From contig DASZRD010000005.1 in assembly GCA_035549255.1 (NCBI GenBank), positions 58-64,057 of the forward strand: 64,000 bases of DNA, given 5' to 3'. Shown piece by piece: positions 1 to 64,000 of this stretch. The notes under the pieces are model-generated. The model searched no databases. It had not been told where the DNA came from and was given only the letters and a program-made list of their open reading frames with translations. The translations under genes and the position numbers were made by a program. Numbering within the stretch: position 1 is the first letter of the stretch; every line of letters begins with the position of its first letter. This DNA is from Minisyncoccota bacterium (GTDB taxonomy: Bacteria > Patescibacteriota > Minisyncoccia > Phycocordibacterales > SBAW01).

Positions 1-575
1 CGGGTCTTCGCCAGGCAGCGGCGGGAACATGAGGTCAGCTCCGCTCGTAAGACCGGTCTCGTCGATCGATTCAGGTTTGGGAACCTGAAAGACGGCCGAA
101 CCCGAAGCGATCGCAATACCATTCGACTCTGAATCCGAGGATTCAGGCCGGGGCACATACGTCCGCACCTTGCAGGCAAGTTGCCAGTCGGTATCGCTCA
201 CGCTCTTGGCGCTCGTTATCTCGCATGCGGCACGGACCAGCTCTCCGGTGAAGAGGGGGCCCACAAACAGAAGCGGCTTGATGGCGATAACCACCGTACC
301 CTGGCCGAACTCCTTCACGAAGCACCCGGGCAGATAGTCGAGCGGCATCATGCCCGGTACGATCCATTCGCCCGGTTTCCGCACTTCGATCTGGCGCCGG
401 CGGCAGTATGCTTCCACCGCCCGCGCGTCGCCATGTATGAGGTTGGGATCGGCAACATCCGTAACATAGTTTGCGACAGCGATCCGGCTAAATGGGCCGA
501 GATCGAAGGTGAAGACATACCCCGGTTTCCAAGGGCAATCGTTCTGTACCGGCATGGCCGGTGCCTCGATAGTCA
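1..575 (-). CDS. hypothetical protein, possibly MaoC/hotdog-fold-like; 3' end runs off the window start
   Basis: Open frame from ATG at 575 leftward with no stop to position 1 (manual translation; absent from the ORF track because no stop lies in the window). AAGGAGG lies 8 nt upstream of the ATG. Motif DPNLIHGDARAVEAY resembles the MaoC dehydratase D-x-NP-IH-D box. The overlapping track ORFs 181..582(+) and 143..367(-) look spurious. Confidence 0.45.
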
Positions 576-747
576 TAGATAGACCTCCTTATGCTGGAAT
601 GTTATCGAGAACGACGCGCCCCTTGGCGCCCCATCCGGAAATATAATACCACACAATTTTAAAACTGCAATTTCCGCCGTGGATTACACGCTTGCGGGCG
701 TCTTAGGAAAGCGTACTCTGATAGCGGAGCTGGACACGGGAGATTGC

Positions 748-846
748 CATGCATACGGACACGCCTTCGATTGCGTTCCTGGCCGGCGCGCTCCTGCTCG
801 CCGCCTACACAGCCTTTCACTTCGGTCTGTTCCACGGACTCATATA
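748..846 (+). CDS. candidate 32-aa hydrophobic small protein (MHTDTPSIAFLAGALLLAAYTAFHFGLFHGLI)
   Basis: ATG at 748 with GGGAG 6 nt upstream, strong GC third-position bias, single predicted TM helix, and a rho-independent terminator downstream at 885..916. Too short for the ORF track. Confidence 0.25.
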
Positions 847-884
847 AGCTTTGAGCCATGTGATACCTGGATGCTCGATACCTT

Positions 885-916
885 GCCGCCCTCTCAGTAG
901 AGGGCGGCTTTTTATT
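885..916. terminator. GC hairpin (GCCGCCCTCT / AGAGGGCGGC) plus T-run; intrinsic terminator on the + strand, also immediately 3' of the rmuC stop on the - strand
   Basis: Perfect 10-bp stem with 4-nt loop followed by TTTTTATT on the + strand. Confidence 0.5.
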
Positions 917-2003
917 CTCGTCCCTCGAGCATCGGCCGCTCAACGCCGTCCAATTGTAATTCCATAGACTCTTCGGTGATCTTGAGCACATCCTTATCTA
1001 TAGAGCGGAAAGCCTTGCCCGACTTCTCGTAGTGGCCGACTGCCGCCGAGAGCGACTTGCCCAGGCTGTTGTGCGACTCTTCATACGATTTGAGATGCTT
1101 CGATAATTCAGAGACATTTTTAATAATATCCTTCGCTGCATCCTGCACCTTCATGCGCTGGAGATTAAAGAGCACTGTCTTGAGATACGCCAAGAAGGTT
1201 GTTGGTGACACGATGATAACGTTCTTCTGCTCATACGCATAAGCGATAAGATCCTTGGAATTGACGCCAACGCCCACGTCGCTGTTGAGGAGATCGTAAT
1301 AAATACCTTCGGCCGGGATAAACATAAAGGCGAACGGCAGCGTCCCTTCCTCCGGCCTAATATATTTTGCCGTTTCGTCGATGCGCTTTTTTACGTCGCT
1401 CTTGAACTCGCGGCGATATACCTCCTGGCGCTCCTCGTCGCCCTCGTGGATAAGGCGCATGTAATTCTCCAGTGGAAATTTGGCATCGATCGGCACCAAA
1501 CCTTCAGGTGTTTTAACGGCGAAGTCTACCTTCTCGCCATCGCGGAAGAGATACTGCGGCTCGTACTGGCCCGGAAGCACATTTGAAAGAATAAGTTCAA
1601 GGCTGGCTTCGCCCAAGTTGCCGCGCTGCTTTTGGTTCTTGAGGACAGCTTCAAGGTTATGGAGCTGCTCGGCAATCGTAAAAACCTGCTTGGTCGACTC
1701 CTTGGTCTCGGTAACGCCCTTCGTTACTTCAATTAACTGGTCGGAGACCTGCTTGGTGATGTTCTGCATGAGGCGCTGCGACTGATCGAACTGTCTCGAC
1801 ATCGAGTCGAACATGCGGTCAGTCCCCTCGCCGAGCTTGCCTTCAAGGTTGCGCGAGAGATCTTGTAATTGGTTTTGAAGTAGAACAAGGCTATGGCTAT
1901 CTCCGGCAGCTGACGAATTTCCTTGCTGCCTGCGCAAGAGGAGGAATATGAGCACGATATTTGCGATAACGACGACCACCAGAAGCGCGAGGATAGGATC
2001 CAT
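912..2003 (-). CDS. rmuC: DNA recombination protein RmuC
   Basis: 363-aa ORF with an N-terminal TM helix, a coiled-coil region and an RmuC-family C-terminal domain (FAFMFIPAEGIYYDLL, IIVSPTTFLAYLKTV). Confidence 0.9.
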   Translation of the reverse strand: MDPILALLVVVVIANIVLIFLLLRRQQGNSSAAGDSHSLVLLQNQLQDLSRNLEGKLGEGTDRMFDSMSRQFDQSQRLMQNITKQVSDQLIEVTKGVTETKESTKQVFTIAEQLHNLEAVLKNQKQRGNLGEASLELILSNVLPGQYEPQYLFRDGEKVDFAVKTPEGLVPIDAKFPLENYMRLIHEGDEERQEVYRREFKSDVKKRIDETAKYIRPEEGTLPFAFMFIPAEGIYYDLLNSDVGVGVNSKDLIAYAYEQKNVIIVSPTTFLAYLKTVLFNLQRMKVQDAAKDIIKNVSELSKHLKSYEESHNSLGKSLSAAVGHYEKSGKAFRSIDKDVLKITEESMELQLDGVERPMLEGRE

Positions 2004-2055
2004 TCCACTATGGTAACATTTCTGCTATGATGGCGGTACACAAATCTAAATTTAT

Positions 2056-2508
2056 ATGACACATCCAGAACTCAAGGAAGCTATTAAAGACGCCATGCGC
2101 GCAAAGGACGCTACTCGCTTAGCTGTCTTGCGCGGCATCTCTGCTGCCGCGACCAACGAAGCCGTCGCCAAGGGCAAGGGCCCCGACGGGCAGCTCACCG
2201 ACGATGAACTCATGACGGTTATTATCCGCGCCGGGAAGCAGCGCAAAGATTCTATCGAACAGTTCGAGAAAGGCGGCCGACCGGAGCTGGCAGAGACGGA
2301 GAAGGCTGAGCTTTCTATCATCGAGACGCTCCTCCCCAAACAAATGTCGCGCGAGGAAGTCGAGGCGGCAGTCAAAACCAAGGCTGCCGAGATGGGCGTC
2401 ACCGACAGGACCGGCGCCAACAAGCTCATGGGCATGCTCATGAAAGATCTCAAGGGCAAGGCTGACGGCACGATAGTGAAGGAAATCGTCGACCAATTGT
2501 TTCAATAA
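2056..2508 (+). CDS. yqeY: GatB/YqeY domain-containing protein
   Basis: 150 aa with typical YqeY sequence (LKEAIKDAMRAKD ... LMGMLMKDLKGKADG). Confidence 0.9.
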   Translation: MTHPELKEAIKDAMRAKDATRLAVLRGISAAATNEAVAKGKGPDGQLTDDELMTVIIRAGKQRKDSIEQFEKGGRPELAETEKAELSIIETLLPKQMSREEVEAAVKTKAAEMGVTDRTGANKLMGMLMKDLKGKADGTIVKEIVDQLFQ

Positions 2509-2546
2509 TCAAAAGCCTTGTGCTGTAAGGTTATCCCCAAGCTTAC

Positions 2547-2575
2547 TTGCAATTCAATTAAGCTTGTGGTATAAT
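2547..2575 (+). promoter_or_regulatory. near-consensus sigma70 promoter TTGCAA-17-TGgTATAAT (extended -10)
   Basis: TTGCAA at 2547..2552, 17-nt spacer, TATAAT at 2570..2575 preceded by TG. Downstream GGAGG RBS sits 8 nt before the ATG at 2624. Confidence 0.55.
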
Positions 2576-2623
2576 TAATGGCAGGTAAAGTTCTGCAATT
2601 CACCCCAAACGCGGAGGCCCGCA

Positions 2624-2848
2624 ATGGATCGGTATCTGGAGAAGTGGGCAAGTGGCTCGACGCCGCTCGACTACTCGCCCCATGGCGCGCCGCGGCAAGA
2701 GCCGCGACCGCCGAAAGATTTTCCTGACCCCAAGAAGGTCAGCGAAGAGCGCGATCGCAACCGGCAGTTCGCCCGGTATCGCAAGCGGGGCTTCACCCGC
2801 CGCGACATCAAGCGCACGCGCGAGATCGTCGGCGAGCGCGATGAGTAA
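2624..2848 (+). CDS. hypothetical small basic protein (74 aa, Arg/Lys-rich C-terminus)
   Basis: Strong promoter and GGAGG RBS upstream; GC3-biased codons. Its stop overlaps the next ATG (ATGAGTAA), suggesting translational coupling. Confidence 0.5.
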   Translation: MDRYLEKWASGSTPLDYSPHGAPRQEPRPPKDFPDPKKVSEERDRNRQFARYRKRGFTRRDIKRTREIVGERDE

Positions 2849-3167
2849 TCGCGCTCGCAAGCCGCACGGCAAGGTTGAGGAATTCTCGCCGTTTGATAAG
2901 GCGAGGCTCAACAACGGCGTGCCCGACCTCAATGAGCAGTTCTGCAATATCCTGCTTGTCGAGGTTGAGAAGCGCATCGCCAGGCGTGAAGAAGCCGAAA
3001 GCGCCATGGAGTTTGTTCTTGATCTCAATGGAGTTGGAGATCCAGACCGGCGCCATGCGTACAAAAGCTTCTTCGGCCACACCTGGGCCGCGCGCAGGCG
3101 CAATAGAATAAAGGATCGGGACGCGCGAGAGTTCGCCCCGGTCGACGAGGACGGTAATCAGCAATGA
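2841..3167 (+). CDS. hypothetical protein (108 aa), translationally coupled to the upstream small gene
   Basis: ATG at 2841 overlaps the preceding stop. No recognisable family. The antisense track ORF 2808..3164(-) is the alternative reading. Confidence 0.4.
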   Translation: MSNRARKPHGKVEEFSPFDKARLNNGVPDLNEQFCNILLVEVEKRIARREEAESAMEFVLDLNGVGDPDRRHAYKSFFGHTWAARRRNRIKDRDAREFAPVDEDGNQQ

Positions 3168-3183
3168 GAGCCGTCCTTTTTGT

Positions 3184-4365
3184 TTACTTGTCTTTCTTAT
3201 CGCCCTTGAGATACTTCTTCCCTTTTAATTTTTCTGGAAGATAGCTTTCTTTGTCATAGCGCTCATAGCCTTTGCCGTACTTTAAATCTTTCATGAGCTT
3301 GGTCGGCGCGTTGCGAATCTTGAGCGGCACAGGCAGGTTGCCGAACTTACGCACGTCGTCGAGTGCCTCGAAGTACGCTTCGTAGGCGCTCTTGTCCTTC
3401 TTGCATTGGCTGAGGTACGCGACGCCGTGTGCCAAGTTAATCGCGCACTCCGGGTAGCCGATCTTCTCGCATGCTTCAAAGACCGCGTTGGCGACAACGA
3501 GCGCAGTCGGCGCTGCAAGCCCCACATCCTCGCTCGCGAAGATGACCATGCGCCGTGCGATAAACAGCGGGTCCTCGCCAGCCTCCACCATGCGGCCGAG
3601 GTAGTAGAGCGCGGCGTCGGGCTGCGAGGCGCGCATAGATTTAATAAACGCGCTGATGGTATTGTAGTGCTCCTCGCCCTTTTTATCGTAGCGCAGGTGG
3701 GTCGACTGAATCGACTCTTTGAGCGTCTCGACCGTAATCTTGCCATAGATTTTGTAGGTATTCTCAAGCGCGGTGATAGCCTGCCGCGCGTCGCCGCCCG
3801 CCATGGCGATCAGCCATTCCCTCGCATCCTTCGGAAGTTTTGTTTTAAGCGCCTTGGCCGCTCGGTCGAGAATATACTCGCTGTCTTTCTCGGTAAGCTC
3901 GCCCATGACGAAGACGCGACAGCGCGAAAGGAGCGCAGGAATGACTTCAAACGAAGGGTTCTCGGTCGTGGCGCCGATGAGCGTCAGTTCCCCTCGCTCG
4001 ACGAACGGCAGGAGGAAATCCTGCTGCGCCTTGTTGAAGCGGTGGATTTCATCGATAAAAAGTACTTTCGGTTTACCGAAAGTAAATTTAATAGTGGTTT
4101 GACTGTTTTTCTCTCCTACGATGCGCTTGATATCCTCCTTACCGGAGTCGACCGCCGAGAGCTCATAAAACTCAGCATCGAGCGCGTTGGCATAAATCCG
4201 CGCCAGCGTCGTCTTGCCCGTCCCCGGCGGGCCCCACAATATAAAAGAAAACAGGTGCCCCCGCTCGATCGCTTCGCGCAACGGCTTGCCCTCCCCTACC
4301 AGGTGCTCCTGCCCGACGAAATCGTCGAGGTTTGTCGGTCGTATCCTTGACGCGAGCGGTTCCAT
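3184..4365 (-). CDS. rarA: replication-associated recombination protein A (AAA+ ATPase RarA/MgsA)
   Basis: Walker [20 protein letters not shown], and the MgsA C-terminal helical domain. Confidence 0.95.
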
Positions 4366-4386
4366 GCGGGCAGTATACTACTCCCT

Positions 4387-4950
4387 ATGGAGAGAAGCGA
4401 CGAAGAGCTCATAGCCGCTTATATCGCGGGCGAGGAAAGCGCGTTCGCGATCGTGGTCGAGCGGCATCTGAAGGGCGTGTACTCCTTCGCGCGGCGGTTC
4501 GCCGGCCGCGAGGAGGATACGGAGGATATCGTGCAGGACATCTTCCTCAAGGCGTGGAAGAGCATCCATCGCTACGACTCTGAGGCGAGCAGATTCAAGA
4601 CCTGGCTCATGCGCATCGCGCGCAATACGACGATCGACCACTTGCGCAAGAAAAAGTCGCTTCCGATGTCGTACTTCGACACCGAGGACGGCAACGTCCT
4701 GCTTGAAAATCTCGAAGACGCCTCTCCGCTCCCCGACGAGGCGTTCATGCGCGCACAGAGCGACGAGGCAGTCCGCCGGGCCCTCGAGGAGCTCAAGCCC
4801 GCGCAGCGCGAAGTGCTGCTCTTGCATTACATGAGCGGCCTCACGTTCGAGGAGATCGGCCTAGCACTAAAAAAGCCCCCCAATACCGTTAAAAGCATCC
4901 ACCGCCGGGCGCTTGTGGCTCTCCGTTCCCTCCTGCACCAAGAATCCTAA
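4387..4950 (+). CDS. RNA polymerase sigma-70 factor, ECF subfamily
   Basis: Sigma-70 region 2 (DIVQDIFLKAWKSIHRYD ... FKTWLMRIARNTTID) and region 4 (LTFEEIGLALKKPPNTVKSIHRRAL). Confidence 0.9.
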   Translation: MERSDEELIAAYIAGEESAFAIVVERHLKGVYSFARRFAGREEDTEDIVQDIFLKAWKSIHRYDSEASRFKTWLMRIARNTTIDHLRKKKSLPMSYFDTEDGNVLLENLEDASPLPDEAFMRAQSDEAVRRALEELKPAQREVLLLHYMSGLTFEEIGLALKKPPNTVKSIHRRALVALRSLLHQES

Positions 4951-4963
4951 CCCTACCGTATAT

Positions 4964-5344
4964 ATGCATATGCAAATTAGAGAATTAGACGCTCCACAGG
5001 GGCTTCTCGAAAAGACGCTTGCACGACTCTCTCTTGCCGCCCGTCGCCGCGCGCGGCTCTCATTCGCGCTCCACGGAGCCTTCGCGGCCGCATCCTTCTT
5101 GGCGCTTCTCCCAGCGCTGGCCTATGCCGGACAGCAGTTCGCCGCTTCCGGCTTCTCGTCCTATCTGTCGCTCATCTTCTCCGACAGTGGCGTGGCAGCG
5201 ACCTACTGGCGCGAACTTCTCCTGTCGCTCGCAGACTCGCTTCCCTCGCTCGCGCTTATTGCCGTATTAGTGCCCTTGTGCGTGTTTATTTGGGCGGTCA
5301 TCGCGATCCCGCGCAGTGCCCGTACGATGCTTCGATACGCGTAG
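4964..5344 (+). CDS. membrane protein, putative anti-sigma factor partner of the ECF sigma (start uncertain)
   Basis: Immediately downstream of the ECF sigma gene; two predicted TM helices; no HxxxCxxC zinc motif. The track start at 4913 is a TTG inside the sigma gene; ATG at 4964 is preferred. Confidence 0.45.
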   Translation: MHMQIRELDAPQGLLEKTLARLSLAARRRARLSFALHGAFAAASFLALLPALAYAGQQFAASGFSSYLSLIFSDSGVAATYWRELLLSLADSLPSLALIAVLVPLCVFIWAVIAIPRSARTMLRYA

Positions 5345-5374
5345 CTTTATTTTTATTTAGTATATTTTTCACGT

Positions 5375-5830
5375 ATGGACCTCAAGAATCTTGAAGACGC
5401 GCTTTTCTCCCCTACCGGCCGCTGGGTGCTCTCGGGCATCGCCGCGCTTATAGTGGCGCTCCTTATATTCCACGCGGGCATGGTCGTCGGCTACAACCGC
5501 GCATTCGAGTTCCACGGCGCGCCGCGGGAGTTCAGCGTGCGCATGGGCGGGCCGATCGGCTGGGGGCCGGATATCAGCGTGCCGACGAGCTTTATCCCCG
5601 AAGGTCACGGGATCGTAGGAACGATCGAGAGCGGCGGCTACCCCGTATTTACGATCACTGCGCCGGACGGCGACATCGTGCCGGTCATGATCGCTACCAC
5701 GACCGTCATCCGCGGCCCGCAGGGCGACGCCTCGACGAGCGCGCTCGTGCCGGAGCGGCATATCATCATCCTGGGCGATCCGGACGATGCGGGCCGCGTC
5801 AACGCCAATTTTATCCGTATCATTAAATAA
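5375..5830 (+). CDS. hypothetical membrane-anchored protein
   Basis: N-terminal TM helix then a soluble domain; GC3-biased. Confidence 0.55.
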   Translation: MDLKNLEDALFSPTGRWVLSGIAALIVALLIFHAGMVVGYNRAFEFHGAPREFSVRMGGPIGWGPDISVPTSFIPEGHGIVGTIESGGYPVFTITAPDGDIVPVMIATTTVIRGPQGDASTSALVPERHIIILGDPDDAGRVNANFIRIIK

Positions 5831-5844
5831 CCAATCCTTCCTGT

Positions 5845-7668
5845 ATGTCGTTTATCACCCGCGTCTTCGCTTCGGCAAAAAAGTTCGCGCTCGCGCACAA
5901 GATCTGGAGCGCCGCGATCGTCATCGTGCTTCTCGGCGGCGGCTGGTATGCCTACGGCAAAATGACGTCAACGACCGGCGAGACGCGCTACGTGCTCGGC
6001 ACCGTCGCGACCGGCACGGTCGTCGCCAACGTGTCGGCGAGCGGACAGGTATCGACCTCCGACAAGGTCGACCTCTCGGCGAAGGCTTCCGGCGAGGTGG
6101 TGTGGGTGGGCGTCAAAGAGGGCGACACCGTGCGCGCGGGCCAGGCACTTGCGAGCCTGGATGCGACTGACGCCAAACAGTCGCTTGAGCAGGCCGAGGC
6201 CGCCTATGCCGAAGACCAGCTGCAATTCCAGCAAGCGCAAGCGCAGGCGCCGATCGACTATCAGAACGCCCAGCAAGCGGTGACCGACGCGCAGAGCGAC
6301 CTCACCTCAACCTACAATGATACGTTTAACACCCTCTCGACCACGTACCTCGATCTGCCGAACATCATGACCGGACTTCAAAACACGCTCGACGGCTATG
6401 ACCTGAGCCCGAGCAAGTCGCAGTGGAATATCGACGTGATGACGAACCTTTTTAACAACCTTCCGGCCGGCACCGCCTATACGACGATACAGAGCTTCTC
6501 GACGAGCGCGAGCGGCGATTACGCGACCGCGCGAAGCAAGTATGATGCAAGCGTCGTCGATTATAAGGCGATCTCCCGCTATTCGAGCGGCTCCGCACTC
6601 GAGAGCCAGCTCAGCGAGGCGGTCGATACGACGACCGCCGTGGCGCAATCGCTCCAGAGCACGCTCAACCTCCTTGGCGAAGTTGTCGAACTCGGCAAGG
6701 AGTACAACGTACCGGTGCCATCCCAGGTGAGCACGATGCAGACAAGCGTGCGCGGCTACCTCTCGACCGTCAACGGCGACCTCTCGTCCCTCCTCGCGCA
6801 GCAGAAGTCGATCGACAGCGGTAAGAAGGCCATTACGACCGCCCAGCAGAATCTCACGCTCCTCAACGTCGGCAACAATAGCTCCGGGAGCAACCCGATC
6901 AGCCTCCAGGTCTCGCAGAACAACCTCACCAAAGAGGCGCAGAATATCGAGAATCTCAAGGAAGCACTCGCCGATTACACGGTCGTGGCGCCCTTCGGCG
7001 GCACGGTGTCAGCCGTAAACGCGACCGTGGGCACCAACGCCTCAGGAGCGCTCGTGAGCCTCATTACCGATCAGGAGATCGCCACGCTTTCTCTCAACGA
7101 GGTCGACGCGGCTAAGGTGAAGGCCGGCGACAAGGCGACGCTCACCTTCGACGCGATCGACGGCCTTACTCTCACCGGCACGGTCGCCTCGGTCGACACG
7201 GTAGGCACGGTCTCGCAGGGCGTCGTCTCCTACGACATCACCCTCACCTTCGATACGCAGGACAGCCGCGTGAAGCCGGGCATGACCGTCAACGCCAGCA
7301 TCATTACCGACGCGCACCAGGACGTGCTGACGGTGCCCTCGAGCGCGGTCAAGACGGTCAACGGCTCGAGCTTCGTGCAGATCTTTACCCCTCCCCTCGC
7401 GAACACCGGCGGCACGCAGGGCGTAGTATCGGAAACGCCGCCCACGATGGCGCCAGTGACCGTCGGCCTTACCGGCGATACGACCGTAGAGATTACTTCC
7501 GGCCTCAGCGCGGGCGAGCAGATCGTTGTAAGCACGCGCACGAGCAATACGACAAGCGCATCGGCAACGGCGCGCACGAGTACGACCGGGACTGCCGGGA
7601 CCGCGACCTTCAGGGCTAGTGGCAACGCAGGCTTCGGCGGAGGCGGTACCGTGTTGCGCGGGCTCTAA
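5845..7668 (+). CDS. efflux transporter periplasmic adaptor subunit (HlyD/MacA family) with a Thr/Ser/Gly-rich C-terminal tail
   Basis: N-terminal TM anchor, coiled-coil hairpin (QAEAAYAEDQLQFQQAQAQ), beta-barrel/lipoyl motifs; lies upstream of a MacB-type ABC pair. Confidence 0.85.
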   Translation: MSFITRVFASAKKFALAHKIWSAAIVIVLLGGGWYAYGKMTSTTGETRYVLGTVATGTVVANVSASGQVSTSDKVDLSAKASGEVVWVGVKEGDTVRAGQALASLDATDAKQSLEQAEAAYAEDQLQFQQAQAQAPIDYQNAQQAVTDAQSDLTSTYNDTFNTLSTTYLDLPNIMTGLQNTLDGYDLSPSKSQWNIDVMTNLFNNLPAGTAYTTIQSFSTSASGDYATARSKYDASVVDYKAISRYSSGSALESQLSEAVDTTTAVAQSLQSTLNLLGEVVELGKEYNVPVPSQVSTMQTSVRGYLSTVNGDLSSLLAQQKSIDSGKKAITTAQQNLTLLNVGNNSSGSNPISLQVSQNNLTKEAQNIENLKEALADYTVVAPFGGTVSAVNATVGTNASGALVSLITDQEIATLSLNEVDAAKVKAGDKATLTFDAIDGLTLTGTVASVDTVGTVSQGVVSYDITLTFDTQDSRVKPGMTVNASIITDAHQDVLTVPSSAVKTVNGSSFVQIFTPPLANTGGTQGVVSETPPTMAPVTVGLTGDTTVEITSGLSAGEQIVVSTRTSNTTSASATARTSTTGTAGTATFRASGNAGFGGGGTVLRGL

Positions 7669-7674
7669 GAGCAT

Positions 7675-8388
7675 ATGATCGAAGTCAAAGACATCACCAA
7701 GACCTACGGGCATGGCGACACCGCATTCCAGGCGCTCAAGGGAGTCTCGTTCTCGATCAAGGACGGCGAATTCGTGGCGATCATGGGGCCGTCGGGCTCC
7801 GGCAAATCGACTATGATGCATATCCTCGGCTGCCTCGACACGCCGACCTCGGGCACCTATGTGCTTGACGGCAAAGACGTATCGAAAATGACGGACGAGG
7901 AGCTCGCCGATATCCGCAAAGACAAGATCGGCTTCGTTTTCCAAGCCTTCAACCTCCTCCCCCGCACGACCGTGCTGCGCAACGTCATGCTGCCGCTCGT
8001 CTACGCTGGAGTCGGCGAACACGAGCGCGAGAAGCGCGCGAAGAAGGCGCTCATTTCATCCGGCCTCGCCGAAACGCATTTCAGCCACAAGAGCAATGAG
8101 CTTTCGGGCGGGCAGATCCAGCGCGTAGCGATAGCCCGCGCGCTGGTCAATGACCCCAGCCTCATCCTCGCCGACGAGCCGACCGGCAACCTCGACACCA
8201 AGACCGGCGAGATCGTGCTAGGAACGTTCCAGAAATTAAACGAGGAGCACGGGCGCACGGTAGTGCTCATCACCCACGAGCCCGACGTCGCTGAGCATGC
8301 CGAGCGCATCATCGTGCTGCGCGACGGCGAGATCGTCTCCGATTCCAAATCCCACGCGCGCCGCAGAGCGAAACATCATGACCATTAA
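7675..8388 (+). CDS. ABC transporter ATP-binding protein (MacB/LolD-like)
   Basis: Walker A GPSGSGKST, ABC signature LSGGQIQRVAIARAL, Walker B LILADEPTGNLD. Confidence 0.9.
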   Translation: MIEVKDITKTYGHGDTAFQALKGVSFSIKDGEFVAIMGPSGSGKSTMMHILGCLDTPTSGTYVLDGKDVSKMTDEELADIRKDKIGFVFQAFNLLPRTTVLRNVMLPLVYAGVGEHEREKRAKKALISSGLAETHFSHKSNELSGGQIQRVAIARALVNDPSLILADEPTGNLDTKTGEIVLGTFQKLNEEHGRTVVLITHEPDVAEHAERIIVLRDGEIVSDSKSHARRRAKHHDH

Positions 8389-9628
8389 AGATACTTTGCA
8401 AGAAACATATACCGCCCTCTCGGCCAACAAAGTCCGCTCCGGGCTGACCGTTTTGGGCATCGTCATCGGCATCGGCTCGGTCATAGCCATGGTGTCGGTC
8501 GGCCAGGGCGCCGCGAGCGGCATCCAGTCGTCGATCCAATCGCTCGGCTCGAACCTCCTTCAAGTTTCCCCCGGCGCGCAGCGCATCGCGGGCGGATTCG
8601 GCGTCTCGCTCGGCCGAGGCTCGGCATCGACGCTGACCCAGGCCGACGCTGACGCTATCGGCGCCCAGGTTGCCGATATCAACGCCGTCGCGACCGAGGT
8701 ATCCGGCCGCCAGCAGGTAACCGCAAAGGGCACCAATACCAATACGAGCGTTGTGGGCGTCACGTCCGCATATCCGCAGATCCGCAACTTGCAGATGGAC
8801 CAGGGCGACTTTATCAGCGACACGCAAAATCAGAATATCTCCAAAGTCGCGGTGCTTGGGCCGACCGCTGCCAGCGACCTCTTTGGCACCGACGATAGCA
8901 CGGCTGACGGCTTGCCTGACGGCATTGTAGGCCAGACGATACGCATCAAGGGGATGGAATTCACCGTGATCGGCATTACGGCGGCCAAAGGCGGCAGCGG
9001 CTTCAGCAATCAGGACGACACCATATATATCCCGGCGGCTAGCGCGCAGCGCTATCTTACCGGCAACTCGGGCGTTACGACGATCGATATCCAGGCATCA
9101 AGCAACGGCGCGATGGCGCAGGTGCAGGACGATGTCACGAACCTCCTCCTCGAGCGCCATAATATTTCAGACCCGACCAAGGCGGATTTCAGCGTGCTCA
9201 ACCAGAACGACCTCCTCTCGACGGTCTCGAGCGTGTCGGCTACGCTCACCCTCCTCTTGGCCTCGATCGCGGGCATCTCGCTCGTCGTCGGCGGCATCGG
9301 CATCATGAACATGATGCTCACCACCGTTACCGAGCGCACGCGCGAGATCGGCCTGCGCAAGGCCATAGGCGCCAAGAAGGCCGATATCTCGCGGCAGTTC
9401 CTCGTCGAGGCGGTGGCGCTCACGGTCGCGGGCGGCGTGATCGGGATCGTGTTAGGAGTCGGCATCGCGGTGGGCGCCAATATGCTCGGGCTCCTCACGA
9501 CCAGTGTGTCGTGGAGCTCGGTCGTGCTCGCGTTCGGTGTATCGGCGGCCATAGGCATCGCGTTCGGGTACTACCCGGCGCGGCGTGCGGCTTCGCTCAA
9601 CCCGATTGAAGCGTTACGTTACGAGTAA
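8378..9628 (+). CDS. ABC transporter permease (MacB/FtsX family)
   Basis: Internal ATG (MTIKDTLQ...) overlaps the ATPase stop by 11 nt; MacB periplasmic domain then FtsX-type four-TM bundle. Confidence 0.9.
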   Translation: MTIKDTLQETYTALSANKVRSGLTVLGIVIGIGSVIAMVSVGQGAASGIQSSIQSLGSNLLQVSPGAQRIAGGFGVSLGRGSASTLTQADADAIGAQVADINAVATEVSGRQQVTAKGTNTNTSVVGVTSAYPQIRNLQMDQGDFISDTQNQNISKVAVLGPTAASDLFGTDDSTADGLPDGIVGQTIRIKGMEFTVIGITAAKGGSGFSNQDDTIYIPAASAQRYLTGNSGVTTIDIQASSNGAMAQVQDDVTNLLLERHNISDPTKADFSVLNQNDLLSTVSSVSATLTLLLASIAGISLVVGGIGIMNMMLTTVTERTREIGLRKAIGAKKADISRQFLVEAVALTVAGGVIGIVLGVGIAVGANMLGLLTTSVSWSSVVLAFGVSAAIGIAFGYYPARRAASLNPIEALRYE

Positions 9629-9713
9629 GGTGAACTGTGCGTCGTGCAAATAGTTCCCGTAGTCATACGAAGGAGAATTATTTGCACAAATTATAGAGAA
9701 TTAAACATATATC

Positions 9714-10175
9714 ATGAACAAAACAATCATCGGCGCGATCATTGCAGTTATTATTGTCGGCGGAGGCGCATTCTACGCCGGCACCGTCTACGGCAAGAGT
9801 TCGGGCCGCGGGCAGTTCGGCGGAGGCAATTTCACGCTTACCAACGGCGTGGGCGGCGCGCGCACCTTCACGCGCGGTGGCACCGGCGCGGGCGGAGCGG
9901 CAGGAGGCTTCACGGCAGGCAAAGTAATTTCCAATTCCGGCACGAGTATCTCGATTCAGGAACAAAACGGCAGCAGCACGGAAATAGTGCTGGTCGGGCC
10001 TTCGACGCAAATCCTCAAGTCGGACGCCGGCACTGCCAGCGACCTCACGGTCGGCACCGAGGTTACCGTCACCGGCAGCTCCAACAGCGACGGTTCGCTC
10101 ACGGCCAACTCGATCCAAATCCGCCCCGCGGGCATGGGCGAGTTTTCCCCTAGAGGTACTGCGCAAGGTCAGTAA
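9714..10175 (+). CDS. hypothetical secreted/membrane-anchored Gly-rich protein
   Basis: N-terminal TM/signal anchor, Gly-rich low-complexity segment, then a small beta-rich domain. Confidence 0.55.
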   Translation: MNKTIIGAIIAVIIVGGGAFYAGTVYGKSSGRGQFGGGNFTLTNGVGGARTFTRGGTGAGGAAGGFTAGKVISNSGTSISIQEQNGSSTEIVLVGPSTQILKSDAGTASDLTVGTEVTVTGSSNSDGSLTANSIQIRPAGMGEFSPRGTAQGQ

Positions 10176-10190
10176 CCCGGTACGACCCCT

Positions 10191-10586
10191 ATGATGCACA
10201 AGGCTCTTATCGCGGCAGGACTCTTCGCCGTGGTCGTTATCACGGCTGGGTGGCTCATGCTGCCGCGTGCGGCCACTCCGTCGTCGACGAGCGCGCTATC
10301 CTCTTCGGAAGAGCCTTCCGCGGCATCGGCATCATCGACACAACAAAGCTCCGTCATTACGATGGCGCAAGTGGAAGCGCATGCCGACGAGTCGAGCTGT
10401 TGGGCGGCCATCAACGGCAAGGTCTACGACCTCACGCAATGGATCCATCAACATCCCGGCGGCCCCGAGCATATTCTCGCCTTGTGCGGCACCGACGGCT
10501 CAGCGGCCTTCAACGCGCAGCACGGCGGGGAGTCGCAGCCCGCGCAGGAACTCGCCACTTTCTACATAGGCGACCTTGCGCAATAA
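10191..10586 (+). CDS. cytochrome b5-like heme-binding domain protein, exported
   Basis: Signal/TM anchor, Ser/Thr-rich linker, cytochrome b5 core with the HPGG motif (DLTQWIHQHPGGPEHI). Confidence 0.7.
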   Translation: MMHKALIAAGLFAVVVITAGWLMLPRAATPSSTSALSSSEEPSAASASSTQQSSVITMAQVEAHADESSCWAAINGKVYDLTQWIHQHPGGPEHILALCGTDGSAAFNAQHGGESQPAQELATFYIGDLAQ

Positions 10587-10592
10587 CCAAGC

Positions 10593-11027
10593 ATGAATCT
10601 CCACGAGATCCCCTTCTATCTCCATCTTGCCGCGCTCGCTGTCGCCGCGTGCGGGCTCCTCTACGCCGACAAGATCGGACTCTCGTGGATGCGCGGACGG
10701 ACCGAGACGGTCCCGAGTCGGACTCTCCTTGTGTTGCATGAAGTCGTGTCTGTTGCGCTCATAGTGCTGATCCTTACCGGCCTCTACCTCTTCTGGCCCC
10801 TGCGCGAGTATCTGCTCCATCAGAGGCTTTTCTACATCAAGATGTCGTTCGTGGCGCTGCTCGTCGTCAATTCCATAGCGATAGACAATCTCATGCACAC
10901 GGCGGCGCATACGCCCTTCCGTGACCTGCCTGCGCGATTGCGCACCGGCCTTTTCGTGAGCGGTGGGCTCTCCTTCCTGTGCTGGGTGGGCGCGGGGCTC
11001 GCCGCGCTCCTGCTCTTTGGACTTTAA
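10593..11027 (+). CDS. integral membrane protein with conserved intramembrane histidines
   Basis: Four predicted TM helices, His within helices (YLHLAAL, LVLHEVV, NLMHTAAH); 7 nt downstream of the cytochrome b5-like gene. Confidence 0.55.
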   Translation: MNLHEIPFYLHLAALAVAACGLLYADKIGLSWMRGRTETVPSRTLLVLHEVVSVALIVLILTGLYLFWPLREYLLHQRLFYIKMSFVALLVVNSIAIDNLMHTAAHTPFRDLPARLRTGLFVSGGLSFLCWVGAGLAALLLFGL

Positions 11028-11659
11028 AATTCTCTCGTCTCGCCGTCTTGCATCGAGACATACTCGGTCCCCAGTACGAACATCTTGAGCGCGGTGCCGA
11101 CGAAGCCCCTGAAAGGCGGCACGATCATGCCGTCATGTACACCGAAAGCAGTCCGTGCCTTGATCTCTTTTGCGAAATTGATAACATCCTTGATTTTGAG
11201 CCACGGCCCGGCGACCGGCAGCGCCAGCACGTCGACAGATTTTCTTGGGATCTCGAAGTTATCACCGGGGAAATAAAATTTCTCCGCGACCAAGTAAGCG
11301 GTATTTTCGACCTGGCCCATGTCACCGTAGATTTCAGCATGCTTGGTGCCGAAGCCCTCGATCGAGATACCCTTCACATCGGTCTTTTCGCCGTCGCCGA
11401 CTTTAGTGAATTCAACGTTCTCTTTCTTGAGAAGTTCGCCCACTTCCGCATTCGTAACAAAGATTGCGTCGGGATTATTGTTCTTGAGATGCGGCACCGA
11501 GTCGGCATGGTAATGGTCGCCGTGGCTGTGCGTGATGAGCACGGCATCGAGGCCCGTCACGTCGTTCTGCTCTGTCGTGAAGCTCCCCGGGTCGGTCAGG
11601 ATCTTGACCCCATCGATATCGATAAGCATACAGCAATGCCCGAATTTGGTGATTTTCAT
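11024..11659 (-). CDS. MBL-fold metallo-hydrolase
   Basis: THSHGDHYH metallo-beta-lactamase motif. Start set at internal ATG (MKITKFGHCCMLI); the track start at 11737 is a longer upstream ATG. Confidence 0.8.
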   Translation of the reverse strand: MKITKFGHCCMLIDIDGVKILTDPGSFTTEQNDVTGLDAVLITHSHGDHYHADSVPHLKNNNPDAIFVTNAEVGELLKKENVEFTKVGDGEKTDVKGISIEGFGTKHAEIYGDMGQVENTAYLVAEKFYFPGDNFEIPRKSVDVLALPVAGPWLKIKDVINFAKEIKARTAFGVHDGMIVPPFRGFVGTALKMFVLGTEYVSMQDGETREF

Positions 11660-11681
11660 GCATCTACTATAGCAAATCTGG

Positions 11682-13364
11682 CTATAGTTTCGCTGAAGTT
11701 CCCTTTCCAACCGGCAGGTCGAGGTGCGCGAGCGCATCGCCGAAGGTGGTGCCGACCTTTTTGCCGGGGTTGAAGATATCTAACGGGTCAAATATCTGGT
11801 TGACCTGCATGAAGAGCGCGTACATCTCGGGACCGAACATCTCCTCGACGTAGGGCGTGCGGATCAAGCCATCGTTATGCTCGCCCGAGATTGAGCCATG
11901 GTATGAGGTAATGAGGTCGTAGACCTTATGGCTGAGCTCGTCGATAACCTTCGCCGTGCCGGGGTCCTTAGGATCGACGAGCGGGATAATATGGAAGTTG
12001 CCGTCGCCTACATGGCCCGCGATCGTATAGAGGAAGTTGTAATGCGAGAGGATCTCCTGCAATTTGGGCAAAAATTCCGGGAGCTTGAGCGGGTTGACCA
12101 CGAAGTCGTCGATAAAGGGCGCCGTGCGCAAGCCGCGCACCTTCTTGCGCAAGAGATTGAAGCTCTCGCGGCGTACGACCCAGTACTTGCGCGCGTGCGC
12201 TTCGTCGCGCGCCACACGCACGCGCAGTTTTTTATTACTGCTCTGTATCTCGCGCGCAAGCTTCTGCGCTTGCGCCAGCGCCTCGCCCTGCGTATAGGCC
12301 CGGAACTCCGCCATGAGGACAAGCTTGGGGATGCCGCCGGTCGCGAGCATCCAGACCTCGGGTAGGAACGAAAACCCGAGCTTGATAATCCCCGCCTTCA
12401 TCTGCTTGGCGAATTCGGGGAAATACTTTACCGCCAATTTGAAGGTGTTGTCGTCATAGGACTCGAAGCTGTCGGGCTTGTAGGCGAGCACCTGCGGCAC
12501 GATGGTGCCGAGCTCCGCAAGCGAGTCGAGGAAGATCACGACCATCGAGGAATACGGCATCGGGTGCACGAGTGAGAATTTTATTTTGGTATTGATGCCG
12601 AGCGTCCCCTGCGCTCCCACCATGAGGCGCGCAAGATTGAGCGAGGTGACGCCGTCGCCGATGTCCCACAGCGCGTAGCCGGAGGAATTCTTCTCAACTG
12701 TGGGCTTGTGCTTCTCTATGATCTCCCTGTTTTCCGGCGTACTCACGAGCTGGGCGATCTTGCGATAAAGGTCGCCTTCGAAACTTTCTTCAGCAAGTTT
12801 GCGCTTGAGATCCTCGCCTTCGAGATTCCTCAGCGTATGCACCTCGCCGTCGGCAAGCACCATCTCGAGCTCCTCGACATAGCGTGCCGTCTTGCCATAT
12901 TTGAGGTTCTTCTCGCCGCCGGAGTTGTTGGCGACCATACCGCCCACCGTGTTGAGCTCGCGGCTCGCGGTATAGCTTGGGAGTTCGAGGTTCTGTTTCT
13001 GTGTTTCTTTATCGAAATTGCGGAAGTAGACGCCCGGCTCGACGACAGCCTGCATACTCCCGACTGAAATAACTTTGTCGAAGTGCTTGGTCATATCAAG
13101 AACGACCGAGTCGGTAAGCGGACCGCCGGACATATCGGTCCCCGCCGCCCGCGCGGTGAGCGAGAGATGCGTCTTCGGCACTTTTTTGCGCTCGGTAACG
13201 AATTTAACCAGCGCGCAGATGTCAGCAGCATCTTTAGGCGCGACGACGACCTCCGGCTTCTCGACAAACAGGCTCGCGTCGCGCGAAAAAGCTTCGCGCG
13301 TAGCAGAGGTGTCATCCACCTCGCCCTTCACAACCTTTTTAATATCATCTGCGAGCGAAGCCAT
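11682..13364 (-). CDS. FAD-binding oxidoreductase (FAD-linked oxidase, GlcD-like)
   Basis: FAD_binding_4 motifs (ARAAGTDMSGGPL) and an FAD-oxidase C-terminal domain (GSISGEHNDGLIR). Confidence 0.9.
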   Translation of the reverse strand: MASLADDIKKVVKGEVDDTSATREAFSRDASLFVEKPEVVVAPKDAADICALVKFVTERKKVPKTHLSLTARAAGTDMSGGPLTDSVVLDMTKHFDKVISVGSMQAVVEPGVYFRNFDKETQKQNLELPSYTASRELNTVGGMVANNSGGEKNLKYGKTARYVEELEMVLADGEVHTLRNLEGEDLKRKLAEESFEGDLYRKIAQLVSTPENREIIEKHKPTVEKNSSGYALWDIGDGVTSLNLARLMVGAQGTLGINTKIKFSLVHPMPYSSMVVIFLDSLAELGTIVPQVLAYKPDSFESYDDNTFKLAVKYFPEFAKQMKAGIIKLGFSFLPEVWMLATGGIPKLVLMAEFRAYTQGEALAQAQKLAREIQSSNKKLRVRVARDEAHARKYWVVRRESFNLLRKKVRGLRTAPFIDDFVVNPLKLPEFLPKLQEILSHYNFLYTIAGHVGDGNFHIIPLVDPKDPGTAKVIDELSHKVYDLITSYHGSISGEHNDGLIRTPYVEEMFGPEMYALFMQVNQIFDPLDIFNPGKKVGTTFGDALAHLDLPVGKGTSAKL

Positions 13365-13392
13365 AGCTCAAAACTCTATCTAGTATAGCACC

Positions 13393-13429
13393 GCAAAAGA
13401 AGAAGGCCGGCGCGTAAAACGCGCCGGCC
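13393..13429 (-). terminator. intrinsic terminator for the minus-strand gene ending at 13435
   Basis: 10-bp GC stem GGCCGGCGCG/CGCGCCGGCC with loop TAAAA, followed on the minus strand by TTCTTCTTTTG. Confidence 0.5.
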
Positions 13430-13434
13430 TAGGC

Positions 13435-13803
13435 CTACAGTCCCCAATCTTCGAGCTCCTCCTTGTACATCGATTTCCGAATATCCTGAAGCTGCTCAAT
13501 AACCTTGGGGTCGGTAATGCGAATGAAGCGGTCGACAACCTTCCCCTGCCACTGCGCCTTCTCCCAGAACATATGGAGCGGTCGCAGGTCGAACATCTTG
13601 CCGTTCTTGTAGACGAAGGCGTCGTAGAGCGGCTTGTACACCTGCATGTTGGCGTCCTCCGGCCGGCAGTCGTCCTCGGTATGATGCCCGGCGCCGTAAA
13701 TATAGTAGGCGTAATTATTCACCGCCCCCATGGGGTCGTGCTTGTAGTGGTAGTAGTACCCTGCCTCGGGGGCCTGCAGAGCCGGCTTGTCTTCGTATGC
13801 CAT
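13435..13803 (-). CDS. DUF1653-like protein
   Basis: GYYYHYKHDP ... YAYYIYGAGHHTE resembles the DUF1653 Y-rich core; GGAGA RBS. Confidence 0.55.
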   Translation of the reverse strand: MAYEDKPALQAPEAGYYYHYKHDPMGAVNNYAYYIYGAGHHTEDDCRPEDANMQVYKPLYDAFVYKNGKMFDLRPLHMFWEKAQWQGKVVDRFIRITDPKVIEQLQDIRKSMYKEELEDWGL

Positions 13804-13874
13804 GATGTATCTCCGTGGTTCTAACCTGCGCCACTATACACCAAAAATTAAATAACGTATTCCAAAATTACCCA

Positions 13875-13946
13875 TGACTCTACGGGGATTCGAACCCCGA
13901 TTTGCGCCGTGAGAGGGCGCCGTCCTAACCATTAGACGATAGAGCC
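13875..13946 (-). tRNA. tRNA-Glu (anticodon CUC)
   Basis: Manual cloverleaf: acceptor GGCTCTA/TAGAGTC, D-arm CGTC-TAATGGTTAG-GACG, anticodon arm GCGCC-CTCTCAC-GGCGC, T-arm CGGGG-TTCGAAT-CCCCG, discriminator A; CCA not encoded. Confidence 0.85.
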
Positions 13947-13961
13947 GTGCGTACACAATAA

Positions 13962-14008
13962 AACAAAAAATCCGGAAAAGAAAGTGGCCGGCGCTTGTGG
14001 CGCCGGCC
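13962..14008 (-). terminator. intrinsic terminator (GGCCGGCGC hairpin plus U-tract)
   Basis: Perfect 9-bp GC stem with short loop, followed on the minus strand by ACTTTCTTTTCCGGATTTTTTGTTTTATTG. About 225 nt downstream of the murF stop and immediately upstream of tRNA-Glu. Confidence 0.55.
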
Positions 14009-14231
14009 GGGTTCGGACCCTGTGTAAGACACAAGGCTGGCTGTGGTAAGGCCTCCGTGGTCAGAGGAAGAGTTTAGAGCACTTAGGATCCGATGTACGG
14101 CATCTGTAAACAGCATGCCGGCCCGGCAGCAACACCCTCTCCGTGACCCTCACCTTGCAAGGTACCTGTCCGCCTCGTGCTTCGAGGACCGCGAACAGGA
14201 CAAGCGTATACCTTTACAAAACTTCGTCAAG

Positions 14232-15533
14232 CTACCGCTTCTTCCACTCTTCGTCCTGGCGCACGAGCGTATCAGCCGCATGGCTCGGATCGGCCATGAT
14301 TTCCTCTACGATGCGCTCGGTACGGACGCTCTGTGAGCCTTTCACTAAAATCGTATCGCCCTCTTTGAGCATGGCTTCAAGCTCCTTGGCCGCCTGTTCT
14401 GACTCTTCGTACTGGAAAATATGATCCTCCTTCATGCCGCTTCCGAGCGCACCCTCGGCGATGTCGCGCGCGCGGAACCCCACCGTCATGAGTATCGTCG
14501 CAGATTTTGCCGCAACGGCCCCGATCTTGCGGTGCTCTTCAACCGAATGCCGACCAAGCTCGAGCATATCGCCCATGATCGCTATCTTACGGCCCTTGGG
14601 AAGCAACTTCAATGTCTCGAGTGCTGCTTGCGCTGCGGCCGGAGAAGAGTTGTAGGTGTCGTCGATGATGACCGTATGCTTTTCGCCCTCGACCAGGTGC
14701 ATGCGGCCTTTTGGCGGCTCGTAGCTGCGCAGCGCGTCGATAATATCGGGCAAGGGCTTATCCAGCGCCTTCCCCACGGCGGCGGCGGCGAGCGCTGGGA
14801 GCAGCGCGTGCGCGCCCAAGGCGCCCCCGACCACGAGCTTTTCCGTCATACCGTCGATCGTGATCTCCGCGCTCATGCCGACCGGCTTCTCCTTGCCCGC
14901 AATCTCCTCAAAGACGATGCGCATGTCGCTCCCGCGGACCTCCGCTGCCTCGCCGAAGCCGAACGTGACGACGCGCGCCCCGGGCGCGCGGTGGCGCAGC
15001 CGCTCGACCTCCGCGTCGTCGGCATAGAGAACGAGCGCGCCGCCGGGCACGAGCGCCTCGATGAGCGAAGCTTTTTCTTCTTTCACCGCCTCGGGCGAAT
15101 CGAAGAACTCGACATGTACCGGCACGTCGGGCAGCCGCGTGATCACCGCGACGTCAACCGGCAGCCACGATGAAAGCGAGCGGATATCGCCGGGCCGGTC
15201 AGCGCCCGCCTCAAGCACGAGCCACTCCGGATAGCGATGCCTAACTACGAGGAGCGATGCGCCCGCAAGCAGGTTCTCGACCCAGGCTACCGGATTGCGC
15301 CAGGCGTTCGGTCGCCCAAGTATGGTGAGCGGGAGCCCGATCTCGCTGTTGAAGCTCTTCTCGCTTTTGCGCGTGTACGCGTCATGCGCGACGACTGAAT
15401 AGATGGCGTCTTTGGTCGACGTCTTGCCGACGCTGCCGGTCACCGCGATGACCTTGGGCTTGTAGCGGCGTACGACAAGCGCGGCCTCAAGCCGCAACAG
15501 GCGCACGACGAGGGATTTGAAAAATGCGTGCAT
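14232..15533 (-). CDS. murF: UDP-N-acetylmuramoyl-tripeptide--D-alanyl-D-alanine ligase MurF
   Basis: Mur ligase motifs (IAVTGSVGKTSTKD, DDTYNSSP). Start set at MHAFFK ATG, 5 nt after the ftsI stop; the track ORF extends further upstream. Confidence 0.9.
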   Translation of the reverse strand: MHAFFKSLVVRLLRLEAALVVRRYKPKVIAVTGSVGKTSTKDAIYSVVAHDAYTRKSEKSFNSEIGLPLTILGRPNAWRNPVAWVENLLAGASLLVVRHRYPEWLVLEAGADRPGDIRSLSSWLPVDVAVITRLPDVPVHVEFFDSPEAVKEEKASLIEALVPGGALVLYADDAEVERLRHRAPGARVVTFGFGEAAEVRGSDMRIVFEEIAGKEKPVGMSAEITIDGMTEKLVVGGALGAHALLPALAAAAVGKALDKPLPDIIDALRSYEPPKGRMHLVEGEKHTVIIDDTYNSSPAAAQAALETLKLLPKGRKIAIMGDMLELGRHSVEEHRKIGAVAAKSATILMTVGFRARDIAEGALGSGMKEDHIFQYEESEQAAKELEAMLKEGDTILVKGSQSVRTERIVEEIMADPSHAADTLVRQDEEWKKR

Positions 15534-15538
15534 ACCGA

Positions 15539-17059
15539 TCAGCGGTCGGGCGGAACATTGTAGTAATTGATAAGAAATTGCACCGTATCGTGAAAGTACG
15601 TCCCCCACGTCTCCGAAGAGTACGGCGCGCCCTTGGGGTCGACCGCGAAAAGGAAGACAATGAATTTGGCGTCGTAGGACGGGAAGTAGCCGAAGAAGCT
15701 GTGGAGGAACTCGTTGCTATAATAGCCTCCCCCGTTGGGGTTGGCAATTTGCGCGGTGCCCGTCTTTGCGGCGACGCTATAGTGCGGGAAGCTCATGCCT
15801 GCGGCAAACGCGTTGTCTACGACGGTGGTAAGCATGCGGGTGACGTCGGTAACGGTCTGCGGCTTGAGCACGTCGGGCGTCGTCGCCCACGTAAGGTCGC
15901 GCGTGATGCCCGTGTCGTAGCGGATCGATTTCGCGAAGTGCGGCGTCACGAGGTTGCCGCCGTTGGCGAGCGTCGCAAGCGCACGAACGGTCTCTATCGG
16001 CGTGATCGCGATGCCTTGGCCGAACGACGCGGTGTCGAAATCGACTGCCTGGTTGCCGTTCGCGATATTGCTGACGAGGCCATGCACTTCGCCGGGGAGA
16101 TCGATCCCCGTCTCCTGCCCGAGGTCGTAATGGTTGAGGAAATAGTTGCGCATGATCGACGGACCCATCTTAGTCGCCACGTACGACGCGCCGACGTTGA
16201 GCGATTGTGAGAGGATCTGCTGCATCGGGATAACGCCGCGCGCGACGCCGTCATAATTGCAAATGCGCTTCTCATTGACCGTGATACAGCCGGTATCATC
16301 ATACGTGCTGTCGGGCGTAATGACTCCCGAGTCGATGCCCGCAGCCATCGTGAGCGGCTTTATGATCGAGCCCATCTCAAAGACGTTCTGCGCCATCGGG
16401 TTGGCGTAGATGGACGGATCCTTCTGCGTATTGAAAGAATTGAGGTCGAAGGTGGGCGCTACGGCCATGGCGTATATTTCGCCGTTTTGCGGGTTCATGA
16501 TAATCCCGCCCGTGAGCTCGGGGTGCCATTGTGCATCGTAATTTGCGAGCGTGCGTTCAAGCTCGGCCTGTACCGTAGGCTCTATCGTCGTCACCACACT
16601 TCCCGATTGCGGGTCGCCGGCGAGGGCGCGCTTGGCCGCGCCGAATAATTGCACGAAAAAGTTCGAGTAGAGATCCTCTCCCGCCTGGCTCAGGGTTGTG
16701 TCGTAATATTTTTCCAATCCGTAGCGGCCCTTCTGCGTATTGTCGTTATTGTAGGCGACGAAGCCGATCTCCTGCGCGGCGAGCGAGCCGCCGGGATAGG
16801 CGCGCTTGCGCTCGCTCGTGCTCGCGATGTCCTGCATGAGCGCTGCGGCCCAGGGCACCCCGTCCTTGTCGGTAAAGTAGATTTTATCCCGGTCGACGAT
16901 GGGCCCGGTCGTGGGGTTGGCCTGCGCGTCGGCCCGCGCGGCGTACATGTCTCCGTGCATGATCTGGAGCACGTAAAGGCGCCCCGCGATAAGCAGGGCG
17001 CATAGCGCAAATATGACCGCGACTACCCGTATCCGCACTACGAAGCGCGCACTGTTCAT
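15539..17059 (-). CDS. ftsI: peptidoglycan D,D-transpeptidase FtsI (class B PBP)
   Basis: N-terminal TM, SxxK (GSIIKP), SxN (SQSLN), KTG (KTGTAQ); dcw context. Confidence 0.9.
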   Translation of the reverse strand: MNSARFVVRIRVVAVIFALCALLIAGRLYVLQIMHGDMYAARADAQANPTTGPIVDRDKIYFTDKDGVPWAAALMQDIASTSERKRAYPGGSLAAQEIGFVAYNNDNTQKGRYGLEKYYDTTLSQAGEDLYSNFFVQLFGAAKRALAGDPQSGSVVTTIEPTVQAELERTLANYDAQWHPELTGGIIMNPQNGEIYAMAVAPTFDLNSFNTQKDPSIYANPMAQNVFEMGSIIKPLTMAAGIDSGVITPDSTYDDTGCITVNEKRICNYDGVARGVIPMQQILSQSLNVGASYVATKMGPSIMRNYFLNHYDLGQETGIDLPGEVHGLVSNIANGNQAVDFDTASFGQGIAITPIETVRALATLANGGNLVTPHFAKSIRYDTGITRDLTWATTPDVLKPQTVTDVTRMLTTVVDNAFAAGMSFPHYSVAAKTGTAQIANPNGGGYYSNEFLHSFFGYFPSYDAKFIVFLFAVDPKGAPYSSETWGTYFHDTVQFLINYYNVPPDR

Positions 17060-17061
17060 GA

Positions 17062-17376
17062 TCAGCGGTTCTCCGAGAGCGCCTTCATCGAGCCGTCGGC
17101 AAGCACCGTGGTGATCCCAGCGGGGGCGACATAGCCCATCGCCTTGACGCTGTCGAGCGTGAGGTCGCGCGTGGCGGCGAGATAGCCCGTCTCCATCTCG
17201 CCGATATGCGTCGTGATCGCGCTCAACTCCTTCTGCGCATCGGTGCGCTTGGCGGCATTAGCGACCGCTTCAAGCAAAAATACGCCGTAGAAGAATACCG
17301 ACAGCGCGATGACGGCGGCAAACAGCGCGTTGAGACGATTGAGATACGGCGTGTAGGTGATGGCGATGCTTTTCAT
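17062..17376 (-). CDS. ftsL: cell division protein FtsL-like
   Basis: 104-aa bitopic membrane protein between rsmH and ftsI; 4-nt ATGA overlap with ftsI. Confidence 0.6.
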   Translation of the reverse strand: MKSIAITYTPYLNRLNALFAAVIALSVFFYGVFLLEAVANAAKRTDAQKELSAITTHIGEMETGYLAATRDLTLDSVKAMGYVAPAGITTVLADGSMKALSENR

Positions 17377-17386
17377 GGTAAATCGA

Positions 17387-18388
17387 TTATTCTGCTAATT
17401 TTTCAATCGCGCGGACCTTGGCGCTGCGCGCAGACGGGTTCCTCATGATCTCCTCGCGCGTCGCGGCAAGCGGCTTTTTAACGACGAGTTTGCCCCTGCT
17501 CTCTTTAGCGAGCCCGGCGAACAGCTTCTTGACCGCGCGGTCCTCGATGCTGTGGAAGGTAATGACGACGATGCGGCCGCCCGGTGCGAGATGACCCCAC
17601 GCCGCGCGGACGCCGCGGTCGATGACTCCAAGCTCGTCGTTAACCGCGATGCGCAGTGCTTGGAATGTCTTCGTCGCCGGGTTGAGGCGGCCGTGGCGGT
17701 AGCGCCCGGGGACCGCGTCGCGGATGATTTCTACCAGCTCCATGGTTGACGCGATCGGGGCGATCTCGCGGCGCGCGACGATCGCTTTGGCAATAGGCCG
17801 CGCATAGCGCTCCTCGCCGTAGCCGAAGAAGACGTCCGCGAGCACCTTCTCTTCCCATGTATTGAGAATCTCCGCGGCGGTGAAGCCGCTCGCGGGCTTG
17901 GAACCGTAGCTCATGACGAGCGGCTCGTCATGCATGAAGGTAAATCCGCGCCCCGAGCTCATTTGTGTCATGTTCCAGCCCAAGTCGAAGAGGAATTTAT
18001 TCGCCTGCACGATCTTCTGCTTCTTGAGGATTGCAGCGAGGTCGCCGAAGTTTCCTTCAACGATTTCTGCGCGCTTGTGGTACTGCGCCAGACGCTCGCG
18101 CGCGGCTTGCGCCGCCTCATGATCGGCATCGATGCCAAGTAAAGTTACCGGCGCTGCGCGCAATATCGCCTCCGCATGACCTCCAAGGCCAAGCGTGCAA
18201 TCGACCACCATATCGAGACGCTTGAGATCGAGGAGCGCGATCGCCTCCTTCACCATGACGCTCTCGTGGCCCGTGCGCGCCGCCTTTCGAGATGACCCCT
18301 GCCCTAACTCCCGCTCGCGTAGAGAAGCGCCCTCCTCTCGACGGAGGCGATGCTCAACACGAACAGGAGTTAAAGAATGAGTTGTCAT
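17387..18388 (-). CDS. rsmH: 16S rRNA (cytosine1402-N4)-methyltransferase RsmH
   Basis: HESVMVKEAI...DCTLGLGGHAE matches the RsmH N-terminal SAM motif. Start set at the only in-frame ATG upstream of that motif, giving an unusual 40-aa Arg-rich N-terminal extension; the track start at 18505 overlaps mraZ. Confidence 0.8.
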   Translation of the reverse strand: MTTHSLTPVRVEHRLRREEGASLRERELGQGSSRKAARTGHESVMVKEAIALLDLKRLDMVVDCTLGLGGHAEAILRAAPVTLLGIDADHEAAQAARERLAQYHKRAEIVEGNFGDLAAILKKQKIVQANKFLFDLGWNMTQMSSGRGFTFMHDEPLVMSYGSKPASGFTAAEILNTWEEKVLADVFFGYGEERYARPIAKAIVARREIAPIASTMELVEIIRDAVPGRYRHGRLNPATKTFQALRIAVNDELGVIDRGVRAAWGHLAPGGRIVVITFHSIEDRAVKKLFAGLAKESRGKLVVKKPLAATREEIMRNPSARSAKVRAIEKLAE

Positions 18389-18404
18389 AGCTATGTCAAA
18401 CGGC

Positions 18405-18839
18405 TTACAGTATGCCCACGTCGCCCAAGGTCTGCGCCATCGCCTCGGCGCTCCCCTCGATGCGCGCCTTATACTCGTTCCACTTCCCTTCGTCCCAGAT
18501 CTCAATGCGCTCCGAGACGCCGGTCAGCACCACCCGCCCCTTAAGCCCCGCGAACTCCTTGAGGAAGTCGGGAATAAGGATGCGTCCCGCGCTGTCGACC
18601 TCACCCTCGACCGCGCCAGCCAAGAGGAAGCGGCTGATGCCGCGCGTATCGGCCTGGCCGAACGGGAGCGCCGCGAGCTTGGTCGCGATTTCCTTCCAGG
18701 CCTTTGCCGGGAAGAGGAACAAACATTGGTCGAGCCCGCGCGTGACGACAACGGTACGGCCGGCCTCTTTGCGGAACTTGGCGGGAAGCGAAACCCGTTT
18801 CTTATCGTCCAGAGTGTGCAGGTATTCGCCGATAAACAT
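18405..18839 (-). CDS. mraZ: transcriptional regulator MraZ
   Basis: Two MraZ repeats with the DxxxR motifs (TLDDKKRVSLPAKFR ... ILIPDFLKEFAGL). Confidence 0.9.
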   Translation of the reverse strand: MFIGEYLHTLDDKKRVSLPAKFRKEAGRTVVVTRGLDQCLFLFPAKAWKEIATKLAALPFGQADTRGISRFLLAGAVEGEVDSAGRILIPDFLKEFAGLKGRVVLTGVSERIEIWDEGKWNEYKARIEGSAEAMAQTLGDVGIL

Positions 18840-18850
18840 ATCCTTTTCTG

Positions 18851-18902
18851 TCCCACTTTATCCCACTAGATCCCAGTATACAATCCGCCTCTTCCACCTC
18901 AA
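18851..18902 (-). promoter_or_regulatory. Pmra promoter with MraZ operator: three TGGGA direct repeats at exact 10-bp spacing
   Basis: + strand tccca at 18851, 18861 and 18871; -10 TATACT (18875..18880) and -35 TTGAGG (18897..18902) with 16-nt spacer on the minus strand. Confidence 0.55.
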
Positions 18903-18969
18903 ACCACTTATACACAATTCCACCCCAAATCAGTACTGGAGAACAGAAAATTGGCTATTTCTAGTGCTA

Positions 18970-18998
18970 TTGACAAATATTTATTTTTGGTATATCAT
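18970..18998 (+). promoter_or_regulatory. sigma70 promoter TTGACA-17-TATCAT, divergent from Pmra
   Basis: TTGACA 18970..18975, TATCAT 18993..18998; drives two small + strand ORFs. Confidence 0.5.
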
Positions 18999-19052
18999 AA
19001 TAAGCGGACAACAGGGATGGGGTCGATCCAGGAAAACCTAAGGAGAGACACC

Positions 19053-19232
19053 ATGCAACAACCGATACTGGGAGTAAACAAGCTCCCGAACGGCACATTC
19101 CTAAAGGGTGCCGAAGAAGTAATCCATATCTGGAAGCGCCACGAGCTCGGCGAACCCGTAATCGAGGTGCTTCTGAAAGGATCGGCAACACCAGTCCTCT
19201 GGACGGATATCCTCCGCTTCAGAGGCCGCTAG
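19053..19232 (+). CDS. hypothetical small protein (59 aa)
   Basis: ATG preceded by AAGGAGA; the longer track ORF from 18951 would overlap the promoter. Confidence 0.5.
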   Translation: MQQPILGVNKLPNGTFLKGAEEVIHIWKRHELGEPVIEVLLKGSATPVLWTDILRFRGR

Positions 19233-19243
19233 GAGGCGCACGG

Positions 19244-19510
19244 ATGCGTAAAAAGAGGAGCATGGCCCACAAGATCGCAACAGCGTTTGCGTGGAGCGCC
19301 AATATCGTCATGGCGGCAGCAGCGATTGGCTATTACCAGCTGCGGCCTGAACCAATGCCATCCTGGCCTATCCGAGACGAAATCGAGATGCACATCGCGA
19401 TGGATGACACGCCGGTCGAGGCTAGCTCACAAACAGCTCTCGACCGAAAGATCGAGGACTTGCTGTTCGACCGGAAAGGCAGCCCCTTCCCGGTAAAACC
19501 GAGCAAGTAG
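19244..19510 (+). CDS. hypothetical small membrane protein (88 aa)
   Basis: AGGAGG RBS 7 nt upstream; one predicted TM helix (IATAFAWSANIVMAAAAIGYY). Confidence 0.5.
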   Translation: MRKKRSMAHKIATAFAWSANIVMAAAAIGYYQLRPEPMPSWPIRDEIEMHIAMDDTPVEASSQTALDRKIEDLLFDRKGSPFPVKPSK

Positions 19511-19564
19511 GTCGTTGTGTTCAAAGGTGCGAAGAGGGCGACCCTTGTGGTCGCCCTTTTGCTT

Positions 19565-21073
19565 TTATGCTATTGCTTCGCGCAAGCGCTTGAGTACGAA
19601 ATCTCTGGGGAGCGCGGCGAGAAACCATCCCGCCTTCGGTCCGTGGTCTTTATTGAGGAAGATATGATAGATGGCCTTGAATTCTTTGGATTCATGCAGT
19701 TTTTTATGGATGTCCTCTGCCCCGGCCGCGGGATTGGCTTCAAGAAATACGAGCAGGTCGCGGAGAGTCTGCCTTTGCACATCGCTAAGGGCAACAGTAG
19801 GCATCGCCTCTTGCAGCTTAAAGACATATTTCTCCGGCGCGTAGGCCTCAAGCCACTTTTTAGCATACATCGCACGTTCGTCGAGTTCTGCCTTGTCCGC
19901 ATCAGGAAATTCTTTGTAGATATCCATATGCGGCATCTGCACTACGAAGGCAACCTGGGAGAAGCGCGGCAGCGACGCACCCTCGGGCAGCGCGTTCATA
20001 TGGATCGCTTCGTACAAGCGCGCGTAATCGTCTGTTTTGTCGAGCGCATAGCCTGCAGACAACTTGTCGTACAAGTCGTAGAGCACCGGAATGGTGTCGC
20101 CCTCCGGATCGAAGTTGACCTGCTGGTTGATATCCTTGCCGAGCATCATGAGGCGGAAGATTTTTGTAGGCAAAAGGTCGGCGATCTCGCGGGAACTCGA
20201 GCCCCGGCCTTTGCTTGAGGACATCTTCTTGCCACCGACCAGGAAGAATTCATACGGAATATCAAACGGCGGCTCGTAGTTGAATATTTCTTTAGAGATA
20301 TGGTTGGCAACATCGCGCGCGCCGCCCTTGGTCGAGTGGTCTTTGCCAGCGCCCTCGACCATCACGCCCTGCACCTTCCACTTCGCGGGCCATTCGACTT
20401 TCCAGGGGAGCTTGGCAGCGCCCCCGAAGGGCGAGACCCGGCCCTCGAAGCCGCAGCCCTCGGTATAGTCGACGGCGGTCTTGTAGCAATTGACCATCAC
20501 GGTCTCGCCGTCGAAGTCGTTCGCTACGGTCGTGGCGATCTTTCTGCATTGCGGACATACGACCGCGATAGGCAGCCAGCCTTCTTTCTTCGTCGAGCCG
20601 GATACCTCTTTATAGATTGCGCGGATGCGGTCGGCCCGCTCGAGCGCGTCGCGGATCACCCCGTCCATGGCGCCCGATAGATAGGCTTCGCTTCCCCAGT
20701 AGAATTCGGGCATGAAGCCGGCGTGCGCTATGGCGGATTTGAAGTCATTCGCAAAGTATTCGGCGAAGTTGGCCGCCGAAGAGTCGGGCGAGGGCACGTC
20801 GCGCAGGAGCATGCCGAGGTAAGGCGAGAACGTTTCCTCGCAGAGCATGGGAGGTACGCTGTCCATCACGTCGAAGTCGTTGAGCTCGTAGCGCCAAGTG
20901 ACAGGGGCGCCTTGCCGCTCAAGCGCATGAGCGACCGTATCGTGTATGGCGACACCGCGCATAGAGCCGATATGCACGCGGCCCGAGAGCGTCTTCTCAT
21001 CGCGTATGGCAATAGGACGGCTTTTTCCGAAGCGCTCCAGTATCTCTCCCGCTATCCTGTCTGCCCAAAACAT
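19565..21073 (-). CDS. lysK: lysine--tRNA ligase, class I (archaeal-type LysRS)
   Basis: Class I signatures HIGSMRG (HIGH) and KMSSSKG (KMSKS), plus a zinc-binding CPQCRK insert. Confidence 0.9.
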   Translation of the reverse strand: MFWADRIAGEILERFGKSRPIAIRDEKTLSGRVHIGSMRGVAIHDTVAHALERQGAPVTWRYELNDFDVMDSVPPMLCEETFSPYLGMLLRDVPSPDSSAANFAEYFANDFKSAIAHAGFMPEFYWGSEAYLSGAMDGVIRDALERADRIRAIYKEVSGSTKKEGWLPIAVVCPQCRKIATTVANDFDGETVMVNCYKTAVDYTEGCGFEGRVSPFGGAAKLPWKVEWPAKWKVQGVMVEGAGKDHSTKGGARDVANHISKEIFNYEPPFDIPYEFFLVGGKKMSSSKGRGSSSREIADLLPTKIFRLMMLGKDINQQVNFDPEGDTIPVLYDLYDKLSAGYALDKTDDYARLYEAIHMNALPEGASLPRFSQVAFVVQMPHMDIYKEFPDADKAELDERAMYAKKWLEAYAPEKYVFKLQEAMPTVALSDVQRQTLRDLLVFLEANPAAGAEDIHKKLHESKEFKAIYHIFLNKDHGPKAGWFLAALPRDFVLKRLREAIA

Positions 21074-21118
21074 ATCGGGAGTATAGCAGAAAAACGCCCC
21101 GATCTCTCGGGGCGTTCT

Positions 21119-21586
21119 TTACTCAACCTTGAGGATTTTAAACTTCTGCGTGCCTTTGGGGGTATGGAAGGAGAACTCGTCGCCCTTTTTCTTGCCCATG
21201 AGCGCGGCACCGAGCGGCGAGTGATAGGAAATCTTGCCCTCGAACATATTGGTCTCCTCGGCACCGACGATAATATAGGTGCGCTTCTCGCCGGCATCCT
21301 TGCCGGTCGGCTGCACGACGACGGTCGAACCCATGCCCACCGTGTCGGACTTCCCGCCCTCGACGATCTTGGCGTTCTTGAGCATGGCTTCAAGCTTGCC
21401 GATGCGCTCCTCTACCGCAGCCTGCATTTCGCGCGCCTCCTGGTACTCGGCATTTTCCGAGAGGTCGCCGAGGCTGCGCGCGTATTCGAGCTGCTCCGCG
21501 ATCTCCTTGCGGCGCGTGGTGCGAAGCTGTTCAAGCTCGCGAGTGAGCTCTTCGAATTTTTCCTGCGAAAGAAGTTCTGCTGGCAT
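21119..21586 (-). CDS. greA: transcription elongation factor GreA
   Basis: Start at MPAELLSQEKFEEL; coiled-coil N-domain and FKBP-like C-domain. Confidence 0.9.
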   Translation of the reverse strand: MPAELLSQEKFEELTRELEQLRTTRRKEIAEQLEYARSLGDLSENAEYQEAREMQAAVEERIGKLEAMLKNAKIVEGGKSDTVGMGSTVVVQPTGKDAGEKRTYIIVGAEETNMFEGKISYHSPLGAALMGKKKGDEFSFHTPKGTQKFKILKVE

Positions 21587-21672
21587 GGTTACATGAGGAA
21601 TTAATGCATCAAAGAAGGGTGTTGCAATTGTATAGGAACTGGCTGCCAAGTCAATCAGAGCGTATGCGCCCC

Positions 21673-23355
21673 TCAATTAAGGTAATTCGAGGCGTGCGCG
21701 TGCATCCAATCGAGAAAATTGCGCACCGCGGCGGATGCGCCGATAAGCGTGCCGGCTGGGCCCTTCTCGAGCACGACGGCATACGCATAGCGCGGATTGT
21801 CATACGGAAAGAAGCCAACCATCCAGGAATTGAGATACTGATTCTGCGTGCCGACCTGCGCCGTGCCGGTCTTCGCGGCGACGGCGACATACGGCACGTT
21901 GACCGCAGTCGCGATGCCTTCCGTTACCCCCATACGCATGCCTTCGGTAACGACCTCAATCGGATGCGCGGGAAGCGGGAGCTTGACGCCTGCCGGCGTG
22001 GAGCTTGCAATCAGGGTCGGGGTCACGAGCATGCCGCCGTTTGCCAATGAGGCGACCGCGCGCACGGCCTGAAGTGGTGTCACTTGCGTGCCGTATTGGC
22101 CGATCGCCGTATGATACGTGTCGCCGATGCGCCACGTGGGGTCGGCGGGGAAATTGACCACCTTCCACGCCGGCGTCGGGATATTCCCCGCCGCCTCGTT
22201 GAATCCTAGAAGGCCGGTGGTCGAGCCGAAGCCGAACATATGCAGATACCGGTCAATACGGTCAATGCCGAGGCCCGGCTGGTCCTCAAATCCGCCGCCA
22301 ACCTCGTAGAAATACACGTCGGATGATACGGCGATCGCCTGCTCAACATCGACCCACCCGTTGGGCCGCCAGTCTTTAAATATACTCGGATGCGCGGGAT
22401 CGTACGGGTTGGGGAGGCTGATCGAGCCGGTCGAAAGGATCTGCTTCGTCTCATCGATCACGCCCTCATTGAGCGCGGCAACGCCCATGAAGGGCTTCAC
22501 GATGGAGCCGGGCGCATAGAGGCCGCTGGTCGCGCGGTTAAGGAAGGGCTGGTGCGGGTCGGTATTGAGCGCGGCAATGGCGGCCTGATCGCCGTCCGAG
22601 AGCGCCTGCGAGGAATACTCGGGGTAGCTCGTCATCGCCAGGAGCTCGCCCGTCTGTACGTCCATGATGACGCCCGCGCCGCCCTGGAAGTCGGATTGTT
22701 GCGCTACAGCAGCGATCGAGTCGTAGAGCGCCTGGTTCACATTGGCATCGATCGAAAGCGTGAGCTTCTCGCCCGACACGGGCGCCACTTTGACGCTCTG
22801 CGACACGACTGCGCCCTTGGCGTCCGTCTCGGTGAGCGTGGTGCCGTTCTCCCCGGAGAGCTGGTCGTTGTACGCCTTCTCGACGCCGTCGATGCCTTCG
22901 AACGAGGTGCGGAAGTAAAAGCCCGAGGAGTCCTTCGCCGGAGGCTTGATATAGCCCACGACATGCGATATCCCGCGGAATGTCGCATACACGCGGCTTG
23001 CGAAATCATCCGTAACCGACCCGCGCTCGTTGTACGCGAGCGGCGTCCCATTGCGGTCGGTGATGACGCCGCGGTCGGCGAAGAGCACGCGCTCGGAGAG
23101 CTGGTTCTCTGCGGCCTGTTTGGCATACGCAGTGCCTTGTATGAACTGGAGATCCCATGCGCGGCCGGCATACAGCACCATCAGAACGGCGAGAATAGCC
23201 GCGGCGAGCATGAGCGATTGGCGCCCGATGGGCTGCTCGATGCGGCCCTCGAGCTGGTCGGAATCGAACTCGGGGATATTGGAGGAATCGATGAAGATTT
23301 CGTCAGGCGCTATCTCGACTGAGCGCTTTCTCCTCCTCCATCGATAGCCCGGCAT
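21673..23355 (-). CDS. mrdA: penicillin-binding protein 2 (elongasome transpeptidase MrdA)
   Basis: Start at MPGYRWRRR; TM helix, SxxK (GSIVKP), SxD/SxN (SSDVY), KTG (KTGTAQ); next to mreBCD. Confidence 0.85.
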   Translation of the reverse strand: MPGYRWRRRKRSVEIAPDEIFIDSSNIPEFDSDQLEGRIEQPIGRQSLMLAAAILAVLMVLYAGRAWDLQFIQGTAYAKQAAENQLSERVLFADRGVITDRNGTPLAYNERGSVTDDFASRVYATFRGISHVVGYIKPPAKDSSGFYFRTSFEGIDGVEKAYNDQLSGENGTTLTETDAKGAVVSQSVKVAPVSGEKLTLSIDANVNQALYDSIAAVAQQSDFQGGAGVIMDVQTGELLAMTSYPEYSSQALSDGDQAAIAALNTDPHQPFLNRATSGLYAPGSIVKPFMGVAALNEGVIDETKQILSTGSISLPNPYDPAHPSIFKDWRPNGWVDVEQAIAVSSDVYFYEVGGGFEDQPGLGIDRIDRYLHMFGFGSTTGLLGFNEAAGNIPTPAWKVVNFPADPTWRIGDTYHTAIGQYGTQVTPLQAVRAVASLANGGMLVTPTLIASSTPAGVKLPLPAHPIEVVTEGMRMGVTEGIATAVNVPYVAVAAKTGTAQVGTQNQYLNSWMVGFFPYDNPRYAYAVVLEKGPAGTLIGASAAVRNFLDWMHAHASNYLN

Positions 23356-23374
23356 GAGGGCTAGTGTAGCATAT

Positions 23375-23665
23375 TCAGATGTGGTCGCTCGATGAAGCGT
23401 CCATGAAATACCGCTTCCCCACTTCACGCACGACGATGCTTGCAAGCGCAACGATCGTAAATGGGAACACGAGGATATGAAGCGTGCCGATCGGCGCCCC
23501 GTAGGCCAGGTCGAGCAGGAGTCCGAGCGTGATCGCCCACAGCGGATACCCCAAGAGCGCCATGACGGCGATGCCCAGCACGGTCAGCGGCCAGAACGGG
23601 ATAAGGAACCCGGCGGCTGCGATAAGAAACGCGATCGCGATAATGGCGTAGGAGTTCTTTCTCAT
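23375..23665 (-). CDS. mreD: rod shape-determining protein MreD-like
   Basis: 96-aa polytopic membrane protein downstream of mreC. Confidence 0.6.
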   Translation of the reverse strand: MRKNSYAIIAIAFLIAAAGFLIPFWPLTVLGIAVMALLGYPLWAITLGLLLDLAYGAPIGTLHILVFPFTIVALASIVVREVGKRYFMDASSSDHI

Positions 23666-23671
23666 TCTCGA

Positions 23672-24487
23672 TTAGTGCGCAGGATGCTCGAGCTCGACGT
23701 ACTGCAGGGTAAACGGGTTGACCGGCAACTGGAGATAAACCGTGGTGAAAGATTGTGCGGCGTTGTTCTCGGTCGCGGTGACCCTCGCCACTAATTCTAC
23801 CCCGAGGCCCGGGAGGGTGACGCTGTCGCCGATCGAGACCGGCGTGCTGGCGGGCACCTCGCCCGAGAGGCTTCCCGCGCCCTGCCCGGCGACCGAGACC
23901 GGCGTCGCGGCATTGCCCGGCGTATGCGTAAGGACGGCCTCGAAGGTTTCTCCGGGAGCCGAATAGAGCGTGGCGCGCGACGTCGTGGGATAGACTTCGG
24001 TGACGCGGCCGATGTATACCGAGCCGCCCGCCGCGACCAGGTCGCCCTGCATGACGCCCTGCTCGCTGCCCGCATCGAGCAGGAGCGTATCGTAGGCGCT
24101 CACGGGCGGGCTCATAAGCACCGCCGCAAGCGTGCGGGGCCGCGACTCGTCGCGGCCGAGGCGCGCCTGCAAGTCCTCTACTTGGGCATAGAGCAGATCG
24201 CGGTCCTGAAGCGCTATCGTGGTCGAAGCGAGCTCGGCGCGCAGCGCCGAATTTTCGGCCGCAAGGGATTGGTTGGACAAAAAGTTTGAGAACAGGATCC
24301 CGCTTGAGGCTGCAAAGGCGTTGCGCGCAGTCATAAGCGGCGCGCCCGCGCGCCATACCGTTCCGGCAAGCGGTCCGCGCAGGATAAAAGCAAGCATGAG
24401 AACAAGGCCGACGCCGGCAGCCCACGATATGGCGCGCAGGCGGGCGCTTTGGGAGCGGTACCGGCGGTTAGGCGAGATCGTCGTCAT
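23672..24487 (-). CDS. mreC: rod shape-determining protein MreC
   Basis: Start at MTTISPNRR (overlaps the mreB end by 20 nt); TM helix, coiled coil, MreC beta-domains. Confidence 0.8.
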   Translation of the reverse strand: MTTISPNRRYRSQSARLRAISWAAGVGLVLMLAFILRGPLAGTVWRAGAPLMTARNAFAASSGILFSNFLSNQSLAAENSALRAELASTTIALQDRDLLYAQVEDLQARLGRDESRPRTLAAVLMSPPVSAYDTLLLDAGSEQGVMQGDLVAAGGSVYIGRVTEVYPTTSRATLYSAPGETFEAVLTHTPGNAATPVSVAGQGAGSLSGEVPASTPVSIGDSVTLPGLGVELVARVTATENNAAQSFTTVYLQLPVNPFTLQYVELEHPAH

Positions 24488-25538
24488 GCTCGAGGAAGAT
24501 GTCCTGATACTTGTCCATGTGTTCAAGGATGACGCCGGTACCGCGCGCCACCGCCGTAAGCGGGTCGTCGGCGACAAGGATAGGGACCTTGAGCCACTCG
24601 GAAAGCAGCATATCGAGACCCTTAATGAGCGCGCCCCCGCCCACGAGCACGATGCCCGAGCGCATCACGTCGGAAAGTATCTCGGGCGGCGTGGTCTCGA
24701 GCACTTCGCGGATCGACTCAATGAGCGTATCGACGGATTGCGAGACCGCCTCCCGCACATCAGAGTCAGTAATGACGATTTCTCGCGGCAGGCCCGTGAT
24801 GAGGTCGCGGCCGCGCACGGCAGCCTCGAGATGTCCGCCGCCCTGGCCCGGCAAGCCCTCCACGACGGAGCCGATCGCCATCTTCACCTGCTCCGCGGAC
24901 TTCTCGCCGATCAGTATCTTAAATTCGCTGCGCACGTGCGCGATGATGTCCTGGTCGAGCTTGTCGCCGGCGATGCGTAGATTCTTGGCGCGCACGAGGC
25001 CGCCAAGGCTGAGGACGGCGATATCCGCGGTGCCGCCGCCGATGTCGACAAGCATCGAGCCCATCGCGTCCTCGATCGGCAGCCGGATCCCGAGCGCCGC
25101 GGCCATCGGCTCCTCAACGATATGCACCTCGCGGGCGCCCGCGTTGTGCGCCGCGTCCTTGACCGCGCGGATCTCCACGTTGGTGATGCCGGACGGCACG
25201 CCGATCACGACGCGCGGCCCGAGCAGTTTTTTGGAATACGTTTGCGCGCGGGAAATAAGATACGCGAGCATCTCCTCGGTCGCCTCGAAGTCCGACACCA
25301 CGCCGCCCACGAGCGGCTTCACCGCAATAAGATGCCCCGGCGTGCGGCCGAGCATCGCCTTGGCCGCAGCGCCGACCGCGACCACCTGGCCGGTCTTCTG
25401 ATTGACCGCCACCACCGACGGCTCGTTGACGACGATCCCCTTGCCGCGCAGGTACACGAGCGTATTGGCGGTACCAAGATCGATACCGATATCGTTGGAG
25501 AGATAGGAATTGACGCGTTCGCGGAGTTTTTTAAACAT
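24468..25538 (-). CDS. mreB: rod shape-determining protein MreB
   Basis: Actin-fold motifs (IGIDLGTANTLVY, DIGGGTADIAV). Confidence 0.95.
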   Translation of the reverse strand: MFKKLRERVNSYLSNDIGIDLGTANTLVYLRGKGIVVNEPSVVAVNQKTGQVVAVGAAAKAMLGRTPGHLIAVKPLVGGVVSDFEATEEMLAYLISRAQTYSKKLLGPRVVIGVPSGITNVEIRAVKDAAHNAGAREVHIVEEPMAAALGIRLPIEDAMGSMLVDIGGGTADIAVLSLGGLVRAKNLRIAGDKLDQDIIAHVRSEFKILIGEKSAEQVKMAIGSVVEGLPGQGGGHLEAAVRGRDLITGLPREIVITDSDVREAVSQSVDTLIESIREVLETTPPEILSDVMRSGIVLVGGGALIKGLDMLLSEWLKVPILVADDPLTAVARGTGVILEHMDKYQDIFLEHDDDLA

Positions 25539-26802
25539 GATTAAGCGATTCTCGAAGTTCAGCCGTGGTCAGATGGTCAGTTGTTCCGCTCGCACGATCA
25601 ACACATTCAAACTTTCCCGCTTCAAGTGCCTTTGCCGACACTACCACGCGCGTGGGGATGCCAATGAGGTCAGAGTCGGCGAATTTCTCTCCCGCGCGCA
25701 AGTCGCGGTCGTCCCAGAGCACTTCAATGCCCGCTTTCGTGAGCTCATCGTACATACTTTGAGCTGTGCGCTTCACGTCCTCGTTGTCGTTCGCAAGATC
25801 TACCAGATGCACCTGGAACGGCGCCACCTCTTTGGGCCATACGATACCCTTCTCGTCAGCAAACTTCTCGACCAGTATGCCCATGAGGCGCGAGGGGCCG
25901 ATACCGTAGCAGCCCATGTATACGAGCTGCTGCACGCCTGCCTCATCTATGTAGGTATAGTTGAAGGCCTTGCTGAACTTGGTATTGAGCGGGAAAATGT
26001 TGCCGACTTCGCAGGCCTTCACCTGCTCGAGCTTGTCGAAATCGACACCAAGCTTCTTCGCATTTTCTTCCGTCACGACCTCCTTGTTGTACGCGATATT
26101 GTTCGCGCGGTCGAGATAAATCATGTCTTCCCCGCTTTCGACGAGCGTCTGGAACTCGTGGCTGAAACCGGTCGTGAAGTCACCGCCCGAAGCGAGCGTG
26201 ATGAATGTGTCCGCGCCGATCCCCAGCGCGTCGAAGACCGCCTTATAGCTCATCTTCGCCTTCTCGTAGTAGTCGAGGAGATCCTTCTCATCGCGATGAA
26301 AGCTGTAGAGGTCCTTCATGCGGAACTCGCGCCCGCGCAGGAGCCCCGACTTGGCACGCGCCTCGTTGCGGAACTTGGTTTGGATCTGATAGTACGCCGC
26401 CGGCAAGTCTTTGTATGACGGCAGATTTTCTTGCGCGATCGGCGTCACGATTTCTTCGTGCGTCGGGTTGAGCACGTACGACGCGTCATTCTTGGCGAGC
26501 GAGAGCTCGTTGGCGCCAACCGTGCGCATGAGCGAGTCGACCTTATCGAGGCGGCCGGCCTGCTTCCATACTTCTTGCGACGCGAGCGAGGACATGAGGA
26601 TCTCGCGGCCGATTTTGTCCATCTCTTTGCGAATGATTGCCTCGATCTTGCCGAGCGTGCGCAGGCCCAGCGGTAGGTAGGAGTAGACGCCGGCCATCTC
26701 CTTGTGGATGTAGCCCGCGCGGATGAGGAGCTGCGCGTTCTTCGCGACCTCGTCTTTGGGCGCCTCGCGGCGCGTCTTCGTAAAGAGTTGAGATTGCCTC
26801 AT
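25531..26802 (-). CDS. proS: proline--tRNA ligase, short form without an INS editing domain
   Basis: Class II motifs and a ProRS anticodon-binding C-terminus; 423 aa leaves no room for an INS domain. Confidence 0.9.
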   Translation of the reverse strand: MRQSQLFTKTRREAPKDEVAKNAQLLIRAGYIHKEMAGVYSYLPLGLRTLGKIEAIIRKEMDKIGREILMSSLASQEVWKQAGRLDKVDSLMRTVGANELSLAKNDASYVLNPTHEEIVTPIAQENLPSYKDLPAAYYQIQTKFRNEARAKSGLLRGREFRMKDLYSFHRDEKDLLDYYEKAKMSYKAVFDALGIGADTFITLASGGDFTTGFSHEFQTLVESGEDMIYLDRANNIAYNKEVVTEENAKKLGVDFDKLEQVKACEVGNIFPLNTKFSKAFNYTYIDEAGVQQLVYMGCYGIGPSRLMGILVEKFADEKGIVWPKEVAPFQVHLVDLANDNEDVKRTAQSMYDELTKAGIEVLWDDRDLRAGEKFADSDLIGIPTRVVVSAKALEAGKFECVDRASGTTDHLTTAELRESLNHV

Positions 26803-26870
26803 ATGCCCGCCATTGTACGGCGAAATACCGCCGGAGGCAAAAGGCCGTTACCGCATAAGCCCAAAACAAC

Positions 26871-27971
26871 CTAGCCTATGAGCCGCAGCACGTCGTGGTA
26901 GGAGACGACGAGCATGAGGATGATGAGGGCGGCCATGCCGCCTATGGTGATGATATTGGTGATGCGCGGGTTGATGGTGCGTCGGATAATTCCTTCGATA
27001 AGGATAATGAAGAGACGGCCGCCGTCGAGGCCCGGTATCGGGAGCAGGTTGATGATCGCGAGGTTGATCGAAATGAGCGCCGTAAGCACGACGACGTCCG
27101 AGAAGCCCTGGCTCACCGCCTGCGAGCCGATCGAGGCGATACCGATCGGCCCCGCTACGCTTCCAAAGTCGGCAGCGCCGCGGATGATCTGCCAAAAGAA
27201 GGTCCCGAGGCCCTCTGCGGTCGAGACCGTCATGCCGTAGGTAAGTATCGCGCCTTGCGCGAGCGCGAGCGGTGGCGAGAGCTTGAGCACGCCGACATCG
27301 TCGAGCTCGACGCCGATCGCCATCTTGCCCTCGACCAATCCTGAAACTGGCTTCGCCAGGAATGTTTTCTCTTCCCCATCGCGCAAAATCGTAAGGATTA
27401 CGCTCTGCGAGCCGTGGTCGGCGATGAAATTGCGCACAACTTGCGCCTGCATGTTGGTGTTGAGCGTGCGGACATCAAGCGATGCATCGGATGTCTGCGC
27501 CTTTTCAATGACATCCTGCGGCGCAAGGCCGGCGGATTGCGCCGGAGAATTGGGCAGCACGGCGGTTACCATCACCTGGCTATTGGTCACGGTGCCGAAG
27601 CCTTCATGGTCGACGCTGGTCGGCAGCCCCGCCATGTAGCCCACCGAGAGCGCCAACCACGCGAAGAGTATATTCATGCAGATGCCCGCGACAATCACGG
27701 CCGCTTGGATCCAGCGCGATTTGCTTGCGAAGCTGCGCGGGTTGCCTTTCCCTTCTGCGGCATCCTCGCCGAAGATCTTCACGAACCCGCCGAAAAAGAG
27801 CAGATTTATAGAGTAAACCGTCTCGCCTTTCCTTATATATAAGAGGCGCGGCGGGAAGCCGATGCCGAACTCTTCGACCTTGATACCGAAGAATTTGGCG
27901 ACCGAGAAGTGCCCCAACTCATGCACCAAGATGAGTGCGGCGAGTATGAGAATAAAAATAACAAGCGACAT
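26871..27971 (-). CDS. rseP: RIP metalloprotease RseP (site-2 protease)
   Basis: HELGH zinc motif in TM1, PDZ domain, LDGG motif. Confidence 0.9.
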   Translation of the reverse strand: MSLVIFILILAALILVHELGHFSVAKFFGIKVEEFGIGFPPRLLYIRKGETVYSINLLFFGGFVKIFGEDAAEGKGNPRSFASKSRWIQAAVIVAGICMNILFAWLALSVGYMAGLPTSVDHEGFGTVTNSQVMVTAVLPNSPAQSAGLAPQDVIEKAQTSDASLDVRTLNTNMQAQVVRNFIADHGSQSVILTILRDGEEKTFLAKPVSGLVEGKMAIGVELDDVGVLKLSPPLALAQGAILTYGMTVSTAEGLGTFFWQIIRGAADFGSVAGPIGIASIGSQAVSQGFSDVVVLTALISINLAIINLLPIPGLDGGRLFIILIEGIIRRTINPRITNIITIGGMAALIILMLVVSYHDVLRLIG

Positions 27972-27974
27972 GGG

Positions 27975-28526
27975 CTAGCCGGCGATCTCCTTCTCCTTGC
28001 GCTCTAGCGCCTCATCGAACTTCTTATTGGCGGCATCGACGCGCTTCTGCATGTCGTCCTTGGCGCGGAATTTGTCGTCCTCCGCCATCTTCTTGTCCTT
28101 CTCCTGCTTTTGGATATCGTTCCAGACGTCATCACGCAGCTTGCGCAGGCTTGTGCGGCCTTCTTCGACCTTTTCCTTCGCAAGCTTTACCAATTGCACC
28201 CGGCGTTCGCTCGTAAGCTCGGGGAACGAGACCCGTACGCCGCGCTCGTCCATGCCGACCGAGAGGCCAAGGTTGGCGACAGTGATCGCCTTCTCGATCT
28301 CCTTCGCCTGGCTCATATCCCAGGGAGTAATGCGCAGCGTGCGCGCGTCCTCGACCGAAATATTGGCGACCTGGCTCACCCCCATGCGCGTGCCGTAACT
28401 CTCGACTGTTATGCCGTCGAGTATGGCCGGCGCTGCGCGGCCCGTACGCACGCCCGCAAGTTCTTTACTCACACGGTCCTGAAGCTCGGTAATCTTTTTC
28501 TCGAAAGGTTTGAAGTCGTATGCCAT
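27975..28526 (-). CDS. frr: ribosome recycling factor
   Basis: Canonical RRF sequence (VRTGRAAPAILDGITVESYG). Confidence 0.95.
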   Translation of the reverse strand: MAYDFKPFEKKITELQDRVSKELAGVRTGRAAPAILDGITVESYGTRMGVSQVANISVEDARTLRITPWDMSQAKEIEKAITVANLGLSVGMDERGVRVSFPELTSERRVQLVKLAKEKVEEGRTSLRKLRDDVWNDIQKQEKDKKMAEDDKFRAKDDMQKRVDAANKKFDEALERKEKEIAG

Positions 28527-28541
28527 AGCCCTCTTACTATA

Positions 28542-29204
28542 TCAAACCCGGAACTTTTTTGCCGCGGGCGGATAGATCTTCACGAGCGGGTCCTTGGAGA
28601 GGTCGTAGGGCCGCGCGGGTGCGAGGTACCGGCCATAGTGAATGACGCGATGCGTAAATAAGCGCCACTCACTTGCCGGAACGATAGCCATGAGGTCGCG
28701 CTCGATGTGTACGGCGTCGCGATAGTCCGACAGGTCGAAGCGCGCGACGAAGCGTATGACATGCGTGTCGACCGTGATACCAGGGGTAATCCCATAGATA
28801 TCGGCAAGGACCACGTTGGCGGTCTTGCGGCCGACGCCCGGGATCGATGTCATCTCCTCCATCGTTTTTGGCAGTTTGCCGCCGAACTCTTTCTTCACGA
28901 ACTTCGCCGCGGCAACGATATTGCGCGCTTTGTTGTGGTAGTAGGTTACCGAACTGATATCTTTCTCGAATTTGCGCGGATCGGCCTTGGCGTAATCATC
29001 GATAGTTTTGTATTTCTTGAAGAGTTCTTTCGTAACAATGTTTACCCGCTTGTCGGTGCACTGCGCCGAAAGCTGCACCGCCACCATGAACTGCCATGGC
29101 GTCTTGTAGACGAGCTCGGTGCCGACACTAGGGAAAAGCTTCGTAAGAGCCCTATCAAGCTTAAGGAATCGTTTTCTGCGCTCGTCCAATTTTGCGGGGG
29201 TCAT
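28542..29204 (-). CDS. nth: endonuclease III-like HhH-GPD DNA glycosylase, apparently without the [4Fe-4S] cysteine cluster
   Basis: LPGVGRKTANVVL (catalytic Lys) and VDTHV (Asp), but no C-terminal Cys-x6-Cys-x2-Cys-x5-Cys. Confidence 0.8.
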   Translation of the reverse strand: MTPAKLDERRKRFLKLDRALTKLFPSVGTELVYKTPWQFMVAVQLSAQCTDKRVNIVTKELFKKYKTIDDYAKADPRKFEKDISSVTYYHNKARNIVAAAKFVKKEFGGKLPKTMEEMTSIPGVGRKTANVVLADIYGITPGITVDTHVIRFVARFDLSDYRDAVHIERDLMAIVPASEWRLFTHRVIHYGRYLAPARPYDLSKDPLVKIYPPAAKKFRV

Positions 29205-29890
29205 GGCAGCGTCGGTAGCGAGAGGGCTAGGTGTTCGAGGAGCATCTTCATCGCGGGCGCGCGGTCATTGGTATAACTTCTGACTTTCACGATGTCCTCG
29301 AGGCCTTCTCTGATCTTTGCATCCCCTTTTGATGTTATCAGCGCCGCGTGCAGCTTGACTTCAAGGCCGTTTAAAAATTCCCGTACGCGTTCTTTGACAC
29401 CTTCATCATCTTTAAGAAGCTTGGTGATCTCGTCCGTGCGAGCTTTTTGAGATCCGGAAAGGAAATGCTGAGCAAAATGGTCTGGTTGAGCCGACCCAGA
29501 CGGCGACCCGAGGACCTTTTGTGAGGCATTTCCTTTCCGGATCTCCGGATACGGCAAAAATCTTGAGCGCAATGTGGCGATAACGACTCCCGGAGGAGTG
29601 AGCAGCACGAACATCGTGCCCGCCCGCGGCTCTTCAAAAAGCTTCAGTAACGCTTGCTGTGCCTCGGTAGTCATTGACGAAACGCCGATAATAAAGAGCC
29701 GGCGCCCCGAGAGGCCGCTAAGCTGAGCGGACACAGCAAGATCCCGCGCCTCCTCGATGCCGAACTTCTCAATTTCAACCAGCTCGACATCCGGGTCGGC
29801 AGGGTCGGCAAAAGAGAACCGCGCCCGCGCATCATCGGCAAGCGCGCCAAACCCCGAGAGTGCCCCCTCATATATATATGCGTGGTGCAT
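29201..29890 (-). CDS. holB: DNA polymerase III delta-prime subunit-like (clamp-loader AAA+ fold, degenerate)
   Basis: LLKLFEEP box matching the clamp-loader LLKTLEEP motif; start at MHHAYIYEG. Confidence 0.65.
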   Translation of the reverse strand: MHHAYIYEGALSGFGALADDARARFSFADPADPDVELVEIEKFGIEEARDLAVSAQLSGLSGRRLFIIGVSSMTTEAQQALLKLFEEPRAGTMFVLLTPPGVVIATLRSRFLPYPEIRKGNASQKVLGSPSGSAQPDHFAQHFLSGSQKARTDEITKLLKDDEGVKERVREFLNGLEVKLHAALITSKGDAKIREGLEDIVKVRSYTNDRAPAMKMLLEHLALSLPTLP

Positions 29891-29919
29891 GATTATGTTC
29901 TGTGCGAACCTCTCTGGCC

Positions 29920-30930
29920 TCACCGCTTTGCGATGATAGCCTTCTTGTAGGTCTCGAGGTGGCCGAGCGCGACACCCGTCCCTTCCGCGACGCAGAAGAG
30001 CGCGTTGTCGGCAACCTGCGCCTTGACCCCCGTGCGGCGCAAAATAAGCTCCGGGAAATTTCGCAATTGGGAAGTCCCGCCGGTGAGCGTAATGCCGCGG
30101 TCAATGATATCGGATGCCAGCTCTGGCGGCGTATCCTGGAGCACGTCGCGGATTGCTTTGATGATCTCGCGCAGCTCTTTGCCGATCGCCTTCACGACAT
30201 CGTTGGTCTTGAGGTCGGTCGATCTTGGCAGGCCGGTAATAAAGTCGCGGCCGCGTACGCTCATGACGAGCTCATCCTCCACAGGAACGGCCGAGCCAAT
30301 GCCGATCTTGATCGCCTCGGCAGTCTTCTCGCCGATGCCGAGGTTGTAGGCCTTCTTCATATAATCAACGATCGCGTGGTCGAGCCGGTCGCCCGCGCAC
30401 TTGACCGAAGTCGAGGCGACAATGCCGCCGAGGCTTATGACCGCCACGTCGGTGGTGCCCCCGCCCATGTCGACTACCATATTGCCGCGCGATTCTTGGA
30501 TCGGGATCCCTGCGCCTATGGCTGCAAGCACCGACTCTTTAACGACATACGCGCTGCGCGCGCCGGCGCGAATTGCCGCCTCGACGACGGCGCGGCGCTC
30601 GGTCGAGGTGACGCCGGTCGGGACTGACACCATTACCTCGGGCTTGAGCAACTTAAATTTCCCCATCGCCTTGCGGATAAAGTAGCGCAGCATCGCTTGC
30701 GTCACGCGGTAATCGGCGATGACGCCGTCCTTGAGCGGCCGGTACGCAATAATTTCCTCCGGCGTGCGGCCGATCATTTCCTTCGCCTCGGCGCCGACGG
30801 CGAGGATCCGCTTGTCTTCAGTAATAGCTACCACCGACGGCTCATTGAGCACGACGCCCTTCCCCGGCACGAACACAAGCGTGTTTGCTGTGCCTAAATC
30901 AATCCCGAGTTTTGGAGAGAAAAATGCCAT
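29920..30930 (-). CDS. mreB2: MreB/Mbl-family actin homolog (second paralog)
   Basis: Actin-fold motifs (LGIDLGTANTLVF, DMGGGTTDVAV). Confidence 0.9.
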   Translation of the reverse strand: MAFFSPKLGIDLGTANTLVFVPGKGVVLNEPSVVAITEDKRILAVGAEAKEMIGRTPEEIIAYRPLKDGVIADYRVTQAMLRYFIRKAMGKFKLLKPEVMVSVPTGVTSTERRAVVEAAIRAGARSAYVVKESVLAAIGAGIPIQESRGNMVVDMGGGTTDVAVISLGGIVASTSVKCAGDRLDHAIVDYMKKAYNLGIGEKTAEAIKIGIGSAVPVEDELVMSVRGRDFITGLPRSTDLKTNDVVKAIGKELREIIKAIRDVLQDTPPELASDIIDRGITLTGGTSQLRNFPELILRRTGVKAQVADNALFCVAEGTGVALGHLETYKKAIIAKR

Positions 30931-30942
30931 CGCATAGGCATT

Positions 30943-32235
30943 TTATACTTGTTCCCGCCGTATTGAAAGCCCAAGCCTCGCGAGGCGCTCCTCGATCTTT
31001 TCGTAGCCTCTATCTATATGGTATACGCGGTCGATGGTCGACGTGCCGTGGGCAACTGCTGCGGCAAGGAGGAAGGCAAGGCCAGCACGGATATCGGGGC
31101 TCTCAAGCTCGCGGCCATGGAGGACGCTCGGGCCTTTGACGGTAATTTGTTGCGGGTTCCAGAGCGTAATATCGGCACCCATGCGCACAAGGTCGTGGAT
31201 GTAATTAAGCCGCCCGCCGTAAATCGTCTCGAATAACGTGCTCTCGCCCGCGCACTGCGTGAGGTAAACCACCATCGGCGGCTGCAGGTCGGTCGCGAAG
31301 CCCGGATATTCGTGCGTGCGTACCGAGAGAGGCTGAAGTACTTTTGCGGAATCTCCGCCGCGCACCGTTACCGAATCTTTACCGACTGTTATATCGACGC
31401 CCGACTCGCGCAAGAGTTCGACCAGCATCTCGATATGGAGCGGCTCGCATTTTTCTATCGTTACTTCCTCGCCTGCGATGGCACCTAATATGACGAAGCT
31501 CCCCGCCTCGATGCGGTCAGGCACGGTCGCGAAGAACTTCCCTCCTGCATGAAGCATGCTGCCGCCTTGGATGGTAATCGTCGGCGTGCCGACGCCGCGG
31601 ATGTTTGCGCCGCACGAGTTAAGGAATTCCGCGAGCGCGACGATCTCGGGCTCCATTGCCGCATTACGCAGCACGGTAGTTCCCTCGGCCAGCACGGCCG
31701 CCATCATGAGGGTCTCGGTGCCGGTGACCGACACGAAGCGGAAGAAAATCTCGGCGCCACGCAGCCGGCCGCCGCGCGCAGCGATCGTGTAACGCTCGCC
31801 ATCGAGGGAAACCTCGCATCCCATCGCGCGAAACCCCTGGAGAAACAGGTCGATTGGCCGCGGGCCGATCACGTCGCCGCCCGGGTGCGGGAAGGAAACC
31901 TTGCCAAACCGGGCGAGCACTGGGCCCGCAAAGACGATCGAGGCGCGAAGCCGCCGCGCGATCGCGTCGTCGAGCTCATGCGTGTTCGCCGCACTGGTAG
32001 CGATCGTGAGCGCGTGGTCGGTACGCTCGACGGTCGCTCCCATCGCCTCGAGCAGCTCTTTGACGCGCTCAACGTCCTCAATATCCGGCACATTGGTAAG
32101 ATGCACCGCATCATCAAAAAGAAGCGCCGCCGGCATCGATTTGAGGATCGCATTCTTGGCACCTCCGACGGCTATAGCGCCGCGCAATTTCCTTTGTCCC
32201 GCCAGCCCTTCGATCAGAAATTTTTCAGGCTTCAT
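30943..32235 (-). CDS. murA: UDP-N-acetylglucosamine 1-carboxyvinyltransferase MurA
   Basis: Start at MKPEKFLIEG; EPSP-synthase fold motifs (GGAKNAIL, catalytic-loop Cys region). Confidence 0.95.
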   Translation of the reverse strand: MKPEKFLIEGLAGQRKLRGAIAVGGAKNAILKSMPAALLFDDAVHLTNVPDIEDVERVKELLEAMGATVERTDHALTIATSAANTHELDDAIARRLRASIVFAGPVLARFGKVSFPHPGGDVIGPRPIDLFLQGFRAMGCEVSLDGERYTIAARGGRLRGAEIFFRFVSVTGTETLMMAAVLAEGTTVLRNAAMEPEIVALAEFLNSCGANIRGVGTPTITIQGGSMLHAGGKFFATVPDRIEAGSFVILGAIAGEEVTIEKCEPLHIEMLVELLRESGVDITVGKDSVTVRGGDSAKVLQPLSVRTHEYPGFATDLQPPMVVYLTQCAGESTLFETIYGGRLNYIHDLVRMGADITLWNPQQITVKGPSVLHGRELESPDIRAGLAFLLAAAVAHGTSTIDRVYHIDRGYEKIEERLARLGLSIRREQV

Positions 32236-32644
32236 CTTTTGTATGTTTCCTTGCCACGCGGCGTTTCGCTGGCTGCGGCTTCTTTTTTGTTTGTTCTTCC
32301 TTCTTCTCAAGTTCGGTATGCTTCTTGGGATTTACCTCCCACCAGAATTTTTTGGAGAAGTCTTTGGCGTTATCGCAGACACTCTTTAAGTAATAGAGAT
32401 CTTTGGTCGGGATCGCCTGGAGGATCCGCCCCATGCGCGGGAGTGTCAGGGGCGGCCAACCGTCGCGCACGCGCGCCGCGTTGAGCTTCAGCATGAAATA
32501 GCGCAGCATCTCGCCGCGCTCGGTGGCGCGGTCGCGGCCTCGCTTCTCGACCAGATGCAGCTTGATATGATCCACGGCCCCATTGTAGCGCGTTGCGCGC
32601 GAGGCAAAAAATTGGCAGAGTTGAGGTATGTCTAAGGACCCCAT
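32225..32644 (-). CDS. hypothetical basic protein (start uncertain: 32644, 32509, or a GTG between)
   Basis: C-terminal portion has GC3 bias and a Lys-rich tail (KKEEQTKKKPQPAKRRVARK). The upstream part of the track ORF overlaps def on the opposite strand and was trimmed. Confidence 0.4.
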   Translation of the reverse strand: MGSLDIPQLCQFFASRATRYNGAVDHIKLHLVEKRGRDRATERGEMLRYFMLKLNAARVRDGWPPLTLPRMGRILQAIPTKDLYYLKSVCDNAKDFSKKFWWEVNPKKHTELEKKEEQTKKKPQPAKRRVARKHTKDEA

Positions 32645-33170
32645 CGTCCAGATCGGCGACCCGGTCTTGCGGGCGGTCGCAAAACCCTTGAAGCTCAAGG
32701 ATATTTCCGCGCGCCCGACCAAGTCCCTGATCGCAAAGATGAAAAGAGCGCTTGCGAGCGAGGAGTACGGGGTAGCAATCGCCGCGCCGCAGGTGGGCGC
32801 CTCGCTGCGGCTTTTCGTCGTAGCCGGGAAAGTATTCAAAGAGGATGAAGACGCCAAAGACGAGCCGACGCCGTCCGACCGCGTCTATATCAACCCCGAG
32901 ATCACCCGCCGCTCCAAGAAGCAGGGCGAGATGGCTGAGGGCTGCCTTTCGGTGCGCGGGCAATACGGCACCGTCATGCGCCACGAGAAGGTGACGCTTA
33001 AAGCGCTCGACGAAGGCGGCAAACCGATCCTCCAGCACGCCTCGGGCCTGCTCGCGCATATCTTCCAGCATGAGACCGACCATCTCGACGGCATACTGTA
33101 TATAGACAAGGCTGCGCGGCTGACCGACGACAGCGAGCGAGCGCCGCTCAGGGAAGAGTCTCCCGCATAA
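32628..33170 (+). CDS. def: peptide deformylase
   Basis: GCLS and QHETDHLDG (HExxH) motifs. Confidence 0.95.
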   Translation: MSKDPIVQIGDPVLRAVAKPLKLKDISARPTKSLIAKMKRALASEEYGVAIAAPQVGASLRLFVVAGKVFKEDEDAKDEPTPSDRVYINPEITRRSKKQGEMAEGCLSVRGQYGTVMRHEKVTLKALDEGGKPILQHASGLLAHIFQHETDHLDGILYIDKAARLTDDSERAPLREESPA

Positions 33171-33177
33171 TCTCTAT

Positions 33178-34029
33178 ATGAGTAGCAAACCGCTCTTCGC
33201 ATTCTTCGGGACGCCGCGCTTCGCGGTTGTGGTACTCGACGCGCTCGAGGCGCACGGCCTCGTGCCGGCGCTTATCATTACAGCGCCGGACAAAGCGCGC
33301 GGGCGCGGCCAGCAGGTGTCGCCTTCGCCCGTCAAAGCATGGGCGCTTGAGCGCGGCATCGACACCATAACGCCCGCGACGCTCAAGGACGGCGCCCTTG
33401 CCGCCGAGCTCGGCAATACGCAATGGGAGGTTTTCGTCGTGGCGGCATATAACAAATTGATCCCCAAAACTATTCTCGATATCCCGCGCAAGGGTTCGCT
33501 CAATATCCATCCTTCCCTTCTGCCAAAGTTCCGCGGGCCGTCGCCGGCGCTCTCGGCCATACTTGCGGACGAGCGCGCGACCGGAGTGAGCGTCATGCAG
33601 ATGAATGAAGAGATGGACGCGGGGCCGGTTGTCGCGCAAGCGAGGGTAGAGCTTGAAGAAGACGCCTGGCCGCCCAAAGGGCAGATGTTCGAGGACCTGC
33701 TCGCAACTGAGGGCGGCAACCTCTTGGCCGAAATATTGCCCGACTGGCTCGCGAGCGAGATCGTGCCGGAAATACAAGATGCAAGCAAAGCGACTTTTAC
33801 GCGCAAATTCACCGACGAAGACGCGAAAATCGATTTGCAGGCTGACGCGCGGCAAAACTTGCTCAAGATCAGGGCATTCGATCACGGCCCGCGCGCCTAC
33901 TTCCTCGACGAGTCAGGCAAGCGCGTCATCATCACCGATGCCGAGGTACGAGATAACAAGCTAGAAATCTTAAAAGTCATCCCCGAGGGCAAAAAAGAGA
34001 TACCATATAAGGATTTCCCAGGCCGTTGA
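33178..34029 (+). CDS. fmt: methionyl-tRNA formyltransferase
   Basis: Formyltransferase N-domain (SLNIHPSLLPKFRGPSP) and C-domain; def-fmt operon. Confidence 0.95.
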   Translation: MSSKPLFAFFGTPRFAVVVLDALEAHGLVPALIITAPDKARGRGQQVSPSPVKAWALERGIDTITPATLKDGALAAELGNTQWEVFVVAAYNKLIPKTILDIPRKGSLNIHPSLLPKFRGPSPALSAILADERATGVSVMQMNEEMDAGPVVAQARVELEEDAWPPKGQMFEDLLATEGGNLLAEILPDWLASEIVPEIQDASKATFTRKFTDEDAKIDLQADARQNLLKIRAFDHGPRAYFLDESGKRVIITDAEVRDNKLEILKVIPEGKKEIPYKDFPGR

Positions 34030-34053
34030 CTTTATATAAAAGAGGAGTATAAT
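34026..34053 (+). promoter_or_regulatory. near-consensus sigma70 promoter TTGACT-16-TATAAT, overlapping the fmt stop codon
   Basis: TTGACT 34026..34031, TATAAT 34048..34053; predicted TSS about 34060. Confidence 0.6.
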
Positions 34054-34059
34054 TGCAAG

Positions 34060-34290
34060 TAGATACAGAGCTTCGCGCGACGGCAAGTGCGGCCTTGGCC
34101 CCACTCCCCGGCGCGAAGGAGGTGCGAGCAGACTATCGCGTCGCATCTTGGACGGTCCAGCCTCGAAAGAGGAATCTCCAAGGAGTAAATGGATCTTCCG
34201 AATGGCGCTCCTACCAAAGCGCCGACAAAGCCGGTTTCCGCAGCGCATCCTCCCAGGGATTGCAGCAGCGGAAACCGGCTTTTATTTTTA
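34060..34290 (+). ncRNA. candidate structured small RNA (about 230 nt) bounded by its own promoter and intrinsic terminator; identity unknown
   Basis: GC-rich with multiple hairpins including GNRA-capped stems (CGCC-GCAA-GGCG-like, CCUC-GAAA-GAGG). Long terminator hairpin AAAGCCGGTTTCCGC...GCGGAAACCGGCTTT plus TTTTATTTTTAT (34227..34289). Only a 34-aa ORF, which runs into the terminator. Confidence 0.4.
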
Positions 34291-34293
34291 TAG

Positions 34294-34653
34294 TCAGCCG
34301 CGGAAGCCGCGCAGGATATCTTTTATCTTCCCCGCACCGCGACGGATGAGGTGCATGCGCTTTTTCTTTTGCCGAGCGAGCTCGTGAAATAATTCACCTT
34401 CGACGAGGTCGATTGCCTCGTGGAGCGCATCGCCGCGCGCCTCCGCGCGCAATGGTTGCGCCAGCTTCGGCGAATGGAGCATTACTTCCGCGCGGTATTT
34501 CTTCTCTTGGCCGACCGAATACTCCACCTCGACGTCTGCGCGCGCCGAGTCCGCATCCCTCACGAGCTTATCGAGTCCGCTGAGCTTTCTTTCAACATAC
34601 AAGCGGATCTCGTCTGAGACTTCCAAGCCCGTGCCCTTGATGTTGTAGTTCAT
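34294..34653 (-). CDS. hpf: ribosome hibernation promoting factor (HPF/RaiA, short form)
   Basis: Sigma54-modulation-protein fold (IKGTGLEVSDEIRLYVERKL ... HEAIDLVEGEL). Confidence 0.9.
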   Translation of the reverse strand: MNYNIKGTGLEVSDEIRLYVERKLSGLDKLVRDADSARADVEVEYSVGQEKKYRAEVMLHSPKLAQPLRAEARGDALHEAIDLVEGELFHELARQKKKRMHLIRRGAGKIKDILRGFRG

Positions 34654-34711
34654 TGAAGATATCTACCGGTTAATGCCTGTAGTATACCGAATAACTATAG
34701 AGGATAGGAAT

Positions 34712-35377
34712 CTAGGGACTCGTCGTCCAGTCGCGCACTATGCTTGCGTCAAGAAGATTGGGCGCGGCCTGATCGACATAGCCCTCGGCGCCGATGAAAT
34801 CGCCGACGCGCAAGCCCTCAAGCGTGCCGCTTGTCGCGTACGGAGGTATCACGGTCGACGCGCCGGATATCTGGACAATCCACACGCCGCCCCAGGTATT
34901 GATCGTTACCGACGTCGGTCCGACGGTCGCGACGGTACCACGGATAAGCGCGCTACCGTCGGCCGCGATCTCGACGACCCTCGGCGCGGGCGTGGTACCC
35001 GCGGCCGGATAGAGCGCCGGCGCAATCATAGTGCTCGACGCAGCGGTGGAAGCATCAGAGGTTGCAGATGGATTAGAATTCGGAGAAGTAGAAGCGGAGA
35101 ATACGGCGGCTCCCGGCGCCGAAAGGGTGATGTAGGTCGGCGGGAAGAACGGGTTTGGCACGCCGGTACTGGTTGCCGTAAGGGTATACGTGCCGTCCGA
35201 GTTCTGTACCGAAGAGCTTGCCGACACCCAGACCGGTGCACTCGATAACGCGGAAGAGCTCGCAGCCGTAGTCGCGCCGTCCGCCAGCGCGACGCCGCCG
35301 ATTGCCAGGATGCCGCCGAGCGCCAAGAATGCGAAAGTAGTGAATATTAATCGCGTGTACTTGCCGACTTTCATCAT
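34712..35377 (-). CDS. hypothetical secreted protein, Ser/Thr/Ala-rich
   Basis: Start at MMKVGKYTRL; signal anchor, low-complexity S/T/A-rich region, C-terminal beta-rich domain. Confidence 0.6.
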   Translation of the reverse strand: MMKVGKYTRLIFTTFAFLALGGILAIGGVALADGATTAASSSALSSAPVWVSASSSVQNSDGTYTLTATSTGVPNPFFPPTYITLSAPGAAVFSASTSPNSNPSATSDASTAASSTMIAPALYPAAGTTPAPRVVEIAADGSALIRGTVATVGPTSVTINTWGGVWIVQISGASTVIPPYATSGTLEGLRVGDFIGAEGYVDQAAPNLLDASIVRDWTTSP

Positions 35378-35412
35378 AATAAAGACCTTACGCCGCAAGC
35401 GATGAACGCAGG

Positions 35413-36777
35413 GTGAATGAACCGTTGCATGCATGCTACGATTTATCCATGCTGCGCCCTGCTTCCTTTACTTTTGGCACCTATACTATTGACCCGGCTC
35501 GCTCGGCTATCAGCTTCACCTACCGCGTCGGGTTCGAGAGCGGCAGAGTGCGCACATACACCGACCGCCTTATATTCCCTGACGTTACGCCGGGGTTATG
35601 GGAGAAAGTGCCCAAGGCCGTGCTTGAACCGACGCTCCAGGCGCTGCTCCTCATGCTCGGCATCAACTATTGGTGCGTCTTTCGTACGAGCAACATATAT
35701 ATTGAAAGGTTTGCGCTTACGCGCGAGCAAGCGGAATTTTGGAACACGCTGTATCTCAATGGATTAGGAGAATTCTTCTTCGATATGAAGATCGATTTCG
35801 ATAACCTGATCGTATTTCCTTACGACGCATCTCTCAGCGCGCCCGAGCCGCGCGGGCTCGGGCGCGCTGCCGGGCAGCTAGGGCGCGCGCTCCTACTCAA
35901 TGGCGCAGGCAAAGATTCAATCCTCTCCGCCGAGATACTCAAGGCGGCATCTATTCCGTTCGATTTCTTTGTGTTCGCTCCAACTCCCGCACACAATCGC
36001 ATTGCTTCGCTCGTGGGCGCCAAGACGATAAGCGTTAACCGCCGTCGCGACCCGCGCCTCAATCTGATCGGCGCGCTCTGCAGGACGTCGAGCGCCTATC
36101 CATCCGTATCGACATTTACGTTTGTTGCCACATTACTTGCGGAATTACTCGGCTACGACTCGATCATCTTCTCCAACGAGCGCAGCGCCGACTTCGGCAA
36201 CCTTACTTATCTCGGCCTCTCGGTAAATCATCAGTGGTGCAAGTCGTCAGAGGCCGAGAAGCTTATCAACGACTACATTCGGCGATTCATAACTCCCGAT
36301 ATCTCGACCCGCTCGCTCTTGCGAAGCTACAGCGAGCTCGAAATCGTGCGGCGATTCGCGCACTACCCTCAGTACCTCAAGCAGGTCACCAGTTGCAACG
36401 CGTATTTCTGGCTCTCGCGCCCCGAGCAGCTCTTCCTGTCGCGCAAGAGAGCCTATTGGTGCAAGACATGCCCCAAATGCGTATTCCTCTTCGCCTGCTT
36501 CGCGGCATACCTCCCGAAAAAAGAAGTGGTCGAGATGTTTGGCGCCGATCTCTACCAGCGCAAACGCCTCTTGCCGCTCACGCGGCGCATCCTCGGGTTA
36601 GAAGGCTTCAAACCGCTTGATTGCGTCGGCGAACCCGAAGAAATGATCCTTGCCATGCACTATGCGGTGCGCGGCAAAGAGTATGCCGGCGAGCCGGCGA
36701 TGAACATGTTCGAACAGAGCTTCCCCGTAGACTACAATTTCAAAGAAATCGAGCGAAAAGTACTTTCAAATATATAA
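35413..36777 (+). CDS. PP-loop-like adenine-nucleotide alpha-hydrolase superfamily protein with a C-terminal CxxCxxC motif; function unknown
   Basis: LLLNGAGKDS resembles the SGGxDS PP-loop; WCKTCPKC zinc-ribbon-like motif; about 150-aa N-domain with no recognisable family. GTG start at 35413 per the track; ATG at 35452 is an alternative. Confidence 0.7.
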   Translation: MNEPLHACYDLSMLRPASFTFGTYTIDPARSAISFTYRVGFESGRVRTYTDRLIFPDVTPGLWEKVPKAVLEPTLQALLLMLGINYWCVFRTSNIYIERFALTREQAEFWNTLYLNGLGEFFFDMKIDFDNLIVFPYDASLSAPEPRGLGRAAGQLGRALLLNGAGKDSILSAEILKAASIPFDFFVFAPTPAHNRIASLVGAKTISVNRRRDPRLNLIGALCRTSSAYPSVSTFTFVATLLAELLGYDSIIFSNERSADFGNLTYLGLSVNHQWCKSSEAEKLINDYIRRFITPDISTRSLLRSYSELEIVRRFAHYPQYLKQVTSCNAYFWLSRPEQLFLSRKRAYWCKTCPKCVFLFACFAAYLPKKEVVEMFGADLYQRKRLLPLTRRILGLEGFKPLDCVGEPEEMILAMHYAVRGKEYAGEPAMNMFEQSFPVDYNFKEIERKVLSNI

Positions 36778-36795
36778 AACAGGAGACGCTTTCTG

Positions 36796-37008
36796 TTACT
36801 TATTTTGGATGTTGTTCGTAGAGCGATTTTTATAGCTGTAGTACGCCTCAAAAGCCGCAAAGAGAACTGCCCATACGAAGAATAAGTAGATCCACGCGTC
36901 CCGATAGTCCGTGTCTCTGGTCCACCAGGCTGTAGCAATTACTACAAGTCCCCAAACAAGAGACATAACAATCGTCCCTCCGTGTATTTTAGTAAACAGT
37001 GAGGTCAT
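36796..37008 (-). CDS. hypothetical small membrane protein (70 aa), AT-rich codon usage unlike the rest of the window
   Basis: Two predicted TM helices; low GC3 suggests foreign origin. Sits between the PP-loop gene and the intron-containing tRNA. Confidence 0.35.
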   Translation of the reverse strand: MTSLFTKIHGGTIVMSLVWGLVVIATAWWTRDTDYRDAWIYLFFVWAVLFAAFEAYYSYKNRSTNNIQNK

Positions 37009-37036
37009 ATTCTTATTTTAGCACAATCGACTTTTG

Positions 37037-37292
37037 CTCCGCGGGTAGGACTCGAACCTACAACCAACTCCTTACACATATCCTCTTATTACTAAAAGGT
37101 GTGGACTATATCATCTTCCCAAAGGAAGTTTCGGTATCTAGTCTCTACGGCGCCCTCGCACCATGCGAGGTTCCCACGGTGTTGCCCTCTTTAAAAGTAG
37201 GGGTTCACCGTTATCCCGAAATTATTCAATCCGCCTTGCGGCGAAAGGCTGCCTGTCGACAGGGAGCTGCTCTACCATTGAGCTACCGCGGA
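37037..37292 (-). tRNA. tRNA-Asn (anticodon GUU) interrupted by a group I intron in the anticodon loop
   Basis: Exon 1 (37292..37259): acceptor TCCGCGG, D-arm GCTC-AATGGTA-GAGC, anticodon stem GCTCC, loop CUGU. Exon 2 (37074..37037): UAA, GGAGU, variable loop, T-arm GTAGG-TTCGAGT-CCTAC, acceptor CCGCGGA, discriminator G. The spliced loop CUGUUAA matches tRNA-Asn; U1-A72 and G73 also fit Asn. Confidence 0.75.
37075..37258 (-). mobile_element. group I self-splicing intron (184 nt, Azoarcus-like subgroup IC3) within tRNA-Asn
   Basis: Conserved core: P7 strands GUAGAGACUAGAU (R, identical over 12 nt to the Azoarcus pre-tRNA-Ile intron) and AAGAUGAUAUAGUCC (S); P3/P4-like AAUUUCGGGAUAACGG; P2 hairpin CGCC-GCAA-GGCG. 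The 5' exon ends in U, which pairs with a G of the internal guide GCAG; the intron ends in G. Confidence 0.75.
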
Positions 37293-37309
37293 ATGTGACG
37301 AACGTAAAA

Positions 37310-37338
37310 ATCATACACATTTTTTGCTTATTTATCAA
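37310..37338 (-). promoter_or_regulatory. sigma70 promoter TTGATA-17-TATGAT for the intron-containing tRNA
   Basis: Minus-strand -35 at 37333..37338 and -10 at 37310..37315. The -35 hexamer is face-to-face with the -35 (TTATCA, 37332..37337) of the divergent HNH gene promoter (TGtTATATT extended -10 at 37352..37360). Confidence 0.5.
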
Positions 37339-37366
37339 ACTTAACACTTAGTGTTATATTCCCTCT

Positions 37367-37708
37367 ATGGAAAAGAAGTGCAAGATCCATGGCGTCACCA
37401 AGCACTTCCCTCGCCAGGATGGATCTTGGCGTTGCGGCAAATGCGCCTCGGCTTGGGTTATAAAAAACCGCCAAAATAAGAAAGCCCGGCTTGTAGCATT
37501 GTTTGGCGGCAGATGCATAGCCTGCGGATATAAAAAATACGCTGGCGCTCTAGACTTTCATCATATTGATCCAAATAAGAAATCTTTTGCATTGAGCGTA
37601 AAGGGTCTTTCGTACTCGTGGGAGAGTTTGGTAGCAGAGGCAAAGAAATGCGTTTTGGTTTGCAAGAATTGTCATACCGAAATTGAGGCAGGAATAATTA
37701 AGATATAG
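37367..37708 (+). CDS. HNH endonuclease (free-standing, candidate intron-associated homing endonuclease)
   Basis: HNH/His-Me finger: CGKC, CIACG zinc knuckles, LDFHHIDP, CKNCH. AT-rich codons; leaderless start at the predicted TSS. Confidence 0.8.
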   Translation: MEKKCKIHGVTKHFPRQDGSWRCGKCASAWVIKNRQNKKARLVALFGGRCIACGYKKYAGALDFHHIDPNKKSFALSVKGLSYSWESLVAEAKKCVLVCKNCHTEIEAGIIKI

Positions 37709-37942
37709 CCTTTCTAGCGTTTGAGGCCTTGGAAGTTTCTCGACACTGACTGCAGGATTTGCTATATCACATCGGGGGCCGAAAAAATCCGGATCCACGT
37801 GCGCGACGAGCGCTTGAGGAAAGCCCGGATCGTCGGGCAGATACGCTCGGGATGTTTCAGATATTTGACCCGGGCAGGATAAAAGGAGGCATGGTTATAC
37901 CCGATCCGGAATACCCAGCCTCCTCCCCTCCGCTGAGCCGCC

Positions 37943-37975
37943 TCCCTGAGGCGGCTTTTCTTTTTTGTAAAAGTG
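37943..37975 (+). terminator. intrinsic terminator (AGCCGCCTC / GAGGCGGCT hairpin plus TTTTCTTTTTT)
   Basis: 9-bp stem, CCTG loop, U-tract; 235 nt after the HNH stop. Confidence 0.6.
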
Positions 37976-38012
37976 TGGTATTACTTACCAGGCTGTTTTA
38001 GGGAGATGATCC

Positions 38013-38261
38013 ATGCCCGTACAGAAAATCCCGCTTGATACGTTCCTCTCCGATGTTCGCCTGCGGCTGCCGGAACGCTGGGTTGACGCATTCCGCGGCC
38101 AAAAGATCATCATCTTGGAAGACCTCCTCAAAATCCCCGAGGCCGAAATCTTGCGGATCCCCCGCATCCGGCGGACGGATGTGGACTCTCTTCGGGAGAT
38201 ACTCGAGGAAGCCGGCTACAAAATCGGCGAGCTTGCGCCTAGGCGCTCCAAGAAGAAGTAA
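38013..38261 (+). CDS. small helix-hairpin-helix protein resembling the RNA polymerase alpha C-terminal domain
   Basis: 82 aa; LSDVRLRLPERWVDAFRGQKIIILEDLLKIPEAEILRIPRIRRTDVDSLREILEEAGYKIGE aligns by eye with alpha-CTD HhH; GGGAG RBS. Confidence 0.55.
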   Translation: MPVQKIPLDTFLSDVRLRLPERWVDAFRGQKIIILEDLLKIPEAEILRIPRIRRTDVDSLREILEEAGYKIGELAPRRSKKK

Positions 38262-38281
38262 CTTCCTACAACCGATACAAC

Positions 38282-38325
38282 AACCCCCGCGCGGCGCCTA
38301 GCGCCGCGCGGGGGTTCTCTTTTTA
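38282..38325. terminator. bidirectional intrinsic terminator (perfect 14-bp GC hairpin CCCCCGCGCGGCGC / GCGCCGCGCGGGGG)
   Basis: Followed by TTCTCTTTTT on the + strand and by a T-rich run on the - strand; sits between convergent genes. Confidence 0.6.
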
Positions 38326-38345
38326 CGCTTCCCTTTCGAGATCAA

Positions 38346-38567
38346 TTACATTGCATCTTCCGGGGTCGCCGCCCAATCGGCCTGGAATTTATTATTCCAC
38401 TCGACCATCTTGGGATCGTCCTTCGGGGTCGCCGCGATATCGGCCGCCATCTCCGGATGCGCATCCTTGAGGTGCTGCATGCCCTTGTCGAGCATCTCCT
38501 CGGGAGTATTAGCGCTCATCTTAGCCTCGCATGGGCCGCCCATTTGCGCACAGGTCATCGTTTTCAT
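38346..38567 (-). CDS. DUF1059 family small protein
   Basis: MKTMTCAQMGGPCEAKMSANTPEEMLDKGMQHLKDAHPEM matches the DUF1059 pattern (paired Cys, His-rich helix). Confidence 0.7.
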   Translation of the reverse strand: MKTMTCAQMGGPCEAKMSANTPEEMLDKGMQHLKDAHPEMAADIAATPKDDPKMVEWNNKFQADWAATPEDAM

Positions 38568-38642
38568 AGTGAAAGCAAAAGTTACCGACTAAATTATCTA
38601 AAGGCTTGATGCCTACGATACGATAAGTATAGCAACAAGATT

Positions 38643-38682
38643 CAAGCAAAGAAAAACCCCGGCACCTTGGAAGGTGCCGGGG
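38643..38682 (-). terminator. intrinsic terminator after the repeat-protein gene (CCCCGGCACC hairpin plus TTTTTCTTTGCTTG on the minus strand)
   Basis: 10-bp perfect stem with 6-nt loop. Confidence 0.6.
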
Positions 38683-38718
38683 AAATGATGCTTCTGCTGC
38701 GAGAGCCGAAGCGAAGTA

Positions 38719-39240
38719 CTAGGGACTGACGACGACGTTGACCTTGGCGCTGTCGAGCGCGGCGATGTTGGCCACGTCCGCCGTGGCGCCGTAGCCGGAC
38801 AGAGCAACCGCGAGGCCTGCCTGGGCGACATGATCAGCCTCCGCCGAGGTGTTGATCCACGCGCCGTTGTCGACGTTGTTGACCTGCGTATCGGCGACGC
38901 CGCCCAGATTGTCCACCGTAGCAGTCGCCGTGCCGTAGCCCGGATAGTTGAAGTCCGAGATCGCGACGGCAGCACCAAGCTGGATGGCGTGGTTGACCTC
39001 AGCCGACACGTTGGTGTTGCCCGTCCAGTCGCCGTCGACCGACGCCAGCGAGGCAACGTTCGTGCCGGTGGCCGAGGCATTGTTGGCAGCGTCGGCGCCG
39101 GCGAGAGCCAGCTGGCCGATGTTGTCCGCATGCGTGTGCGCGTCCACCGTGATGCCCGAAGCCATAGCGGCCGGGGCGGCGAAGAGCGCGAGCGCAGCGG
39201 CCGCAGCGGAAGCGAGCAGAATGGTCCTGAGATTCCTCAA
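38719..39240 (-). CDS. secreted repeat protein, candidate curlin-like substrate of the adjacent CsgG lipoprotein
   Basis: Signal peptide (AMA/SG); three imperfect ~45-aa repeats (SAEVNHAIQLGAAVAISDF / SAEADHVAQAGLAVALSGY). Asn/Gly/Ala/Val-rich with no Cys; last gene of the CsgG operon. Confidence 0.6.
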   Translation of the reverse strand: MRNLRTILLASAAAAALALFAAPAAMASGITVDAHTHADNIGQLALAGADAANNASATGTNVASLASVDGDWTGNTNVSAEVNHAIQLGAAVAISDFNYPGYGTATATVDNLGGVADTQVNNVDNGAWINTSAEADHVAQAGLAVALSGYGATADVANIAALDSAKVNVVVSP

Positions 39241-39347
39241 GGAAGTTCTCCTGTGTTTGAAGGATCAGAATACCCTGGAAGCGGATGCCTCCAGGGCACT
39301 AACAACGTAACACGTCTACTTGTTTTGCGCAAGTAGCCCGCACTACC

Positions 39348-40256
39348 TCAGGTCGCCGAGGCGACTTGAGTCGTTTGGGGCGCCGGAGCGCCTTCCATCT
39401 GGAGCAGGGTCCGGCATTCCGCAACAGCGGAGCGCCGGTCCGAGATCTTTCTGGCAGCCGACAAGCTGTCGATGAAGTTGCCGAGCAAGTCCACGACCTC
39501 GTAATCGACGAGGAAACGCAGCGTACTCTGCATCGGCTCGCGGTGACCGTTATCCACCTCGAACGAGGCGTACGTAAGGCCATTGCCGGAACCGACGAAC
39601 GTACCGACGCCGAACTTGTCTTCAACCGCCGCGAATTGCTTCGCGGCGCTGCTGGTGGCGACCGTAAGACCGCCATCCGTGCTGCCGTAAGGAAGCGTGA
39701 CGAGACGGGTATCCATGCTGCCGAGCGCCGTATAAGCGCGCGAGCCGGGACCGATGCCAAATACCTGGAACGTGCCCATAGAGCCGGGCAAGAAATCCAG
39801 GGAGCTGACGCTGCCCATAAGCATGTAATTGGGCATCGCGATGGCGCCCTTGATCCCCTTCGCCCCAACCCAGTCGATGTCGGCACGGTACTCGGGCGAG
39901 AGCTCGATCAGCTGGACGCCCACTTGCGCGAGGGCCGAGTTGAACATGTTGCTCGCGCCGTTGCCGACAAAGGCACCCGTGCCATCCTCGGTTGCAGTAT
40001 TGACCTTGCCCGTTTGGTCGGCGATGAGGCCGACGCCGATCTTGAGACTGTGCACTTCCGGAATCTTGGAGATGCACGCCATGGCGGCGTCGTATGGCCC
40101 GCGGACTGTGACGGTGGCGGAGCTCTGCCCCACCAGGGTTGCAGTAGACGATGCGTCCTTGAGGAACGCCGCGCCGCTGTCGCCCTGGGCAGTGGTGCAA
40201 CCGGCAAGTGCGATAGCGCCGGCGATGCCTGCGATGATGCCTGCAATTTTGATCAT
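39348..40256 (-). CDS. csgG: CsgG-family curli production assembly/transport lipoprotein
   Basis: Lipobox IALAGC; CsgG-like blocks (IGVGLIADQTGKV, FQVFGIGPGS, DTRLVTLPYG) similar to E. coli CsgG. Confidence 0.8.
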   Translation of the reverse strand: MIKIAGIIAGIAGAIALAGCTTAQGDSGAAFLKDASSTATLVGQSSATVTVRGPYDAAMACISKIPEVHSLKIGVGLIADQTGKVNTATEDGTGAFVGNGASNMFNSALAQVGVQLIELSPEYRADIDWVGAKGIKGAIAMPNYMLMGSVSSLDFLPGSMGTFQVFGIGPGSRAYTALGSMDTRLVTLPYGSTDGGLTVATSSAAKQFAAVEDKFGVGTFVGSGNGLTYASFEVDNGHREPMQSTLRFLVDYEVVDLLGNFIDSLSAARKISDRRSAVAECRTLLQMEGAPAPQTTQVASAT

Positions 40257-40292
40257 TCCAGTCTCCTGTATGCCGCCCGGGCGGGCGCGTGG

Positions 40293-40703
40293 TTACGGGA
40301 AGGTGATCGAACCCACGTTGCCGGCGGAGATCGGGACCGAAGTCGCGTTCTGCTGGCTCTGAGCGTGGATGTCGTTGTCGACATGAATGTTCTGCGCGTT
40401 ATCGATGGTCGTCACGGAGACGCCATTGAGGTTGGTCGACTCGCCGCCGTACTGGCAGGCGGTCGCCACCGTGCAGTTCGTGTAGGTATTAGTCGTCGAC
40501 GTCGAGTTGTAGGTCGTGCTTCCCCCGCCGTTCTGGTAGAGCCAGAGCGCCTGTGCCTCATTGAAGCGGTTGGCGTCCTGGTCGGCCGAGGGAAACCCCT
40601 CGGAATTGTTCCAGTCGGAGGCAGCGCTGCCGGCGTAGGCCGGAGTCATGCCGCACAGCGCCATGAGCGCGAGCGCGGCACAACCGCATACAATCTTCTT
40701 CAT
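40293..40703 (-). CDS. hypothetical secreted protein, first gene of the CsgG operon (possible CsgF/CsgE-like accessory)
   Basis: Signal peptide (AYA/GS), Asn/Ser/Thr-rich, two Cys; weak resemblance to the CsgF N-terminus (FNEAQALWLYQNGGG vs GAFLLNSAQAQN). Confidence 0.55.
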   Translation of the reverse strand: MKKIVCGCAALALMALCGMTPAYAGSAASDWNNSEGFPSADQDANRFNEAQALWLYQNGGGSTTYNSTSTTNTYTNCTVATACQYGGESTNLNGVSVTTIDNAQNIHVDNDIHAQSQQNATSVPISAGNVGSITFP

Positions 40704-40956
40704 GCAGTCCTCTCTTGTGTTGATGTCTTCGTATCAATGATCGTGCCTCGCAAAAACGCGCCTCATACAGAGAGGCGTTTCGAGAGACTGCGTTCTATCC
40801 TATCATAATCATTGACATTTGTCAAATATCAGGACGGGCAAAAATACCTTGCGGTATATGGGATTTTTATCAGTTTATCGTGTCTGATCCCTATATAGGG
40901 ACTGACCTCCATCTTTACCACCCTAAGCAAGGGTAGAAAGCAAGTATAGTAGAGAC

Positions 40957-41124
40957 ATGAACCCCAAAACGCTGATGGTGATTTTTGCAACTATTGGCTC
41001 GATCGTAGGCGGCTATATACCGACCCTCTGGGGCGCGTCGCTCTTCTCCCTCTCCTCTTGGTTCTTCGGTGCGATAGGCACGGCACTTGGCGTCTGGCTG
41101 GTGTTCAAGCTCCAAGGATATTGA
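40957..41124 (+). CDS. candidate small membrane protein (55 aa, two TM helices)
   Basis: MNPKTLMVIFATIGSIVGGYIPTLWGASLFSLSSWFFGAIGTALGVWLVFKLQGY; GC3-biased; below the ORF-track size cutoff. Confidence 0.4.
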   Translation: MNPKTLMVIFATIGSIVGGYIPTLWGASLFSLSSWFFGAIGTALGVWLVFKLQGY

Positions 41125-41127
41125 GCG

Positions 41128-42045
41128 CTAATTCGTTACGACCGTATCAGAATACTGCATCGCGCACGAGGCGCCGTCGATCGGGCCTGACACTACGACA
41201 TAGTTGGATGCCGGGTTCTCGATGATCGTATGGAGGTCGGTGACGTCGCTCGCGCAATCGTCTGCCGAAGAGCGCGTCCCCTGCGAGCCGTCGAGCCAGA
41301 GGTCAAGCCACGGGTGGCCCTGGTAGCCCGTGTGGCATGGGCCATTCTGCGGAGTATTGCCGTCGCCGCAGGTGTCCTCAACGATGAAGTACTTGCGCAG
41401 GTACGGCATATAGAACTTGGTGCCCGCGGGATAATCAAGCGTGTCGGTGCGGCCCGAGATGCTGTGCCCCACCGCGACCGTGATGGGGTCGCTAAAGGTG
41501 CCCGTGCCGCCGGCCACTTGGTGAATAATCGGATTAGAAATTTCTGACGAACCCGGCGGCGTATTGTCCCAATAGGTGTACGCAGTGAGGTATGCGGTGA
41601 AGCGCACTTCTTGCGAAGCATTTTGTGCTGGCTGCGCAGGAGTCGTCGGCGTTGAAGAAGGTGGAGGAGTAGAAGATGATTGTGAGCCAGAAGAAGGCGG
41701 AGTGGTTGCCGAACCCGTAGTAGAAGTAGTCGAAGACGGATGCGAAGATGTTGCTACCGTGCCAGAACCGGAAGAAGTCTTGCCGTTACTTCCCGTTTTA
41801 GAAGCAGTTTGCGCACCCCTTCCCCACACGAAGAACGGAAATGAAGACTTCAGCGAATGCGGATACATGCTCGAGAGCGCCGCGGGGCTTGCCATCAAGG
41901 TCTCGCCCATATTATTGAACGCCTGCCCACCGACCGACTCGCCGTATTGCTTGCCGAGGTAGAACCCGAGCGCCAGCGTTGCGACAAAGAGAACGATCGC
42001 CAAAAGCTGAGAGTACCAGGTAACGCGTGTCCACTGTATAGCCAT
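41128..42045 (-). CDS. membrane-anchored 3D-domain protein (cell-wall-associated)
   Basis: N-terminal TM, Ser/Thr/Pro-rich linker, C-terminal 3D-domain-like region (RFTAYLTAY ... ITVAVGHS ... AGTKFYMP ... EDTCGDG). Confidence 0.65.
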   Translation of the reverse strand: MAIQWTRVTWYSQLLAIVLFVATLALGFYLGKQYGESVGGQAFNNMGETLMASPAALSSMYPHSLKSSFPFFVWGRGAQTASKTGSNGKTSSGSGTVATSSHPSSTTSTTGSATTPPSSGSQSSSTPPPSSTPTTPAQPAQNASQEVRFTAYLTAYTYWDNTPPGSSEISNPIIHQVAGGTGTFSDPITVAVGHSISGRTDTLDYPAGTKFYMPYLRKYFIVEDTCGDGNTPQNGPCHTGYQGHPWLDLWLDGSQGTRSSADDCASDVTDLHTIIENPASNYVVVSGPIDGASCAMQYSDTVVTN

Positions 42046-42067
42046 AGGTCCCCAAGAATACCAAAAA

Positions 42068-42484
42068 TCACGCTGGCATGCACTTGATGCACCGGCAGCC
42101 TTTCGGCTTGATATAGGCCTCGAAGTATTCGGTGTCGTAATCGTAACTAAGCTCCTCCCCCGCGATTATCTTGCGCTTGGCCATGACCCAGACGCGGCCT
42201 TTATGGATGTCGATCTCGCAGTTGGGCCGGCAGGAATGGTTAATGTAGCGGGCAGTATTGGAGCGCGCGGCGCCGTCGATGGTCTTCTTCTTGGTCACCT
42301 CAAATAAATAGAGGCTGTTGCTGTCCTCCTCTTGCTGTTTGGTGAGGACTTTGCCAGTGTATTCGATAACGCAGGCGCCCTTTTTGATATCCTCAAGCGT
42401 AAAGAGCCCCAAGCCGGCGCGCGAGCGGCCGACCCGGAGCTTTACGCCTACCGGAATAAATTTGCTTCTGCTTTTTCTTTTCAC
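42068..42484 (-). CDS. SET-domain protein-lysine methyltransferase
   Basis: SET signatures NHSCRPNCEI and GEELSYDY, plus post-SET Cys cluster CRCIKC. Confidence 0.85.
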   Translation of the reverse strand: MKRKSRSKFIPVGVKLRVGRSRAGLGLFTLEDIKKGACVIEYTGKVLTKQQEEDSNSLYLFEVTKKKTIDGAARSNTARYINHSCRPNCEIDIHKGRVWVMAKRKIIAGEELSYDYDTEYFEAYIKPKGCRCIKCMPA

Positions 42485-42512
42485 GACCCTGAAGGACCTA
42501 CGTCTGGCTAAA

Positions 42513-42767
42513 TTACTTGAGATGCGCCGAAACGAGCTTGGTCATCTCGAACATGGTGACTTCGTTCTTGCCGAAGATGGGCTTCAGCTTGTCGTCCGCC
42601 ATGATGTTGCGCTTGTTCTTGGGGTTCTGGAGGTCGTGCTTCTTGATGTACTCCCAGAGCTTCTTGACGACTTCCGAGCGCGGCATCGGGCCCTTGCCCA
42701 CGACTGCCTCGAGATCCGAAGAAAGGTCCATCGGCTTGAGCAGGGCGGGATTCGCTTTTCTAACCAT
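42513..42767 (-). CDS. SWIB/MDM2-domain protein
   Basis: 84 aa; VVKKLWEYIKKHDLQNPKNKRNIMADDKLKPIFG fits the SWIB domain consensus. Confidence 0.8.
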   Translation of the reverse strand: MVRKANPALLKPMDLSSDLEAVVGKGPMPRSEVVKKLWEYIKKHDLQNPKNKRNIMADDKLKPIFGKNEVTMFEMTKLVSAHLK

Positions 42768-42862
42768 GAGTGATTAATTAATGTATAAAAGACCGGTACT
42801 GGGAGTATACCGAAAACCCTTTTCTCTGGGAATACCCCTTATACACCCCCGCTGCGCCTTCA

Positions 42863-42891
42863 TTGACACTACAGATTCCTCCCCACACAAT
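42863..42891 (+). promoter_or_regulatory. sigma70 promoter TTGACA-17-CACAAT; predicted leaderless mRNA for the hybrid kinase
   Basis: TTGACA 42863..42868, -10 at 42886..42891, ATG at 42898. Confidence 0.45.
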
Positions 42892-42897
42892 GTCCTC

Positions 42898-44982
42898 ATG
42901 CATAGGTTGCGGGAGGCAATCTCCTTACCTCGCACCCCGAGGGAACAATGGGGCGCCGTAGGCCTCCTTATAGCCTATTTTCTTGCGATCGGAATAGGAA
43001 GCTTTCTGCATCAGGGATTAGCGGTCATAAGCTTCGCTTCCGGCGTGGGCTTAGGCGCGCTCGTGCTCGAAGGGAGCTCTCTTTGGCCCGGCATCTACCT
43101 GGGGGCGCTTGCATGGTACGTCACCAGTGGCGCCGCACCGGTATATATAGCGGTATTGCCGGTCGCGCATACCGCTCAGGCGCTGATAGGTGCCTACCTG
43201 CTGCGCGCTCTGCGCTTTGACCCACTGCTGCGGCGCCTGCGCGACATGTTCTCTCTTATGGGCGTCGCCATTTTTGCCTCGGCGATCGTGCCGATACTGG
43301 GCACCGCGGGCGTCTGGGCGACGCGCCTCTTTATCGACCCTGCCTTTCCTCTTGCCGTAACATTCGGGTCGTGGTGGACCGGCATCATGACCAGCCTCCT
43401 TATCGTGGCGCCGCTTATCATCCGCTGGGGTGCGGAGCCCGTATTCAAGCGCTCCGCGCGGCAGATTTTGGAGCTCGTGTTCGTCTTTGCGGTGCTTATC
43501 GCCATCGACTGGATGCTGCTGTGGGTGGGGATATCCTCCGTCAACGGCGTCTCGCTCGTATACATTATGCTGCTGCCGTTCTTCTGGCTGGCCATCCGTA
43601 TCGGCCCGCGCTTCACGATCCTCGCGCTGTTCCTCACCACCTGCCTCGCCATGGCGGGAACCATGTACGGGCCGCACGCCGTCGCCGACCCGGTAGCGCT
43701 CGGCAACCGGCTCTTTCAGATCGAGATATTCATCAACATCATCGCGATCATCTTCTACATCATCGCGGCGCTGCAGGAAGAGCGCGTCGAGGCGACCAAA
43801 TCGCTCACCTCCTATATCGACAAATTAGAAGAGGCGCTCAACCGCCTGAGCCTCCAGGACCGCGCCAAGAGCGACTTCATTGCCATACTCGCGCATGAAT
43901 TGAGGAATCCTCTTGCGCCCGTCGTGAGCGCGCTAGAGTTCCTGCGCCTCGGCGCGGCGCGGTCGAGCGAGGAAACGGAGACGCTCGAGCTTATGGACGA
44001 CCGCCTCCGCACCGTGCAGCGCCTACTCGACGACCTGCTCGACGTCTCGCGCATCGAGCGCTCCAAGGTCGAGCTTCAGCGCGAGGCGGTTGACTTGCGC
44101 ACCATACTCGAGCGCTCGATCCGCTCGGTCGCCGCCAAGATCGAGGGCCGCCAGCAGCAGCTCGTCTTCGAAGTGCCGCAAGAGCCACTCGTCTTATTCG
44201 CCGATCCGGTGCGCATCGAGCAGGTCGTTTCCAACCTCCTTACCAATGCAAGCAAATTCACGCCCGAAAGCGGCAGGATCTCGGTTGTAGCGACCAGAGA
44301 GGGCGATGCCGCGGTGGTGAGAGTCAAAGATACCGGCATCGGCATTGACCCAGAGCTTATCCCCCGCATTTTCGAGCCGTTCCTCCAGCTTGAGACGGGC
44401 GAGCGCAAGAGCGATGGGCTCGGCATCGGGCTGTCGCTCACCAAGCGGCTTGTCGAGATGCATGCCGGCCAGATAGAGGTCAGGAGCGGCGGCATAGACC
44501 AGGGCAGCGAGTTTACGCTGCGCTTCCCTATCGCGAACGACACGCTCGTGGTGCCGGTGGCGCAGCCGGTCGCGAGCGCCCCCGCCGCCGCCACACCAAC
44601 TCGGGTGCTTGTCGTCGACGACAACGCGGCGGCGGGACGTGGGATCGGCAAGCTCCTCGCGATCAAGGGCTTTGACGTCGAGTATGCGCAGAGCGGCGCG
44701 CAGACGCGCGAGGTTCTTACGCTCAGGAAGCCGCGCGTCATCGTGCTCGATATCGGGCTTCCGGATACCGACGGCTATACGCTCGCGCGCATCTTGCGCG
44801 TGCAAGACAATTTCACGGGCGTACTGATCGCGCTCACAGGCTACGGCCAGCAGGAGGACAAGCAGCGCGCGCTTGAGGCGGGCTTCGACGCCCACCTCAC
44901 CAAGCCGGTCGGGATCGACGAGCTCGTGGTGGCGATCAACCAGGCATTGGCGCGCATAGAGCGTGCTACTATGGCAGAATGA
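42898..44982 (+). CDS. hybrid sensor histidine kinase/response regulator with an N-terminal polytopic membrane sensor domain
   Basis: About 8 TM helices, HisKA (FIAILAHELRNPL), HATPase_c (GLGIGLSL), C-terminal receiver (VLVVDDNAAAG ... LDIGLPDTDG). Start trimmed to ATG 42898 from the track's 42781. Confidence 0.85.
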   Translation: MHRLREAISLPRTPREQWGAVGLLIAYFLAIGIGSFLHQGLAVISFASGVGLGALVLEGSSLWPGIYLGALAWYVTSGAAPVYIAVLPVAHTAQALIGAYLLRALRFDPLLRRLRDMFSLMGVAIFASAIVPILGTAGVWATRLFIDPAFPLAVTFGSWWTGIMTSLLIVAPLIIRWGAEPVFKRSARQILELVFVFAVLIAIDWMLLWVGISSVNGVSLVYIMLLPFFWLAIRIGPRFTILALFLTTCLAMAGTMYGPHAVADPVALGNRLFQIEIFINIIAIIFYIIAALQEERVEATKSLTSYIDKLEEALNRLSLQDRAKSDFIAILAHELRNPLAPVVSALEFLRLGAARSSEETETLELMDDRLRTVQRLLDDLLDVSRIERSKVELQREAVDLRTILERSIRSVAAKIEGRQQQLVFEVPQEPLVLFADPVRIEQVVSNLLTNASKFTPESGRISVVATREGDAAVVRVKDTGIGIDPELIPRIFEPFLQLETGERKSDGLGIGLSLTKRLVEMHAGQIEVRSGGIDQGSEFTLRFPIANDTLVVPVAQPVASAPAAATPTRVLVVDDNAAAGRGIGKLLAIKGFDVEYAQSGAQTREVLTLRKPRVIVLDIGLPDTDGYTLARILRVQDNFTGVLIALTGYGQQEDKQRALEAGFDAHLTKPVGIDELVVAINQALARIERATMAE

Positions 44983-45749
44983 ACATCCTGCAGAGCTTTA
45001 TCCTCGGCATCGTCGAGGGCATCACCGAATTCCTCCCCATATCCTCGACGGGCCACCTTATTCTCGCAAGCTCGCTCCTCGGCGTCGCGCAGAGCGATTT
45101 CGTAAAGAGCTTCGAGATCATCATCCAGTTGGGCGCCATCGCCGCGGTCGCGGTGCTCTATTACAAGTCGTTTTTCAACCTCGAGATCCTCAAGCGCGTG
45201 ATCGTGGCATTCATCCCGACCGGTATCATCGGGCTGGCGCTCTACAAAGTCGCGAAGACGTACCTTATCGGCAACGAAGCGGTGGTGCTGTGGGCGCTCT
45301 TGCTCGGCGGCGCGGCGCTGATCGCCTTCGAGTACTTCCACCGCGAGCGCGAGTCCGCCCGCGCCGAAATCGCGCACATGTCGTACTCGCAGGCGCTCAT
45401 CATCGGCCTGTTCCAATCGCTCGCGATAGTACCAGGTGTCTCGCGCTCGGCCGCAAGCATCGTGGGAGGACTTCTCGTCGGCATGCGCAGAGTGGCTATC
45501 GTCGAGTTCTCTTTTCTGCTCGCGGTGCCGACGATGCTTGCGGCCAGCGGGCTCGACCTCCTCAAAAGCGCCTCGGCATTTTCTTCCGGAGACTTTCTCG
45601 TGCTCGCCGTCGGCTTCTTCACCGCGTTCCTGGTCGCGATCGCAAGCATCCGCTGGCTCCTCTCCTACGTGCGCGGGCACAATTTCGTGCCCTTCGGGCT
45701 CTACCGCATCGCGGTGGCGATACTCTTTTTCTTCCTCGTGCTGCGCTAG
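44979..45749 (+). CDS. uppP: undecaprenyl-diphosphate phosphatase
   Basis: BacA/UppP family (GITEFLPISSTGHL, SRSAASIVGGL). Confidence 0.95.
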   Translation: MNILQSFILGIVEGITEFLPISSTGHLILASSLLGVAQSDFVKSFEIIIQLGAIAAVAVLYYKSFFNLEILKRVIVAFIPTGIIGLALYKVAKTYLIGNEAVVLWALLLGGAALIAFEYFHRERESARAEIAHMSYSQALIIGLFQSLAIVPGVSRSAASIVGGLLVGMRRVAIVEFSFLLAVPTMLAASGLDLLKSASAFSSGDFLVLAVGFFTAFLVAIASIRWLLSYVRGHNFVPFGLYRIAVAILFFFLVLR

Positions 45750-46453
45750 GCCTGCTCTTCCTCGCCCGCTTCAGCCATGATGCGCTTGCGGATATAGTTG
45801 GCAGCACCGAATGCGACGACGAGCAGCACTACCACTGCCACGGTGATGAATACCTTGCCCAGCACGTTGTTGACCGAGACGTAGACATCGCCGAGGAAAT
45901 AGCCTATGGAGACGATCATGGCCGACCATATCGACTCGCCGACGATGTTGAGCCCGACGAATTTCCAGAACGGCACCCGGCTCATGCCAGCGGTAAACAG
46001 GGTAACGAGCGCGAAGCCCATGCCGTTGGTTAACTTTGAAATAAGGAGTATCGACGTATGATAGCGGCTGAAGATCCTCCTCACGCCGGCGATATGCTTG
46101 GGCGTGATGCTGAAGAAGCGCCCGAAGCGCGCAGCGAAGCTCACGCCCCAGCGATAGCCGATCCAATACCACAGCGCGTCGCCCAGGACCGCCGTTACCA
46201 CCAGGACCCCGTACACGATGAACGGGTCGAAGTATCCCAGCCGCGCGAGCACGCCGCACAGCATGCCCACCAGCGGCTGCCAAATAAGCGCCAGCGGAAC
46301 GATAATAAGATAGCGGTAGGCCAAAATAAGGCTCGTGATAGTCGCGATGGAAGCCACGGATACAGTATACTGGATATACCCGCGTATACGTAGGCTGTAT
46401 TCTATGCATTCAGAATTCAAAAAGTGGCGGCGGGGCGTGCCGAAGTCCCGCAT
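45746..46453 (-). CDS. DedA-family membrane protein (VTT/SNARE-associated domain)
   Basis: DedA motifs (GDALWYWIGYRWG, TNGMGFALVTLFTAGM). A GTG start at 46357 would give a more typical 203-aa product and remove the overlap with the divergent + gene. Confidence 0.75.
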   Translation of the reverse strand: MRDFGTPRRHFLNSECIEYSLRIRGYIQYTVSVASIATITSLILAYRYLIIVPLALIWQPLVGMLCGVLARLGYFDPFIVYGVLVVTAVLGDALWYWIGYRWGVSFAARFGRFFSITPKHIAGVRRIFSRYHTSILLISKLTNGMGFALVTLFTAGMSRVPFWKFVGLNIVGESIWSAMIVSIGYFLGDVYVSVNNVLGKVFITVAVVVLLVVAFGAANYIRKRIMAEAGEEEQA

Positions 46454-46904
46454 ACCTTATCCTTCCACTCGCGCCGACCGCGTCAAATACGCGCTTTGGC
46501 GCGTACTCGATCCCCTGCATCCTTACGCCCGCAACGCGCTCGCGGCAGTGGGCTACATGCGCAAGTACGACAAGTACCGCCCGGCGGGCCGGCAGCGCTT
46601 CGTGCTCGGCGCGCTCGCGCAGGCACAGACGCCTCAGACGCTTACCGAGTATTTGCTCTCGCAGGGGTTCGGCAATCACTTTGTTGCGCTTCGCGACAAA
46701 GGCGAGATCATCAGCCTGCGGCGCTGCCCGGATTTCACGCATCAATATCATATCCGCATTTTCGAAGACGGCGAGGTGCGTGGGCACTTCGAATATACGC
46801 CCGAGTGCCATCCTTTCCTCCACGACCGCGAAATAGGCTTCGAAGCTCGGCGCGAAGAGTTCCTCGCCCTGCTCGGCGACCGCATCATACCCCTGGAAGG
46901 ATAG
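46404..46904 (+). CDS. hypothetical protein (166 aa)
   Basis: GC3-biased ORF; start taken at the MHSEFKK ATG; no recognisable family. Confidence 0.5.
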   Translation: MHSEFKKWRRGVPKSRIPYPSTRADRVKYALWRVLDPLHPYARNALAAVGYMRKYDKYRPAGRQRFVLGALAQAQTPQTLTEYLLSQGFGNHFVALRDKGEIISLRRCPDFTHQYHIRIFEDGEVRGHFEYTPECHPFLHDREIGFEARREEFLALLGDRIIPLEG

Positions 46905-46963
46905 GAGTTTTCCACTCGCTACTGCAAGGTTTTTCCTCGCTTTCGCTCTATACTTAAGGGCAT

Positions 46964-47317
46964 ATGAAGGGCTTCTCTAATTACGAGAGGGAGATTCGTC
47001 CGTGGGGGAACTTCGAACGCTTTACGCTCAATGAAAAATCGACGGTAAAGGTCATCACGGTGAATCCGAACGAGGAACTTTCGCTCCAGGCGCATGAACA
47101 TCGCGACGAGGAGTGGCACGTATTGAGCGGCTCGGGGGCAGTCGTGATCGGCGAGGAGCGCACCTCCGTCAAGCCCGGCGAAGACTTCTTCGTCGCGCGC
47201 GGCGTAAAGCACCGCGTTGCGGGCGGTCCGCGCGGGCTCGTGTTCCTTGAGGTGGCGCTGGGCGAATTTGACGAGAACGACATAACCCGCTTTGAGGATC
47301 GTTACGGGCGCACGTGA
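46964..47317 (+). CDS. cupin-type mannose-6-phosphate isomerase domain protein
   Basis: Type II PMI cupin signature ELSLQAHEHRDEEWHVLSGSG ... GVKHRV. Confidence 0.8.
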   Translation: MKGFSNYEREIRPWGNFERFTLNEKSTVKVITVNPNEELSLQAHEHRDEEWHVLSGSGAVVIGEERTSVKPGEDFFVARGVKHRVAGGPRGLVFLEVALGEFDENDITRFEDRYGRT

Positions 47318-47341
47318 ATCTCGCGGAGGTCTTGATATGCA

Positions 47342-48508
47342 ATGAACAACGCACTGGGAGCAGCAACATTGATAGCAGGGGTCGCGGTCGGCGGCATGGG
47401 CCTCGTCGCCGCCTTTATCGCGATTGCTTGCGGGATCGTGACGCTCTTGTGGTGGTGGCTGCGGGAACACAAGCGGCCGCTCTCGCTGCGCCGCTTCAAT
47501 CAGAACCCGATCCTCGGCCCTGACCCCAGCCACTGGTGGGAATCAGAGGCGGTATTCAATCCTGCGGCGTTCACCGCCGACGGGAAGGTGCACATCCTCT
47601 ACCGCGCCATGGGGCGCGACGGCATTTCGCGCATCGGCTACGCTTCGAGCGAAGACGGCGTTCGCTTTACCCGCTTGCCGTATCCGGTCTACTCGCCCGA
47701 CCGGGGCTTCGGGGTCCCGAGGACCGATCGCGTCTACGGGCCGCTCTCCTACAGCCAGACGCACTACGCCTCCGGCGGCGGATGGGGCGGCATCGAGGAC
47801 CCGCGGGCCATCAAGATCGACGGCAAGCTCTACATGAGCTTCGTCGCCTTCGACGGTTGGGGCTTCGTGCGCATGGCGCTTACCTCGATGCCGCTGCCGA
47901 AGTTCCTCAACAAAGACTGGCAATGGAAGAAAGCGGCGTTCCTTTCGCCGCCGAACGAGATCCACAAGAACTGGGTCCTCTTCCCCGAGCGCGTGGGCGG
48001 CAGGTATGCGGTGCTCCACAGCATTACGCCGAAGATCTCGATCGAGTACGTCGATTCGCTCGAGAGCTTCGACGACGAGGATACCTATATCCACTCTCCT
48101 GGCCGCTCGGGCGGCAGGCCCGGGGAGTGGGATAGCATCGTCCGCGGCGCGGGAGCACCGCCGATCAGGACATCGGAAGGATGGCTTCTGCTCTATCACG
48201 GCATGGACGCCAACAATCAGGGTATTGGCTACAAAGTGGGTGCTATGCTGCTCGACCTTGAAGACCCGACCCGCGTGCTCTATCGCAGCTCGCAGCCGAT
48301 ACTGGTCCCGAGCGAATGGTACGAGAATGACTGGAAGCCCGGCGTCATCATCGCGACCGGCGCGGTGGTTATCGGCGACGATCTGATGGTCTACTACGGC
48401 GGCGGCGACAAGTACGTCGCTGCTGCGCGCGCCAATCTGCGCGACTTCCTGCGAAGGCTCAAGTACGACGAGCAGGCCGAGCTCGAGCCGGTGAAGCTCC
48501 AGGTATAA
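47342..48508 (+). CDS. glycoside hydrolase family 130 protein (mannoside phosphorylase-like), membrane-anchored
   Basis: N-terminal TM; GH130 fold motifs (FNPAAF ... ILYRAMG ... GIEDPR ... LLYHG). Confidence 0.8.
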   Translation: MNNALGAATLIAGVAVGGMGLVAAFIAIACGIVTLLWWWLREHKRPLSLRRFNQNPILGPDPSHWWESEAVFNPAAFTADGKVHILYRAMGRDGISRIGYASSEDGVRFTRLPYPVYSPDRGFGVPRTDRVYGPLSYSQTHYASGGGWGGIEDPRAIKIDGKLYMSFVAFDGWGFVRMALTSMPLPKFLNKDWQWKKAAFLSPPNEIHKNWVLFPERVGGRYAVLHSITPKISIEYVDSLESFDDEDTYIHSPGRSGGRPGEWDSIVRGAGAPPIRTSEGWLLLYHGMDANNQGIGYKVGAMLLDLEDPTRVLYRSSQPILVPSEWYENDWKPGVIIATGAVVIGDDLMVYYGGGDKYVAAARANLRDFLRRLKYDEQAELEPVKLQV

Positions 48509-48520
48509 TACACGAGCAAT

Positions 48521-50422
48521 ATGTACGTTATCAGACGCAGCTCGCATAACCCCATCATCACGCCCATGGCCGACCGCCAATGGGAGGCGCGCGGCACGTT
48601 CAATCCCTCACCGGTCAAGAAAGGCCCGATCACGCACATCCTCTACCGCGCGCTCGGCCGCCCCGACGCGCTCATGACGCCCGCGGGTATCTCAACCATC
48701 GGAAAAGCACTCTCGATTGACGGCAAGCACTTCCAGAACCGCCGCCAATTCATCGTGCCGACCGAGGAGTGGGAAAAATTCGGCTGCGAGGACCCGCGCG
48801 CCACGTTCTTCGAAGGCAAATATTATATCTTTTATACCGCCCTCGGCGGTATGCCCTTCGGGGCGGGCAATATCAAGGTTGCGTGCGCGATATCGAAGGA
48901 TCTCGAGTCCATCGATGAGAAGCATCTCATCACCCCGTTTAACGCCAAGGCGATGGCGCTCTTCCCCGAGCGCGTGGGCGGCAAGATCACCGCGATCGTG
49001 ACCGCGCACACCGACGAGCCGCCCGCGAAGATTTCTATCGTGCAGTGCGACAAGATCGAAGATCTGTGGGATCTCGCCTTCTGGGAGAAGTGGCACGCCA
49101 ACCTCGACGATCACCGCATCAACCCCTTGCGGTTCGACCATGACCACGTCGAAGTCGGCTCCGCGCCGATCTGGACCAAGGACGGCTGGCTGATCTTCTA
49201 CTCGTACATCCAAAATTACTTCGGCGGCGGGGAGCGCGTGTTCGGCATCGAGGCGCTGCTGCTCGACCTCGACGACCCGCGGCAGATCGTCGGCCGCACG
49301 AAGGGCCCCATCATGGTCCCGGAAGAGATTTACGAGCGCTACGGCGAGGTCCCCAATATCGTCTTTCCTTCCGGCGCGCTGCTCAACAAGAACGGCCGCG
49401 TCGATATCTACTACGGCGGCGCGGACACGGTCTGCGCGCGCGCTTCTCTTAATCTCCCCGACCTCCTCTCGGCGATGATACCCTCGCGCCGCGAAGACTT
49501 GGCCGTCCGCGCCAAGGAGAATCCGATCCTCTCGCCTATCCCCGACCATGCGTGGGAGAGCAAAGAGGTCTTCAACGCCGCCGCGATCGACATCGACGAG
49601 ACCGTGCATATCCTCTATCGCGCGATCGGCGAAGACGGGGTTTCGCGCGTGGGCTATGCCACGAGCAAAAACGGCATCAAGATTACCGAGCGCCTCCCGG
49701 AGCCTATCTACGGGCCGCGCGCCGACTTCGAATCGCGCGGCTGCGAAGACCCTAGAGTGACCCGCATCGGCACTACTATATATATGGTCTATACCGCCTT
49801 CGACGGGAAGAACCCTTGGCGCGCGGCCATGACCTCGATATCGGTCAAGGACTTTCTCGCGCGCAAATGGGACAAATGGGCGCCGCCTCAGCTCATCACC
49901 CCCGACCCGGTGCAGGACAAGGACACGTGCATCTTCCCCGAGCAGATCGGCGGGCAGTACATGCTGCTCCACCGCATCGACCCCATGATGTGCGCGGATT
50001 TCCTCGATACGCTCGACTTTACGAAGAGCAGGCTCTCGCGCTGCATCGAGATTATGGGTCCGAGAGCGGGCATGTGGGATAGCAAAAAGATCGGCGTCGC
50101 CGGGCCGCCGATCGAGACTTCCAAAGGCTGGCTTCTGATCTACCACGGCGTATCGAAGACCGGCACCTACCGGCTCGGCGCAGTGCTGCTCGACGAGAAA
50201 AACCCCTCGATCGTGATCTCGCGCAGCGTCGACACCATCTTCGAGCCGATCGAGGAGTACGAGCGTACGGGCGTCGTCAACAACGCGGTCTTCTCCTGCG
50301 GCGCGGTCGTGCGCGGCGACACAATGTACGTCTATTACGGCGGTGCGGATACGGTACTTGGCGTCGCCAAGATCTCCCTCAAGAAACTCCTCAAGATTTT
50401 GCTCCCAGAGAACCTCGAGTAA
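48521..50422 (+). CDS. tandem GH130-domain protein (two mannoside-phosphorylase-like modules)
   Basis: Two repeats each carrying FNP..V..ILYRA.G, CEDPR, GWL.IYHG and YYGGAD blocks. Confidence 0.85.
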   Translation: MYVIRRSSHNPIITPMADRQWEARGTFNPSPVKKGPITHILYRALGRPDALMTPAGISTIGKALSIDGKHFQNRRQFIVPTEEWEKFGCEDPRATFFEGKYYIFYTALGGMPFGAGNIKVACAISKDLESIDEKHLITPFNAKAMALFPERVGGKITAIVTAHTDEPPAKISIVQCDKIEDLWDLAFWEKWHANLDDHRINPLRFDHDHVEVGSAPIWTKDGWLIFYSYIQNYFGGGERVFGIEALLLDLDDPRQIVGRTKGPIMVPEEIYERYGEVPNIVFPSGALLNKNGRVDIYYGGADTVCARASLNLPDLLSAMIPSRREDLAVRAKENPILSPIPDHAWESKEVFNAAAIDIDETVHILYRAIGEDGVSRVGYATSKNGIKITERLPEPIYGPRADFESRGCEDPRVTRIGTTIYMVYTAFDGKNPWRAAMTSISVKDFLARKWDKWAPPQLITPDPVQDKDTCIFPEQIGGQYMLLHRIDPMMCADFLDTLDFTKSRLSRCIEIMGPRAGMWDSKKIGVAGPPIETSKGWLLIYHGVSKTGTYRLGAVLLDEKNPSIVISRSVDTIFEPIEEYERTGVVNNAVFSCGAVVRGDTMYVYYGGADTVLGVAKISLKKLLKILLPENLE

Positions 50423-50453
50423 TCATCTGAGCACGTCGTCCACTCGCTAGATT

Positions 50454-51233
50454 ATGAACTTCAAGCCAAAACTCGTCGCGTTCGACCTCGACGGCACGCT
50501 TGCGGAGAGCAAGCGCCCGATTACCGCCGAGGTTGGCGAGCTCCTCACCGAATTGCTCCAGAAGCTGCCAGTCGCTATCATGTCGGGCGCCTCATTTGAG
50601 CAATTCCAGACGCAGGTCTTGCCGCAGATACCCGAGACGGCGCGCTTTGAGCGCCTCTACCTGTTCCCGACCAACGCCGCGCAGTGCTACATACACCGCG
50701 GATCAGGATGGCACCTCGCATATGATCGCTCGTTCAACAGCTTCGAGAAGGGGCGCATCATGCAGGCGCTCAAGGAGGCTCTCGCGGAGCAGGGCCTCGG
50801 GGACGAGTCGGCGCATCCGCAGGAATGGGGGCCGAGGATCGAGGATCGCGGCGCGCAGATCGCCTTCTCCGCGCTGGGGCAGAAAGCGCCCGTTGACCAA
50901 AAGCAGCTCTGGCATGACGCGCACGAATCCGAGCGCAAGGCGCTGCGCGACTCTCTTGCGCGGCGGCTACCCGACTTCTCGGTGCTCGAGGGCGGCCTCA
51001 CGACCGTCGATATCACCCAGAAGGGCGTCGACAAGGCCTACGGCATCCGCAAGCTCGTCGAGCTTGCCGACGTATCGGTTTCCGAGATGCTGTATGTCGG
51101 CGACGCGCTCGAAGAAGGCGGCAATGACTCGGTCGTCATCGATACGGGCGTACACACCCACGAGGTATTCGGCCCCGACGAGACTATTGCCCTCATCAAC
51201 AGCGTTCTTGACGCTCCGCGCGCCGGCCGTTAA
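50454..51233 (+). CDS. HAD-IIB phosphatase/mutase of the eukaryotic-type phosphomannomutase family
   Basis: FDLDGTL, VDITQKGVDKAYGI (like PMM DVFPKGWDKTY), GDALEEGGNDSVV (like PMM GD..GGNDYE). Confidence 0.75.
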   Translation: MNFKPKLVAFDLDGTLAESKRPITAEVGELLTELLQKLPVAIMSGASFEQFQTQVLPQIPETARFERLYLFPTNAAQCYIHRGSGWHLAYDRSFNSFEKGRIMQALKEALAEQGLGDESAHPQEWGPRIEDRGAQIAFSALGQKAPVDQKQLWHDAHESERKALRDSLARRLPDFSVLEGGLTTVDITQKGVDKAYGIRKLVELADVSVSEMLYVGDALEEGGNDSVVIDTGVHTHEVFGPDETIALINSVLDAPRAGR

Positions 51234-51236
51234 GTC

Positions 51237-53198
51237 TTAGATCGATCCGATCGCCTGGTTTAGCGTCACGACCTTGATGCCGCTTTGCTTAATGTAATTG
51301 ACCAATGACTGCAAGAAGCTCGGCGTAATCGCGTATTCATCTCCGCCGCTTTGGAGCACGTCGTGGATCTCGAGGATAAGGAGCCGCTTGTCGGCAACCG
51401 CCTGGTCGATCTCGGCTTCGAGCGAAGCAAGCGATGTCGATGAGTCAACACGAATGTCATCGAGGTTATAGCGCGGGGCCCCGGGCTCGTTGAGGCCGTA
51501 GTAGCTGCCGCGCGCGGCGCTGTAGCCGGCAGCAGCCACCATCGCGTCGGTCGAGGGGCTGCGGTCGCCATAGGGATACACGAAGGTAGTCGGCGTGATG
51601 CCCTGTTTTACAAGGTCGCTATACGAGCCGGCGATCTCCTTCTGCGCCTGCGCGGACGTCAGCGTGGTGAGGTACGGATGCGTCTGCGTGTGGCCGCCGA
51701 TCTCGAAGCCCTGCGACGCGAGGTTCTTGATCTGCGCCCAGGTCATATACCCGCTGTCGCCGCTCCCCGGCTCGGAGGTAATGATGTAGAAGCTCGCTCT
51801 CATGCCCGCGGCATTGAGTATCGGCAGCGCGTTCTGATACTGCGACAAGTCGCCGTCATCAAAGGTAAGTGCCACCATGCCGCTCGGGAGCGGGTTCTGG
51901 GGGTTGGCGGTGAGCGAAGCATTATCGATCGTAAGCGTGCCGACTGCCGCGATCGTGTGAAGCACCGTGAGCGATACCGCGCCCGTTGGCACGGTGACCT
52001 GCGCGGTGAGCGTCTGCCACGTGCCATTGGTTGCCGGAGCATCAGCGACCCAATCGTACTGATACGTGCCATCACTCATGAGGTACTCGACCGTAACATT
52101 GTCTTTGAGCGTCGAATTGTAATCGTCGGTGAACGTATAGATCGTGTGGCTCGATACCGGCACATGGTCGAAGTCCCACTTGGCGTCGCCCGAGGAGTAT
52201 TTGGTGATAGCCACCTGCGCCGCCTTGCCGCCCCCCTTGCCGGCGACCGGATAGGTAAACTTTACGTTCATCGTGCCCCAGTAATCGGCATTCCATCCGG
52301 TCGGGTTATTGGCCGTGCCCGCTTCAAGGTTGCCGTTAGCGATGAGGTTGGGACCGTTCGGCTGAGTCGGCGGAGTCGGAGGCGCCGGCTGCACGACGGT
52401 AACCGTGACGCTTGAGGTCGCAACACCCGCAGGATTCGTTGCAGTAAGCGTGTACGTCGTGGTCTGGGTTGGCGTTACCTGTTTGCTCGCGCCCGTCACG
52501 ATACCGACATTCTGGTCGATGCTGGTCGAAGACGCGTTGCTGACATTCCACGAGAGCGTGACCTGCTGGCCCGCAACGATAGTGCTGCTTGATGTGACAA
52601 ACGAGTTGATGAGGGGCTTCTGCTGCACCGGCGGCGGAGGCGGCGTAGAAGTGCTGGCCGCCTCGGTAAGCGAGTACTGATCGACTTCGACGTAACCAAT
52701 ACTCTTGAGCTCATGCGCGAAGCGCACCTTGGTGTAACCGCTCGGGATCGTGACCGTCGCGCTGAATTGCTGCCAGGCGCCCGTGCCCGAGACCGTACCG
52801 AGCGTCTGGGTAACGGAGCTGCCGTTATTCTTCGTGAAGATCGCAATCACATTCACCGACACGTTCGAGAGCGAGTAGCCCGAGAAGAGGTACGACTTAC
52901 CCGCTGCGACGCTCGCGGCGGGAGACTGCCAGTACGCGTCGCCGCTGTTCTTGTACTTGGTGATCTGCGCCTTGACGGCGTTCCCGCTGAATCCCTTGAC
53001 CGGATAATTGAATGAGACGCTGATATTAGAGCCGCTATGCTCGGTATTCCATCCCGAGGTGCCGTTGTCGAGAGAAGGGTTGGCGATAAGATTGGGTCCG
53101 CCCGCTATCGCGGTCCCGCCTATAAAAAGCACCGCTGCCGCGCATGCGGCGATAAGGATTCCTGCGGAACGTCCTGGATTTTTCATACTGCTATGCAT
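51237..53198 (-). CDS. secreted multidomain polysaccharide deacetylase (CBM-like and Ig-like domains plus C-terminal NodB domain)
   Basis: Signal anchor, two CBM4/9-like modules (NPSLDNGTSGWN, NGNLEAGTANNPTGWN), Ig-like domains with PPPP linkers, NodB motifs (ALTFDDGD, EIGGHTQTHP). Start trimmed to ATG 53198; the track ORF runs into the upstream gene. Confidence 0.8.
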   Translation of the reverse strand: MHSSMKNPGRSAGILIAACAAAVLFIGGTAIAGGPNLIANPSLDNGTSGWNTEHSGSNISVSFNYPVKGFSGNAVKAQITKYKNSGDAYWQSPAASVAAGKSYLFSGYSLSNVSVNVIAIFTKNNGSSVTQTLGTVSGTGAWQQFSATVTIPSGYTKVRFAHELKSIGYVEVDQYSLTEAASTSTPPPPPVQQKPLINSFVTSSSTIVAGQQVTLSWNVSNASSTSIDQNVGIVTGASKQVTPTQTTTYTLTATNPAGVATSSVTVTVVQPAPPTPPTQPNGPNLIANGNLEAGTANNPTGWNADYWGTMNVKFTYPVAGKGGGKAAQVAITKYSSGDAKWDFDHVPVSSHTIYTFTDDYNSTLKDNVTVEYLMSDGTYQYDWVADAPATNGTWQTLTAQVTVPTGAVSLTVLHTIAAVGTLTIDNASLTANPQNPLPSGMVALTFDDGDLSQYQNALPILNAAGMRASFYIITSEPGSGDSGYMTWAQIKNLASQGFEIGGHTQTHPYLTTLTSAQAQKEIAGSYSDLVKQGITPTTFVYPYGDRSPSTDAMVAAAGYSAARGSYYGLNEPGAPRYNLDDIRVDSSTSLASLEAEIDQAVADKRLLILEIHDVLQSGGDEYAITPSFLQSLVNYIKQSGIKVVTLNQAIGSI

Positions 53199-53232
53199 AC
53201 GTATTAATAATGATTTGATAACGCTGACAGGA

Positions 53233-54522
53233 CTAATCTCTCCCAGTACCCGGCTCAACCGTGTAGGACTTGAGCGTATGCGGTGAAGCGTACGGGTTCG
53301 GGTCCCACGTCTCGAAGCCGACCGTACCCGAATTCTGCAGGCTCGGGAGATCGGCGGCGAGCACCACTTGCCCGCCGATGAGGCACGACAACCGGCTGCC
53401 TTCGATATCGGCGCCCATATCGACACCCTCCCACGGGGAATCCTGGCGTACGGGAAGACTCGGCGATTGAGATATGAATTGCGAGACGCCGTTTGATACC
53501 TGATAAATCTGCACAGTCTGGCCGTAGCGCGAGAACGCGCACGAGGCGAAGTTGCCATCGTCGCGCATGCGCACCAGACGCGAGAAGACGCTTGTGAGGC
53601 CCCAGTCGACCGTCGTATCGACTTTATAATCGACCCAGTCCTTGCCGCCGCGGAACATGGTCATCGAGCCGGTGGTGCTCGCGGCGGCGGAGGGGCCGGT
53701 CTCGATAGAGCCGCTCTCCCCCGGCCCGAAGAAGCCGAAATACGTAAACCACTTGTCGAGAGAATCCGACGACGGAGAGAAGGTATATGGAAGCGTCGCG
53801 GGCGTGGCGGTCGCGAAGGGGTCGAAGGGCTGCGGCCCGGTCGCGACCGGCGGGTACCAGGGGGAATGAGGCGCATCCGAAGAGACCAGGCGTACTTCGT
53901 CGATATAGGCAGACCCCGGATTCTCCGCGCTCACGCTGAACCCAGTGAGCTCTTGGGGGGTCGTGGAACCGACGGAGAAATTGGCGAGCGGGACGGTAAT
54001 CTGCTGCCACTCCCCGGGCGCCAGCGCGCCCGACGCGGCATACCACGAGAGGGACTGGCGGCCGATCGAATTGCCCTGCGCGTCGTAGATATCGAGATAA
54101 AGGTCCCCCACTGCCGCATCGGGGCGGACATACAGCGAGATCGCGCTATACGGCGCCGCATCGGCCGCTGGCCCCTGCATACCGACGCTCCCGCCGGCCG
54201 CGTCGAAGGCCGCCTTGATCGACGCCGGCCCGGCGGCATACTCATCAGTCGCGCGCCAATTGGCGCTCGCGTGCCAAGTCCAGCTATCGTAGCGCAGCGG
54301 CAGCGCATCCTGGTAAAAATAGCCCGAATTAAGCGATACAGCGCCTGAGAGAAGCGATGAGGCGAAAGGATCTCGGCCGCTCTGGTACGAAACGCCCAGC
54401 GCCGCGAGCAAGTCCCCCGGCTGCGTGCGCACATAAAAGAGCGAGAGCGCCGAGGCGATGCCCGCGAGCGCCACGGCGAAGAATGCGCACCAGACTATTC
54501 TCCAAAAGCGGTCGACAATCAT
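53233..54522 (-). CDS. hypothetical membrane-anchored extracytoplasmic protein, between the synthase and the secreted deacetylase
   Basis: N-terminal TM then a 400-aa beta-rich domain; 4-nt overlap with the upstream gene, so likely co-transcribed. Confidence 0.65.
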   Translation of the reverse strand: MIVDRFWRIVWCAFFAVALAGIASALSLFYVRTQPGDLLAALGVSYQSGRDPFASSLLSGAVSLNSGYFYQDALPLRYDSWTWHASANWRATDEYAAGPASIKAAFDAAGGSVGMQGPAADAAPYSAISLYVRPDAAVGDLYLDIYDAQGNSIGRQSLSWYAASGALAPGEWQQITVPLANFSVGSTTPQELTGFSVSAENPGSAYIDEVRLVSSDAPHSPWYPPVATGPQPFDPFATATPATLPYTFSPSSDSLDKWFTYFGFFGPGESGSIETGPSAAASTTGSMTMFRGGKDWVDYKVDTTVDWGLTSVFSRLVRMRDDGNFASCAFSRYGQTVQIYQVSNGVSQFISQSPSLPVRQDSPWEGVDMGADIEGSRLSCLIGGQVVLAADLPSLQNSGTVGFETWDPNPYASPHTLKSYTVEPGTGRD

Positions 54523-57083
54523 AATAAGGTAGGCCGGGCCTCGGTCGGCGCAATCGAAGCGGAGGTCTCGGCGGTACGCGCCTCATCCGGAATAAGCGAG
54601 GCGTGCAGAGCGCCCGGAAGCTGCGGGGAGACCTCCGCGATCGTAAGCGGGGACGGGACCGGCACGAGGATGTCGCTTTGATAGAACCGCTTCGTCTCCC
54701 CCGCCTTGCGGAACTTATTCCAGCCCGCGCCGCTGCCCTCGATCGCGCGGATGACGCCGCGCATGACACTAAAGTAGAGAAGCTGCCGGTAGACCACCCG
54801 CTGCAGGGGCACGCCGATCATGAGGCGGCCCGCGCCGGGCTCCTTCCAGACGCCCCAGGCGGCATAGGCCATGTCGAAGGCGGTAAATAAGAGGAACGGC
54901 ACGAGAAGCGTGCGCATCTGGCCGAAAAGGAGGCCGAATACGAACGCCGCGTCAGTGAAGGGGTACGCGAGCGGCAGCAGGATATTGTAGATAAACACGT
55001 TGGGAAGCACGATAAGGGTCATGGGCGAGAACGGCCGCTCGAGCGCGACGCGCTTGTGCTTCCAGACGCATTGCATGGTGCCATAGACCCAGCGGAAGCG
55101 CTGCTTGAGGAAATTCTTTACCGTATGCGGCGTCTCGGTGTAGGCGATGGCCTGCGGCTCATAGACGACGCGCTTTCCCGAGCGCAGCACGGTGAGCGTC
55201 ATGTCCTGGTCCTCGACCAGCGTATCGGTCGAAAAGCCACCGAATTGCATGAGATACGACTTGCGCCACGCGCCCGCGGGCCCGGGCACGATGCCGACCG
55301 CGCCGATAGTCGAGAACGCGCGCTTGTCGATGTTCTGGCCGATCGCGTATTCGAGGGTCTGGAAAATGTCGAGCATGCGGCGGCTGCCCGTGGTGCGGAC
55401 CTTCCCCGCGACCGCGCCCACCCGCGGGTCGCTGAAGTGCTTTACGAAGTGCGCGAGCGCCCGGCGCTCAAGCACAGCGTCGGCGTCGAGAACCGCGATG
55501 ATATCGTACTTCGCGTGCTTGATGCCGATATTGAGCGCGCGGGCCTTGCCGCCGTTCTCCAGGCTCATGAGGCAGATATCGTCGTGCGGATATGCCTCGA
55601 TGACGTTGCGGACTTCCTGCGCGGTTTTGTCATATGAGCCATCGTCGAGCACGATAATCTCGCGCTTGGGGTACGAGCTGCGAATGACGCTCTCGACGGT
55701 CGCGGCGATATTCTCCTCCTCGTTATAGGCGGGGATAAGCACGGATACGCCTGCGACCTCGCGCACCTCGGGAATGATCTCCTTATAGAGGCCGCGCATG
55801 CGGCCGTACATGATGAGCGAGATGAGCGACAGCGAGCGGACGCCGACAAGCGCGAGCGTGAAGATCGCGAGCCCCATAAGGCCGCGGTAGATGATCGGGA
55901 AGAAATATATATAGAGGCTGCGCATGGCTTCGCCCAGCCCCAAGAGCGCGATGACCGCCCATGCGCTCCAGCCCGCGGCCGCCCCAGGGGCGGCCGCGGG
56001 CGCCGCTGCGAGCGCGGACTCGAGCGACATCGAGTGGATAAGGTTGCGGGTCGCCTGGTCGGCCTTGCCGGCGCGGGACGGGTCGGGGTTGCCCGAATCG
56101 ACAAGCTTGTTGGCGGTCTGAAAGTTGAGCAGCGCCGCGCGCGTCGCTGCGTCGAATACGCCGGTAAGCGCGTACGGGTCGAGGTACTTCTGCATATAAA
56201 GGAACCATTGGAGCTGCGATACCGCGCCGCCGGTTGTGGCATCAGTCGCGCCGAGCGCAAGCGTCGAAGGAAGCGAGATCGTCGTAGGCGGCGTCAGGAG
56301 CGAGGAGAGCGGCACGACGCTGTAGCCGTGGTCTTTGAGATAGCCGAGAATCGCAGGCAGGGCCTTGGCGGTCGCCACGTCCTCATGAAGGAGGATGATG
56401 TGGCCGTTGGGTTTCTCCGCAAGCGCGCGGTCAAGGTCAGCGACCATTTGCGGCGTCGTAGTCGCATACCACTTGGTCGGATCGATGTCGGCACCCACCG
56501 GCAGATACCCGAGCTCGAGGGACCACAGGAGGTCTTTGGGCGGCGGCACATAAGGGTTGAGGGTCGGGTCGGACCCGACGCCGGAGAGATACGGCGGACG
56601 GTAGAAGAGCGGCTGCTGCCCCGTGATCTGCGAGATAAGATACCCGGTCGAGTTGAGCTCGAGCGCAAGGCGCTTGTAGGAAGACTGCGCGTCCCGGGCA
56701 TGCGTGAAGGAAAGGTTCCCGACCGTAAAGCCGTCATCGCTCGCCTCCTTGACCAAGTCGGGCCGCGTGAGCACATCCTTTCCTATATAGAAGAACGTTG
56801 CCGGCACACCCTCCTTCGATAGTTCGTTGAAGAAGAGCTGCGACGCATCGGGCGTCGGACCGTCGTCTATCGTGAGCGCGACCTTGTCGGCATTCGCCGC
56901 GCTGAAGTAGTAGTGATAGCGCTCGGCGATATCCGCATACGGAAGCGAGGCGCGCCCGGCGGTAGTGCTCGCGAGGCCGAACAAAAAAATAAGAACGAAC
57001 GAAAGGAGAAAGAATATGAAAAAGACCGCAGCGGCCCTGAAATATAGTTTGCGTCGTTTAGAGGTATCGAAAAATACAGGCAT
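54519..57083 (-). CDS. fused polysaccharide deacetylase (NodB) / peptidoglycan-binding domain / processive family-2 glycosyltransferase (PgaC/IcaA-like synthase)
   Basis: N-terminal TM; NodB (ALTIDDGPT, HIILLHED); PG_binding_1-like (AVSQLQWFLYMQKYL...GVFDAATRAALLNFQ); TM block; GT2 (VLIPAYNEEENI, DADAVLE, QRFRWVYG = QxxRW); C-terminal TMs. Confidence 0.85.
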   Translation of the reverse strand: MPVFFDTSKRRKLYFRAAAVFFIFFLLSFVLIFLFGLASTTAGRASLPYADIAERYHYYFSAANADKVALTIDDGPTPDASQLFFNELSKEGVPATFFYIGKDVLTRPDLVKEASDDGFTVGNLSFTHARDAQSSYKRLALELNSTGYLISQITGQQPLFYRPPYLSGVGSDPTLNPYVPPPKDLLWSLELGYLPVGADIDPTKWYATTTPQMVADLDRALAEKPNGHIILLHEDVATAKALPAILGYLKDHGYSVVPLSSLLTPPTTISLPSTLALGATDATTGGAVSQLQWFLYMQKYLDPYALTGVFDAATRAALLNFQTANKLVDSGNPDPSRAGKADQATRNLIHSMSLESALAAAPAAAPGAAAGWSAWAVIALLGLGEAMRSLYIYFFPIIYRGLMGLAIFTLALVGVRSLSLISLIMYGRMRGLYKEIIPEVREVAGVSVLIPAYNEEENIAATVESVIRSSYPKREIIVLDDGSYDKTAQEVRNVIEAYPHDDICLMSLENGGKARALNIGIKHAKYDIIAVLDADAVLERRALAHFVKHFSDPRVGAVAGKVRTTGSRRMLDIFQTLEYAIGQNIDKRAFSTIGAVGIVPGPAGAWRKSYLMQFGGFSTDTLVEDQDMTLTVLRSGKRVVYEPQAIAYTETPHTVKNFLKQRFRWVYGTMQCVWKHKRVALERPFSPMTLIVLPNVFIYNILLPLAYPFTDAAFVFGLLFGQMRTLLVPFLLFTAFDMAYAAWGVWKEPGAGRLMIGVPLQRVVYRQLLYFSVMRGVIRAIEGSGAGWNKFRKAGETKRFYQSDILVPVPSPLTIAEVSPQLPGALHASLIPDEARTAETSASIAPTEARPTLL

Positions 57084-57245
57084 ACAGCCGAGACAGCATT
57101 GTTGCTGCGGCTGGTTCCCCCGGTTATGCGGTTATTGCGCACGCATACTGGATGATGCGCGCACACCAAAAGTATAGCGCATATCGCAGAGGTGTATAGC
57201 GTAAACCGGTGTGGAAATCAGAATCGTATATATTGGAGTACAGAT

Positions 57246-57325
57246 ATAAAAAAGAACAAGGTCGAGGCGGGCCCAAAACCCTGGGAAACCAGCCATAAGC
57301 TGGAGCTTTTGGGCCCACCTCGACC
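57246..57325 (-). promoter_or_regulatory. intrinsic-terminator-like hairpin inside the 5' leader of the synthase gene (candidate attenuator/riboswitch expression platform)
   Basis: 19-bp inverted repeat GGTCGAGGCGGGCCCAAAA / TTTTGGGCCCACCTCGACC (one mismatch) at 57260..57278 and 57307..57325, followed on the minus strand by TTGTTCTTTTTTAT. Lies about 165 nt upstream of the synthase ATG and is preceded by a second hairpin plus U-run (57359..57390). Confidence 0.45.
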
Positions 57326-57623
57326 TCGTATCTTTTGGAAGAACGCCTTCCCGTAAAAACAAATCGAAGCTCTTCTTCGGAGTAAAGAGCTTCGCCGCGC
57401 ATACTACTCGAGGCAGATTTCTTGTATAGATTGTCAGCGCAAAATTTTCGTCGCCGAATGTCGCGTGAGAGTTGCGAAAATAAAAATTTGTATCGCGCTA
57501 TCGCACGTCTCTTGTAATTTGAAATGCGCGTGCTATTTTGCCTCCTACCAAAGCAGCTCTGGGAAACTGCCGTGGGACGTGTTTTTCTCTTGTCCTTTAT
57601 TCATTAGGTATTAACCAGAGCTT

Positions 57624-60600
57624 ATGTCTCTCATTAAAGAGGGCGCGCTCGCGCGCCTGGGACGTGCTGTGTTCTCTCTTACTAACGTTCGTGCAAGCGG
57701 ATTGGTCGTGTCCGCGCTTTTTGCATTGGCAGTTGTCGTAGCGCCGACCGCAGCAATGGCTGCAACATTCACCAGCATTACTGCATCCGATGCTTCAGGT
57801 ACTTATGGAGGAACAGTAAACCTTTCCGCAACTCTACAATATTATTCTGGTGGTTTTCACGCACTAACCGGAAAAACAGTCACGTTCAAACTCAATGGAA
57901 CGACAGTTGGTGCTACTACTACTGACAGTAGCGGTAAAGCAACTCTAAATAACGTCAGTTTGAGTGGCATTAACGCAAATACCTATAATTCTGGAGTCTC
58001 AGCAAGCTTTGCGGGTGATTCTACCTATTCATCAGATAGTGATACTTCAAAACTCACGGTCTCGAAGGCTAACCCGACCCTCTCGGTAACAAACTCCCCG
58101 CAGGCTTACACTGGCTCGCCTATTGCGGCGGCAGTGAGTGGCTCGGTTGCTGGCACAGTAAGCAATGTAAAGTACAACAACTCGTCAACAGTTCCCACAA
58201 ACGCAGGAACGTACCCGATTACCGCAAGCTTTGCGCCGACCGACACCACCAACTACAACTCTCTCTCAAGCGCCTCAGCTGGTAGCTTTGTCATCACCGG
58301 CGCTCCTACCAAGGCAAATACACTTACTGTTATTACCTCCGACACGCCGGATCCTTCGAATACGAATGCGGCTTACACGGTCAACGTGAGCGTCGGGCGC
58401 CTCTCTGGTACCAATAGCCCGAGCGGCACCGTAACGGTATCGGATGGCTCGGCGACTTGCGCCGCTACCCTCTCCGGCTCTTCGGCAACCACGACCGGCT
58501 CCTGCCAGCTCACCTCAACTACGTCTGGCTCCAAGACGCTTACGGCGACGTACAGCGGCGATACCAACTTCAATACGAGCTCGGGCACCGCGTCGCACAC
58601 GGTTAATAACGTCGCAGGTCCTGACTGCAGCAACTTCGTCGACCTCGCACACAACCTTATTAACAATCCCTGCCTTGAAACCGGCTCTGCATGGAATGGC
58701 ACGACCGGCGGCCCCGATAACTGGTCCTTCTATTCTGCAGGCGTTACGGGCGGCGCGACATATCCGGCCACGTCGTACCATTCGGGTACGGGTGCAGCCG
58801 AGGTTCATATAAGCGCGATCAATTCCCCTGCCGATCCGAATAATCCTCCGCAGGCGCAATGGGGATTCAATCCAGTCAACAACATTACTCCAGGCGCCAA
58901 TTACCAGTTCAGCTTCTGGTACAACTCCAACGTCGATAGCGAAGTAGACGCCGAGTACGACACGGCGAGCGGCCCGATCTACACGCAAGTGCGCTCCAAC
59001 CTCCCATCGACCAATGGCGCATGGGTGCAGTTCACGACGAACATCATCCCGCCGGCCGGAACGACAGCGATGTCTATAACGCCGCTTATCAGCAAGGTCG
59101 GCAATCTCACGGTCGACGACTTCTCGCTTGTGCAGGAAGCCGATCCCAATGCCTTTGCGACGGGCATGGTATCGCTCAACTTCGATGACGGCCTTGCAAG
59201 CTTCTGGAATTACGCGACCAGCACGCTCAACGCGGCGGGCATCAAGGCGACCGAATACATCATTACCGGCGCATCCGGCAGCGATGTGACAAATCCCAAT
59301 CCGAGCAGCGGCTACCTCTCGCGCACGCAGATTCAGGCACTCGCTGCAGCGGGTTACGACATTGGCGACCACACCACCGACCATGCCGACCTCACCAACC
59401 TGAGCTCGGGCCAGACGCTTACCTCCGAAATAAATAACTCGGTAGCGGCGCTCAACAATATCGGCATCTCGTCCGTCAGCACCATCGCTTATCCGTACGG
59501 AACATACAATCAGGCGGTTGAAAGCCAAGTGCTGCATGTTCCGCTTCTTGCGGGCCGCAGCGTCGATGACGGCTTCAATGACAAGAAGACTGATCCATAT
59601 GCTCTGCGCATCAAGGAAGTCTTCGATACAACATCAGTATCACAAGTAGAAAGCTGGATTGATGAGGCTAATGCGAATAATGAGTGGCTGATCCTGCTCT
59701 TCCACACCGTGGACAAAGACAGTGCAAACGGCCTGGATTGCACCAGCGGTACGCCTAACACCAACAATCCTCAGGAGTGCGTCACCACTGCCAATCTCCA
59801 GGCGATTGTAAGCCACCTCAACAGCACCCACACGCACACCGTTACCATGTCGCAAGGCATCGGGATCATGAACGGCACCTCCGTCATCGATCAGACTGCG
59901 CCGACCGTCACTGTTCCTTCGAACATAAGCGTTCCCGCAACGTCGCAAGCCGGCGCAACCGTAACCTTCTCCGTCACAGCAACCGATAATATCGACCTCA
60001 ACCCTTCGATCCTCTGCATGCCGGCATCGGGCTCGGTATTCGCGTTCGGGACCACGACAGTCGGCTGCTCGGCCACAGACGCGAGCGGCAATAAGTCTGC
60101 TACTTCGACCTTCGACGTAGGCGTCTATAAGCCGACCCTTACTATCACCGCCGACAATCAAACAACAACCTTCGGCTATACCACTGAGCCCACATACACT
60201 GTTACGATTACCGGCTTCCAGGGTACCGATGATGCAACTGTTCTTACAACGCAGCCGACCTGCTCGGTCGCGGTTGATCACAGTGCGGTCGGCACCTACC
60301 CGATCACTTGTTCCGGGGCGGCCGATACCGACGGCATCTACGTATTCAATTACGTAAATGGCACGCTCACGGTCGCGCCGGTAGATGGCACGGTGGTGCT
60401 GAACAATCTCACCCAGACCTATGACGGCACGCCTAAGGCGGTCGCAACCTCGACTGGCGATGTCGTACTCTCGGTTACCGTTACATACGCGGGCACGGGC
60501 GGCACAACCTACGCGCTCTCGACGGTGCCTCCGACCGATGCGGGTACCTATGACGTGGTCGCAACCATCGACGCGGGCCAGAGCTACAGCGGCTCGGCCG

Positions 60601-62411
60601 AAGGCACACTCACAATCGCCAAGGCGGCGGTCGACGGGGCAGAGAGCCTCAACCAGTCTATCGATGTCGTTGAGAATTCGACCAACAATCCGATCACGCT
60701 CGGCACGCTCGACTCGCTCACTTCGCCCGCATGGACGATCGCGACGCAGCCGACCAGCGGCACGATCGGCGGCACCGCTCCGGCGGTCACGTATACGCCG
60801 GCGGCGGACTTCTACGGCAGCGACTCATTCTCCTTCACGGTCGGCGACGCCAACCACGTAAGCGGCACCGCCACGGTGAATATCATGGTGCACCCGGCTC
60901 CGGGCTGCCCGAGCGGCTACACTGCTAACGGCACCGGCGGCTGTGACCCGGCCAATACAACGGTACCGGTCGTCTGCCCCAACGGCACGGCGTACAACGC
61001 CACCGACAATATGTGCGAGGATACTCAGACTTCGGTTGCGCCGACCGACACGCTCACCTGCCCTGATGGATCGACGCTCGACGGCACCCAGTGCGACACG
61101 ACGACCACGACGACCCAAAGCCCGACCTGCGGCGACGGCAGCGAGTTCTCCTACGACGCCGACAACAATACCTGCGTCCCGACCGACCCGAACGATACGA
61201 CCACGCCTCCGTCCCCGACATGCGCGCAGGGCATGCTCAACGGACAGAACCAGTGCGAGGTCGACACAACTACGCAGACCCCAGCCCAGGACAACCTTAC
61301 CTGCCCCGACGGCTACACGCTCAACAGCAACGAGTGCGACCCGGCACCGATCGCCCCGACTGCGCCGACTTGCCCGGCCAACTCGACCGACAACGGTGAC
61401 GGCACGTGCGCCACGCAGACGATCGCCCTGCAGTGCATTACGGGCTACCATCTCGACGACGCCACCGGCATGTGCGATGCCGACGTGCTCTATGCCATCA
61501 CCGCTTCGACGGGAGACAACGGCTCCATCAGCCCTTCGGGCTCGGTCTCGGTCGTCGAGCACGCGTCGCAGAGCTTCTCTATTGCGGCCAACTCCGGCTA
61601 CCACATTAGCGACGTAGTGGTCGATGGCTCATCGGTCGGCGCGGTCTCAAGCTACAGCTTCTCTGACATCGGCGCGGACCATACGATCTCGGCATCCTTC
61701 GCGCAGGATGCGGCCCCGGCAGCAGTCGGCGGCGGCGGAGGTGGCGGAGGCGGTGGCATCCTCTACTACGGCAATGTGTCCATCAATAATGGCGCGGCCG
61801 AGACCAGCTCGCCGAACGTGACACTCACCGTCACGGCGACCGGGGGCCTCAGCCAGGTATGGCTCTCCAACGATTCTTCCTTCTCGACCGGCACCTGGCA
61901 GCCGATCCAGAGCCCCATCCAGTGGACGCTTGCGTCGGGCGCAGGTCAGAAGACCATCTATGCCCGCTTCGGCATCGCAAGCAGCACGTATGCCAACGCG
62001 CAGGCGAGCATCCAGCTGACCTCCGGCGGCGTTGTCCTTGGCGCATCGATCCAGATCCTCACTGACGCGCAGATCGCCGCGATCCTCAACCTTCTCACCT
62101 CGTTCAACGCCGACCAGTCCGTCATCGACTCGGTCAACGCGGCGCTCCATGGCGAAGCGACAAGCGGCACTGGCGGCAGCGCGACCTCAGACGGGTTCGT
62201 CTTCACACAGACCCTCCAGGTAGGCTCGACCGGCAACCAAGTCACCGAGCTCCAGAAGCGCCTTACGGCCGAAGGCGTCTACTCGGGACCGATCACCGGC
62301 TACTTCGGAGCACTCACCAAGGCAGGCGTCATCGCTTACCAAGCGAAGAAGGGTCTTCCGCAAGTTGGCATTGTAGGACCGATGACGCGCGCAGCGCTCA
62401 ACGGGCAATAA
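57624..62411 (+). CDS. giant multidomain surface protein (1595 aa): Ig-like repeats, NodB polysaccharide deacetylase, HYR domain, Cys-pair tandem repeats, poly-Gly, C-terminal peptidoglycan-binding domain
   Basis: Signal/TM anchor; Big-like domains; NodB (SLNFDDGL, DIGDHTTDHAD); HYR-like (APTVTVPSNISVPATSQAGATVTFSVTATD...); six CP.G-x-C Cys-pair modules; GGGGGGGGG; PG_binding_1 (GSTGNQVTELQKRLTAEGVYSGPITGYFGALTKAGVIAYQ). Confidence 0.9.
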   Translation: MSLIKEGALARLGRAVFSLTNVRASGLVVSALFALAVVVAPTAAMAATFTSITASDASGTYGGTVNLSATLQYYSGGFHALTGKTVTFKLNGTTVGATTTDSSGKATLNNVSLSGINANTYNSGVSASFAGDSTYSSDSDTSKLTVSKANPTLSVTNSPQAYTGSPIAAAVSGSVAGTVSNVKYNNSSTVPTNAGTYPITASFAPTDTTNYNSLSSASAGSFVITGAPTKANTLTVITSDTPDPSNTNAAYTVNVSVGRLSGTNSPSGTVTVSDGSATCAATLSGSSATTTGSCQLTSTTSGSKTLTATYSGDTNFNTSSGTASHTVNNVAGPDCSNFVDLAHNLINNPCLETGSAWNGTTGGPDNWSFYSAGVTGGATYPATSYHSGTGAAEVHISAINSPADPNNPPQAQWGFNPVNNITPGANYQFSFWYNSNVDSEVDAEYDTASGPIYTQVRSNLPSTNGAWVQFTTNIIPPAGTTAMSITPLISKVGNLTVDDFSLVQEADPNAFATGMVSLNFDDGLASFWNYATSTLNAAGIKATEYIITGASGSDVTNPNPSSGYLSRTQIQALAAAGYDIGDHTTDHADLTNLSSGQTLTSEINNSVAALNNIGISSVSTIAYPYGTYNQAVESQVLHVPLLAGRSVDDGFNDKKTDPYALRIKEVFDTTSVSQVESWIDEANANNEWLILLFHTVDKDSANGLDCTSGTPNTNNPQECVTTANLQAIVSHLNSTHTHTVTMSQGIGIMNGTSVIDQTAPTVTVPSNISVPATSQAGATVTFSVTATDNIDLNPSILCMPASGSVFAFGTTTVGCSATDASGNKSATSTFDVGVYKPTLTITADNQTTTFGYTTEPTYTVTITGFQGTDDATVLTTQPTCSVAVDHSAVGTYPITCSGAADTDGIYVFNYVNGTLTVAPVDGTVVLNNLTQTYDGTPKAVATSTGDVVLSVTVTYAGTGGTTYALSTVPPTDAGTYDVVATIDAGQSYSGSAEGTLTIAKAAVDGAESLNQSIDVVENSTNNPITLGTLDSLTSPAWTIATQPTSGTIGGTAPAVTYTPAADFYGSDSFSFTVGDANHVSGTATVNIMVHPAPGCPSGYTANGTGGCDPANTTVPVVCPNGTAYNATDNMCEDTQTSVAPTDTLTCPDGSTLDGTQCDTTTTTTQSPTCGDGSEFSYDADNNTCVPTDPNDTTTPPSPTCAQGMLNGQNQCEVDTTTQTPAQDNLTCPDGYTLNSNECDPAPIAPTAPTCPANSTDNGDGTCATQTIALQCITGYHLDDATGMCDADVLYAITASTGDNGSISPSGSVSVVEHASQSFSIAANSGYHISDVVVDGSSVGAVSSYSFSDIGADHTISASFAQDAAPAAVGGGGGGGGGGILYYGNVSINNGAAETSSPNVTLTVTATGGLSQVWLSNDSSFSTGTWQPIQSPIQWTLASGAGQKTIYARFGIASSTYANAQASIQLTSGGVVLGASIQILTDAQIAAILNLLTSFNADQSVIDSVNAALHGEATSGTGGSATSDGFVFTQTLQVGSTGNQVTELQKRLTAEGVYSGPITGYFGALTKAGVIAYQAKKGLPQVGIVGPMTRAALNGQ
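60904..61487 (+). repeat. tandem array of about six ~30-codon Cys-pair modules (CPxGxxLDGTxCD-like) inside the giant gene
   Basis: Repeated at protein and DNA level (CPSGYTANGTGGCD, CPNGTAYNATDNMCE, CPDGSTLDGTQCD, CGDGSEFSYDADNNTC, CAQGMLNGQNQCE, CPDGYTLNSNECD, CPANSTDNGDGTC, CITGYHLDDATGMCD). Confidence 0.7.
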
Positions 62412-62444
62412 AATAGACAACTAAGAAGTTACTAGGTCAATAGC

Positions 62445-62478
62445 AAAAAACGCCTTACTTTGAGGCGTTTTTTGCTAT
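62445..62478 (+). terminator. intrinsic terminator after the giant gene (AACGCCT hairpin plus TTTTTT)
   Basis: AAAAAACGCCTtactttgAGGCGTTTTTTGCTATT; A-tract upstream makes it potentially bidirectional. Confidence 0.65.
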
Positions 62479-62568
62479 TATGAAGAAGCTTCCTAAAATC
62501 TTCATGTAAGCTGTGCCACTATTATCTCGTCATTTGTTCGTAGGTTACCGGTTAACCATGAAGATGCT

Positions 62569-63264
62569 ATGCACTTACTTATCGTAGAAGACGAAGAGAA
62601 GCTGGCGAAGGCCTTGCAGAAGGGCCTCACCATGAAAGGGTTCGCCGTCGACTGGCTGCCCGACCCGGAGAAGGCGCGCAACCGCATTCTCCTCTACAAA
62701 AACGAGTATGACCTCATACTGCTCGACCTCATGCTCCCCGGCCTCGACGGGGCGACCATCACCGAGGACGTGCGCAAGGCCAACGTCACGACGCCGATCA
62801 TTATCCTGACCGCGCGCAACGAGACCGAGCACAAGGTCGATCTTCTCAATAAGGGTGCCGACGACTATATCGTGAAGCCCTTCTCCTTCGAGGAGCTCCT
62901 GGCGCGCATCAACTCCGTCCTGCGCCGCCCGACCGTGGCGCAAGCGACCATACTCAAGGTGGGCCCGCTCGAGATGGATACGGCCGCGCGCGTGGTGCGC
63001 CGCGACGGCAAGGAGGTGCCGCTTACGCTCAAAGAATTCTCGCTCCTCGAGTGCTTCATGCGCGAGCCGGGCGTCGTGCTCTCGCGCGAGAAGCTCTTCG
63101 ACCATGTGTGGGACTTCAACGCGCTCTCCTGGAGCAACGTGCTTGACGTGCATATGAAAAATCTTCGTAAGAAACTGAACAATGAAGACGATAACGGCGA
63201 TCAACGACTATTTGAGACAGTTCGAGGCGTGGGCTACCGCTTGGCGGGAGAAGTACGAAGCTGA
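62569..63264 (+). CDS. OmpR/PhoB-family response regulator
   Basis: Receiver (LLIVEDEEKLAKAL ... LILLDLMLPGLDG ... K102-like VKPF) and winged-helix C-domain (ETVRGVGYRL). Track coordinates used. Confidence 0.9.
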   Translation: MHLLIVEDEEKLAKALQKGLTMKGFAVDWLPDPEKARNRILLYKNEYDLILLDLMLPGLDGATITEDVRKANVTTPIIILTARNETEHKVDLLNKGADDYIVKPFSFEELLARINSVLRRPTVAQATILKVGPLEMDTAARVVRRDGKEVPLTLKEFSLLECFMREPGVVLSREKLFDHVWDFNALSWSNVLDVHMKNLRKKLNNEDDNGDQRLFETVRGVGYRLAGEVRS

Positions 63265-64000
63265 TATCTTCCTGCGCGCAGCCGTGTCGATCACCGTCCT
63301 ACTCTCGGGGCTCGTGATTGGGTGCGTCGTTCTCTTCTGGATCGTCCTCAACGAAACCAATACGGCGGTCGTGCATGCCATCGTCGATAACATCCAGGCG
63401 ATTGTCGCGGGCGGCAGCCCCAGTACGACCCTCACCACCTCGATCAATTCGATCCAGGGCGAGTCGGTGGGCTCCGTCTTCCTCGGGCTCGTGGTCATGG
63501 CGGTCATCTTCGGGTGGCTCTTCACGCGCTTTATGCTGGAGCCCACGCGCAATACGCTCCACTATCAGAAACTCTTCATCAGCAACGTAGCGCACGAACT
63601 GCGCACCCCGCTCTCGGTCATCAAGACATCGACCGAGGTAGCACTCATGGACGACGCGATCGCGCCCGCCATGCGCGACACACTGGGCGACATCGTGCGC
63701 CAGCTCGACCGCATCTCCGAGATCATCAACAATCTTCTCTCGCTCAACTCCTATAACCGCCCCGAGCGTATGCAGCTCCATAGCGTGCATGTGGGAGACT
63801 TGGTCGCCGCGGCCGTAGGTCGCCTCGAAGCCCTTGCGCGCGAGCGCGGGGTCGAGGTCGCCATCTCGGTCGATAGCGTCGACGTCGTCTGGGGCAACGC
63901 CACCGGCCTCGAGCAGGTCATCGGAAACCTCATCAAGAACGCGATCAGCTATACGCAGAAGGACTCGGGCGGGCGGGTCGTGGTCGAAGTGCACCCAGAC
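63182..64000 (+). CDS. sensor histidine kinase, 3' end runs past the window (start uncertain: ATG 63182 overlapping the regulator by 83 nt, or GTG 63284)
   Basis: Manual translation of the frame running to the window end: TM helices then H-box FISNVAHELRTPLSVIKTSTEVAL. Not in the ORF track because no stop codon occurs before position 64000. Confidence 0.7.
   Translation, partial: MKTITAINDYLRQFEAWATAWREKYEADIFLRAAVSITVLLSGLVIGCVVLFWIVLNETNTAVVHAIVDNIQAIVAGGSPSTTLTTSINSIQGESVGSVFLGLVVMAVIFGWLFTRFMLEPTRNTLHYQKLFISNVAHELRTPLSVIKTSTEVALMDDAIAPAMRDTLGDIVRQLDRISEIINNLLSLNSYNRPERMQLHSVHVGDLVAAAVGRLEALARERGVEVAISVDSVDVVWGNATGLEQVIGNLIKNAISYTQKDSGGRVVVEVHPD

Follow-up and report, generated by a model that had tools for sequence, protein, structure and literature searches.

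The window analysed here is a stretch of 64,000 nt of contig DASZRD010000005.1 (GCA_035549255.1) from a Paceibacterota/Adlerbacteria-like organism, and the slot between its fmt and hpf genes holds a cassette composed of a promoter, an RNA and a terminator. The upstream flank is fmt, encoding methionyl-tRNA formyltransferase (33178-34029, plus strand; PF00551 at 6e-34), and the protein is a 100% match to the Fmt of an NCBI MAG. The convergent flank is a ribosome hibernation factor gene of the hpf/raiA family (34294-34653, minus strand; PF02482 at 1.6e-13), whose stop codon (TCA on the plus strand) occupies 34294-34296, 4 nt past the predicted 3′ end of the RNA. The ORF table of the window gives no same-strand gene downstream of the RNA, the next gene being hpf on the opposite strand.

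An earlier note on this DNA proposed a promoter TTGACT-16-TATAAT over the fmt stop, and the promoter scan agrees. The −35 hexamer TTGACT (34026-34031, plus strand) overlaps the fmt stop TGA (34027-34029), and the −10 hexamer TATAAT (34048-34053, plus strand) has a conserved GAG just before it. Together they match 11 of the 12 sigma-70 consensus positions and are the sole match in 33500-35000. A promoter match alone is weak, since shuffled sequences yield 0.9 hits at the scan threshold of ≥9/12; however, the call is credible because its elements recur, that is, a −35 TTGAC overlapping the fmt stop and then (G)AGTAnnnT are kept in 9/9 orthologous cassettes. From these elements we infer a transcription start at 34060-34062, 7-9 nt past the −10 hexamer, and a 3′ end within the U-tract described below. 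The predicted transcript of about 232 nt (34060-34291, plus strand) is supported by its fold (z −6.6) and by a homologue at the related locus L012. A regular expression for the promoter and the 5′ tail of the RNA recovered, apart from the cassettes, only the ordinary promoter in front of a radical-SAM gene of L024.

The long terminator hairpin that had been noticed about 230 nt downstream is indeed very stable (34230-34279, plus strand; −38.2 kcal/mol, z −8.0). It has an A-tract on its 5′ side (34226-34229), is followed by UUUUAUUUUU in the folding, and runs into the U-tract UUUUAUUUUUAU (34280-34291, plus strand) with 9 U in 10. In addition, the stem covaries, with double changes at 6 of 16 consensus pairs among seven sequences of the RNA types A, C and D defined below. 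A scan for consensus terminators found 0 at the locus, probably owing to the length of the stem and the interruptions in it. The symmetry of A-tract and U-tract suggests that this terminator may be used bidirectionally and end hpf transcription as well.

The RNA at 34060-34292 folds with a minimum free energy (MFE) of −110.2 kcal/mol (z −6.6), which 0 of 200 shuffles equalled, and ranks third among the 276 window tiles of 232 nt. When the RNAs of the window and of L012 were folded independently, the same five-domain architecture was obtained. All elements lie on the plus strand and begin with a 5′ single-stranded tail, UAGAUACAGAG (34060-34070), which is unpaired in the constrained fold. Its consensus in types A, C and D is AGAU-N(1-2)-GAG followed by the CUU of the first hairpin, and the type B tails (UAGGUAAGAAC and UAGAUUGAGGGC) are similar. 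The first hairpin, P1 (34071-34118), has a C-rich internal loop and is closed by CUU...AAG pairs common to types A, C and D; in the inner helix, AGUG/CACU of the window is replaced by GACA/UGUC of L012, amounting to four consecutive double compensatory changes. The hairpin P2 (34119-34149), with the 5′ strand (G)GAGGUGCGAGC, is taken from the fold and carries the SD-like AAGGAGGUG across the P1/P2 boundary; its helix shows no change between the window and L012, the difference being confined to the loop. P3 (34150-34199) is a three-way junction closed by GGA...UCC, on which the two independent folds agree, with the sub-hairpins CCUC-GAAA-GAGG (34161-34172) and CUC-CAAG-GAG (34176-34185). P3 is more conserved than any other part of the RNA, with 45 of its 50 positions identical to L012, and its helices never vary. 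Finally, P4 (34204-34223) is a small hairpin GGCGCU-loop-AGCGCC with a GAAU junction before it and GACAAA after it, and type C has a homologous P4 hairpin with a UCC-NAAU junction. Two GNRA loops had been reported from the sequence; CCUC-GAAA-GAGG is real and identical in L012, but the supposed “CGCC-GCAA-GGCG-like” tetraloop is not supported, its bases falling in the P1 stem and in an internal loop of the fold.

Nine distinct Adlerbacteria-like Paceibacterota relatives carry a cassette in the fmt/hpf slot. In these genomes the spacer from the fmt stop to the hpf stop is 252-374 nt long and filled by the cassette, which in 9/9 cases is convergent with hpf and ends right before its stop. About 45 fetched related loci (some of them duplicates), including the nearest relatives of L012, have no cassette in the slot, so the cassette is dispensable or relocatable. 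In the cassette-free fetched loci fmt and hpf abut or overlap. The junction is plastic among the relatives and shows overlaps, spacers of 0-89 nt, a tRNA-Asn gene and whole ORFs; the 89-nt spacer of L071 has short matches to type A. Twelve contig look-ups based on Fmt gave four new cassettes and eight cassette-free junctions.

The bodies of the RNAs sort into four types, A to D, having in common the promoter, the 5′ tail and the helix-closing triplets, while the terminator is common to three of the four. The window RNA is of type A and has its homologue at L012 4881-5104 with 74-80% identity; between the same two loci the nucleotide identity is 68% for fmt, 61% for hpf and 43.5% for fmt third codon positions. 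The RNA type does not track the flanking-gene phylogeny. Interiors of different types cannot be aligned with one another, and the body is unalignable even where fmt is 80% identical. An nhmmer search for extra copies with all nine RNAs, covering the window together with some 970 kb of related flanking sequence, returned only the fmt/hpf slot. Viral contigs gave no nhmmer hit, and two pattern scans of them picked up only a single 16-mer by chance and 15-mers that were non-specific. Moreover, no co-occurring partner gene was seen in the flanks visible around the cassettes.

A covariation analysis had been suggested in the earlier note, which also held that the structured element should be conserved in relatives, and on both points the candidate fared well: compensatory changes occur in two independent sub-alignments, those of types A and C, and type A recurs in L012 with seven compensatory pairs. 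In type A (window and L012), 94.5% of the structure cells are paired and there are 7 double compensatory pairs, compared with 3.6 ± 1.3 in shuffles and 0-1 in slid controls. In type C, 95.9% are paired and there are 19 double changes, compared with 7.8 ± 2.0 in shuffles (0/500) and 1-4 in slid controls; each of these tests uses 2-3 sequences out of nine distinct sequences in four poorly alignable types, and the shuffle control should not be read as a probability. In type A the sequences of the P2 and P3 helices do not vary, which indicates constraint beyond pairing and gives no covariation evidence either for or against the pairing itself. G-U cells exceed A-C cells by 11:1 and 38:3 in the two sub-alignments, and therefore the plus (fmt) strand is the folded strand. 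A minus-strand transcript, as an hpf 3′ UTR, was considered and rejected on these same ratios, on a weaker minus-strand z and on the lack of a terminator at the far end.

The RNA had been described as having no convincing ORF, and the relatives uphold this. A 34-aa frame (34189-34293) does exist and runs into the terminator, but it is not conserved: its 34-aa counterpart in L012 has six codons in common before a 1-nt indel breaks the frame, and types B, C and D contain no corresponding ORF. A longer frame of 98 aa is broken in L012 by indels of 2, 5 and 1 nt, and the indels between types are not multiples of three. There is no conserved ORF because these indels break the frames. A structured mRNA for a small protein, such as a type I toxin-like peptide whose SDs are sequestered in helices, would account for the SD-like AAGGAGGUG, for an ATG with the 34-aa frame after AAGGAG and for a patchy distribution like that of toxin-antitoxin loci. 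However, the AAGGAG precedes its ATG by only 3 nt and the peptides of the two type A 34-aa frames are not hydrophobic (GRAVY −0.42 and 0.12), so that the conserved short hydrophobic ORF with a usable RBS typical of type I toxin-antitoxin systems is not found here; the frame-breaking indels effectively refute such an mRNA, which has almost no chance of being right. A sponge for the anti-SD was also tried and rejected, because the window contains 20 copies of AAGGAGG and most of the SD-like motif in the RNA is tied up in base pairs.

The earlier note could not match the RNA to SRP RNA, RNase P RNA, tmRNA or 6S RNA and recommended cmscan, and the searches lead to the same result. With Rfam 15, the region 33000-35500 of the window gave no family match at E ≤ 10 (raiA, 6S, SRP, RNase P and tmRNA included), the cassette loci of eight relatives gave no match to any RNA type at E ≤ 1, and in the whole window at gathering thresholds and in 20 related loci the RNA was again without a match. 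ARAGORN likewise gave neither tmRNA nor tRNA there; the hallmarks of the housekeeping families are the helix 8 motif for SRP RNA, P4 and CR-I to CR-V for RNase P RNA, and a tRNA-like domain with a tag ORF for tmRNA. Elsewhere, the cmscan output consisted of junk hits, tRNAs, group I introns and one LOOT RNA. As for structure, the RNA is a string of local hairpins with neither the 5′-3′ closing stem nor the central bubble of 6S RNA, and in the MFE and centroid folds its ends pair only via a spurious contact of tail and U-tract. A riboswitch or leader is equally disfavoured: hpf is on the opposite strand, the interior is unalignable and Rfam gives no riboswitch hit. On the other hand, the general features of an sRNA gene, namely its own predicted promoter, a Rho-independent terminator and no conserved ORF, are all present.

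The nearest analogues are the raiA motif RNAs, abundant stand-alone non-coding RNAs which commonly adjoin raiA/hpf genes (PMC10861870). They have six covarying stems, two pseudoknots and 51 near-invariant nucleotides in more than 2,000 species of Bacillota and Actinomycetota, and 66% of the members lie upstream of raiA/hpf on the same strand (PMC10861870, PMC12968392). Like them, the window RNA is stand-alone, highly structured and about 200 nt in size, has its own promoter (here a predicted one) and terminator and sits beside a gene of the raiA/hpf family, probably without being a cis-regulator. Unlike them, it lies downstream of and convergent to hpf, belongs to the Patescibacteria, matches no covariance model and, far from being invariant, changes almost completely between close relatives. 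It further resembles RNAIII of S. aureus, CsrB/RsmZ and 6S/Ms1 in appearing to be a non-coding gene of its own, in which a strong promoter is followed by successive stable hairpins and a Rho-independent terminator, and it is probably abundant; however, it lacks the repeated GGA loops of the CsrB type, the rod with a central bubble of the 6S type, the conserved C-rich loops of the RNAIII/Rsa type and any Rfam match. That a known family (raiA motif, 6S, Ms1, SRP, RNase P, tmRNA or riboswitch) includes this RNA as a highly diverged member missed by covariance models is thus highly improbable. Such an escape is conceivable in so far as Rfam models were trained mostly on other phyla and raiA motif RNAs commonly neighbour raiA/hpf genes (PMC10861870), but besides the negative searches and the missing 6S-like features, a body that is unalignable at 80% fmt identity cannot be reconciled with either a housekeeping RNA or the 51 near-invariant positions of raiA.

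Judged by its sequence, the cassette looks like an independently transcribed, clade-restricted gene for a structured sRNA of an undescribed family. Our preferred reading, to which we assign a probability of about 0.6, is that the cassette encodes on its own a highly structured non-coding RNA, about 230 nt long, which occurs only in a sub-clade of the Adlerbacteria-like Paceibacterota and acts in trans via a bound partner. Transcription would start near 34060-34062 from the near-consensus sigma-70-type promoter whose −35 lies over the fmt stop, and the transcript would fold co-transcriptionally into the short 5′ tail and then the abutting P1, P2, P3 three-way junction and P4. The very strong intrinsic terminator, which ends 4 nt short of the convergent hpf stop, would release the RNA and, by its symmetry, probably ends hpf transcription too. 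The folded RNA would then act in trans, with the invariant, mostly double-stranded P2-P3 as the putative surface for binding a partner, most likely a protein, so that it would serve as a sequestering or scaffold RNA. We think that such a trans-acting folded RNA is likelier than an mRNA, a riboswitch or an antisense RNA. The unconserved interior between types, however, argues against one protein- or ligand-binding site for the whole family.

Some of the same features can be read otherwise. The RNA might be a base-pairing sRNA in which the unpaired 5′ tail (AGAU-NN-GAGCUU) is a seed for mRNAs elsewhere and the hairpins and terminator serve for stability only. Bacterial sRNAs typically combine a conserved seed with a fast-evolving body; here the tail is the only cross-type motif outside promoter and terminator (a consensus in A, C and D and a similar sequence in B), and it is unpaired in the constrained fold. 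Nevertheless, we regard this as rather unlikely, since type A conservation peaks in the double-stranded P2-P3 while only 7 of 11 tail positions are identical between the window and L012, a seed sRNA needs far less structure than the roughly 200 nt kept here by selection and compensating changes, and the tail may be the context of an initial transcribed region or promoter. Furthermore, duplex energies of the tail with the translation-initiation region of hpf equal those of shuffled tails in nine genomes, with no conserved complementarity to the hpf start region above them. The earlier note had also raised a cis-antisense regulator of hpf, which would work by regulated read-through of the terminator leading to antisense RNA or polymerase collisions and would resemble riboswitch-controlled antisense RNAs. 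The convergent cassette that ends immediately before the hpf stop in 9/9 genomes (4 nt in the window) and the terminator hairpin shared with the hpf 3′ end are suggestive of this, but the predicted RNA stops short of the hpf coding sequence at an extremely strong terminator (−38 kcal/mol, 9 U in 10), and any overlap with the hpf transcript would be limited to that shared hairpin, against an hpf 3′ UTR. Moreover, inspection of the alignments revealed no conserved antiterminator pairing, the sensor-like interior varies between types unlike any riboswitch aptamer, and most relatives run hpf without such an RNA beside it, all of which makes the proposal quite doubtful.

Very doubtful, too, is the idea that the cassette has no function of its own and is, whether transcribed or not, an overgrown spacer and bidirectional terminator at an insertion-prone junction, perhaps the fmt 3′ UTR, whose hairpins persist only because they end the convergent transcripts of fmt and hpf or shield them from each other. 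The plastic junction, the L071 spacer with its short matches to type A and the fast turnover of the body between close relatives are in keeping with it. Bidirectional intrinsic terminators of convergent genes have the same A-tract/U-tract flanks and the same siting between convergent units, with a stem that here covaries. However, hairpin and U-tract make up only about 60 of the 232 nt, and the other 170 nt have their own predicted promoter and selected structure and sequence. Against an absence of function, compensatory changes are found in P1 (in type C throughout P1-P3), far from the terminator, type A is 74-80% identical compared with 43.5% at fmt third codon positions, and a near-consensus promoter kept in 9/9 cassettes is needless for a 3′ UTR. 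A further view, which we hold only tentatively and consider somewhat unlikely, is that of a fast-diversifying RNA locus with a fixed promoter and tail, a mostly kept terminator and a body that is swapped or remodelled between lineages. Types that depart from the flanking-gene phylogeny while each being under its own structural selection would then point to an unrecognised class of Patescibacteria RNA. If this were true, the specificity of the locus would evolve in step with a partner that itself varies, such as a lineage-specific protein or a factor related to hosts or phages; alternatively, a structured RNA gene would have arisen here de novo out of a bidirectional terminator.

In the tiny genomes of Patescibacteria (Candidate Phyla Radiation) non-coding DNA is very scarce, and a structurally selected RNA with a predicted promoter that is retained in such a genome likely does something. 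The literature search found no paper on lineage-specific sRNAs of Patescibacteria, the raiA papers being the sole analogue; if borne out, the RNA would be one of few candidate lineage-specific non-coding RNAs in the Candidate Phyla Radiation. With nine known copies, this orphan candidate sRNA would be of interest to specialists rather than startling. The family would nevertheless offer a compact natural experiment on the gain, remodelling and loss of a structured RNA gene at one chromosomal site. In addition, the raiA motif RNA is also an orphan beside a hibernation-factor gene, and the idea of a functional connection with hibernation lends itself to testing.

The organism of the window is an Adlerbacteria-like member of Candidatus Paceibacterota (Patescibacteria/CPR); its nearest relatives bear those names, and its Fmt protein shows 100% identity to an NCBI MAG protein. 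Downstream of def (PF01327) and fmt (methionyl-tRNA formyltransferase, PF00551), and followed on the opposite strand by hpf (a raiA-family ribosome hibernation factor, PF02482), lies the candidate, a predicted structured small RNA gene at about 34060-34291 (+) with no gene downstream on the same strand. Its promoter, TTGACT-16-TATAAT at 34026-34053 (+), agrees with the consensus at 11 of 12 positions, and the -35 element overlaps the fmt stop codon (TGA, 34027-34029). At the other end stands a 50-nt terminator hairpin (34230-34279, -38.2 kcal/mol, z -8.0) with UUUUAUUUUU after it, and the hpf stop codon (34294-34296) is found 4 nt past this U-tract. A simple terminator scan did not pick up the hairpin, probably because its stem is long and interrupted.

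The segment 34060-34292 (233 nt) folds with an MFE of -110.2 kcal/mol against -78.4±4.8 in dinucleotide shuffles (z -6.6), and 0 of 200 shuffles fold as stably. When the whole window is tiled in 232-nt segments, the candidate tile ranks third of 276 by fold, and in both of the tiles outranking it there is an unrelated hairpin. The reverse complement folds well too (z -5.2), so the strand had to come from comparative data. Elsewhere, the tile with the best fold z-score of the window (-10) contains a GC-rich hairpin at 13403-13440 (GAAGGCCGGCGCG-TAAAA-CGCGCCGGCC), which lies in a gap between two coding regions and looks like a plain terminator. A long imperfect hairpin at 57255-57330 (+) (AAGGTCGAGGCGGGCCCAAAA...TTTTGGGCCCACCTCGACCT; tile fold z about -7.4), with a short T-run after it, might be a further terminator or small RNA.

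Relatives were collected by searching GTDB species genomes and JGI metagenomes with Fmt as the anchor and by 12 exact-protein contig look-ups, giving about 165 loci. Convergent fmt and hpf genes are widely conserved among them. Nine distinct genomes, each encoding an Fmt at least 70% identical to that of the window, have an fmt/hpf gap of 252-374 nt filled by a promoter-RNA-terminator cassette, as the earlier note had supposed for the window from sequence by eye. The cassette has a -35 element TTGAC over the fmt stop, a -10 element (G)AGTAnnnT, a transcript start AGAU-N(1-2)-GAGCUU in three of its four types (A, C and D; the type B tail is similar), a highly structured body (fold z -4 to -8) and a terminator with a U-tract abutting hpf. 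A search with nhmmer over about 970 kb of flanks and the 64-kb window found no extra copy.

The four types differ in the RNA body: type A comprises the window and L012, type B L001 and L003, type C L002 (= L074), L069 and L155, and type D L154 and L157 (= L158, L159). Between types, sequence similarity is at best weak, as in the 3' module of A and C (E about 1e-3), and otherwise undetectable. Types A and C have the full architecture in common, namely a 5' single-stranded tail ending in GAG, the hairpins P1 (closing CUU/AAG) and P2 (closing GAG/CUY), the three-way junction P3 (closing GGA/UCC), a junction NAAU, the small hairpin P4, a junction GA(A/C)AA and a terminator starting (A/G)GCCGGU. 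Type D retains the tail and P1, together with one GAG/CUC domain and the terminator of A and C. The more divergent type B, with a different terminator, shares the promoter and some P3-like motifs with the other types, and its 5' tail is similar.

Within type A, identity between the RNAs of the window and L012 is 74% with gaps counted (79.6% in a BLAST alignment), while fmt and hpf are 68% and 61% identical at the nucleotide level and fmt third codon positions only 43.5%. Folded independently, the two RNAs give the same five domains, and standard pairs occupy 94.5% of the pair cells of their alignment. Seven pairs are double-changed, where shuffles give 3.6±1.3 (at least 7 in 3 of 500) and slid controls 0-1. 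Four of the seven are consecutive in P1 (AGUG/CACU to GACA/UGUC) and two are in the terminator. The "broken" P4 cells are mostly alignment mis-registration, since L012 has a 9-bp P4 of its own. No base change separates the two RNAs in the P2 and P3 helices (P3 identical at 45 of 50 positions), therefore the constraint there exceeds base pairing. In type C, 95.9% of cells are paired and 19 pairs are double-changed across P1, P2, P3 and the terminator, where shuffles give 7.8±2.0 (0 of 500 with as many) and slid controls 1-4. G-U cells exceed A-C cells by 11:1 (type A) and 38:3 (type C), therefore the folded strand is the fmt strand. Resting on two or three sequences apiece, all these tests are supportive rather than conclusive of selection for RNA structure.

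A protein-coding reading was rejected, in agreement with the note's view that no convincing ORF is present. In the RBS-preceded 34-aa frame (34189-34293), AAGGAG and ATG stand only 3 nt apart; its L012 counterpart has six codons in common before a 1-nt indel shifts the frame, neither peptide is hydrophobic, and types B, C and D contain no equivalent. A 98-aa frame spanning the region is disrupted in L012 by 2-, 5- and 1-nt indels. The SD-like AAGGAGG at the P1/P2 boundary is retained in types A, C and D, mostly paired and with no start codon suitably spaced from it; with 20 copies in the window, the heptamer is not rare. No Shine-Dalgarno sequence was recognisable in the hpf initiation region of any of the nine cassette genomes (window 34654-34700 (-) and eight related loci).

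The candidate belongs to no described family. As the by-eye comparison with SRP, RNase P, tmRNA and 6S RNAs had indicated, Rfam 15 gave no meaningful family for 33000-35500 even at E=10, nor any match at E<=1 in the orthologous regions of eight relatives, and ARAGORN found no tmRNA; at gathering thresholds the whole window gave only tRNA-Glu and a group I intron. Its nearest analogue is raiA motif RNA, an ncRNA that is abundant, stand-alone and intricately folded, has no known function and is commonly a neighbour of raiA/hpf (PMC10861870). However, membership fails because its covariance model gives no match, its 51 near-invariant positions have no counterpart, and both the orientation relative to raiA/hpf and the host phylum differ. 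The sequence predicts a gene working like a generic intrinsic-terminated sRNA gene. The analysis thus bears out both the note's observation and its main reading, and the candidate is best regarded as a predicted RNA gene of an already known kind of element, representing a family that is new and restricted to its clade.

Such a gene would give an independent transcript of about 232 nt, whose terminator may serve hpf too because of its A-tract/U-tract symmetry; the folded RNA would act in trans, with the invariant P2-P3 three-way-junction domain binding a partner. A seed-pairing sRNA working through the conserved 5' tail is possible, but the tail has no conserved complementarity to the hpf start region and the large share of selected structure is atypical of that class. 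A cis-antisense or interference effect on hpf, which the convergent arrangement had suggested, is disfavoured, as the terminator is very strong, no alternative pairing is conserved and the cassette is missing from most relatives.

The family has diversified in an unusual, cassette-like pattern, in which RNA type disagrees with flanking-gene relationships. L001 is the nearest relative of the window (fmt 80%, hpf 74% nt) and its promoter and U-tract are nearly identical, yet its type B body is unalignable (42%); L012 is far more distant, yet type A. L003, also type B, has a 22-nt block in common with L001 and flanks closest to the type C clade, and the nearest Fmt relatives of L012 (81-82%) are without a cassette at this site. 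Two histories would fit: the transcribed body may have been replaced laterally while the ends stayed conserved, or an ancestral tandem pair may have undergone differential loss.

The fmt/hpf junction itself is an insertion hot spot. In most relatives the two stop codons overlap, by up to 44 nt, or are spaced by no more than 89 nt (about 45 fetched loci, some duplicates), and in others the gap holds a tRNA-Asn gene or whole ORFs of 613 or 347 aa (variants in L011, L013, L016, L163, L005 and the contig carrying P0122). In L071 (3377-3465; = L072), the 89-nt spacer has short matches to type A RNA (GTAG..GAGC, CGACGGCGCGAA), and the C-terminal extension of Fmt (..NGAKEG) is encoded by sequence equivalent in position to the window's promoter spacer, weak hints of a remnant or precursor of the cassette. 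In L008, a LOOT RNA (RF03000, 63.9 bits, cut by the locus end) lies at 8764-8870 (+), about 4 kb downstream of fmt. In the window, a tRNA-Asn(GUU) gene at about 37045-37293 (-), not called by ARAGORN, has its anticodon loop split by a group I intron (RF00028, 50.1 bits, 37082-37272) with exons readable on both sides, and the same split tRNA stands immediately 3' of fmt in L016 (86.8 bits).

What the first reader, a model, noticed from the sequence alone, without database searches (positions are those of the whole stretch)
38719..41124. CsgG-lipoprotein operon with a repeat-containing secreted protein: possible curli-like functional amyloid secretion system
Three co-directional genes encode a secreted Asn/Ser-rich protein, a CsgG-family lipoprotein (lipobox IALAGC, CsgG-like blocks), and a 173-aa secreted Cys-free protein made of three imperfect ~45-aa repeats (SAEVNHAIQLGAAVAISDF / SAEADHVAQAGLAVALSGY), rich in N/G/A/V like amyloid subunits. 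The operon ends in a strong terminator. Upstream lies a perfect palindrome TTGACATTTGTCAA (40812..40825) that may be an operator, plus a divergent 55-aa two-TM ORF. A CsgG channel with no recognisable CsgA/B or CsgD suggests a divergent, undescribed cargo.
Basis: partly seen in the sequence, partly recalled or inferred. Interest (0 to 1): 0.65.

Follow-up and report, generated by a model that had tools for sequence, protein, structure and literature searches.

The report
Holdfast-anchor-like CsgG/HfaB module in CPR bacteria
Three adjacent genes for a curli-channel-like (CsgG/HfaB-fold) lipoprotein and two unannotated secreted partner proteins form a conserved module in candidate-phyla-radiation (Paceibacterota) genomes, which is odd because this channel normally sits in an outer membrane that these bacteria are thought to lack.

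Summary
The three minus-strand genes are real: A (40293..40703, 136 aa), B (39348..40256, 302 aa) and C (38719..39240, 173 aa). They keep the same order in every related locus with enough flank, about 14 sequence-distinct loci. B is a CsgG/HfaB-superfamily lipoprotein. Pfam CsgG scores just under threshold (19.6 vs 20.8 bits). NCBIfam HfaB gives E 2.4e-13. An AlphaFold model (pLDDT 88) matches only E. coli CsgG, best in its membrane-inserted form. A is a probable remote relative of the small proteins encoded upstream of proteobacterial CsgG/HfaB genes, the hfaA position. C is a Cys-free tandem-repeat protein with no detectable relative outside this clade. It has no curlin repeats, and no CsgE/F or HfaD match was found. 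The closest known system is therefore the Caulobacter holdfast anchor hfaA-hfaB-hfaD, not curli proper. All labelled carriers are CPR MAGs (Paceibacterota, Kaiserbacteria), which are presumed monoderm. C has its own invariant promoter, so the unit is not a simple operon. Amyloid behaviour of C and the membrane location of B remain untested. I rate it a new variant of a known kind, of moderate to high interest.

The parts
40797..40825 (-). Promoter of gene A. The -35 box TTGACA is at 40825..40820, followed by a 17-nt spacer with TG and the -10 box TAGGAT at 40802..40797.
   Evidence: Consensus scan gives 10 of 12 matches. A TTGACA lies 89-129 nt upstream of gene A in 9 lineages, but the palindrome occurs only here.
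40749..40777 (-). 5' leader hairpin CGCCTCTCTGTATGAGGCG followed by a U-run. It looks like a terminator, or it may be a 5' stabilising stem.
   Evidence: repeat I10. A hairpin plus U-run sits at the same position in the leaders of L004, L006, L014, L019, L020 and L025. No Rfam family matches. Function is unknown.
40293..40703 (-). Gene A: a 136-aa Sec-exported, N/S/T-rich protein with an invariant NC-x5-CQxGG(T/S)xTN motif. It is a remote relative of HfaA-position proteins.
   Evidence: The family HMM finds an orthologue upstream of B in every locus. hhalign against the small proteins upstream of other CsgG/HfaB genes gives 88% probability and E 3e-6 with signal peptides removed. There is no Pfam or NCBIfam hit, and none to HfaA NF037934.
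39348..40256 (-). Gene B: a 302-aa lipoprotein (LAG|C20) of the CsgG/HfaB superfamily, with two predicted long beta-hairpins (residues 144-187 and 198-239).
   Evidence: Pfam CsgG scores 19.6 bits against a cut-off of 20.8. NCBIfam HfaB gives E 2.4e-13. hhalign to E. coli CsgG is collinear over 145 columns. The AlphaFold model has pLDDT 88.1. The best Foldseek hits are membrane-form CsgG 6l7c, 6l7a, 6si7 and 4uv3, with E 1e-15 to 3e-13.
39304..39332 (-). Internal promoter for gene C. The -35 box TTGCGC is at 39332..39327, the TG at 39312..39311 and the -10 box TACGTT at 39309..39304.
   Evidence: TTG, TG, TA and the final T are invariant at fixed spacing in an alignment of the B-C intergenic regions from 14 lineages.
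39273..39296 (-). Leader hairpin of the C transcript, CCCTGGAGGCATCCGCTTCCAGGG.
   Evidence: Inverted repeat I9. Strong hairpins lie at the same place in the other lineages, often with GGA in the loop.
38719..39240 (-). Gene C: a 173-aa (TTG start) Sec-exported, Cys-free A/V/G/N-rich protein of three ~45-aa repeats, each with an invariant Gln. It is the presumed major surface or polymer subunit.
   Evidence: It lies downstream of B in every locus. No family matches in Pfam, NCBIfam or PDB, and there is no match to CsgA or HfaD-like proteins.
38647..38682 (-). Intrinsic terminator ending the unit.
   Evidence: An 11-pair stem with 9 GC pairs, followed by TTTTTCTTTG.

Best explanation
This is a Paceibacterota (CPR) version of the CsgG/HfaB-type three-gene module. 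Its only studied relative of the same gene order is the Caulobacter holdfast anchor hfaA-hfaB-hfaD.

All three products are exported by Sec (shown: signal peptides and a lipobox). B is lipid-anchored and adopts the CsgG fold, including the two hairpins that build the barrel in CsgG (shown by prediction). By analogy it oligomerises into a channel or cage (inferred).

C is transcribed from its own conserved promoter. It is the abundant repeat subunit, which B passes or hands over so that it assembles into a beta-rich, possibly amyloid-like, surface polymer or anchor (inferred). A is the HfaA-position partner and acts as adaptor or nucleator at B (inferred).

The likely biological role is attachment of the cell to a surface or to a host cell (inferred).
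For: - B is a member of the CsgG/HfaB superfamily by sequence and predicted fold.
- A-B-C order and strand are kept in every locus with flanks, across about 14 lineages, while the neighbouring genes differ.
- The pattern small protein, then CsgG/HfaB gene, then secreted repeat protein recurs in proteobacterial and other relatives.
- In locus L028 the flanking genes weakly match NCBIfam HfaA (E 0.007) and HfaD (E 8e-8).
- The A-family profile matches those upstream proteins after signal peptides are removed (hhalign 88%, E 3e-6).
- In Caulobacter, HfaB is needed for surface localisation of HfaA and HfaD, and HfaA forms SDS-resistant multimers (PMC6707917; bioRxiv 10.1101/2022.07.20.500906).
- C has its own invariant extended -10 promoter, as expected for a major subunit.
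- Conserved Cys pairs in A and B fit an extracytoplasmic location.
Against: - The window's B is below the Pfam CsgG cut-off and far below the HfaB equivalog cut-off (49.9 vs 300 bits).
- A and C do not match the HfaA or HfaD models.
- C shows no profile similarity to HfaD-like proteins or to CsgA.
- No structure or aggregation test of C was possible.
- The hosts are presumed monoderm (PMC8871954), so after Sec export there may be no second membrane for a channel to cross.
- Some clade members (Kaiserbacteria P0160, P0016) lack the lipobox Cys.
- No holdfast polysaccharide genes are adjacent to the trio.
Confidence: 0.55

Rival explanations
1. B is a wall- or membrane-associated scaffold rather than a secretion channel. 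In a single-membrane cell the CsgG-fold lipoprotein stays in a pre-pore-like, non-inserted oligomer on the outer face of the cytoplasmic membrane. There it acts as a chaperone or nucleation platform for A and C, which could be wall or S-layer-associated structural proteins.
For: - The hosts are presumed monoderm (PMC8871954).
- CsgG has a soluble pre-pore form, which the model also matches (4uv2, E 1e-10 to 1e-8).
- The window context is rich in PG_binding_1 surface proteins.
- The lipobox is dispensable in some clade members.
Against: - The model matches the membrane-inserted CsgG form better: rmsd 5-6 A against 10-11 A for the pre-pore form.
- Both hairpin segments, including the FGIG motif, are conserved across the clade.
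Confidence: 0.2
2. It is a genuine curli (CsgA/B-CsgG) functional amyloid system that has merely diverged.
For: - B has the CsgG fold.
- C is a Q/N/G/A-rich repeat protein without Cys.
Against: - None of 25 A- and C-family members matches Curlin_rpt, CsgE or CsgF, even at E up to 10.
- hhalign of C against CsgA and of A against CsgF finds nothing.
- B is much closer to HfaB-type proteins than to E. coli CsgG. BLASTP gives 4.9e-14 to a protein scoring above the HfaB cut-off (P0153) and 7.8e-22 to the Arenibaculum CsgG/HfaB-family protein, against 0.31 for CsgG.
Confidence: 0.04
3. The contigs are mis-binned or mislabelled and come from ordinary diderm bacteria, so nothing about the host is unusual.
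For: - All host assignments are MAG labels.
- G+C near 59% is high for many CPR genomes.
- An HlyD-type protein is encoded in the window.
Against: - Independent MAGs from different studies carry the trio: four labelled Paceibacterota, one Kaiserbacteria from the Rifle site and one labelled Saccharibacteria. The contigs are long, 58-210 kb.
- The trio's G+C matches its flanks.
- Neighbouring genes are Gram-positive or CPR-like: RNase Y, PrgI/TraC-like, SpaA-type giant proteins and PG_binding_1 anchors.
Confidence: 0.06

Closest known systems
Caulobacter crescentus holdfast anchor HfaA-HfaB-HfaD
   Same: - The gene order is the same: a small secreted protein, a CsgG-like lipoprotein, then a secreted repeat or adhesin-like protein.
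- B matches the NCBIfam HfaB model (E 2.4e-13 for the window protein, best 3e-15 in the clade).
- A is a probable remote relative of HfaA-position proteins.
- All three products carry export signals.
   Different: - B scores 49.9 bits against the 300-bit equivalog cut-off and is about 20-26 residues shorter after helix 2.
- A and C do not match the HfaA or HfaD models.
- C is 173 aa, against a 374-position HfaD model.
- C has its own promoter.
- No hfs holdfast polysaccharide genes are adjacent.
- The host is a CPR bacterium, not a stalked alphaproteobacterium.
E. coli curli secretion-assembly system (CsgG with CsgE/CsgF and subunits CsgA/CsgB)
   Same: - The predicted fold of B equals CsgG, including the DxTG motif, the constriction-loop region and both barrel hairpins.
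- The partner is a Cys-free, Q/N/G/A-rich imperfect-repeat protein.
- CsgG inserts without BAM (Dunstan 2015, as cited in PMC13067283), so such a protein could work in a BAM-less organism.
   Different: - There are no curlin repeats and no CsgE, CsgF, CsgC or CsgD.
- BLASTP of B against CsgG is not significant (E 0.31).
- The repeat unit of C is about 45 aa, not 19-23 aa.
- The module is a single three-gene cluster rather than two divergent operons.
Uncharacterised 'CsgG/HfaB family protein' three-gene modules, for example in Arenibaculum sp. (L026) and in metagenomic loci L028, L030 and L031
   Same: - The layout is the same, with similar gene sizes (116-157 aa, 261-317 aa, 143-311 aa).
- The A-family HMM hits their upstream proteins at 21-31 bits.
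- The downstream proteins are also secreted A/G/S/N/Q-rich tandem repeats.
   Different: - Their downstream repeat proteins share no detectable sequence similarity with C.
- None has been studied experimentally.

Membership tests
CsgG (Pfam PF03783, curli secretion channel) | Score at or above the Pfam gathering threshold | tested here: not met
   The score is 19.6 bits against a cut-off of 20.8, with E 5.9e-4, covering model positions 10-203 of 210. The clade member P0003 carries a precomputed PF03783 hit. Of the wider relatives, 106 of 136 match.
CsgG (Pfam PF03783, curli secretion channel) | CsgG fold: an alpha/beta domain plus two long hairpins that form the barrel | tested here: met
   The AlphaFold model has pLDDT 88.1 and pTM 0.80. 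Foldseek ranks 1-25 are all CsgG. The best are the membrane-bound forms, with E 9e-16 to 3e-13 and TM 0.61-0.67 normalised to the target. This is a prediction, not an experiment.
CsgG (Pfam PF03783, curli secretion channel) | N-terminal lipoprotein signal (lipobox Cys) | tested here: met
   The lipobox is LAG|C20. The Cys is invariant in 11 close relatives but absent in Kaiserbacteria P0160 and in P0016.
CsgG (Pfam PF03783, curli secretion channel) | Encoded with CsgE/CsgF and curlin-repeat subunits CsgA/CsgB | tested here: not met
   No Pfam hit for any A or C member at E up to 10. hhalign of C against CsgA and of A against CsgF finds nothing.
CsgG (Pfam PF03783, curli secretion channel) | Nonameric channel in an outer membrane | not testable with these tools
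   This needs multimer modelling, biochemistry or cryo-ET. The described CPR cells are monoderm (PMC8871954).
HfaB (NCBIfam NF037935, equivalog) | Score at or above the 300-bit equivalog cut-off | tested here: not met
   The score is 49.9 bits with E 2.4e-13. All four members tested hit the model, best E 3e-15. B is therefore homologous but not an equivalog.
HfaABD holdfast anchor system | Gene order: small secreted protein, HfaB-like gene, secreted repeat or adhesin protein | tested here: met
   The order is kept in all loci of the clade. It is shared with L026, L028, L030 and L031.
HfaABD holdfast anchor system | Upstream protein is HfaA (NF037934) | tested here: inconclusive
   No hit for A-family members at E up to 10. 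However, hhalign of the A family against HfaA-position proteins gives 88% probability and E 3e-6. One of those proteins, L028 up128, hits HfaA at E 0.007.
HfaABD holdfast anchor system | Downstream protein is HfaD (NF037936) | tested here: not met
   No hit for C-family members. hhalign against the HfaD-like L028 d209 scores 10.0, within the range of shuffled controls.
HfaABD holdfast anchor system | Anchors a GlcNAc-containing holdfast polysaccharide made by hfs genes | not tested
   Only a GT2-deacetylase fusion and two further deacetylase-domain proteins lie 11-18 kb away. Linkage in other genomes was not examined.
Functional amyloid subunit (generic) | Forms cross-beta, SDS-resistant, ThT or Congo-red-binding fibres | not testable with these tools
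   Only composition and the repeat pattern are available.

The most novel reading that the evidence does not exclude
B is a self-inserting (BAM-independent) beta-barrel that spans a membrane other than the cell's own cytoplasmic membrane. That membrane could be a so far unrecognised outer lipid layer in these Paceibacteria, or the envelope of the host cell they attach to. A and C would form the amyloid-like tether. Together they would make an episymbiont attachment or conduit organelle built from a curli/holdfast-type machine.
Probability: 0.1. Interest if true: 0.9.

Novelty: new variant of a known kind. Interest (0 to 1): 0.6.

Why it matters
CsgG/HfaB channels are known only as outer-membrane devices of diderm bacteria. 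They export amyloid subunits (curli) or adhesin anchors (holdfast).

A conserved, diversified clade of such proteins in CPR bacteria is unexpected. These are ultra-small, probably episymbiotic cells, thought to have one membrane and no BAM machinery. Each copy is tied to two partner proteins that no database names.

This gives a concrete, testable handle on two open questions. One is what the CPR cell envelope really looks like. The other is how these cells stick to surfaces or hosts.

It also adds two unannotated protein families and shows that the hfaA-hfaB-hfaD layout extends well beyond Caulobacterales. If C proves amyloid-like, it would be a new type of bacterial functional-amyloid subunit.

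Tried and rejected
- AlphaFold on B with only 4 sequences failed (pLDDT 31). It was repeated with 105 sequences.
- Profile searches of A, B and C against PDB sequences found nothing relevant.
- hhalign of C against CsgA and of A against CsgF found nothing.
- hhalign of C against the downstream repeat proteins of other CsgG/HfaB loci gave scores within shuffled controls. The exception was a borderline 20.3 for L031.
- The NCBIfam HfaA and HfaD models do not hit A or C.
- Rfam finds no family in the A leader.
The narrower alignment found only 8 loci.
- P0153, which scores above the HfaB cut-off, has no contig on record, so no Caulobacter-grade hfaA or hfaD sequences were obtained.
- The operator reading of the palindrome was rejected. 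Only the TTGACA arm is conserved in other lineages.
- The 55-aa ORF and the 305-aa neighbour were rejected as parts of the system because they are not conserved with it.
- No amyloid predictor (TANGO, AmylPred) was available, and I did not improvise one.
Full report
**What is in the sequence.** On the minus strand lie three consecutive ORFs: A (40293..40703, 136 aa), B (39348..40256, 302 aa) and C (38719..39240, 173 aa, TTG start). Each is preceded by a Shine-Dalgarno sequence.

- A has a signal peptide, and its mature part is N/T/S-rich (13%, 12.5% and 11.6%).
- B has a lipobox, LAG|C20.
- C has a signal peptide and no Cys. It is 22% Ala, 12% Val, 10% Gly and 10% Asn.
- NCBI's annotation starts C at Met26 and loses the signal peptide (P0005). 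The aligned homologues support the TTG start.
- The unit ends in an 11-pair, GC-rich hairpin with a T-run at 38682..38657.

In C, repeats 2 and 3 are clearly related (z = 10.6 against 2000 shuffles). Repeats 1 and 3 are weakly related (z = 4.3). Repeats 1 and 2 are not related on their own. Relatives with 3-5 cleaner repeats confirm the repeat architecture, with one invariant Gln per repeat.

**Host.** B is identical to a protein of a MAG labelled Candidatus Paceibacterota (VG934_01430, 177-kb contig). Other carriers of the close clade carry these labels:

- Paceibacterota (VMV38, VFL98, SMAG_U14070)
- Candidatus Kaiserbacteria (OGG60552.1, Rifle aquifer)
- 'uncultured Candidatus Saccharibacteria'
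- plain 'bacterium'

The G+C of the trio (57-63%) matches its flanks. The window also encodes large PG_binding_1 surface proteins, polysaccharide deacetylases and PBPs. The Kaiserbacteria locus sits among RNase Y, PrgI/TraC-like and housekeeping genes. I found no paper linking CsgG to CPR or Patescibacteria. The few CPR cells described are monoderm (PMC8871954).

**B is a CsgG/HfaB-superfamily protein.**

- Pfam CsgG is just under threshold (19.6 vs 20.8 bits) but spans almost the whole model.
- NCBIfam HfaB gives E 2.4e-13, far below its 300-bit equivalog cut-off.
- hhalign to E. coli CsgG is collinear over 145 columns. It aligns the DxTG motif and the FGIG hairpin.
- An exhaustive profile search found 405 representatives at E <= 1e-3. 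About twenty score above 150 bits.
- Of the next 136 representatives, 129 match HfaB, 106 match Pfam CsgG and 42 match E. coli-type CsgG. One of them is annotated 'CsgG/HfaB family protein [Arenibaculum sp.]'.
- With a 105-sequence alignment, AlphaFold gave pLDDT 88.1 and pTM 0.80, with two long hairpins.
- Foldseek's top 25 PDB hits are all CsgG. The membrane-inserted forms come first (6l7c, 6l7a, 6si7 and 4uv3; E 9e-16 to 3e-13; rmsd 5-6 A). The pre-pore form follows (4uv2, rmsd 10-11 A).
- BLASTP places B nearer to HfaB-type proteins than to CsgG. It gives E 7.8e-22 to the Arenibaculum protein, 4.9e-14 to a protein above the HfaB cut-off (P0153) and 0.31 to CsgG.
- B is about 20-26 residues shorter than CsgG and HfaB-type proteins after helix 2.
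- Two Cys residues (C61, C281) are nearly invariant across 105 relatives.

**The trio is a conserved unit.** HMMs of the A, B and C families were run on all ORFs of every locus fetched. They find A immediately upstream and C immediately downstream of B, on the same strand, wherever the flank exists. That is about 14 sequence-distinct loci. The surrounding genes differ: SecDF and an amino-acid kinase in some loci, a PrmC-like methyltransferase in others. The family is rare. There are 7 clusters in the 5.8-billion-protein index, 4 loci among the GTDB species genomes and 8 loci in the JGI metagenomes.

**What A and C are.** Neither matches any Pfam or NCBIfam family, even at E up to 10, in any of 25 family members. 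That includes Curlin_rpt, CsgE, CsgF, HfaA and HfaD. Nor do they match PDB sequences.

Looking at other CsgG/HfaB genes shows the same layout:

| Locus | Upstream | CsgG/HfaB gene | Downstream |
|---|---|---|---|
| L026 (Arenibaculum) | 116 aa | 317 aa | 311 aa |
| L028 | 128 aa | 261 aa | 209 aa |
| L030 | 157 aa | 296 aa | 153 aa |
| L031 | 147 aa | 289 aa | 143 aa |
| P0025 contig | 130 aa | 296 aa | 154 aa |

In L028 the middle gene scores 268 bits on HfaB. Its neighbours weakly match HfaA (E 0.007) and HfaD (E 8e-8). This also shows that those models exist in the library.

The A-family HMM hits the upstream proteins at 30.0, 30.6, 20.9 and 7.8 bits. With signal peptides removed, hhalign gives 88% probability and E 3e-6 over 86 columns. 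A is therefore a probable distant member of the HfaA-position family.

C shows no similarity to the downstream proteins or to CsgA beyond shuffled controls. All of them, however, are short secreted A/G/S/N/Q-rich tandem-repeat proteins.

**Regulatory anatomy.** The TTGACA is the -35 box of a TTGACA-17-(TG)TAGGAT promoter. It recurs 89-129 nt upstream of gene A in nine lineages, without the palindrome. The predicted leader begins with a hairpin plus U-run in most lineages, with no Rfam match.

Between B and C, an alignment of 14 lineages has TTG, TG, TA and the final T invariant at promoter spacing. This is followed by a strong hairpin. C therefore has its own promoter, as one expects for a major structural subunit.

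**Interpretation.** The evidence supports a CsgG/HfaB-type export and assembly module whose best-studied analogue is the Caulobacter holdfast anchor. There, HfaB is required for surface localisation of HfaA and HfaD, and HfaA forms SDS-resistant multimers (PMC6707917; bioRxiv 10.1101/2022.07.20.500906). It is not a curli system in the strict sense.

- Shown: export signals, fold prediction, synteny, promoters.
- Inferred: oligomeric channel, polymerisation of C, adaptor role of A, adhesion function.

The main puzzle is the envelope. A barrel-forming CsgG relative in a presumed single-membrane cell either works as a non-inserted platform or spans an unrecognised outer layer or a foreign membrane. 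The last two are conceivable because CsgG inserts without BamA or TamA (Dunstan 2015, as cited in PMC13067283).

**Limits.**

- No aggregation predictor was available.
- Host assignments rest on MAG labels.
- No complete genome was screened for outer-membrane biogenesis genes.

Noticed in passing
window 39241..39347 (B-C intergenic), and the same region in L001, L004, L006, L012-L014, L017-L019, L021-L023 and L033: An invariant TTG-N17-TGnTAnnnT promoter is followed by a strong leader hairpin, often with GGA in the loop, and a GGA-containing Shine-Dalgarno sequence. Gene C is its own transcription unit. The layout recalls CsrA-controlled leaders, but no csrA was looked for.
   Followed up: partly
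window 40749..40777, and the leaders of gene A in L004, L006, L014, L019, L020 and L025: A terminator-like hairpin plus U-run sits 10-25 nt after the predicted transcription start. It is conserved in position and shape but not in sequence. It is not the terminator of a neighbouring gene, because the upstream gene is divergent. It could be an attenuator or a 5' stabiliser. No Rfam family matches.
   Followed up: partly
window 37082..37272 (-) and 37367..37708 (+): Rfam finds a group I intron at the gathering score (50.1 bits against 50). Next to it is a 113-aa ORF that looks like an HNH endonuclease by eye; no family scan was run on it. The stretch has low G+C (47%). ARAGORN finds no tRNA there, so the interrupted gene was not identified.
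   Followed up: no
window 51237..62411: This stretch holds a GT2 (PgaC/chitin-synthase-like) protein fused to a polysaccharide deacetylase and a PG-binding domain (54519..57083, -). It also holds a CBM-deacetylase protein (51237..53558, -) and a 1595-aa surface protein with a deacetylase domain, Ig-like domains and PG_binding_1 (57624..62411, +). Together they look like a deacetylated GlcNAc-type exopolysaccharide set, reminiscent of holdfast chemistry, but 11-18 kb from the trio.
   Followed up: no
window 39348..40256 (protein B), residues 61, 281 and 298-302: Two Cys residues are nearly invariant across 105 CsgG/HfaB relatives, which suggests a disulfide. The close subclade ends in an invariant VASA(T/S) C-terminus of unknown role. 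Protein A has an invariant C-x5-C.
   Followed up: no
L033 6001..6816 (Kaiserbacteria B, P0160), and P0016: These clade members have an ordinary signal peptide and no lipobox Cys. Lipid anchoring of B is therefore not universal in the clade.
   Followed up: no
window 42068..42767 (-): By eye these look like a SET-domain protein (42068..42484) and a SWIB/MDM2-domain protein (42513..42767). They lie next to a MASE1 hybrid histidine kinase (42781..44982), which Pfam confirms. No Pfam scan was run on the two small ORFs.
   Followed up: no
L028 (Logan SRR24236062, 30% G+C): The HfaB-like gene (268 bits) lies in a very AT-rich contig among unannotated small genes and an N6/N4 DNA methyltransferase. 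Its downstream 209-aa protein has curlin-style QxGNxxxxV...GVGDxLNVST repeats and matches HfaD at E 8e-8.
   Followed up: partly

Follow-up and report, generated by a model that had tools for sequence, protein, structure and literature searches.

The locus described here lies in a 64,000-nt stretch of DNA, called the window in the following, and consists of a SWIB/MDM2-domain gene located upstream of a SET-domain gene, both on the minus strand and separated by a gap of 28 nt. A hybrid sensor kinase gene points away from this pair, and a further open reading frame follows the SET gene. The features are listed below.

42513..42767, minus strand: SWIB/MDM2-domain gene, 84 aa, ATG start, a stand-alone domain behind a 10-residue N-terminal tail
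42485..42512, minus strand: spacer between SWIB and SET, 28 nt, judged too short for a promoter of its own plus leader
42068..42484, minus strand: predicted SET-domain protein-lysine methyltransferase gene, 138 aa, GTG start, with a basic N-terminal tail, a SET core and a variant post-SET region
42768..42897: divergent intergenic region between the SWIB and kinase genes, 130 nt, with promoter-like sites on both strands
42898..44982, plus strand: hybrid sensor histidine kinase gene with the Pfam architecture MASE1-HisKA-HATPase_c-REC, divergent from SWIB-SET
41128..42045, minus strand: downstream open reading frame, 305 aa, starting 22 nt past the SET stop codon, no Pfam match

Both small proteins were already correctly annotated in the public record. 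A preliminary description of this DNA had reported a 138-aa SET and an 84-aa SWIB reading frame, and we recovered both with the same coordinates, order and strand; the motifs quoted there (NHSCRPNCEI, GEELSYDY and CRCIKC) are all present in the SET reading frame. The two domain assignments were likewise confirmed. The SET protein matches Pfam family PF00856 with an E value of 2.1e-23 and 83.2 bits (cut-off 22.4) over residues 24-116, spanning profile positions 1-104 of 105, and the SWIB protein matches PF02201 with an E value of 2.7e-31 and 107.6 bits (cut-off 25) over residues 11-83, covering positions 1-74 of 74. Chance can account for neither match. Matches to solved structures agree with the assignments: the SET protein retrieves the SET domains of KMT2D, KMT2C and MLL1 (E 3e-18 to 2e-16), and the SWIB protein the SWIB domain of yeast UAF30 (E 1.2e-17) as well as those of BAF60/SMARCD proteins (E 1e-5 to 2e-4).

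A Candidatus Paceibacterota MAG (GCA_964442315.1) encodes identical SET and SWIB proteins on a contig of 177 kb, and the organism of the window is an ultra-small member of Candidatus Paceibacterota (CPR/Patescibacteria). Both families are abundant in this part of the bacterial tree. A collection of 5.8 billion proteins contains 2,814 relatives of the SET protein; the best 120 of these share 63-80% identity with it, are nearly all stand-alone proteins of 130-170 aa and, where named, belong to Paceibacterota, Parcubacteria and related groups. Methyloceanibacter and other Alphaproteobacteria have SET homologs at 58-66% identity. Relatives of the SWIB protein number at least 8,000, the best 120 of them being 82-94% identical. 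Stand-alone SET and SWIB proteins are thus both very common in Patescibacteria/CPR, and, contrary to the preliminary description, their occurrence cannot be called sporadic in this group. By 2014, reviews put the number of bacterial genomes with SET proteins above 500 (PMC10117894; PMC3980110), and SWIB proteins have been noted within Patescibacteria gene pools (PMC12455944).

The GTG start of the SET gene is supported by the deposition of an identical 138-aa protein at NCBI and by the conservation of the basic N-terminal stretch in homologs (consensus KKKxKFxPG). In alignments of 28-30 homologs, alphaproteobacterial and spirochaete sequences included, no variation is seen at G24, G26, Y42, N82, H83, C85, E111, L112, Y114, Y116, C130 and C132, and at least 90% of the homologs retain S84 and C135, S84 being invariant in one of the two alignments. 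All motifs for AdoMet binding and catalysis (GxG, NHSC, and ELxYDY, which holds the catalytic Tyr) are kept, so that the enzyme looks catalytically intact, and it is from these motifs that we infer methyltransferase activity. Tyr114 occupies what we take to be the Phe/Tyr switch position of product specificity, by the example of MLL1 Y3942. Provided that this equivalence holds, the enzyme would favour mono- or di-methylation. The post-SET Cys cluster named in the preliminary description requires a qualification. The CRCIKC stretch is there, but its spacing is C-x-C-x2-C and not the canonical C-x-C-x4-C, a deviation that is family-wide in both alignments. C85, C130, C132 and C135 are candidate zinc ligands, and all four are conserved. 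An AlphaFold2 model of the protein reached a pLDDT of 82.3 and a pTM of 0.73 and was only moderately confident around the post-SET cysteines (pLDDT 67-73). Foldseek searches with this model returned the SET domains of MLL1/MLL3 and GLP/G9a as top matches (E 5e-10, TM 0.6-0.77). A SET beta-fold of the 138-aa protein is supported by this model.

In NCBIfam, the SWIB domain further matches the C-terminal ends of the Topo I/SWI and Topo III models, and in PADLOC the C-terminus of a model for an orphan DNA methyltransferase. Compared with their counterparts in the same genomes, the window proteins are 87-88% (SWIB), 52-54% (SET) and 38% (kinase) identical, which indicates that SWIB is under a constraint resembling that on core genes. 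Two stand-alone SWIB proteins provide functional precedents. Wcw_0377 of Waddlia gave a genome-wide signal in ChIP-seq (PMC6426960), and SWIB-4 of plant plastids is a DNA-binding protein that compacts nucleoids and is able to complement the hns defect of an E. coli mutant (PMC4154389). From these precedents, together with the fusions of the domain to topoisomerases and to a DNA methyltransferase model, our best guess for the SWIB protein of the window is that it associates with the nucleoid or acts as an adaptor. Its N-terminus, (M)VRKANPA, resembles the ARKS sequence of histone H3 and was considered as a target of the SET enzyme. This candidate was dropped because K4 is replaced by Thr in P0122, P0129 and P0199 and because the motif is absent from the SWIB proteins near SET at loci L049 and L099. 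A role in anti-phage defence was likewise rejected, since the SET protein has no PADLOC match and SWIB matches only the shared C-terminal domain of the orphan methyltransferase model.

Co-transcription of SWIB and SET, as proposed in the preliminary description, is plausible given the 28-nt gap that lacks a terminator-like site. On the minus strand, no such site was found between SWIB and SET or just past SET. A promoter-like site upstream of SWIB (TTCCCA-17-TATACT, 42832..42804, minus strand) is accompanied by a second one on the plus strand (TTGACA-17-CACAAT, 42863..42891), which ends 7 nt before the ATG of the kinase gene at 42898. The numbers of promoter and terminator sites do not exceed those in shuffled sequence. 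L003, a near relative with 87% identity in this region, keeps both promoter-like elements, and we used these sites as weak hints only, backed by this conservation.

The transcription unit may extend to the 305-aa open reading frame and thus comprise three genes, as the arrangement of the reading frames suggests. The predicted product consists of an N-terminal membrane anchor, a Ser/Thr/Pro-rich linker and a C-terminal domain, and has no match in Pfam or NCBIfam. A full-length homolog (74% over 309 aa) is found directly downstream of SET in L003, and at locus L087 a homolog resides elsewhere in the neighbourhood. In the public record, this reading frame is represented by its C-terminal 159 aa only. 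It is without evident functional tie to SET, SWIB or chromatin. A likely third gene with no connection to chromatin implies that adjacency at this locus is no guarantee of shared function.

The preliminary description had paired SET and SWIB in a likely operon. To examine the flanks of SET genes for SWIB, we used 84 loci from genome and metagenome scans and three obtained by look-up. Collapsing SET at 90% identity and removing non-CPR genomes left an unbiased, SET-centred set of 38 non-redundant loci. SWIB was present in the available flank of four of these, as compared with 0.305 expected (Poisson P 2.8e-4) for one randomly placed SWIB gene per 0.8-Mb genome with loci counted regardless of shared ancestry; the observed proximity is thus about 13 times the random expectation. 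The distance between the two genes is about 24-28 nt in L003, 117 nt in L010, 1.0 kb in L049 and 1.3 kb in L099, so that SWIB lies within 120 nt of SET at two of the 38 loci. The sequenced flank of the other 34 contains no SWIB gene. Starting from SWIB instead, look-ups in six genome contexts placed SET at a distance of 1.5-4.5 kb in L087, L090/91 and L092, while SET was absent within 4-10 kb in L088, L094/95 and L096/97. Evidently, neither protein needs the other nearby.

Where the tandem occurs, it is not a one-off accident, as it recurs with different flanking genes. The order SWIB-SET on the same strand is found with three unrelated sets of flanks, those of the window and L003, of L010, and of L101 and L102. 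In the window and L003, the pair is embedded between the divergent kinase gene and the 305-aa gene. L101 and L102, which were picked for an apparent occurrence of SET and SWIB on one contig and left out of the frequencies, display gaps of 60 and 90 nt and entirely different neighbours, namely a gene for a PG-binding protein before SWIB and an Exo_endo_phos gene behind SET. In L049, L099, L087 and L090-L092, the two genes are less close, at 1-4.5 kb; the first two loci represent the second common context of SET, which is characterized by def, fmt and S30AE. In a rough tree, all loci with a same-strand upstream SWIB gene fall into one crown SET clade, in which they are found among loci without SWIB, and this confinement would also fit a single ancestral arrangement in decay. 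The ordered SWIB-SET pair is therefore real, recurrent and above chance, yet it is lineage-restricted, often broken and no obligate module. The neighbourhood proposed earlier stands as a recurrent arrangement in a minority of loci and falls as a general rule.

The kinase gene on the other side of SWIB was not mentioned in the preliminary description. Its product in the window matches MASE1, HisKA, HATPase_c and REC, all above the Pfam cut-offs, and the public record calls a 694-aa form. Clustering of all flanking open reading frames showed that, among the genuine neighbours of SET, this kinase recurs most often (17 loci). It is present at seven of the 38 non-redundant loci, where about 0.3 would be expected (Poisson P 3.8e-8, shared ancestry being disregarded). 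Three arrangements exist. The kinase is divergent from SET in L003, L004, L009, L018, L040-44 and L087; in L027, L029 and L071-73, whose SET proteins are only about 51% identical to that of the window, it follows SET on the same strand after 35-45 nt; and in L090-92, msrB and truB lie between the two. Identity between these kinases and that of the window is only 35-41%, and no other flanking gene is common to the groups. All five SET-adjacent kinases tested, from divergent and same-strand arrangements, exhibit the same MASE1-HisKA-HATPase-REC architecture. Adjacency is spread across the whole SET tree and includes the clade at about 51% SET identity. In the def-fmt-S30AE context of SET, no kinase is present. 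A stand-alone REC gene divergent from SET in L098 was considered as a remnant of the hybrid kinase and was discarded, as it has no significant similarity to the kinase. Hence, the MASE1 kinase is a steadier neighbour of SET than SWIB is, and the two are linked across a much deeper divergence.

Both domains are known as small bacterial proteins from Chlamydia and its relatives, whose set comprises NUE/cpnSET (CT737), a stand-alone SWIB protein (CT460, or Wcw_0377 in Waddlia) and a TopA-SWIB fusion (CT643). With about 85-90 aa, the chlamydial stand-alone SWIB is similar in length to the 84-aa CPR protein. In Chlamydia, the genus in which the two domains were noticed first, the genes reside at separate loci, whereas the CPR pair is in tandem with a 28-nt gap. 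Moreover, NUE is a type III secreted effector acting on host histones, whereas the CPR SET protein bears no sign of secretion. On the other hand, cpnSET has been proposed to methylate the histone-like protein Hc1. Neither an Hc1-like gene nor a topoisomerase-SWIB fusion was seen in the window.

Among eukaryotic proteins, the KMT2/MLL SET domains are the best match of the CPR SET protein in both sequence (E 3e-18) and structure, with structural alignments at 36-38% identity and a TM score of 0.6-0.65. The GxG, NHSC and ELxYDY motifs are common to both. In contrast to KMT2/MLL, the CPR protein has only 138 aa and lacks flanking regulatory domains and WRAD-type partners, its post-SET spacing is C-x-C-x2-C instead of C-x-C-x4-C, and the histone substrate of the KMT2/MLL setting is absent from the CPR organism. 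For the SWIB protein, the best functional analogy is plant SWIB-4, a small stand-alone SWIB protein on a bacterial-type nucleoid (Melonek et al. 2012; PMC4154389). By comparison, the N-terminal tail of the CPR protein is only 10 residues long. As a mechanistic model for the SET protein we prefer Go1-SET from Methanosarcina mazei, a minimal prokaryotic SET protein with an endogenous DNA-associated target, MC1-alpha, to judge from a title listed in PMC10117894. Unlike the CPR protein, Go1-SET is archaeal, its reported partner is MC1-alpha and not SWIB, and no link to a kinase is known for it.

That SET and SWIB co-occur in bacteria at the genome level has been published before. This co-occurrence was noted for the chlamydial trio by Aravind et al. 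2011, which, in the form cited in PMC6426960, may refer to the same genome or to the same operon. The literature searched, outside of which the key review by Aravind, Abhiman and Iyer 2011 lies, contained no SET-SWIB tandem or operon and no link between SET and a MASE1 kinase. The linkage of SET to the MASE1 kinase is a small new observation.

We lean, with slightly less than even confidence, towards an endogenous lysine methyltransferase that is co-transcribed with a nucleoid-type SWIB protein and loosely tied to a sensor kinase. SWIB and SET would form a two-gene transcription unit, possibly extended by the downstream membrane-protein gene, and would be expressed together from the region that they share back to back with the MASE1 kinase gene. 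The most probable site of action of SWIB, which is very strongly conserved, would be the nucleoid of the cell itself, where it would serve as a small architectural protein associated with DNA or as an adaptor of DNA enzymes. The MLL-like SET enzyme would most likely use S-adenosylmethionine to mono- or di-methylate lysines of an endogenous basic protein. In the likeliest arrangement, expression or activity of SET would be tied to an envelope or membrane signal through the kinase, and SWIB would be a frequent yet dispensable third member of the neighbourhood; both suggestions derive from the SET-kinase link, which spans a deeper divergence than that between SET and SWIB. We infer a role inside the cell from the core-like constraint on SWIB, the native-like GC3 of both genes and the SET homologs in Methyloceanibacter and other Alphaproteobacteria. 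There is precedent for a SET enzyme acting on a prokaryotic DNA-binding protein, namely cpnSET on Hc1 (PMC10117894) and, according to the title of Manzur and Zhou 2005 listed in the same review, Go1-SET on MC1-alpha. By analogy to these two cases, an endogenous basic protein is the target that we prefer.

SET and SWIB might simply be independent, common housekeeping genes in residual synteny, whose co-transcription has no functional meaning, and we regard this as a serious possibility although less than an even bet. It accommodates the 34 of 38 SET loci that have no SWIB in their flank and the SWIB genes without SET in L088, L094/95 and L096/97. It is also compatible with the restriction of the tandem to a single SET clade, as left by one historical arrangement, with the unrelated membrane-protein gene that follows SET after 22 nt in the same apparent unit, and with the separate loci of the Chlamydia genes (CT737, CT460 and CT643). 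It is strained by the persistence of the tandem despite fully replaced flanks (window/L003, L101/L102 and L010), by the recurrence of proximity in the unrelated def-fmt-S30AE context (L049 and L099) and by a frequency some 13 times that expected at random. Moreover, an independent report has the two domains co-occurring in bacteria at the genome level (Aravind et al. 2011, as cited in PMC6426960). On balance, the chance that SET and SWIB are functionally coupled lies, in our estimation, somewhere between doubtful and even. The strength of the kinase link invites a different account, in which SET is an output, target or modulator of the MASE1 kinase phosphorelay and SWIB is a bystander inserted in this lineage. 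Adjacency across the whole SET tree and at seven of 38 loci (P 3.8e-8) speaks for it, as does the fact that three SET-kinase arrangements exist whose kinases are only 35-41% identical to that of the window and whose other flanking genes are not shared with it. In addition, the kinases tested have the architecture MASE1-HisKA-HATPase-REC and no DNA-binding output domain. However, the P value disregards phylogeny, 31 of the 38 non-redundant SET loci have no kinase in their flank, the second common context (def-fmt-S30AE) lacks it as well, and the syntenic slot in L098 is occupied by an unrelated single-domain REC protein. No mechanism that connects a SET protein with a kinase is known, and the literature searched never pairs MASE1 with a SET domain. 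All in all, we consider a pure kinase partnership unlikely.

Still less probable, and in our judgement very improbable, is the delivery of SET, possibly with SWIB, into a host in order to methylate host histones or histone-like proteins. CPR hosts known so far comprise bacteria for the most part and some archaea, and the majority of these do not possess eukaryote-type histone tails, which counts against an effector. It is true that CPR bacteria are mostly episymbionts and that the SET N-terminus is rich in lysine and arginine. Models for such an activity are Chlamydia NUE, Legionella RomA/LegAS4, Burkholderia BtSET and Bacillus BaSET, all functionally characterised bacterial SET proteins in a review table target host histones (PMC10117894), and Waddlia SWIB reaches the host nucleus (PMC6426960). 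LegAS4 is also the only NCBIfam match of the SET protein, but this match, at 42.3 bits, falls far below the cut-off of 550 and reflects the shared SET core only. Neither a signal peptide nor a secretion-system gene is evident at the locus and among the annotated neighbours. Furthermore, close SET homologs are found in Methyloceanibacter and other Alphaproteobacteria, and SWIB is conserved like a core cellular component.

Returning to the endogenous methyltransferase that we favour, its most ambitious version combines SWIB, SET and the MASE1 kinase into a signal-responsive system for methylation of nucleoid proteins in Paceibacterota. In such a system, a signal sensed by MASE1 would control SET through the phosphorelay or the shared promoter region, and SET would methylate SWIB or a SWIB-associated nucleoid protein. 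We rate this as a long shot. If true, chromatin marking coupled to signals would have a bacterial counterpart, in organisms with genomes of about 1 Mb and very few transcription factors. The pairing itself is no fixed module, and no new mechanism is demonstrated here. Hardly any endogenous substrate of a bacterial SET protein is known; nearly all characterised members are host-directed effectors of pathogens. Paceibacterota possess a very well conserved minimal SET protein and an even better conserved SWIB protein, for which no eukaryotic host is needed as an explanation. They thus provide a clean system for the function of 'eukaryote-like' chromatin domains in bacteria and for the debate on a prokaryotic origin of these domains. 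For regulation, the recurring link between SET and the MASE1 kinase offers a concrete and testable handle.

Horizontal acquisition of the two genes had been raised in the preliminary description. The GC and GC3 contents of SET (0.54 and 0.73) and SWIB (0.55 and 0.85) are inside the range of the neighbouring genes, and a recent transfer was rejected, as this native-like composition lends it no support. Regarding older events, alphaproteobacterial SET sequences nest within CPR diversity in a crude neighbour-joining tree based on about 130 aa, a placement that hints at older transfers of SET.

The SET subfamily extends beyond the CPR. Proteins that are 58-66% identical to the CPR SET protein are encoded in Methyloceanibacter, Hyphomonadaceae, Caulobacterales and other Alphaproteobacteria (L015-L017, L020, L022-L024, L034, L058, L061, L065 and L066; L handles denote SET- or SWIB-centred loci of other genomes and metagenomes compared with the window). 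As a rough tree placed the alphaproteobacterial sequences within CPR diversity, their relationships suggest that the subfamily moved between phyla. Neither SWIB nor the MASE1 kinase was found within 4 kb of SET at these alphaproteobacterial loci.

Within Paceibacterota, a second recurrent context was observed, in which SET and the gene for the ribosome hibernation factor (S30AE) are divergently oriented and SET lies beside def and fmt (L006, L007, L011, L025, L026, L045, L046, L049, L067, L099 and L100). Here, the neighbours of SET are translation-related genes. In L049 and L099 the order is S30AE, SWIB, SET, with SWIB in the middle. Two related genomes contain a Hist_deacetyl (PF00850) family gene within the SWIB/kinase/SET neighbourhood, which may be a coincidence:

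L090, 19319..20194: Hist_deacetyl family gene, about 5 kb from SET
L091, 19592..20255: Hist_deacetyl family gene, about 5 kb from SET

Upstream of the MASE1 kinase gene, the window carries a promoter-like site, both hexamers of which are kept in the near relative L003:

42863..42891 (+): TTGACA-17-CACAAT, 3′ end 7 nt ahead of the annotated kinase ATG at 42898

Because the site ends so close to the annotated start codon, the kinase mRNA would be leaderless.

Further features of the window include an intron-bearing tRNA gene and an adjoining ORF:

37036..37292 (-): tRNA-Thr(UGU) gene with group I intron (ARAGORN, Rfam)
37367..37708 (+): 113-aa ORF with a CxxC...HH...CxxCH pattern

The anticodon loop is split by a 184-nt group I intron (Rfam Intron_gpI, 50.1 bits; gathering threshold, 50), located at the GC trough of the window (~0.50). 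ARAGORN detected the tRNA only when introns were allowed and not in its default run. The cysteine-histidine pattern of the ORF is suggestive of an HNH endonuclease.

Three ORFs form a candidate curli-like cluster (38719..40703, -):

40293..40703 (-): secreted-looking Asn/Gly/Ala/Thr-rich ORF
39348..40256 (-): lipoprotein, possibly CsgG-like
38719..39240 (-): secreted-looking Asn/Gly/Ala/Thr-rich ORF

The match of the lipoprotein to CsgG, the channel for curli secretion, fell just short of the threshold (19.6 bits, cut-off 20.8), and both flanking ORFs lacked Pfam matches. The cluster could serve curli-like fibre secretion in a CPR genome.

The window also contains a large cell-surface/glycan block:

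47342..62411: two GH130 mannoside phosphorylases, a phosphomannomutase-like hydrolase, polysaccharide deacetylase/GT2 fusions and a protein of 1,595 aa that carries Ig-like, MBG and PG-binding domains

Its BacA-cupin-GH130 part is syntenic with L098.
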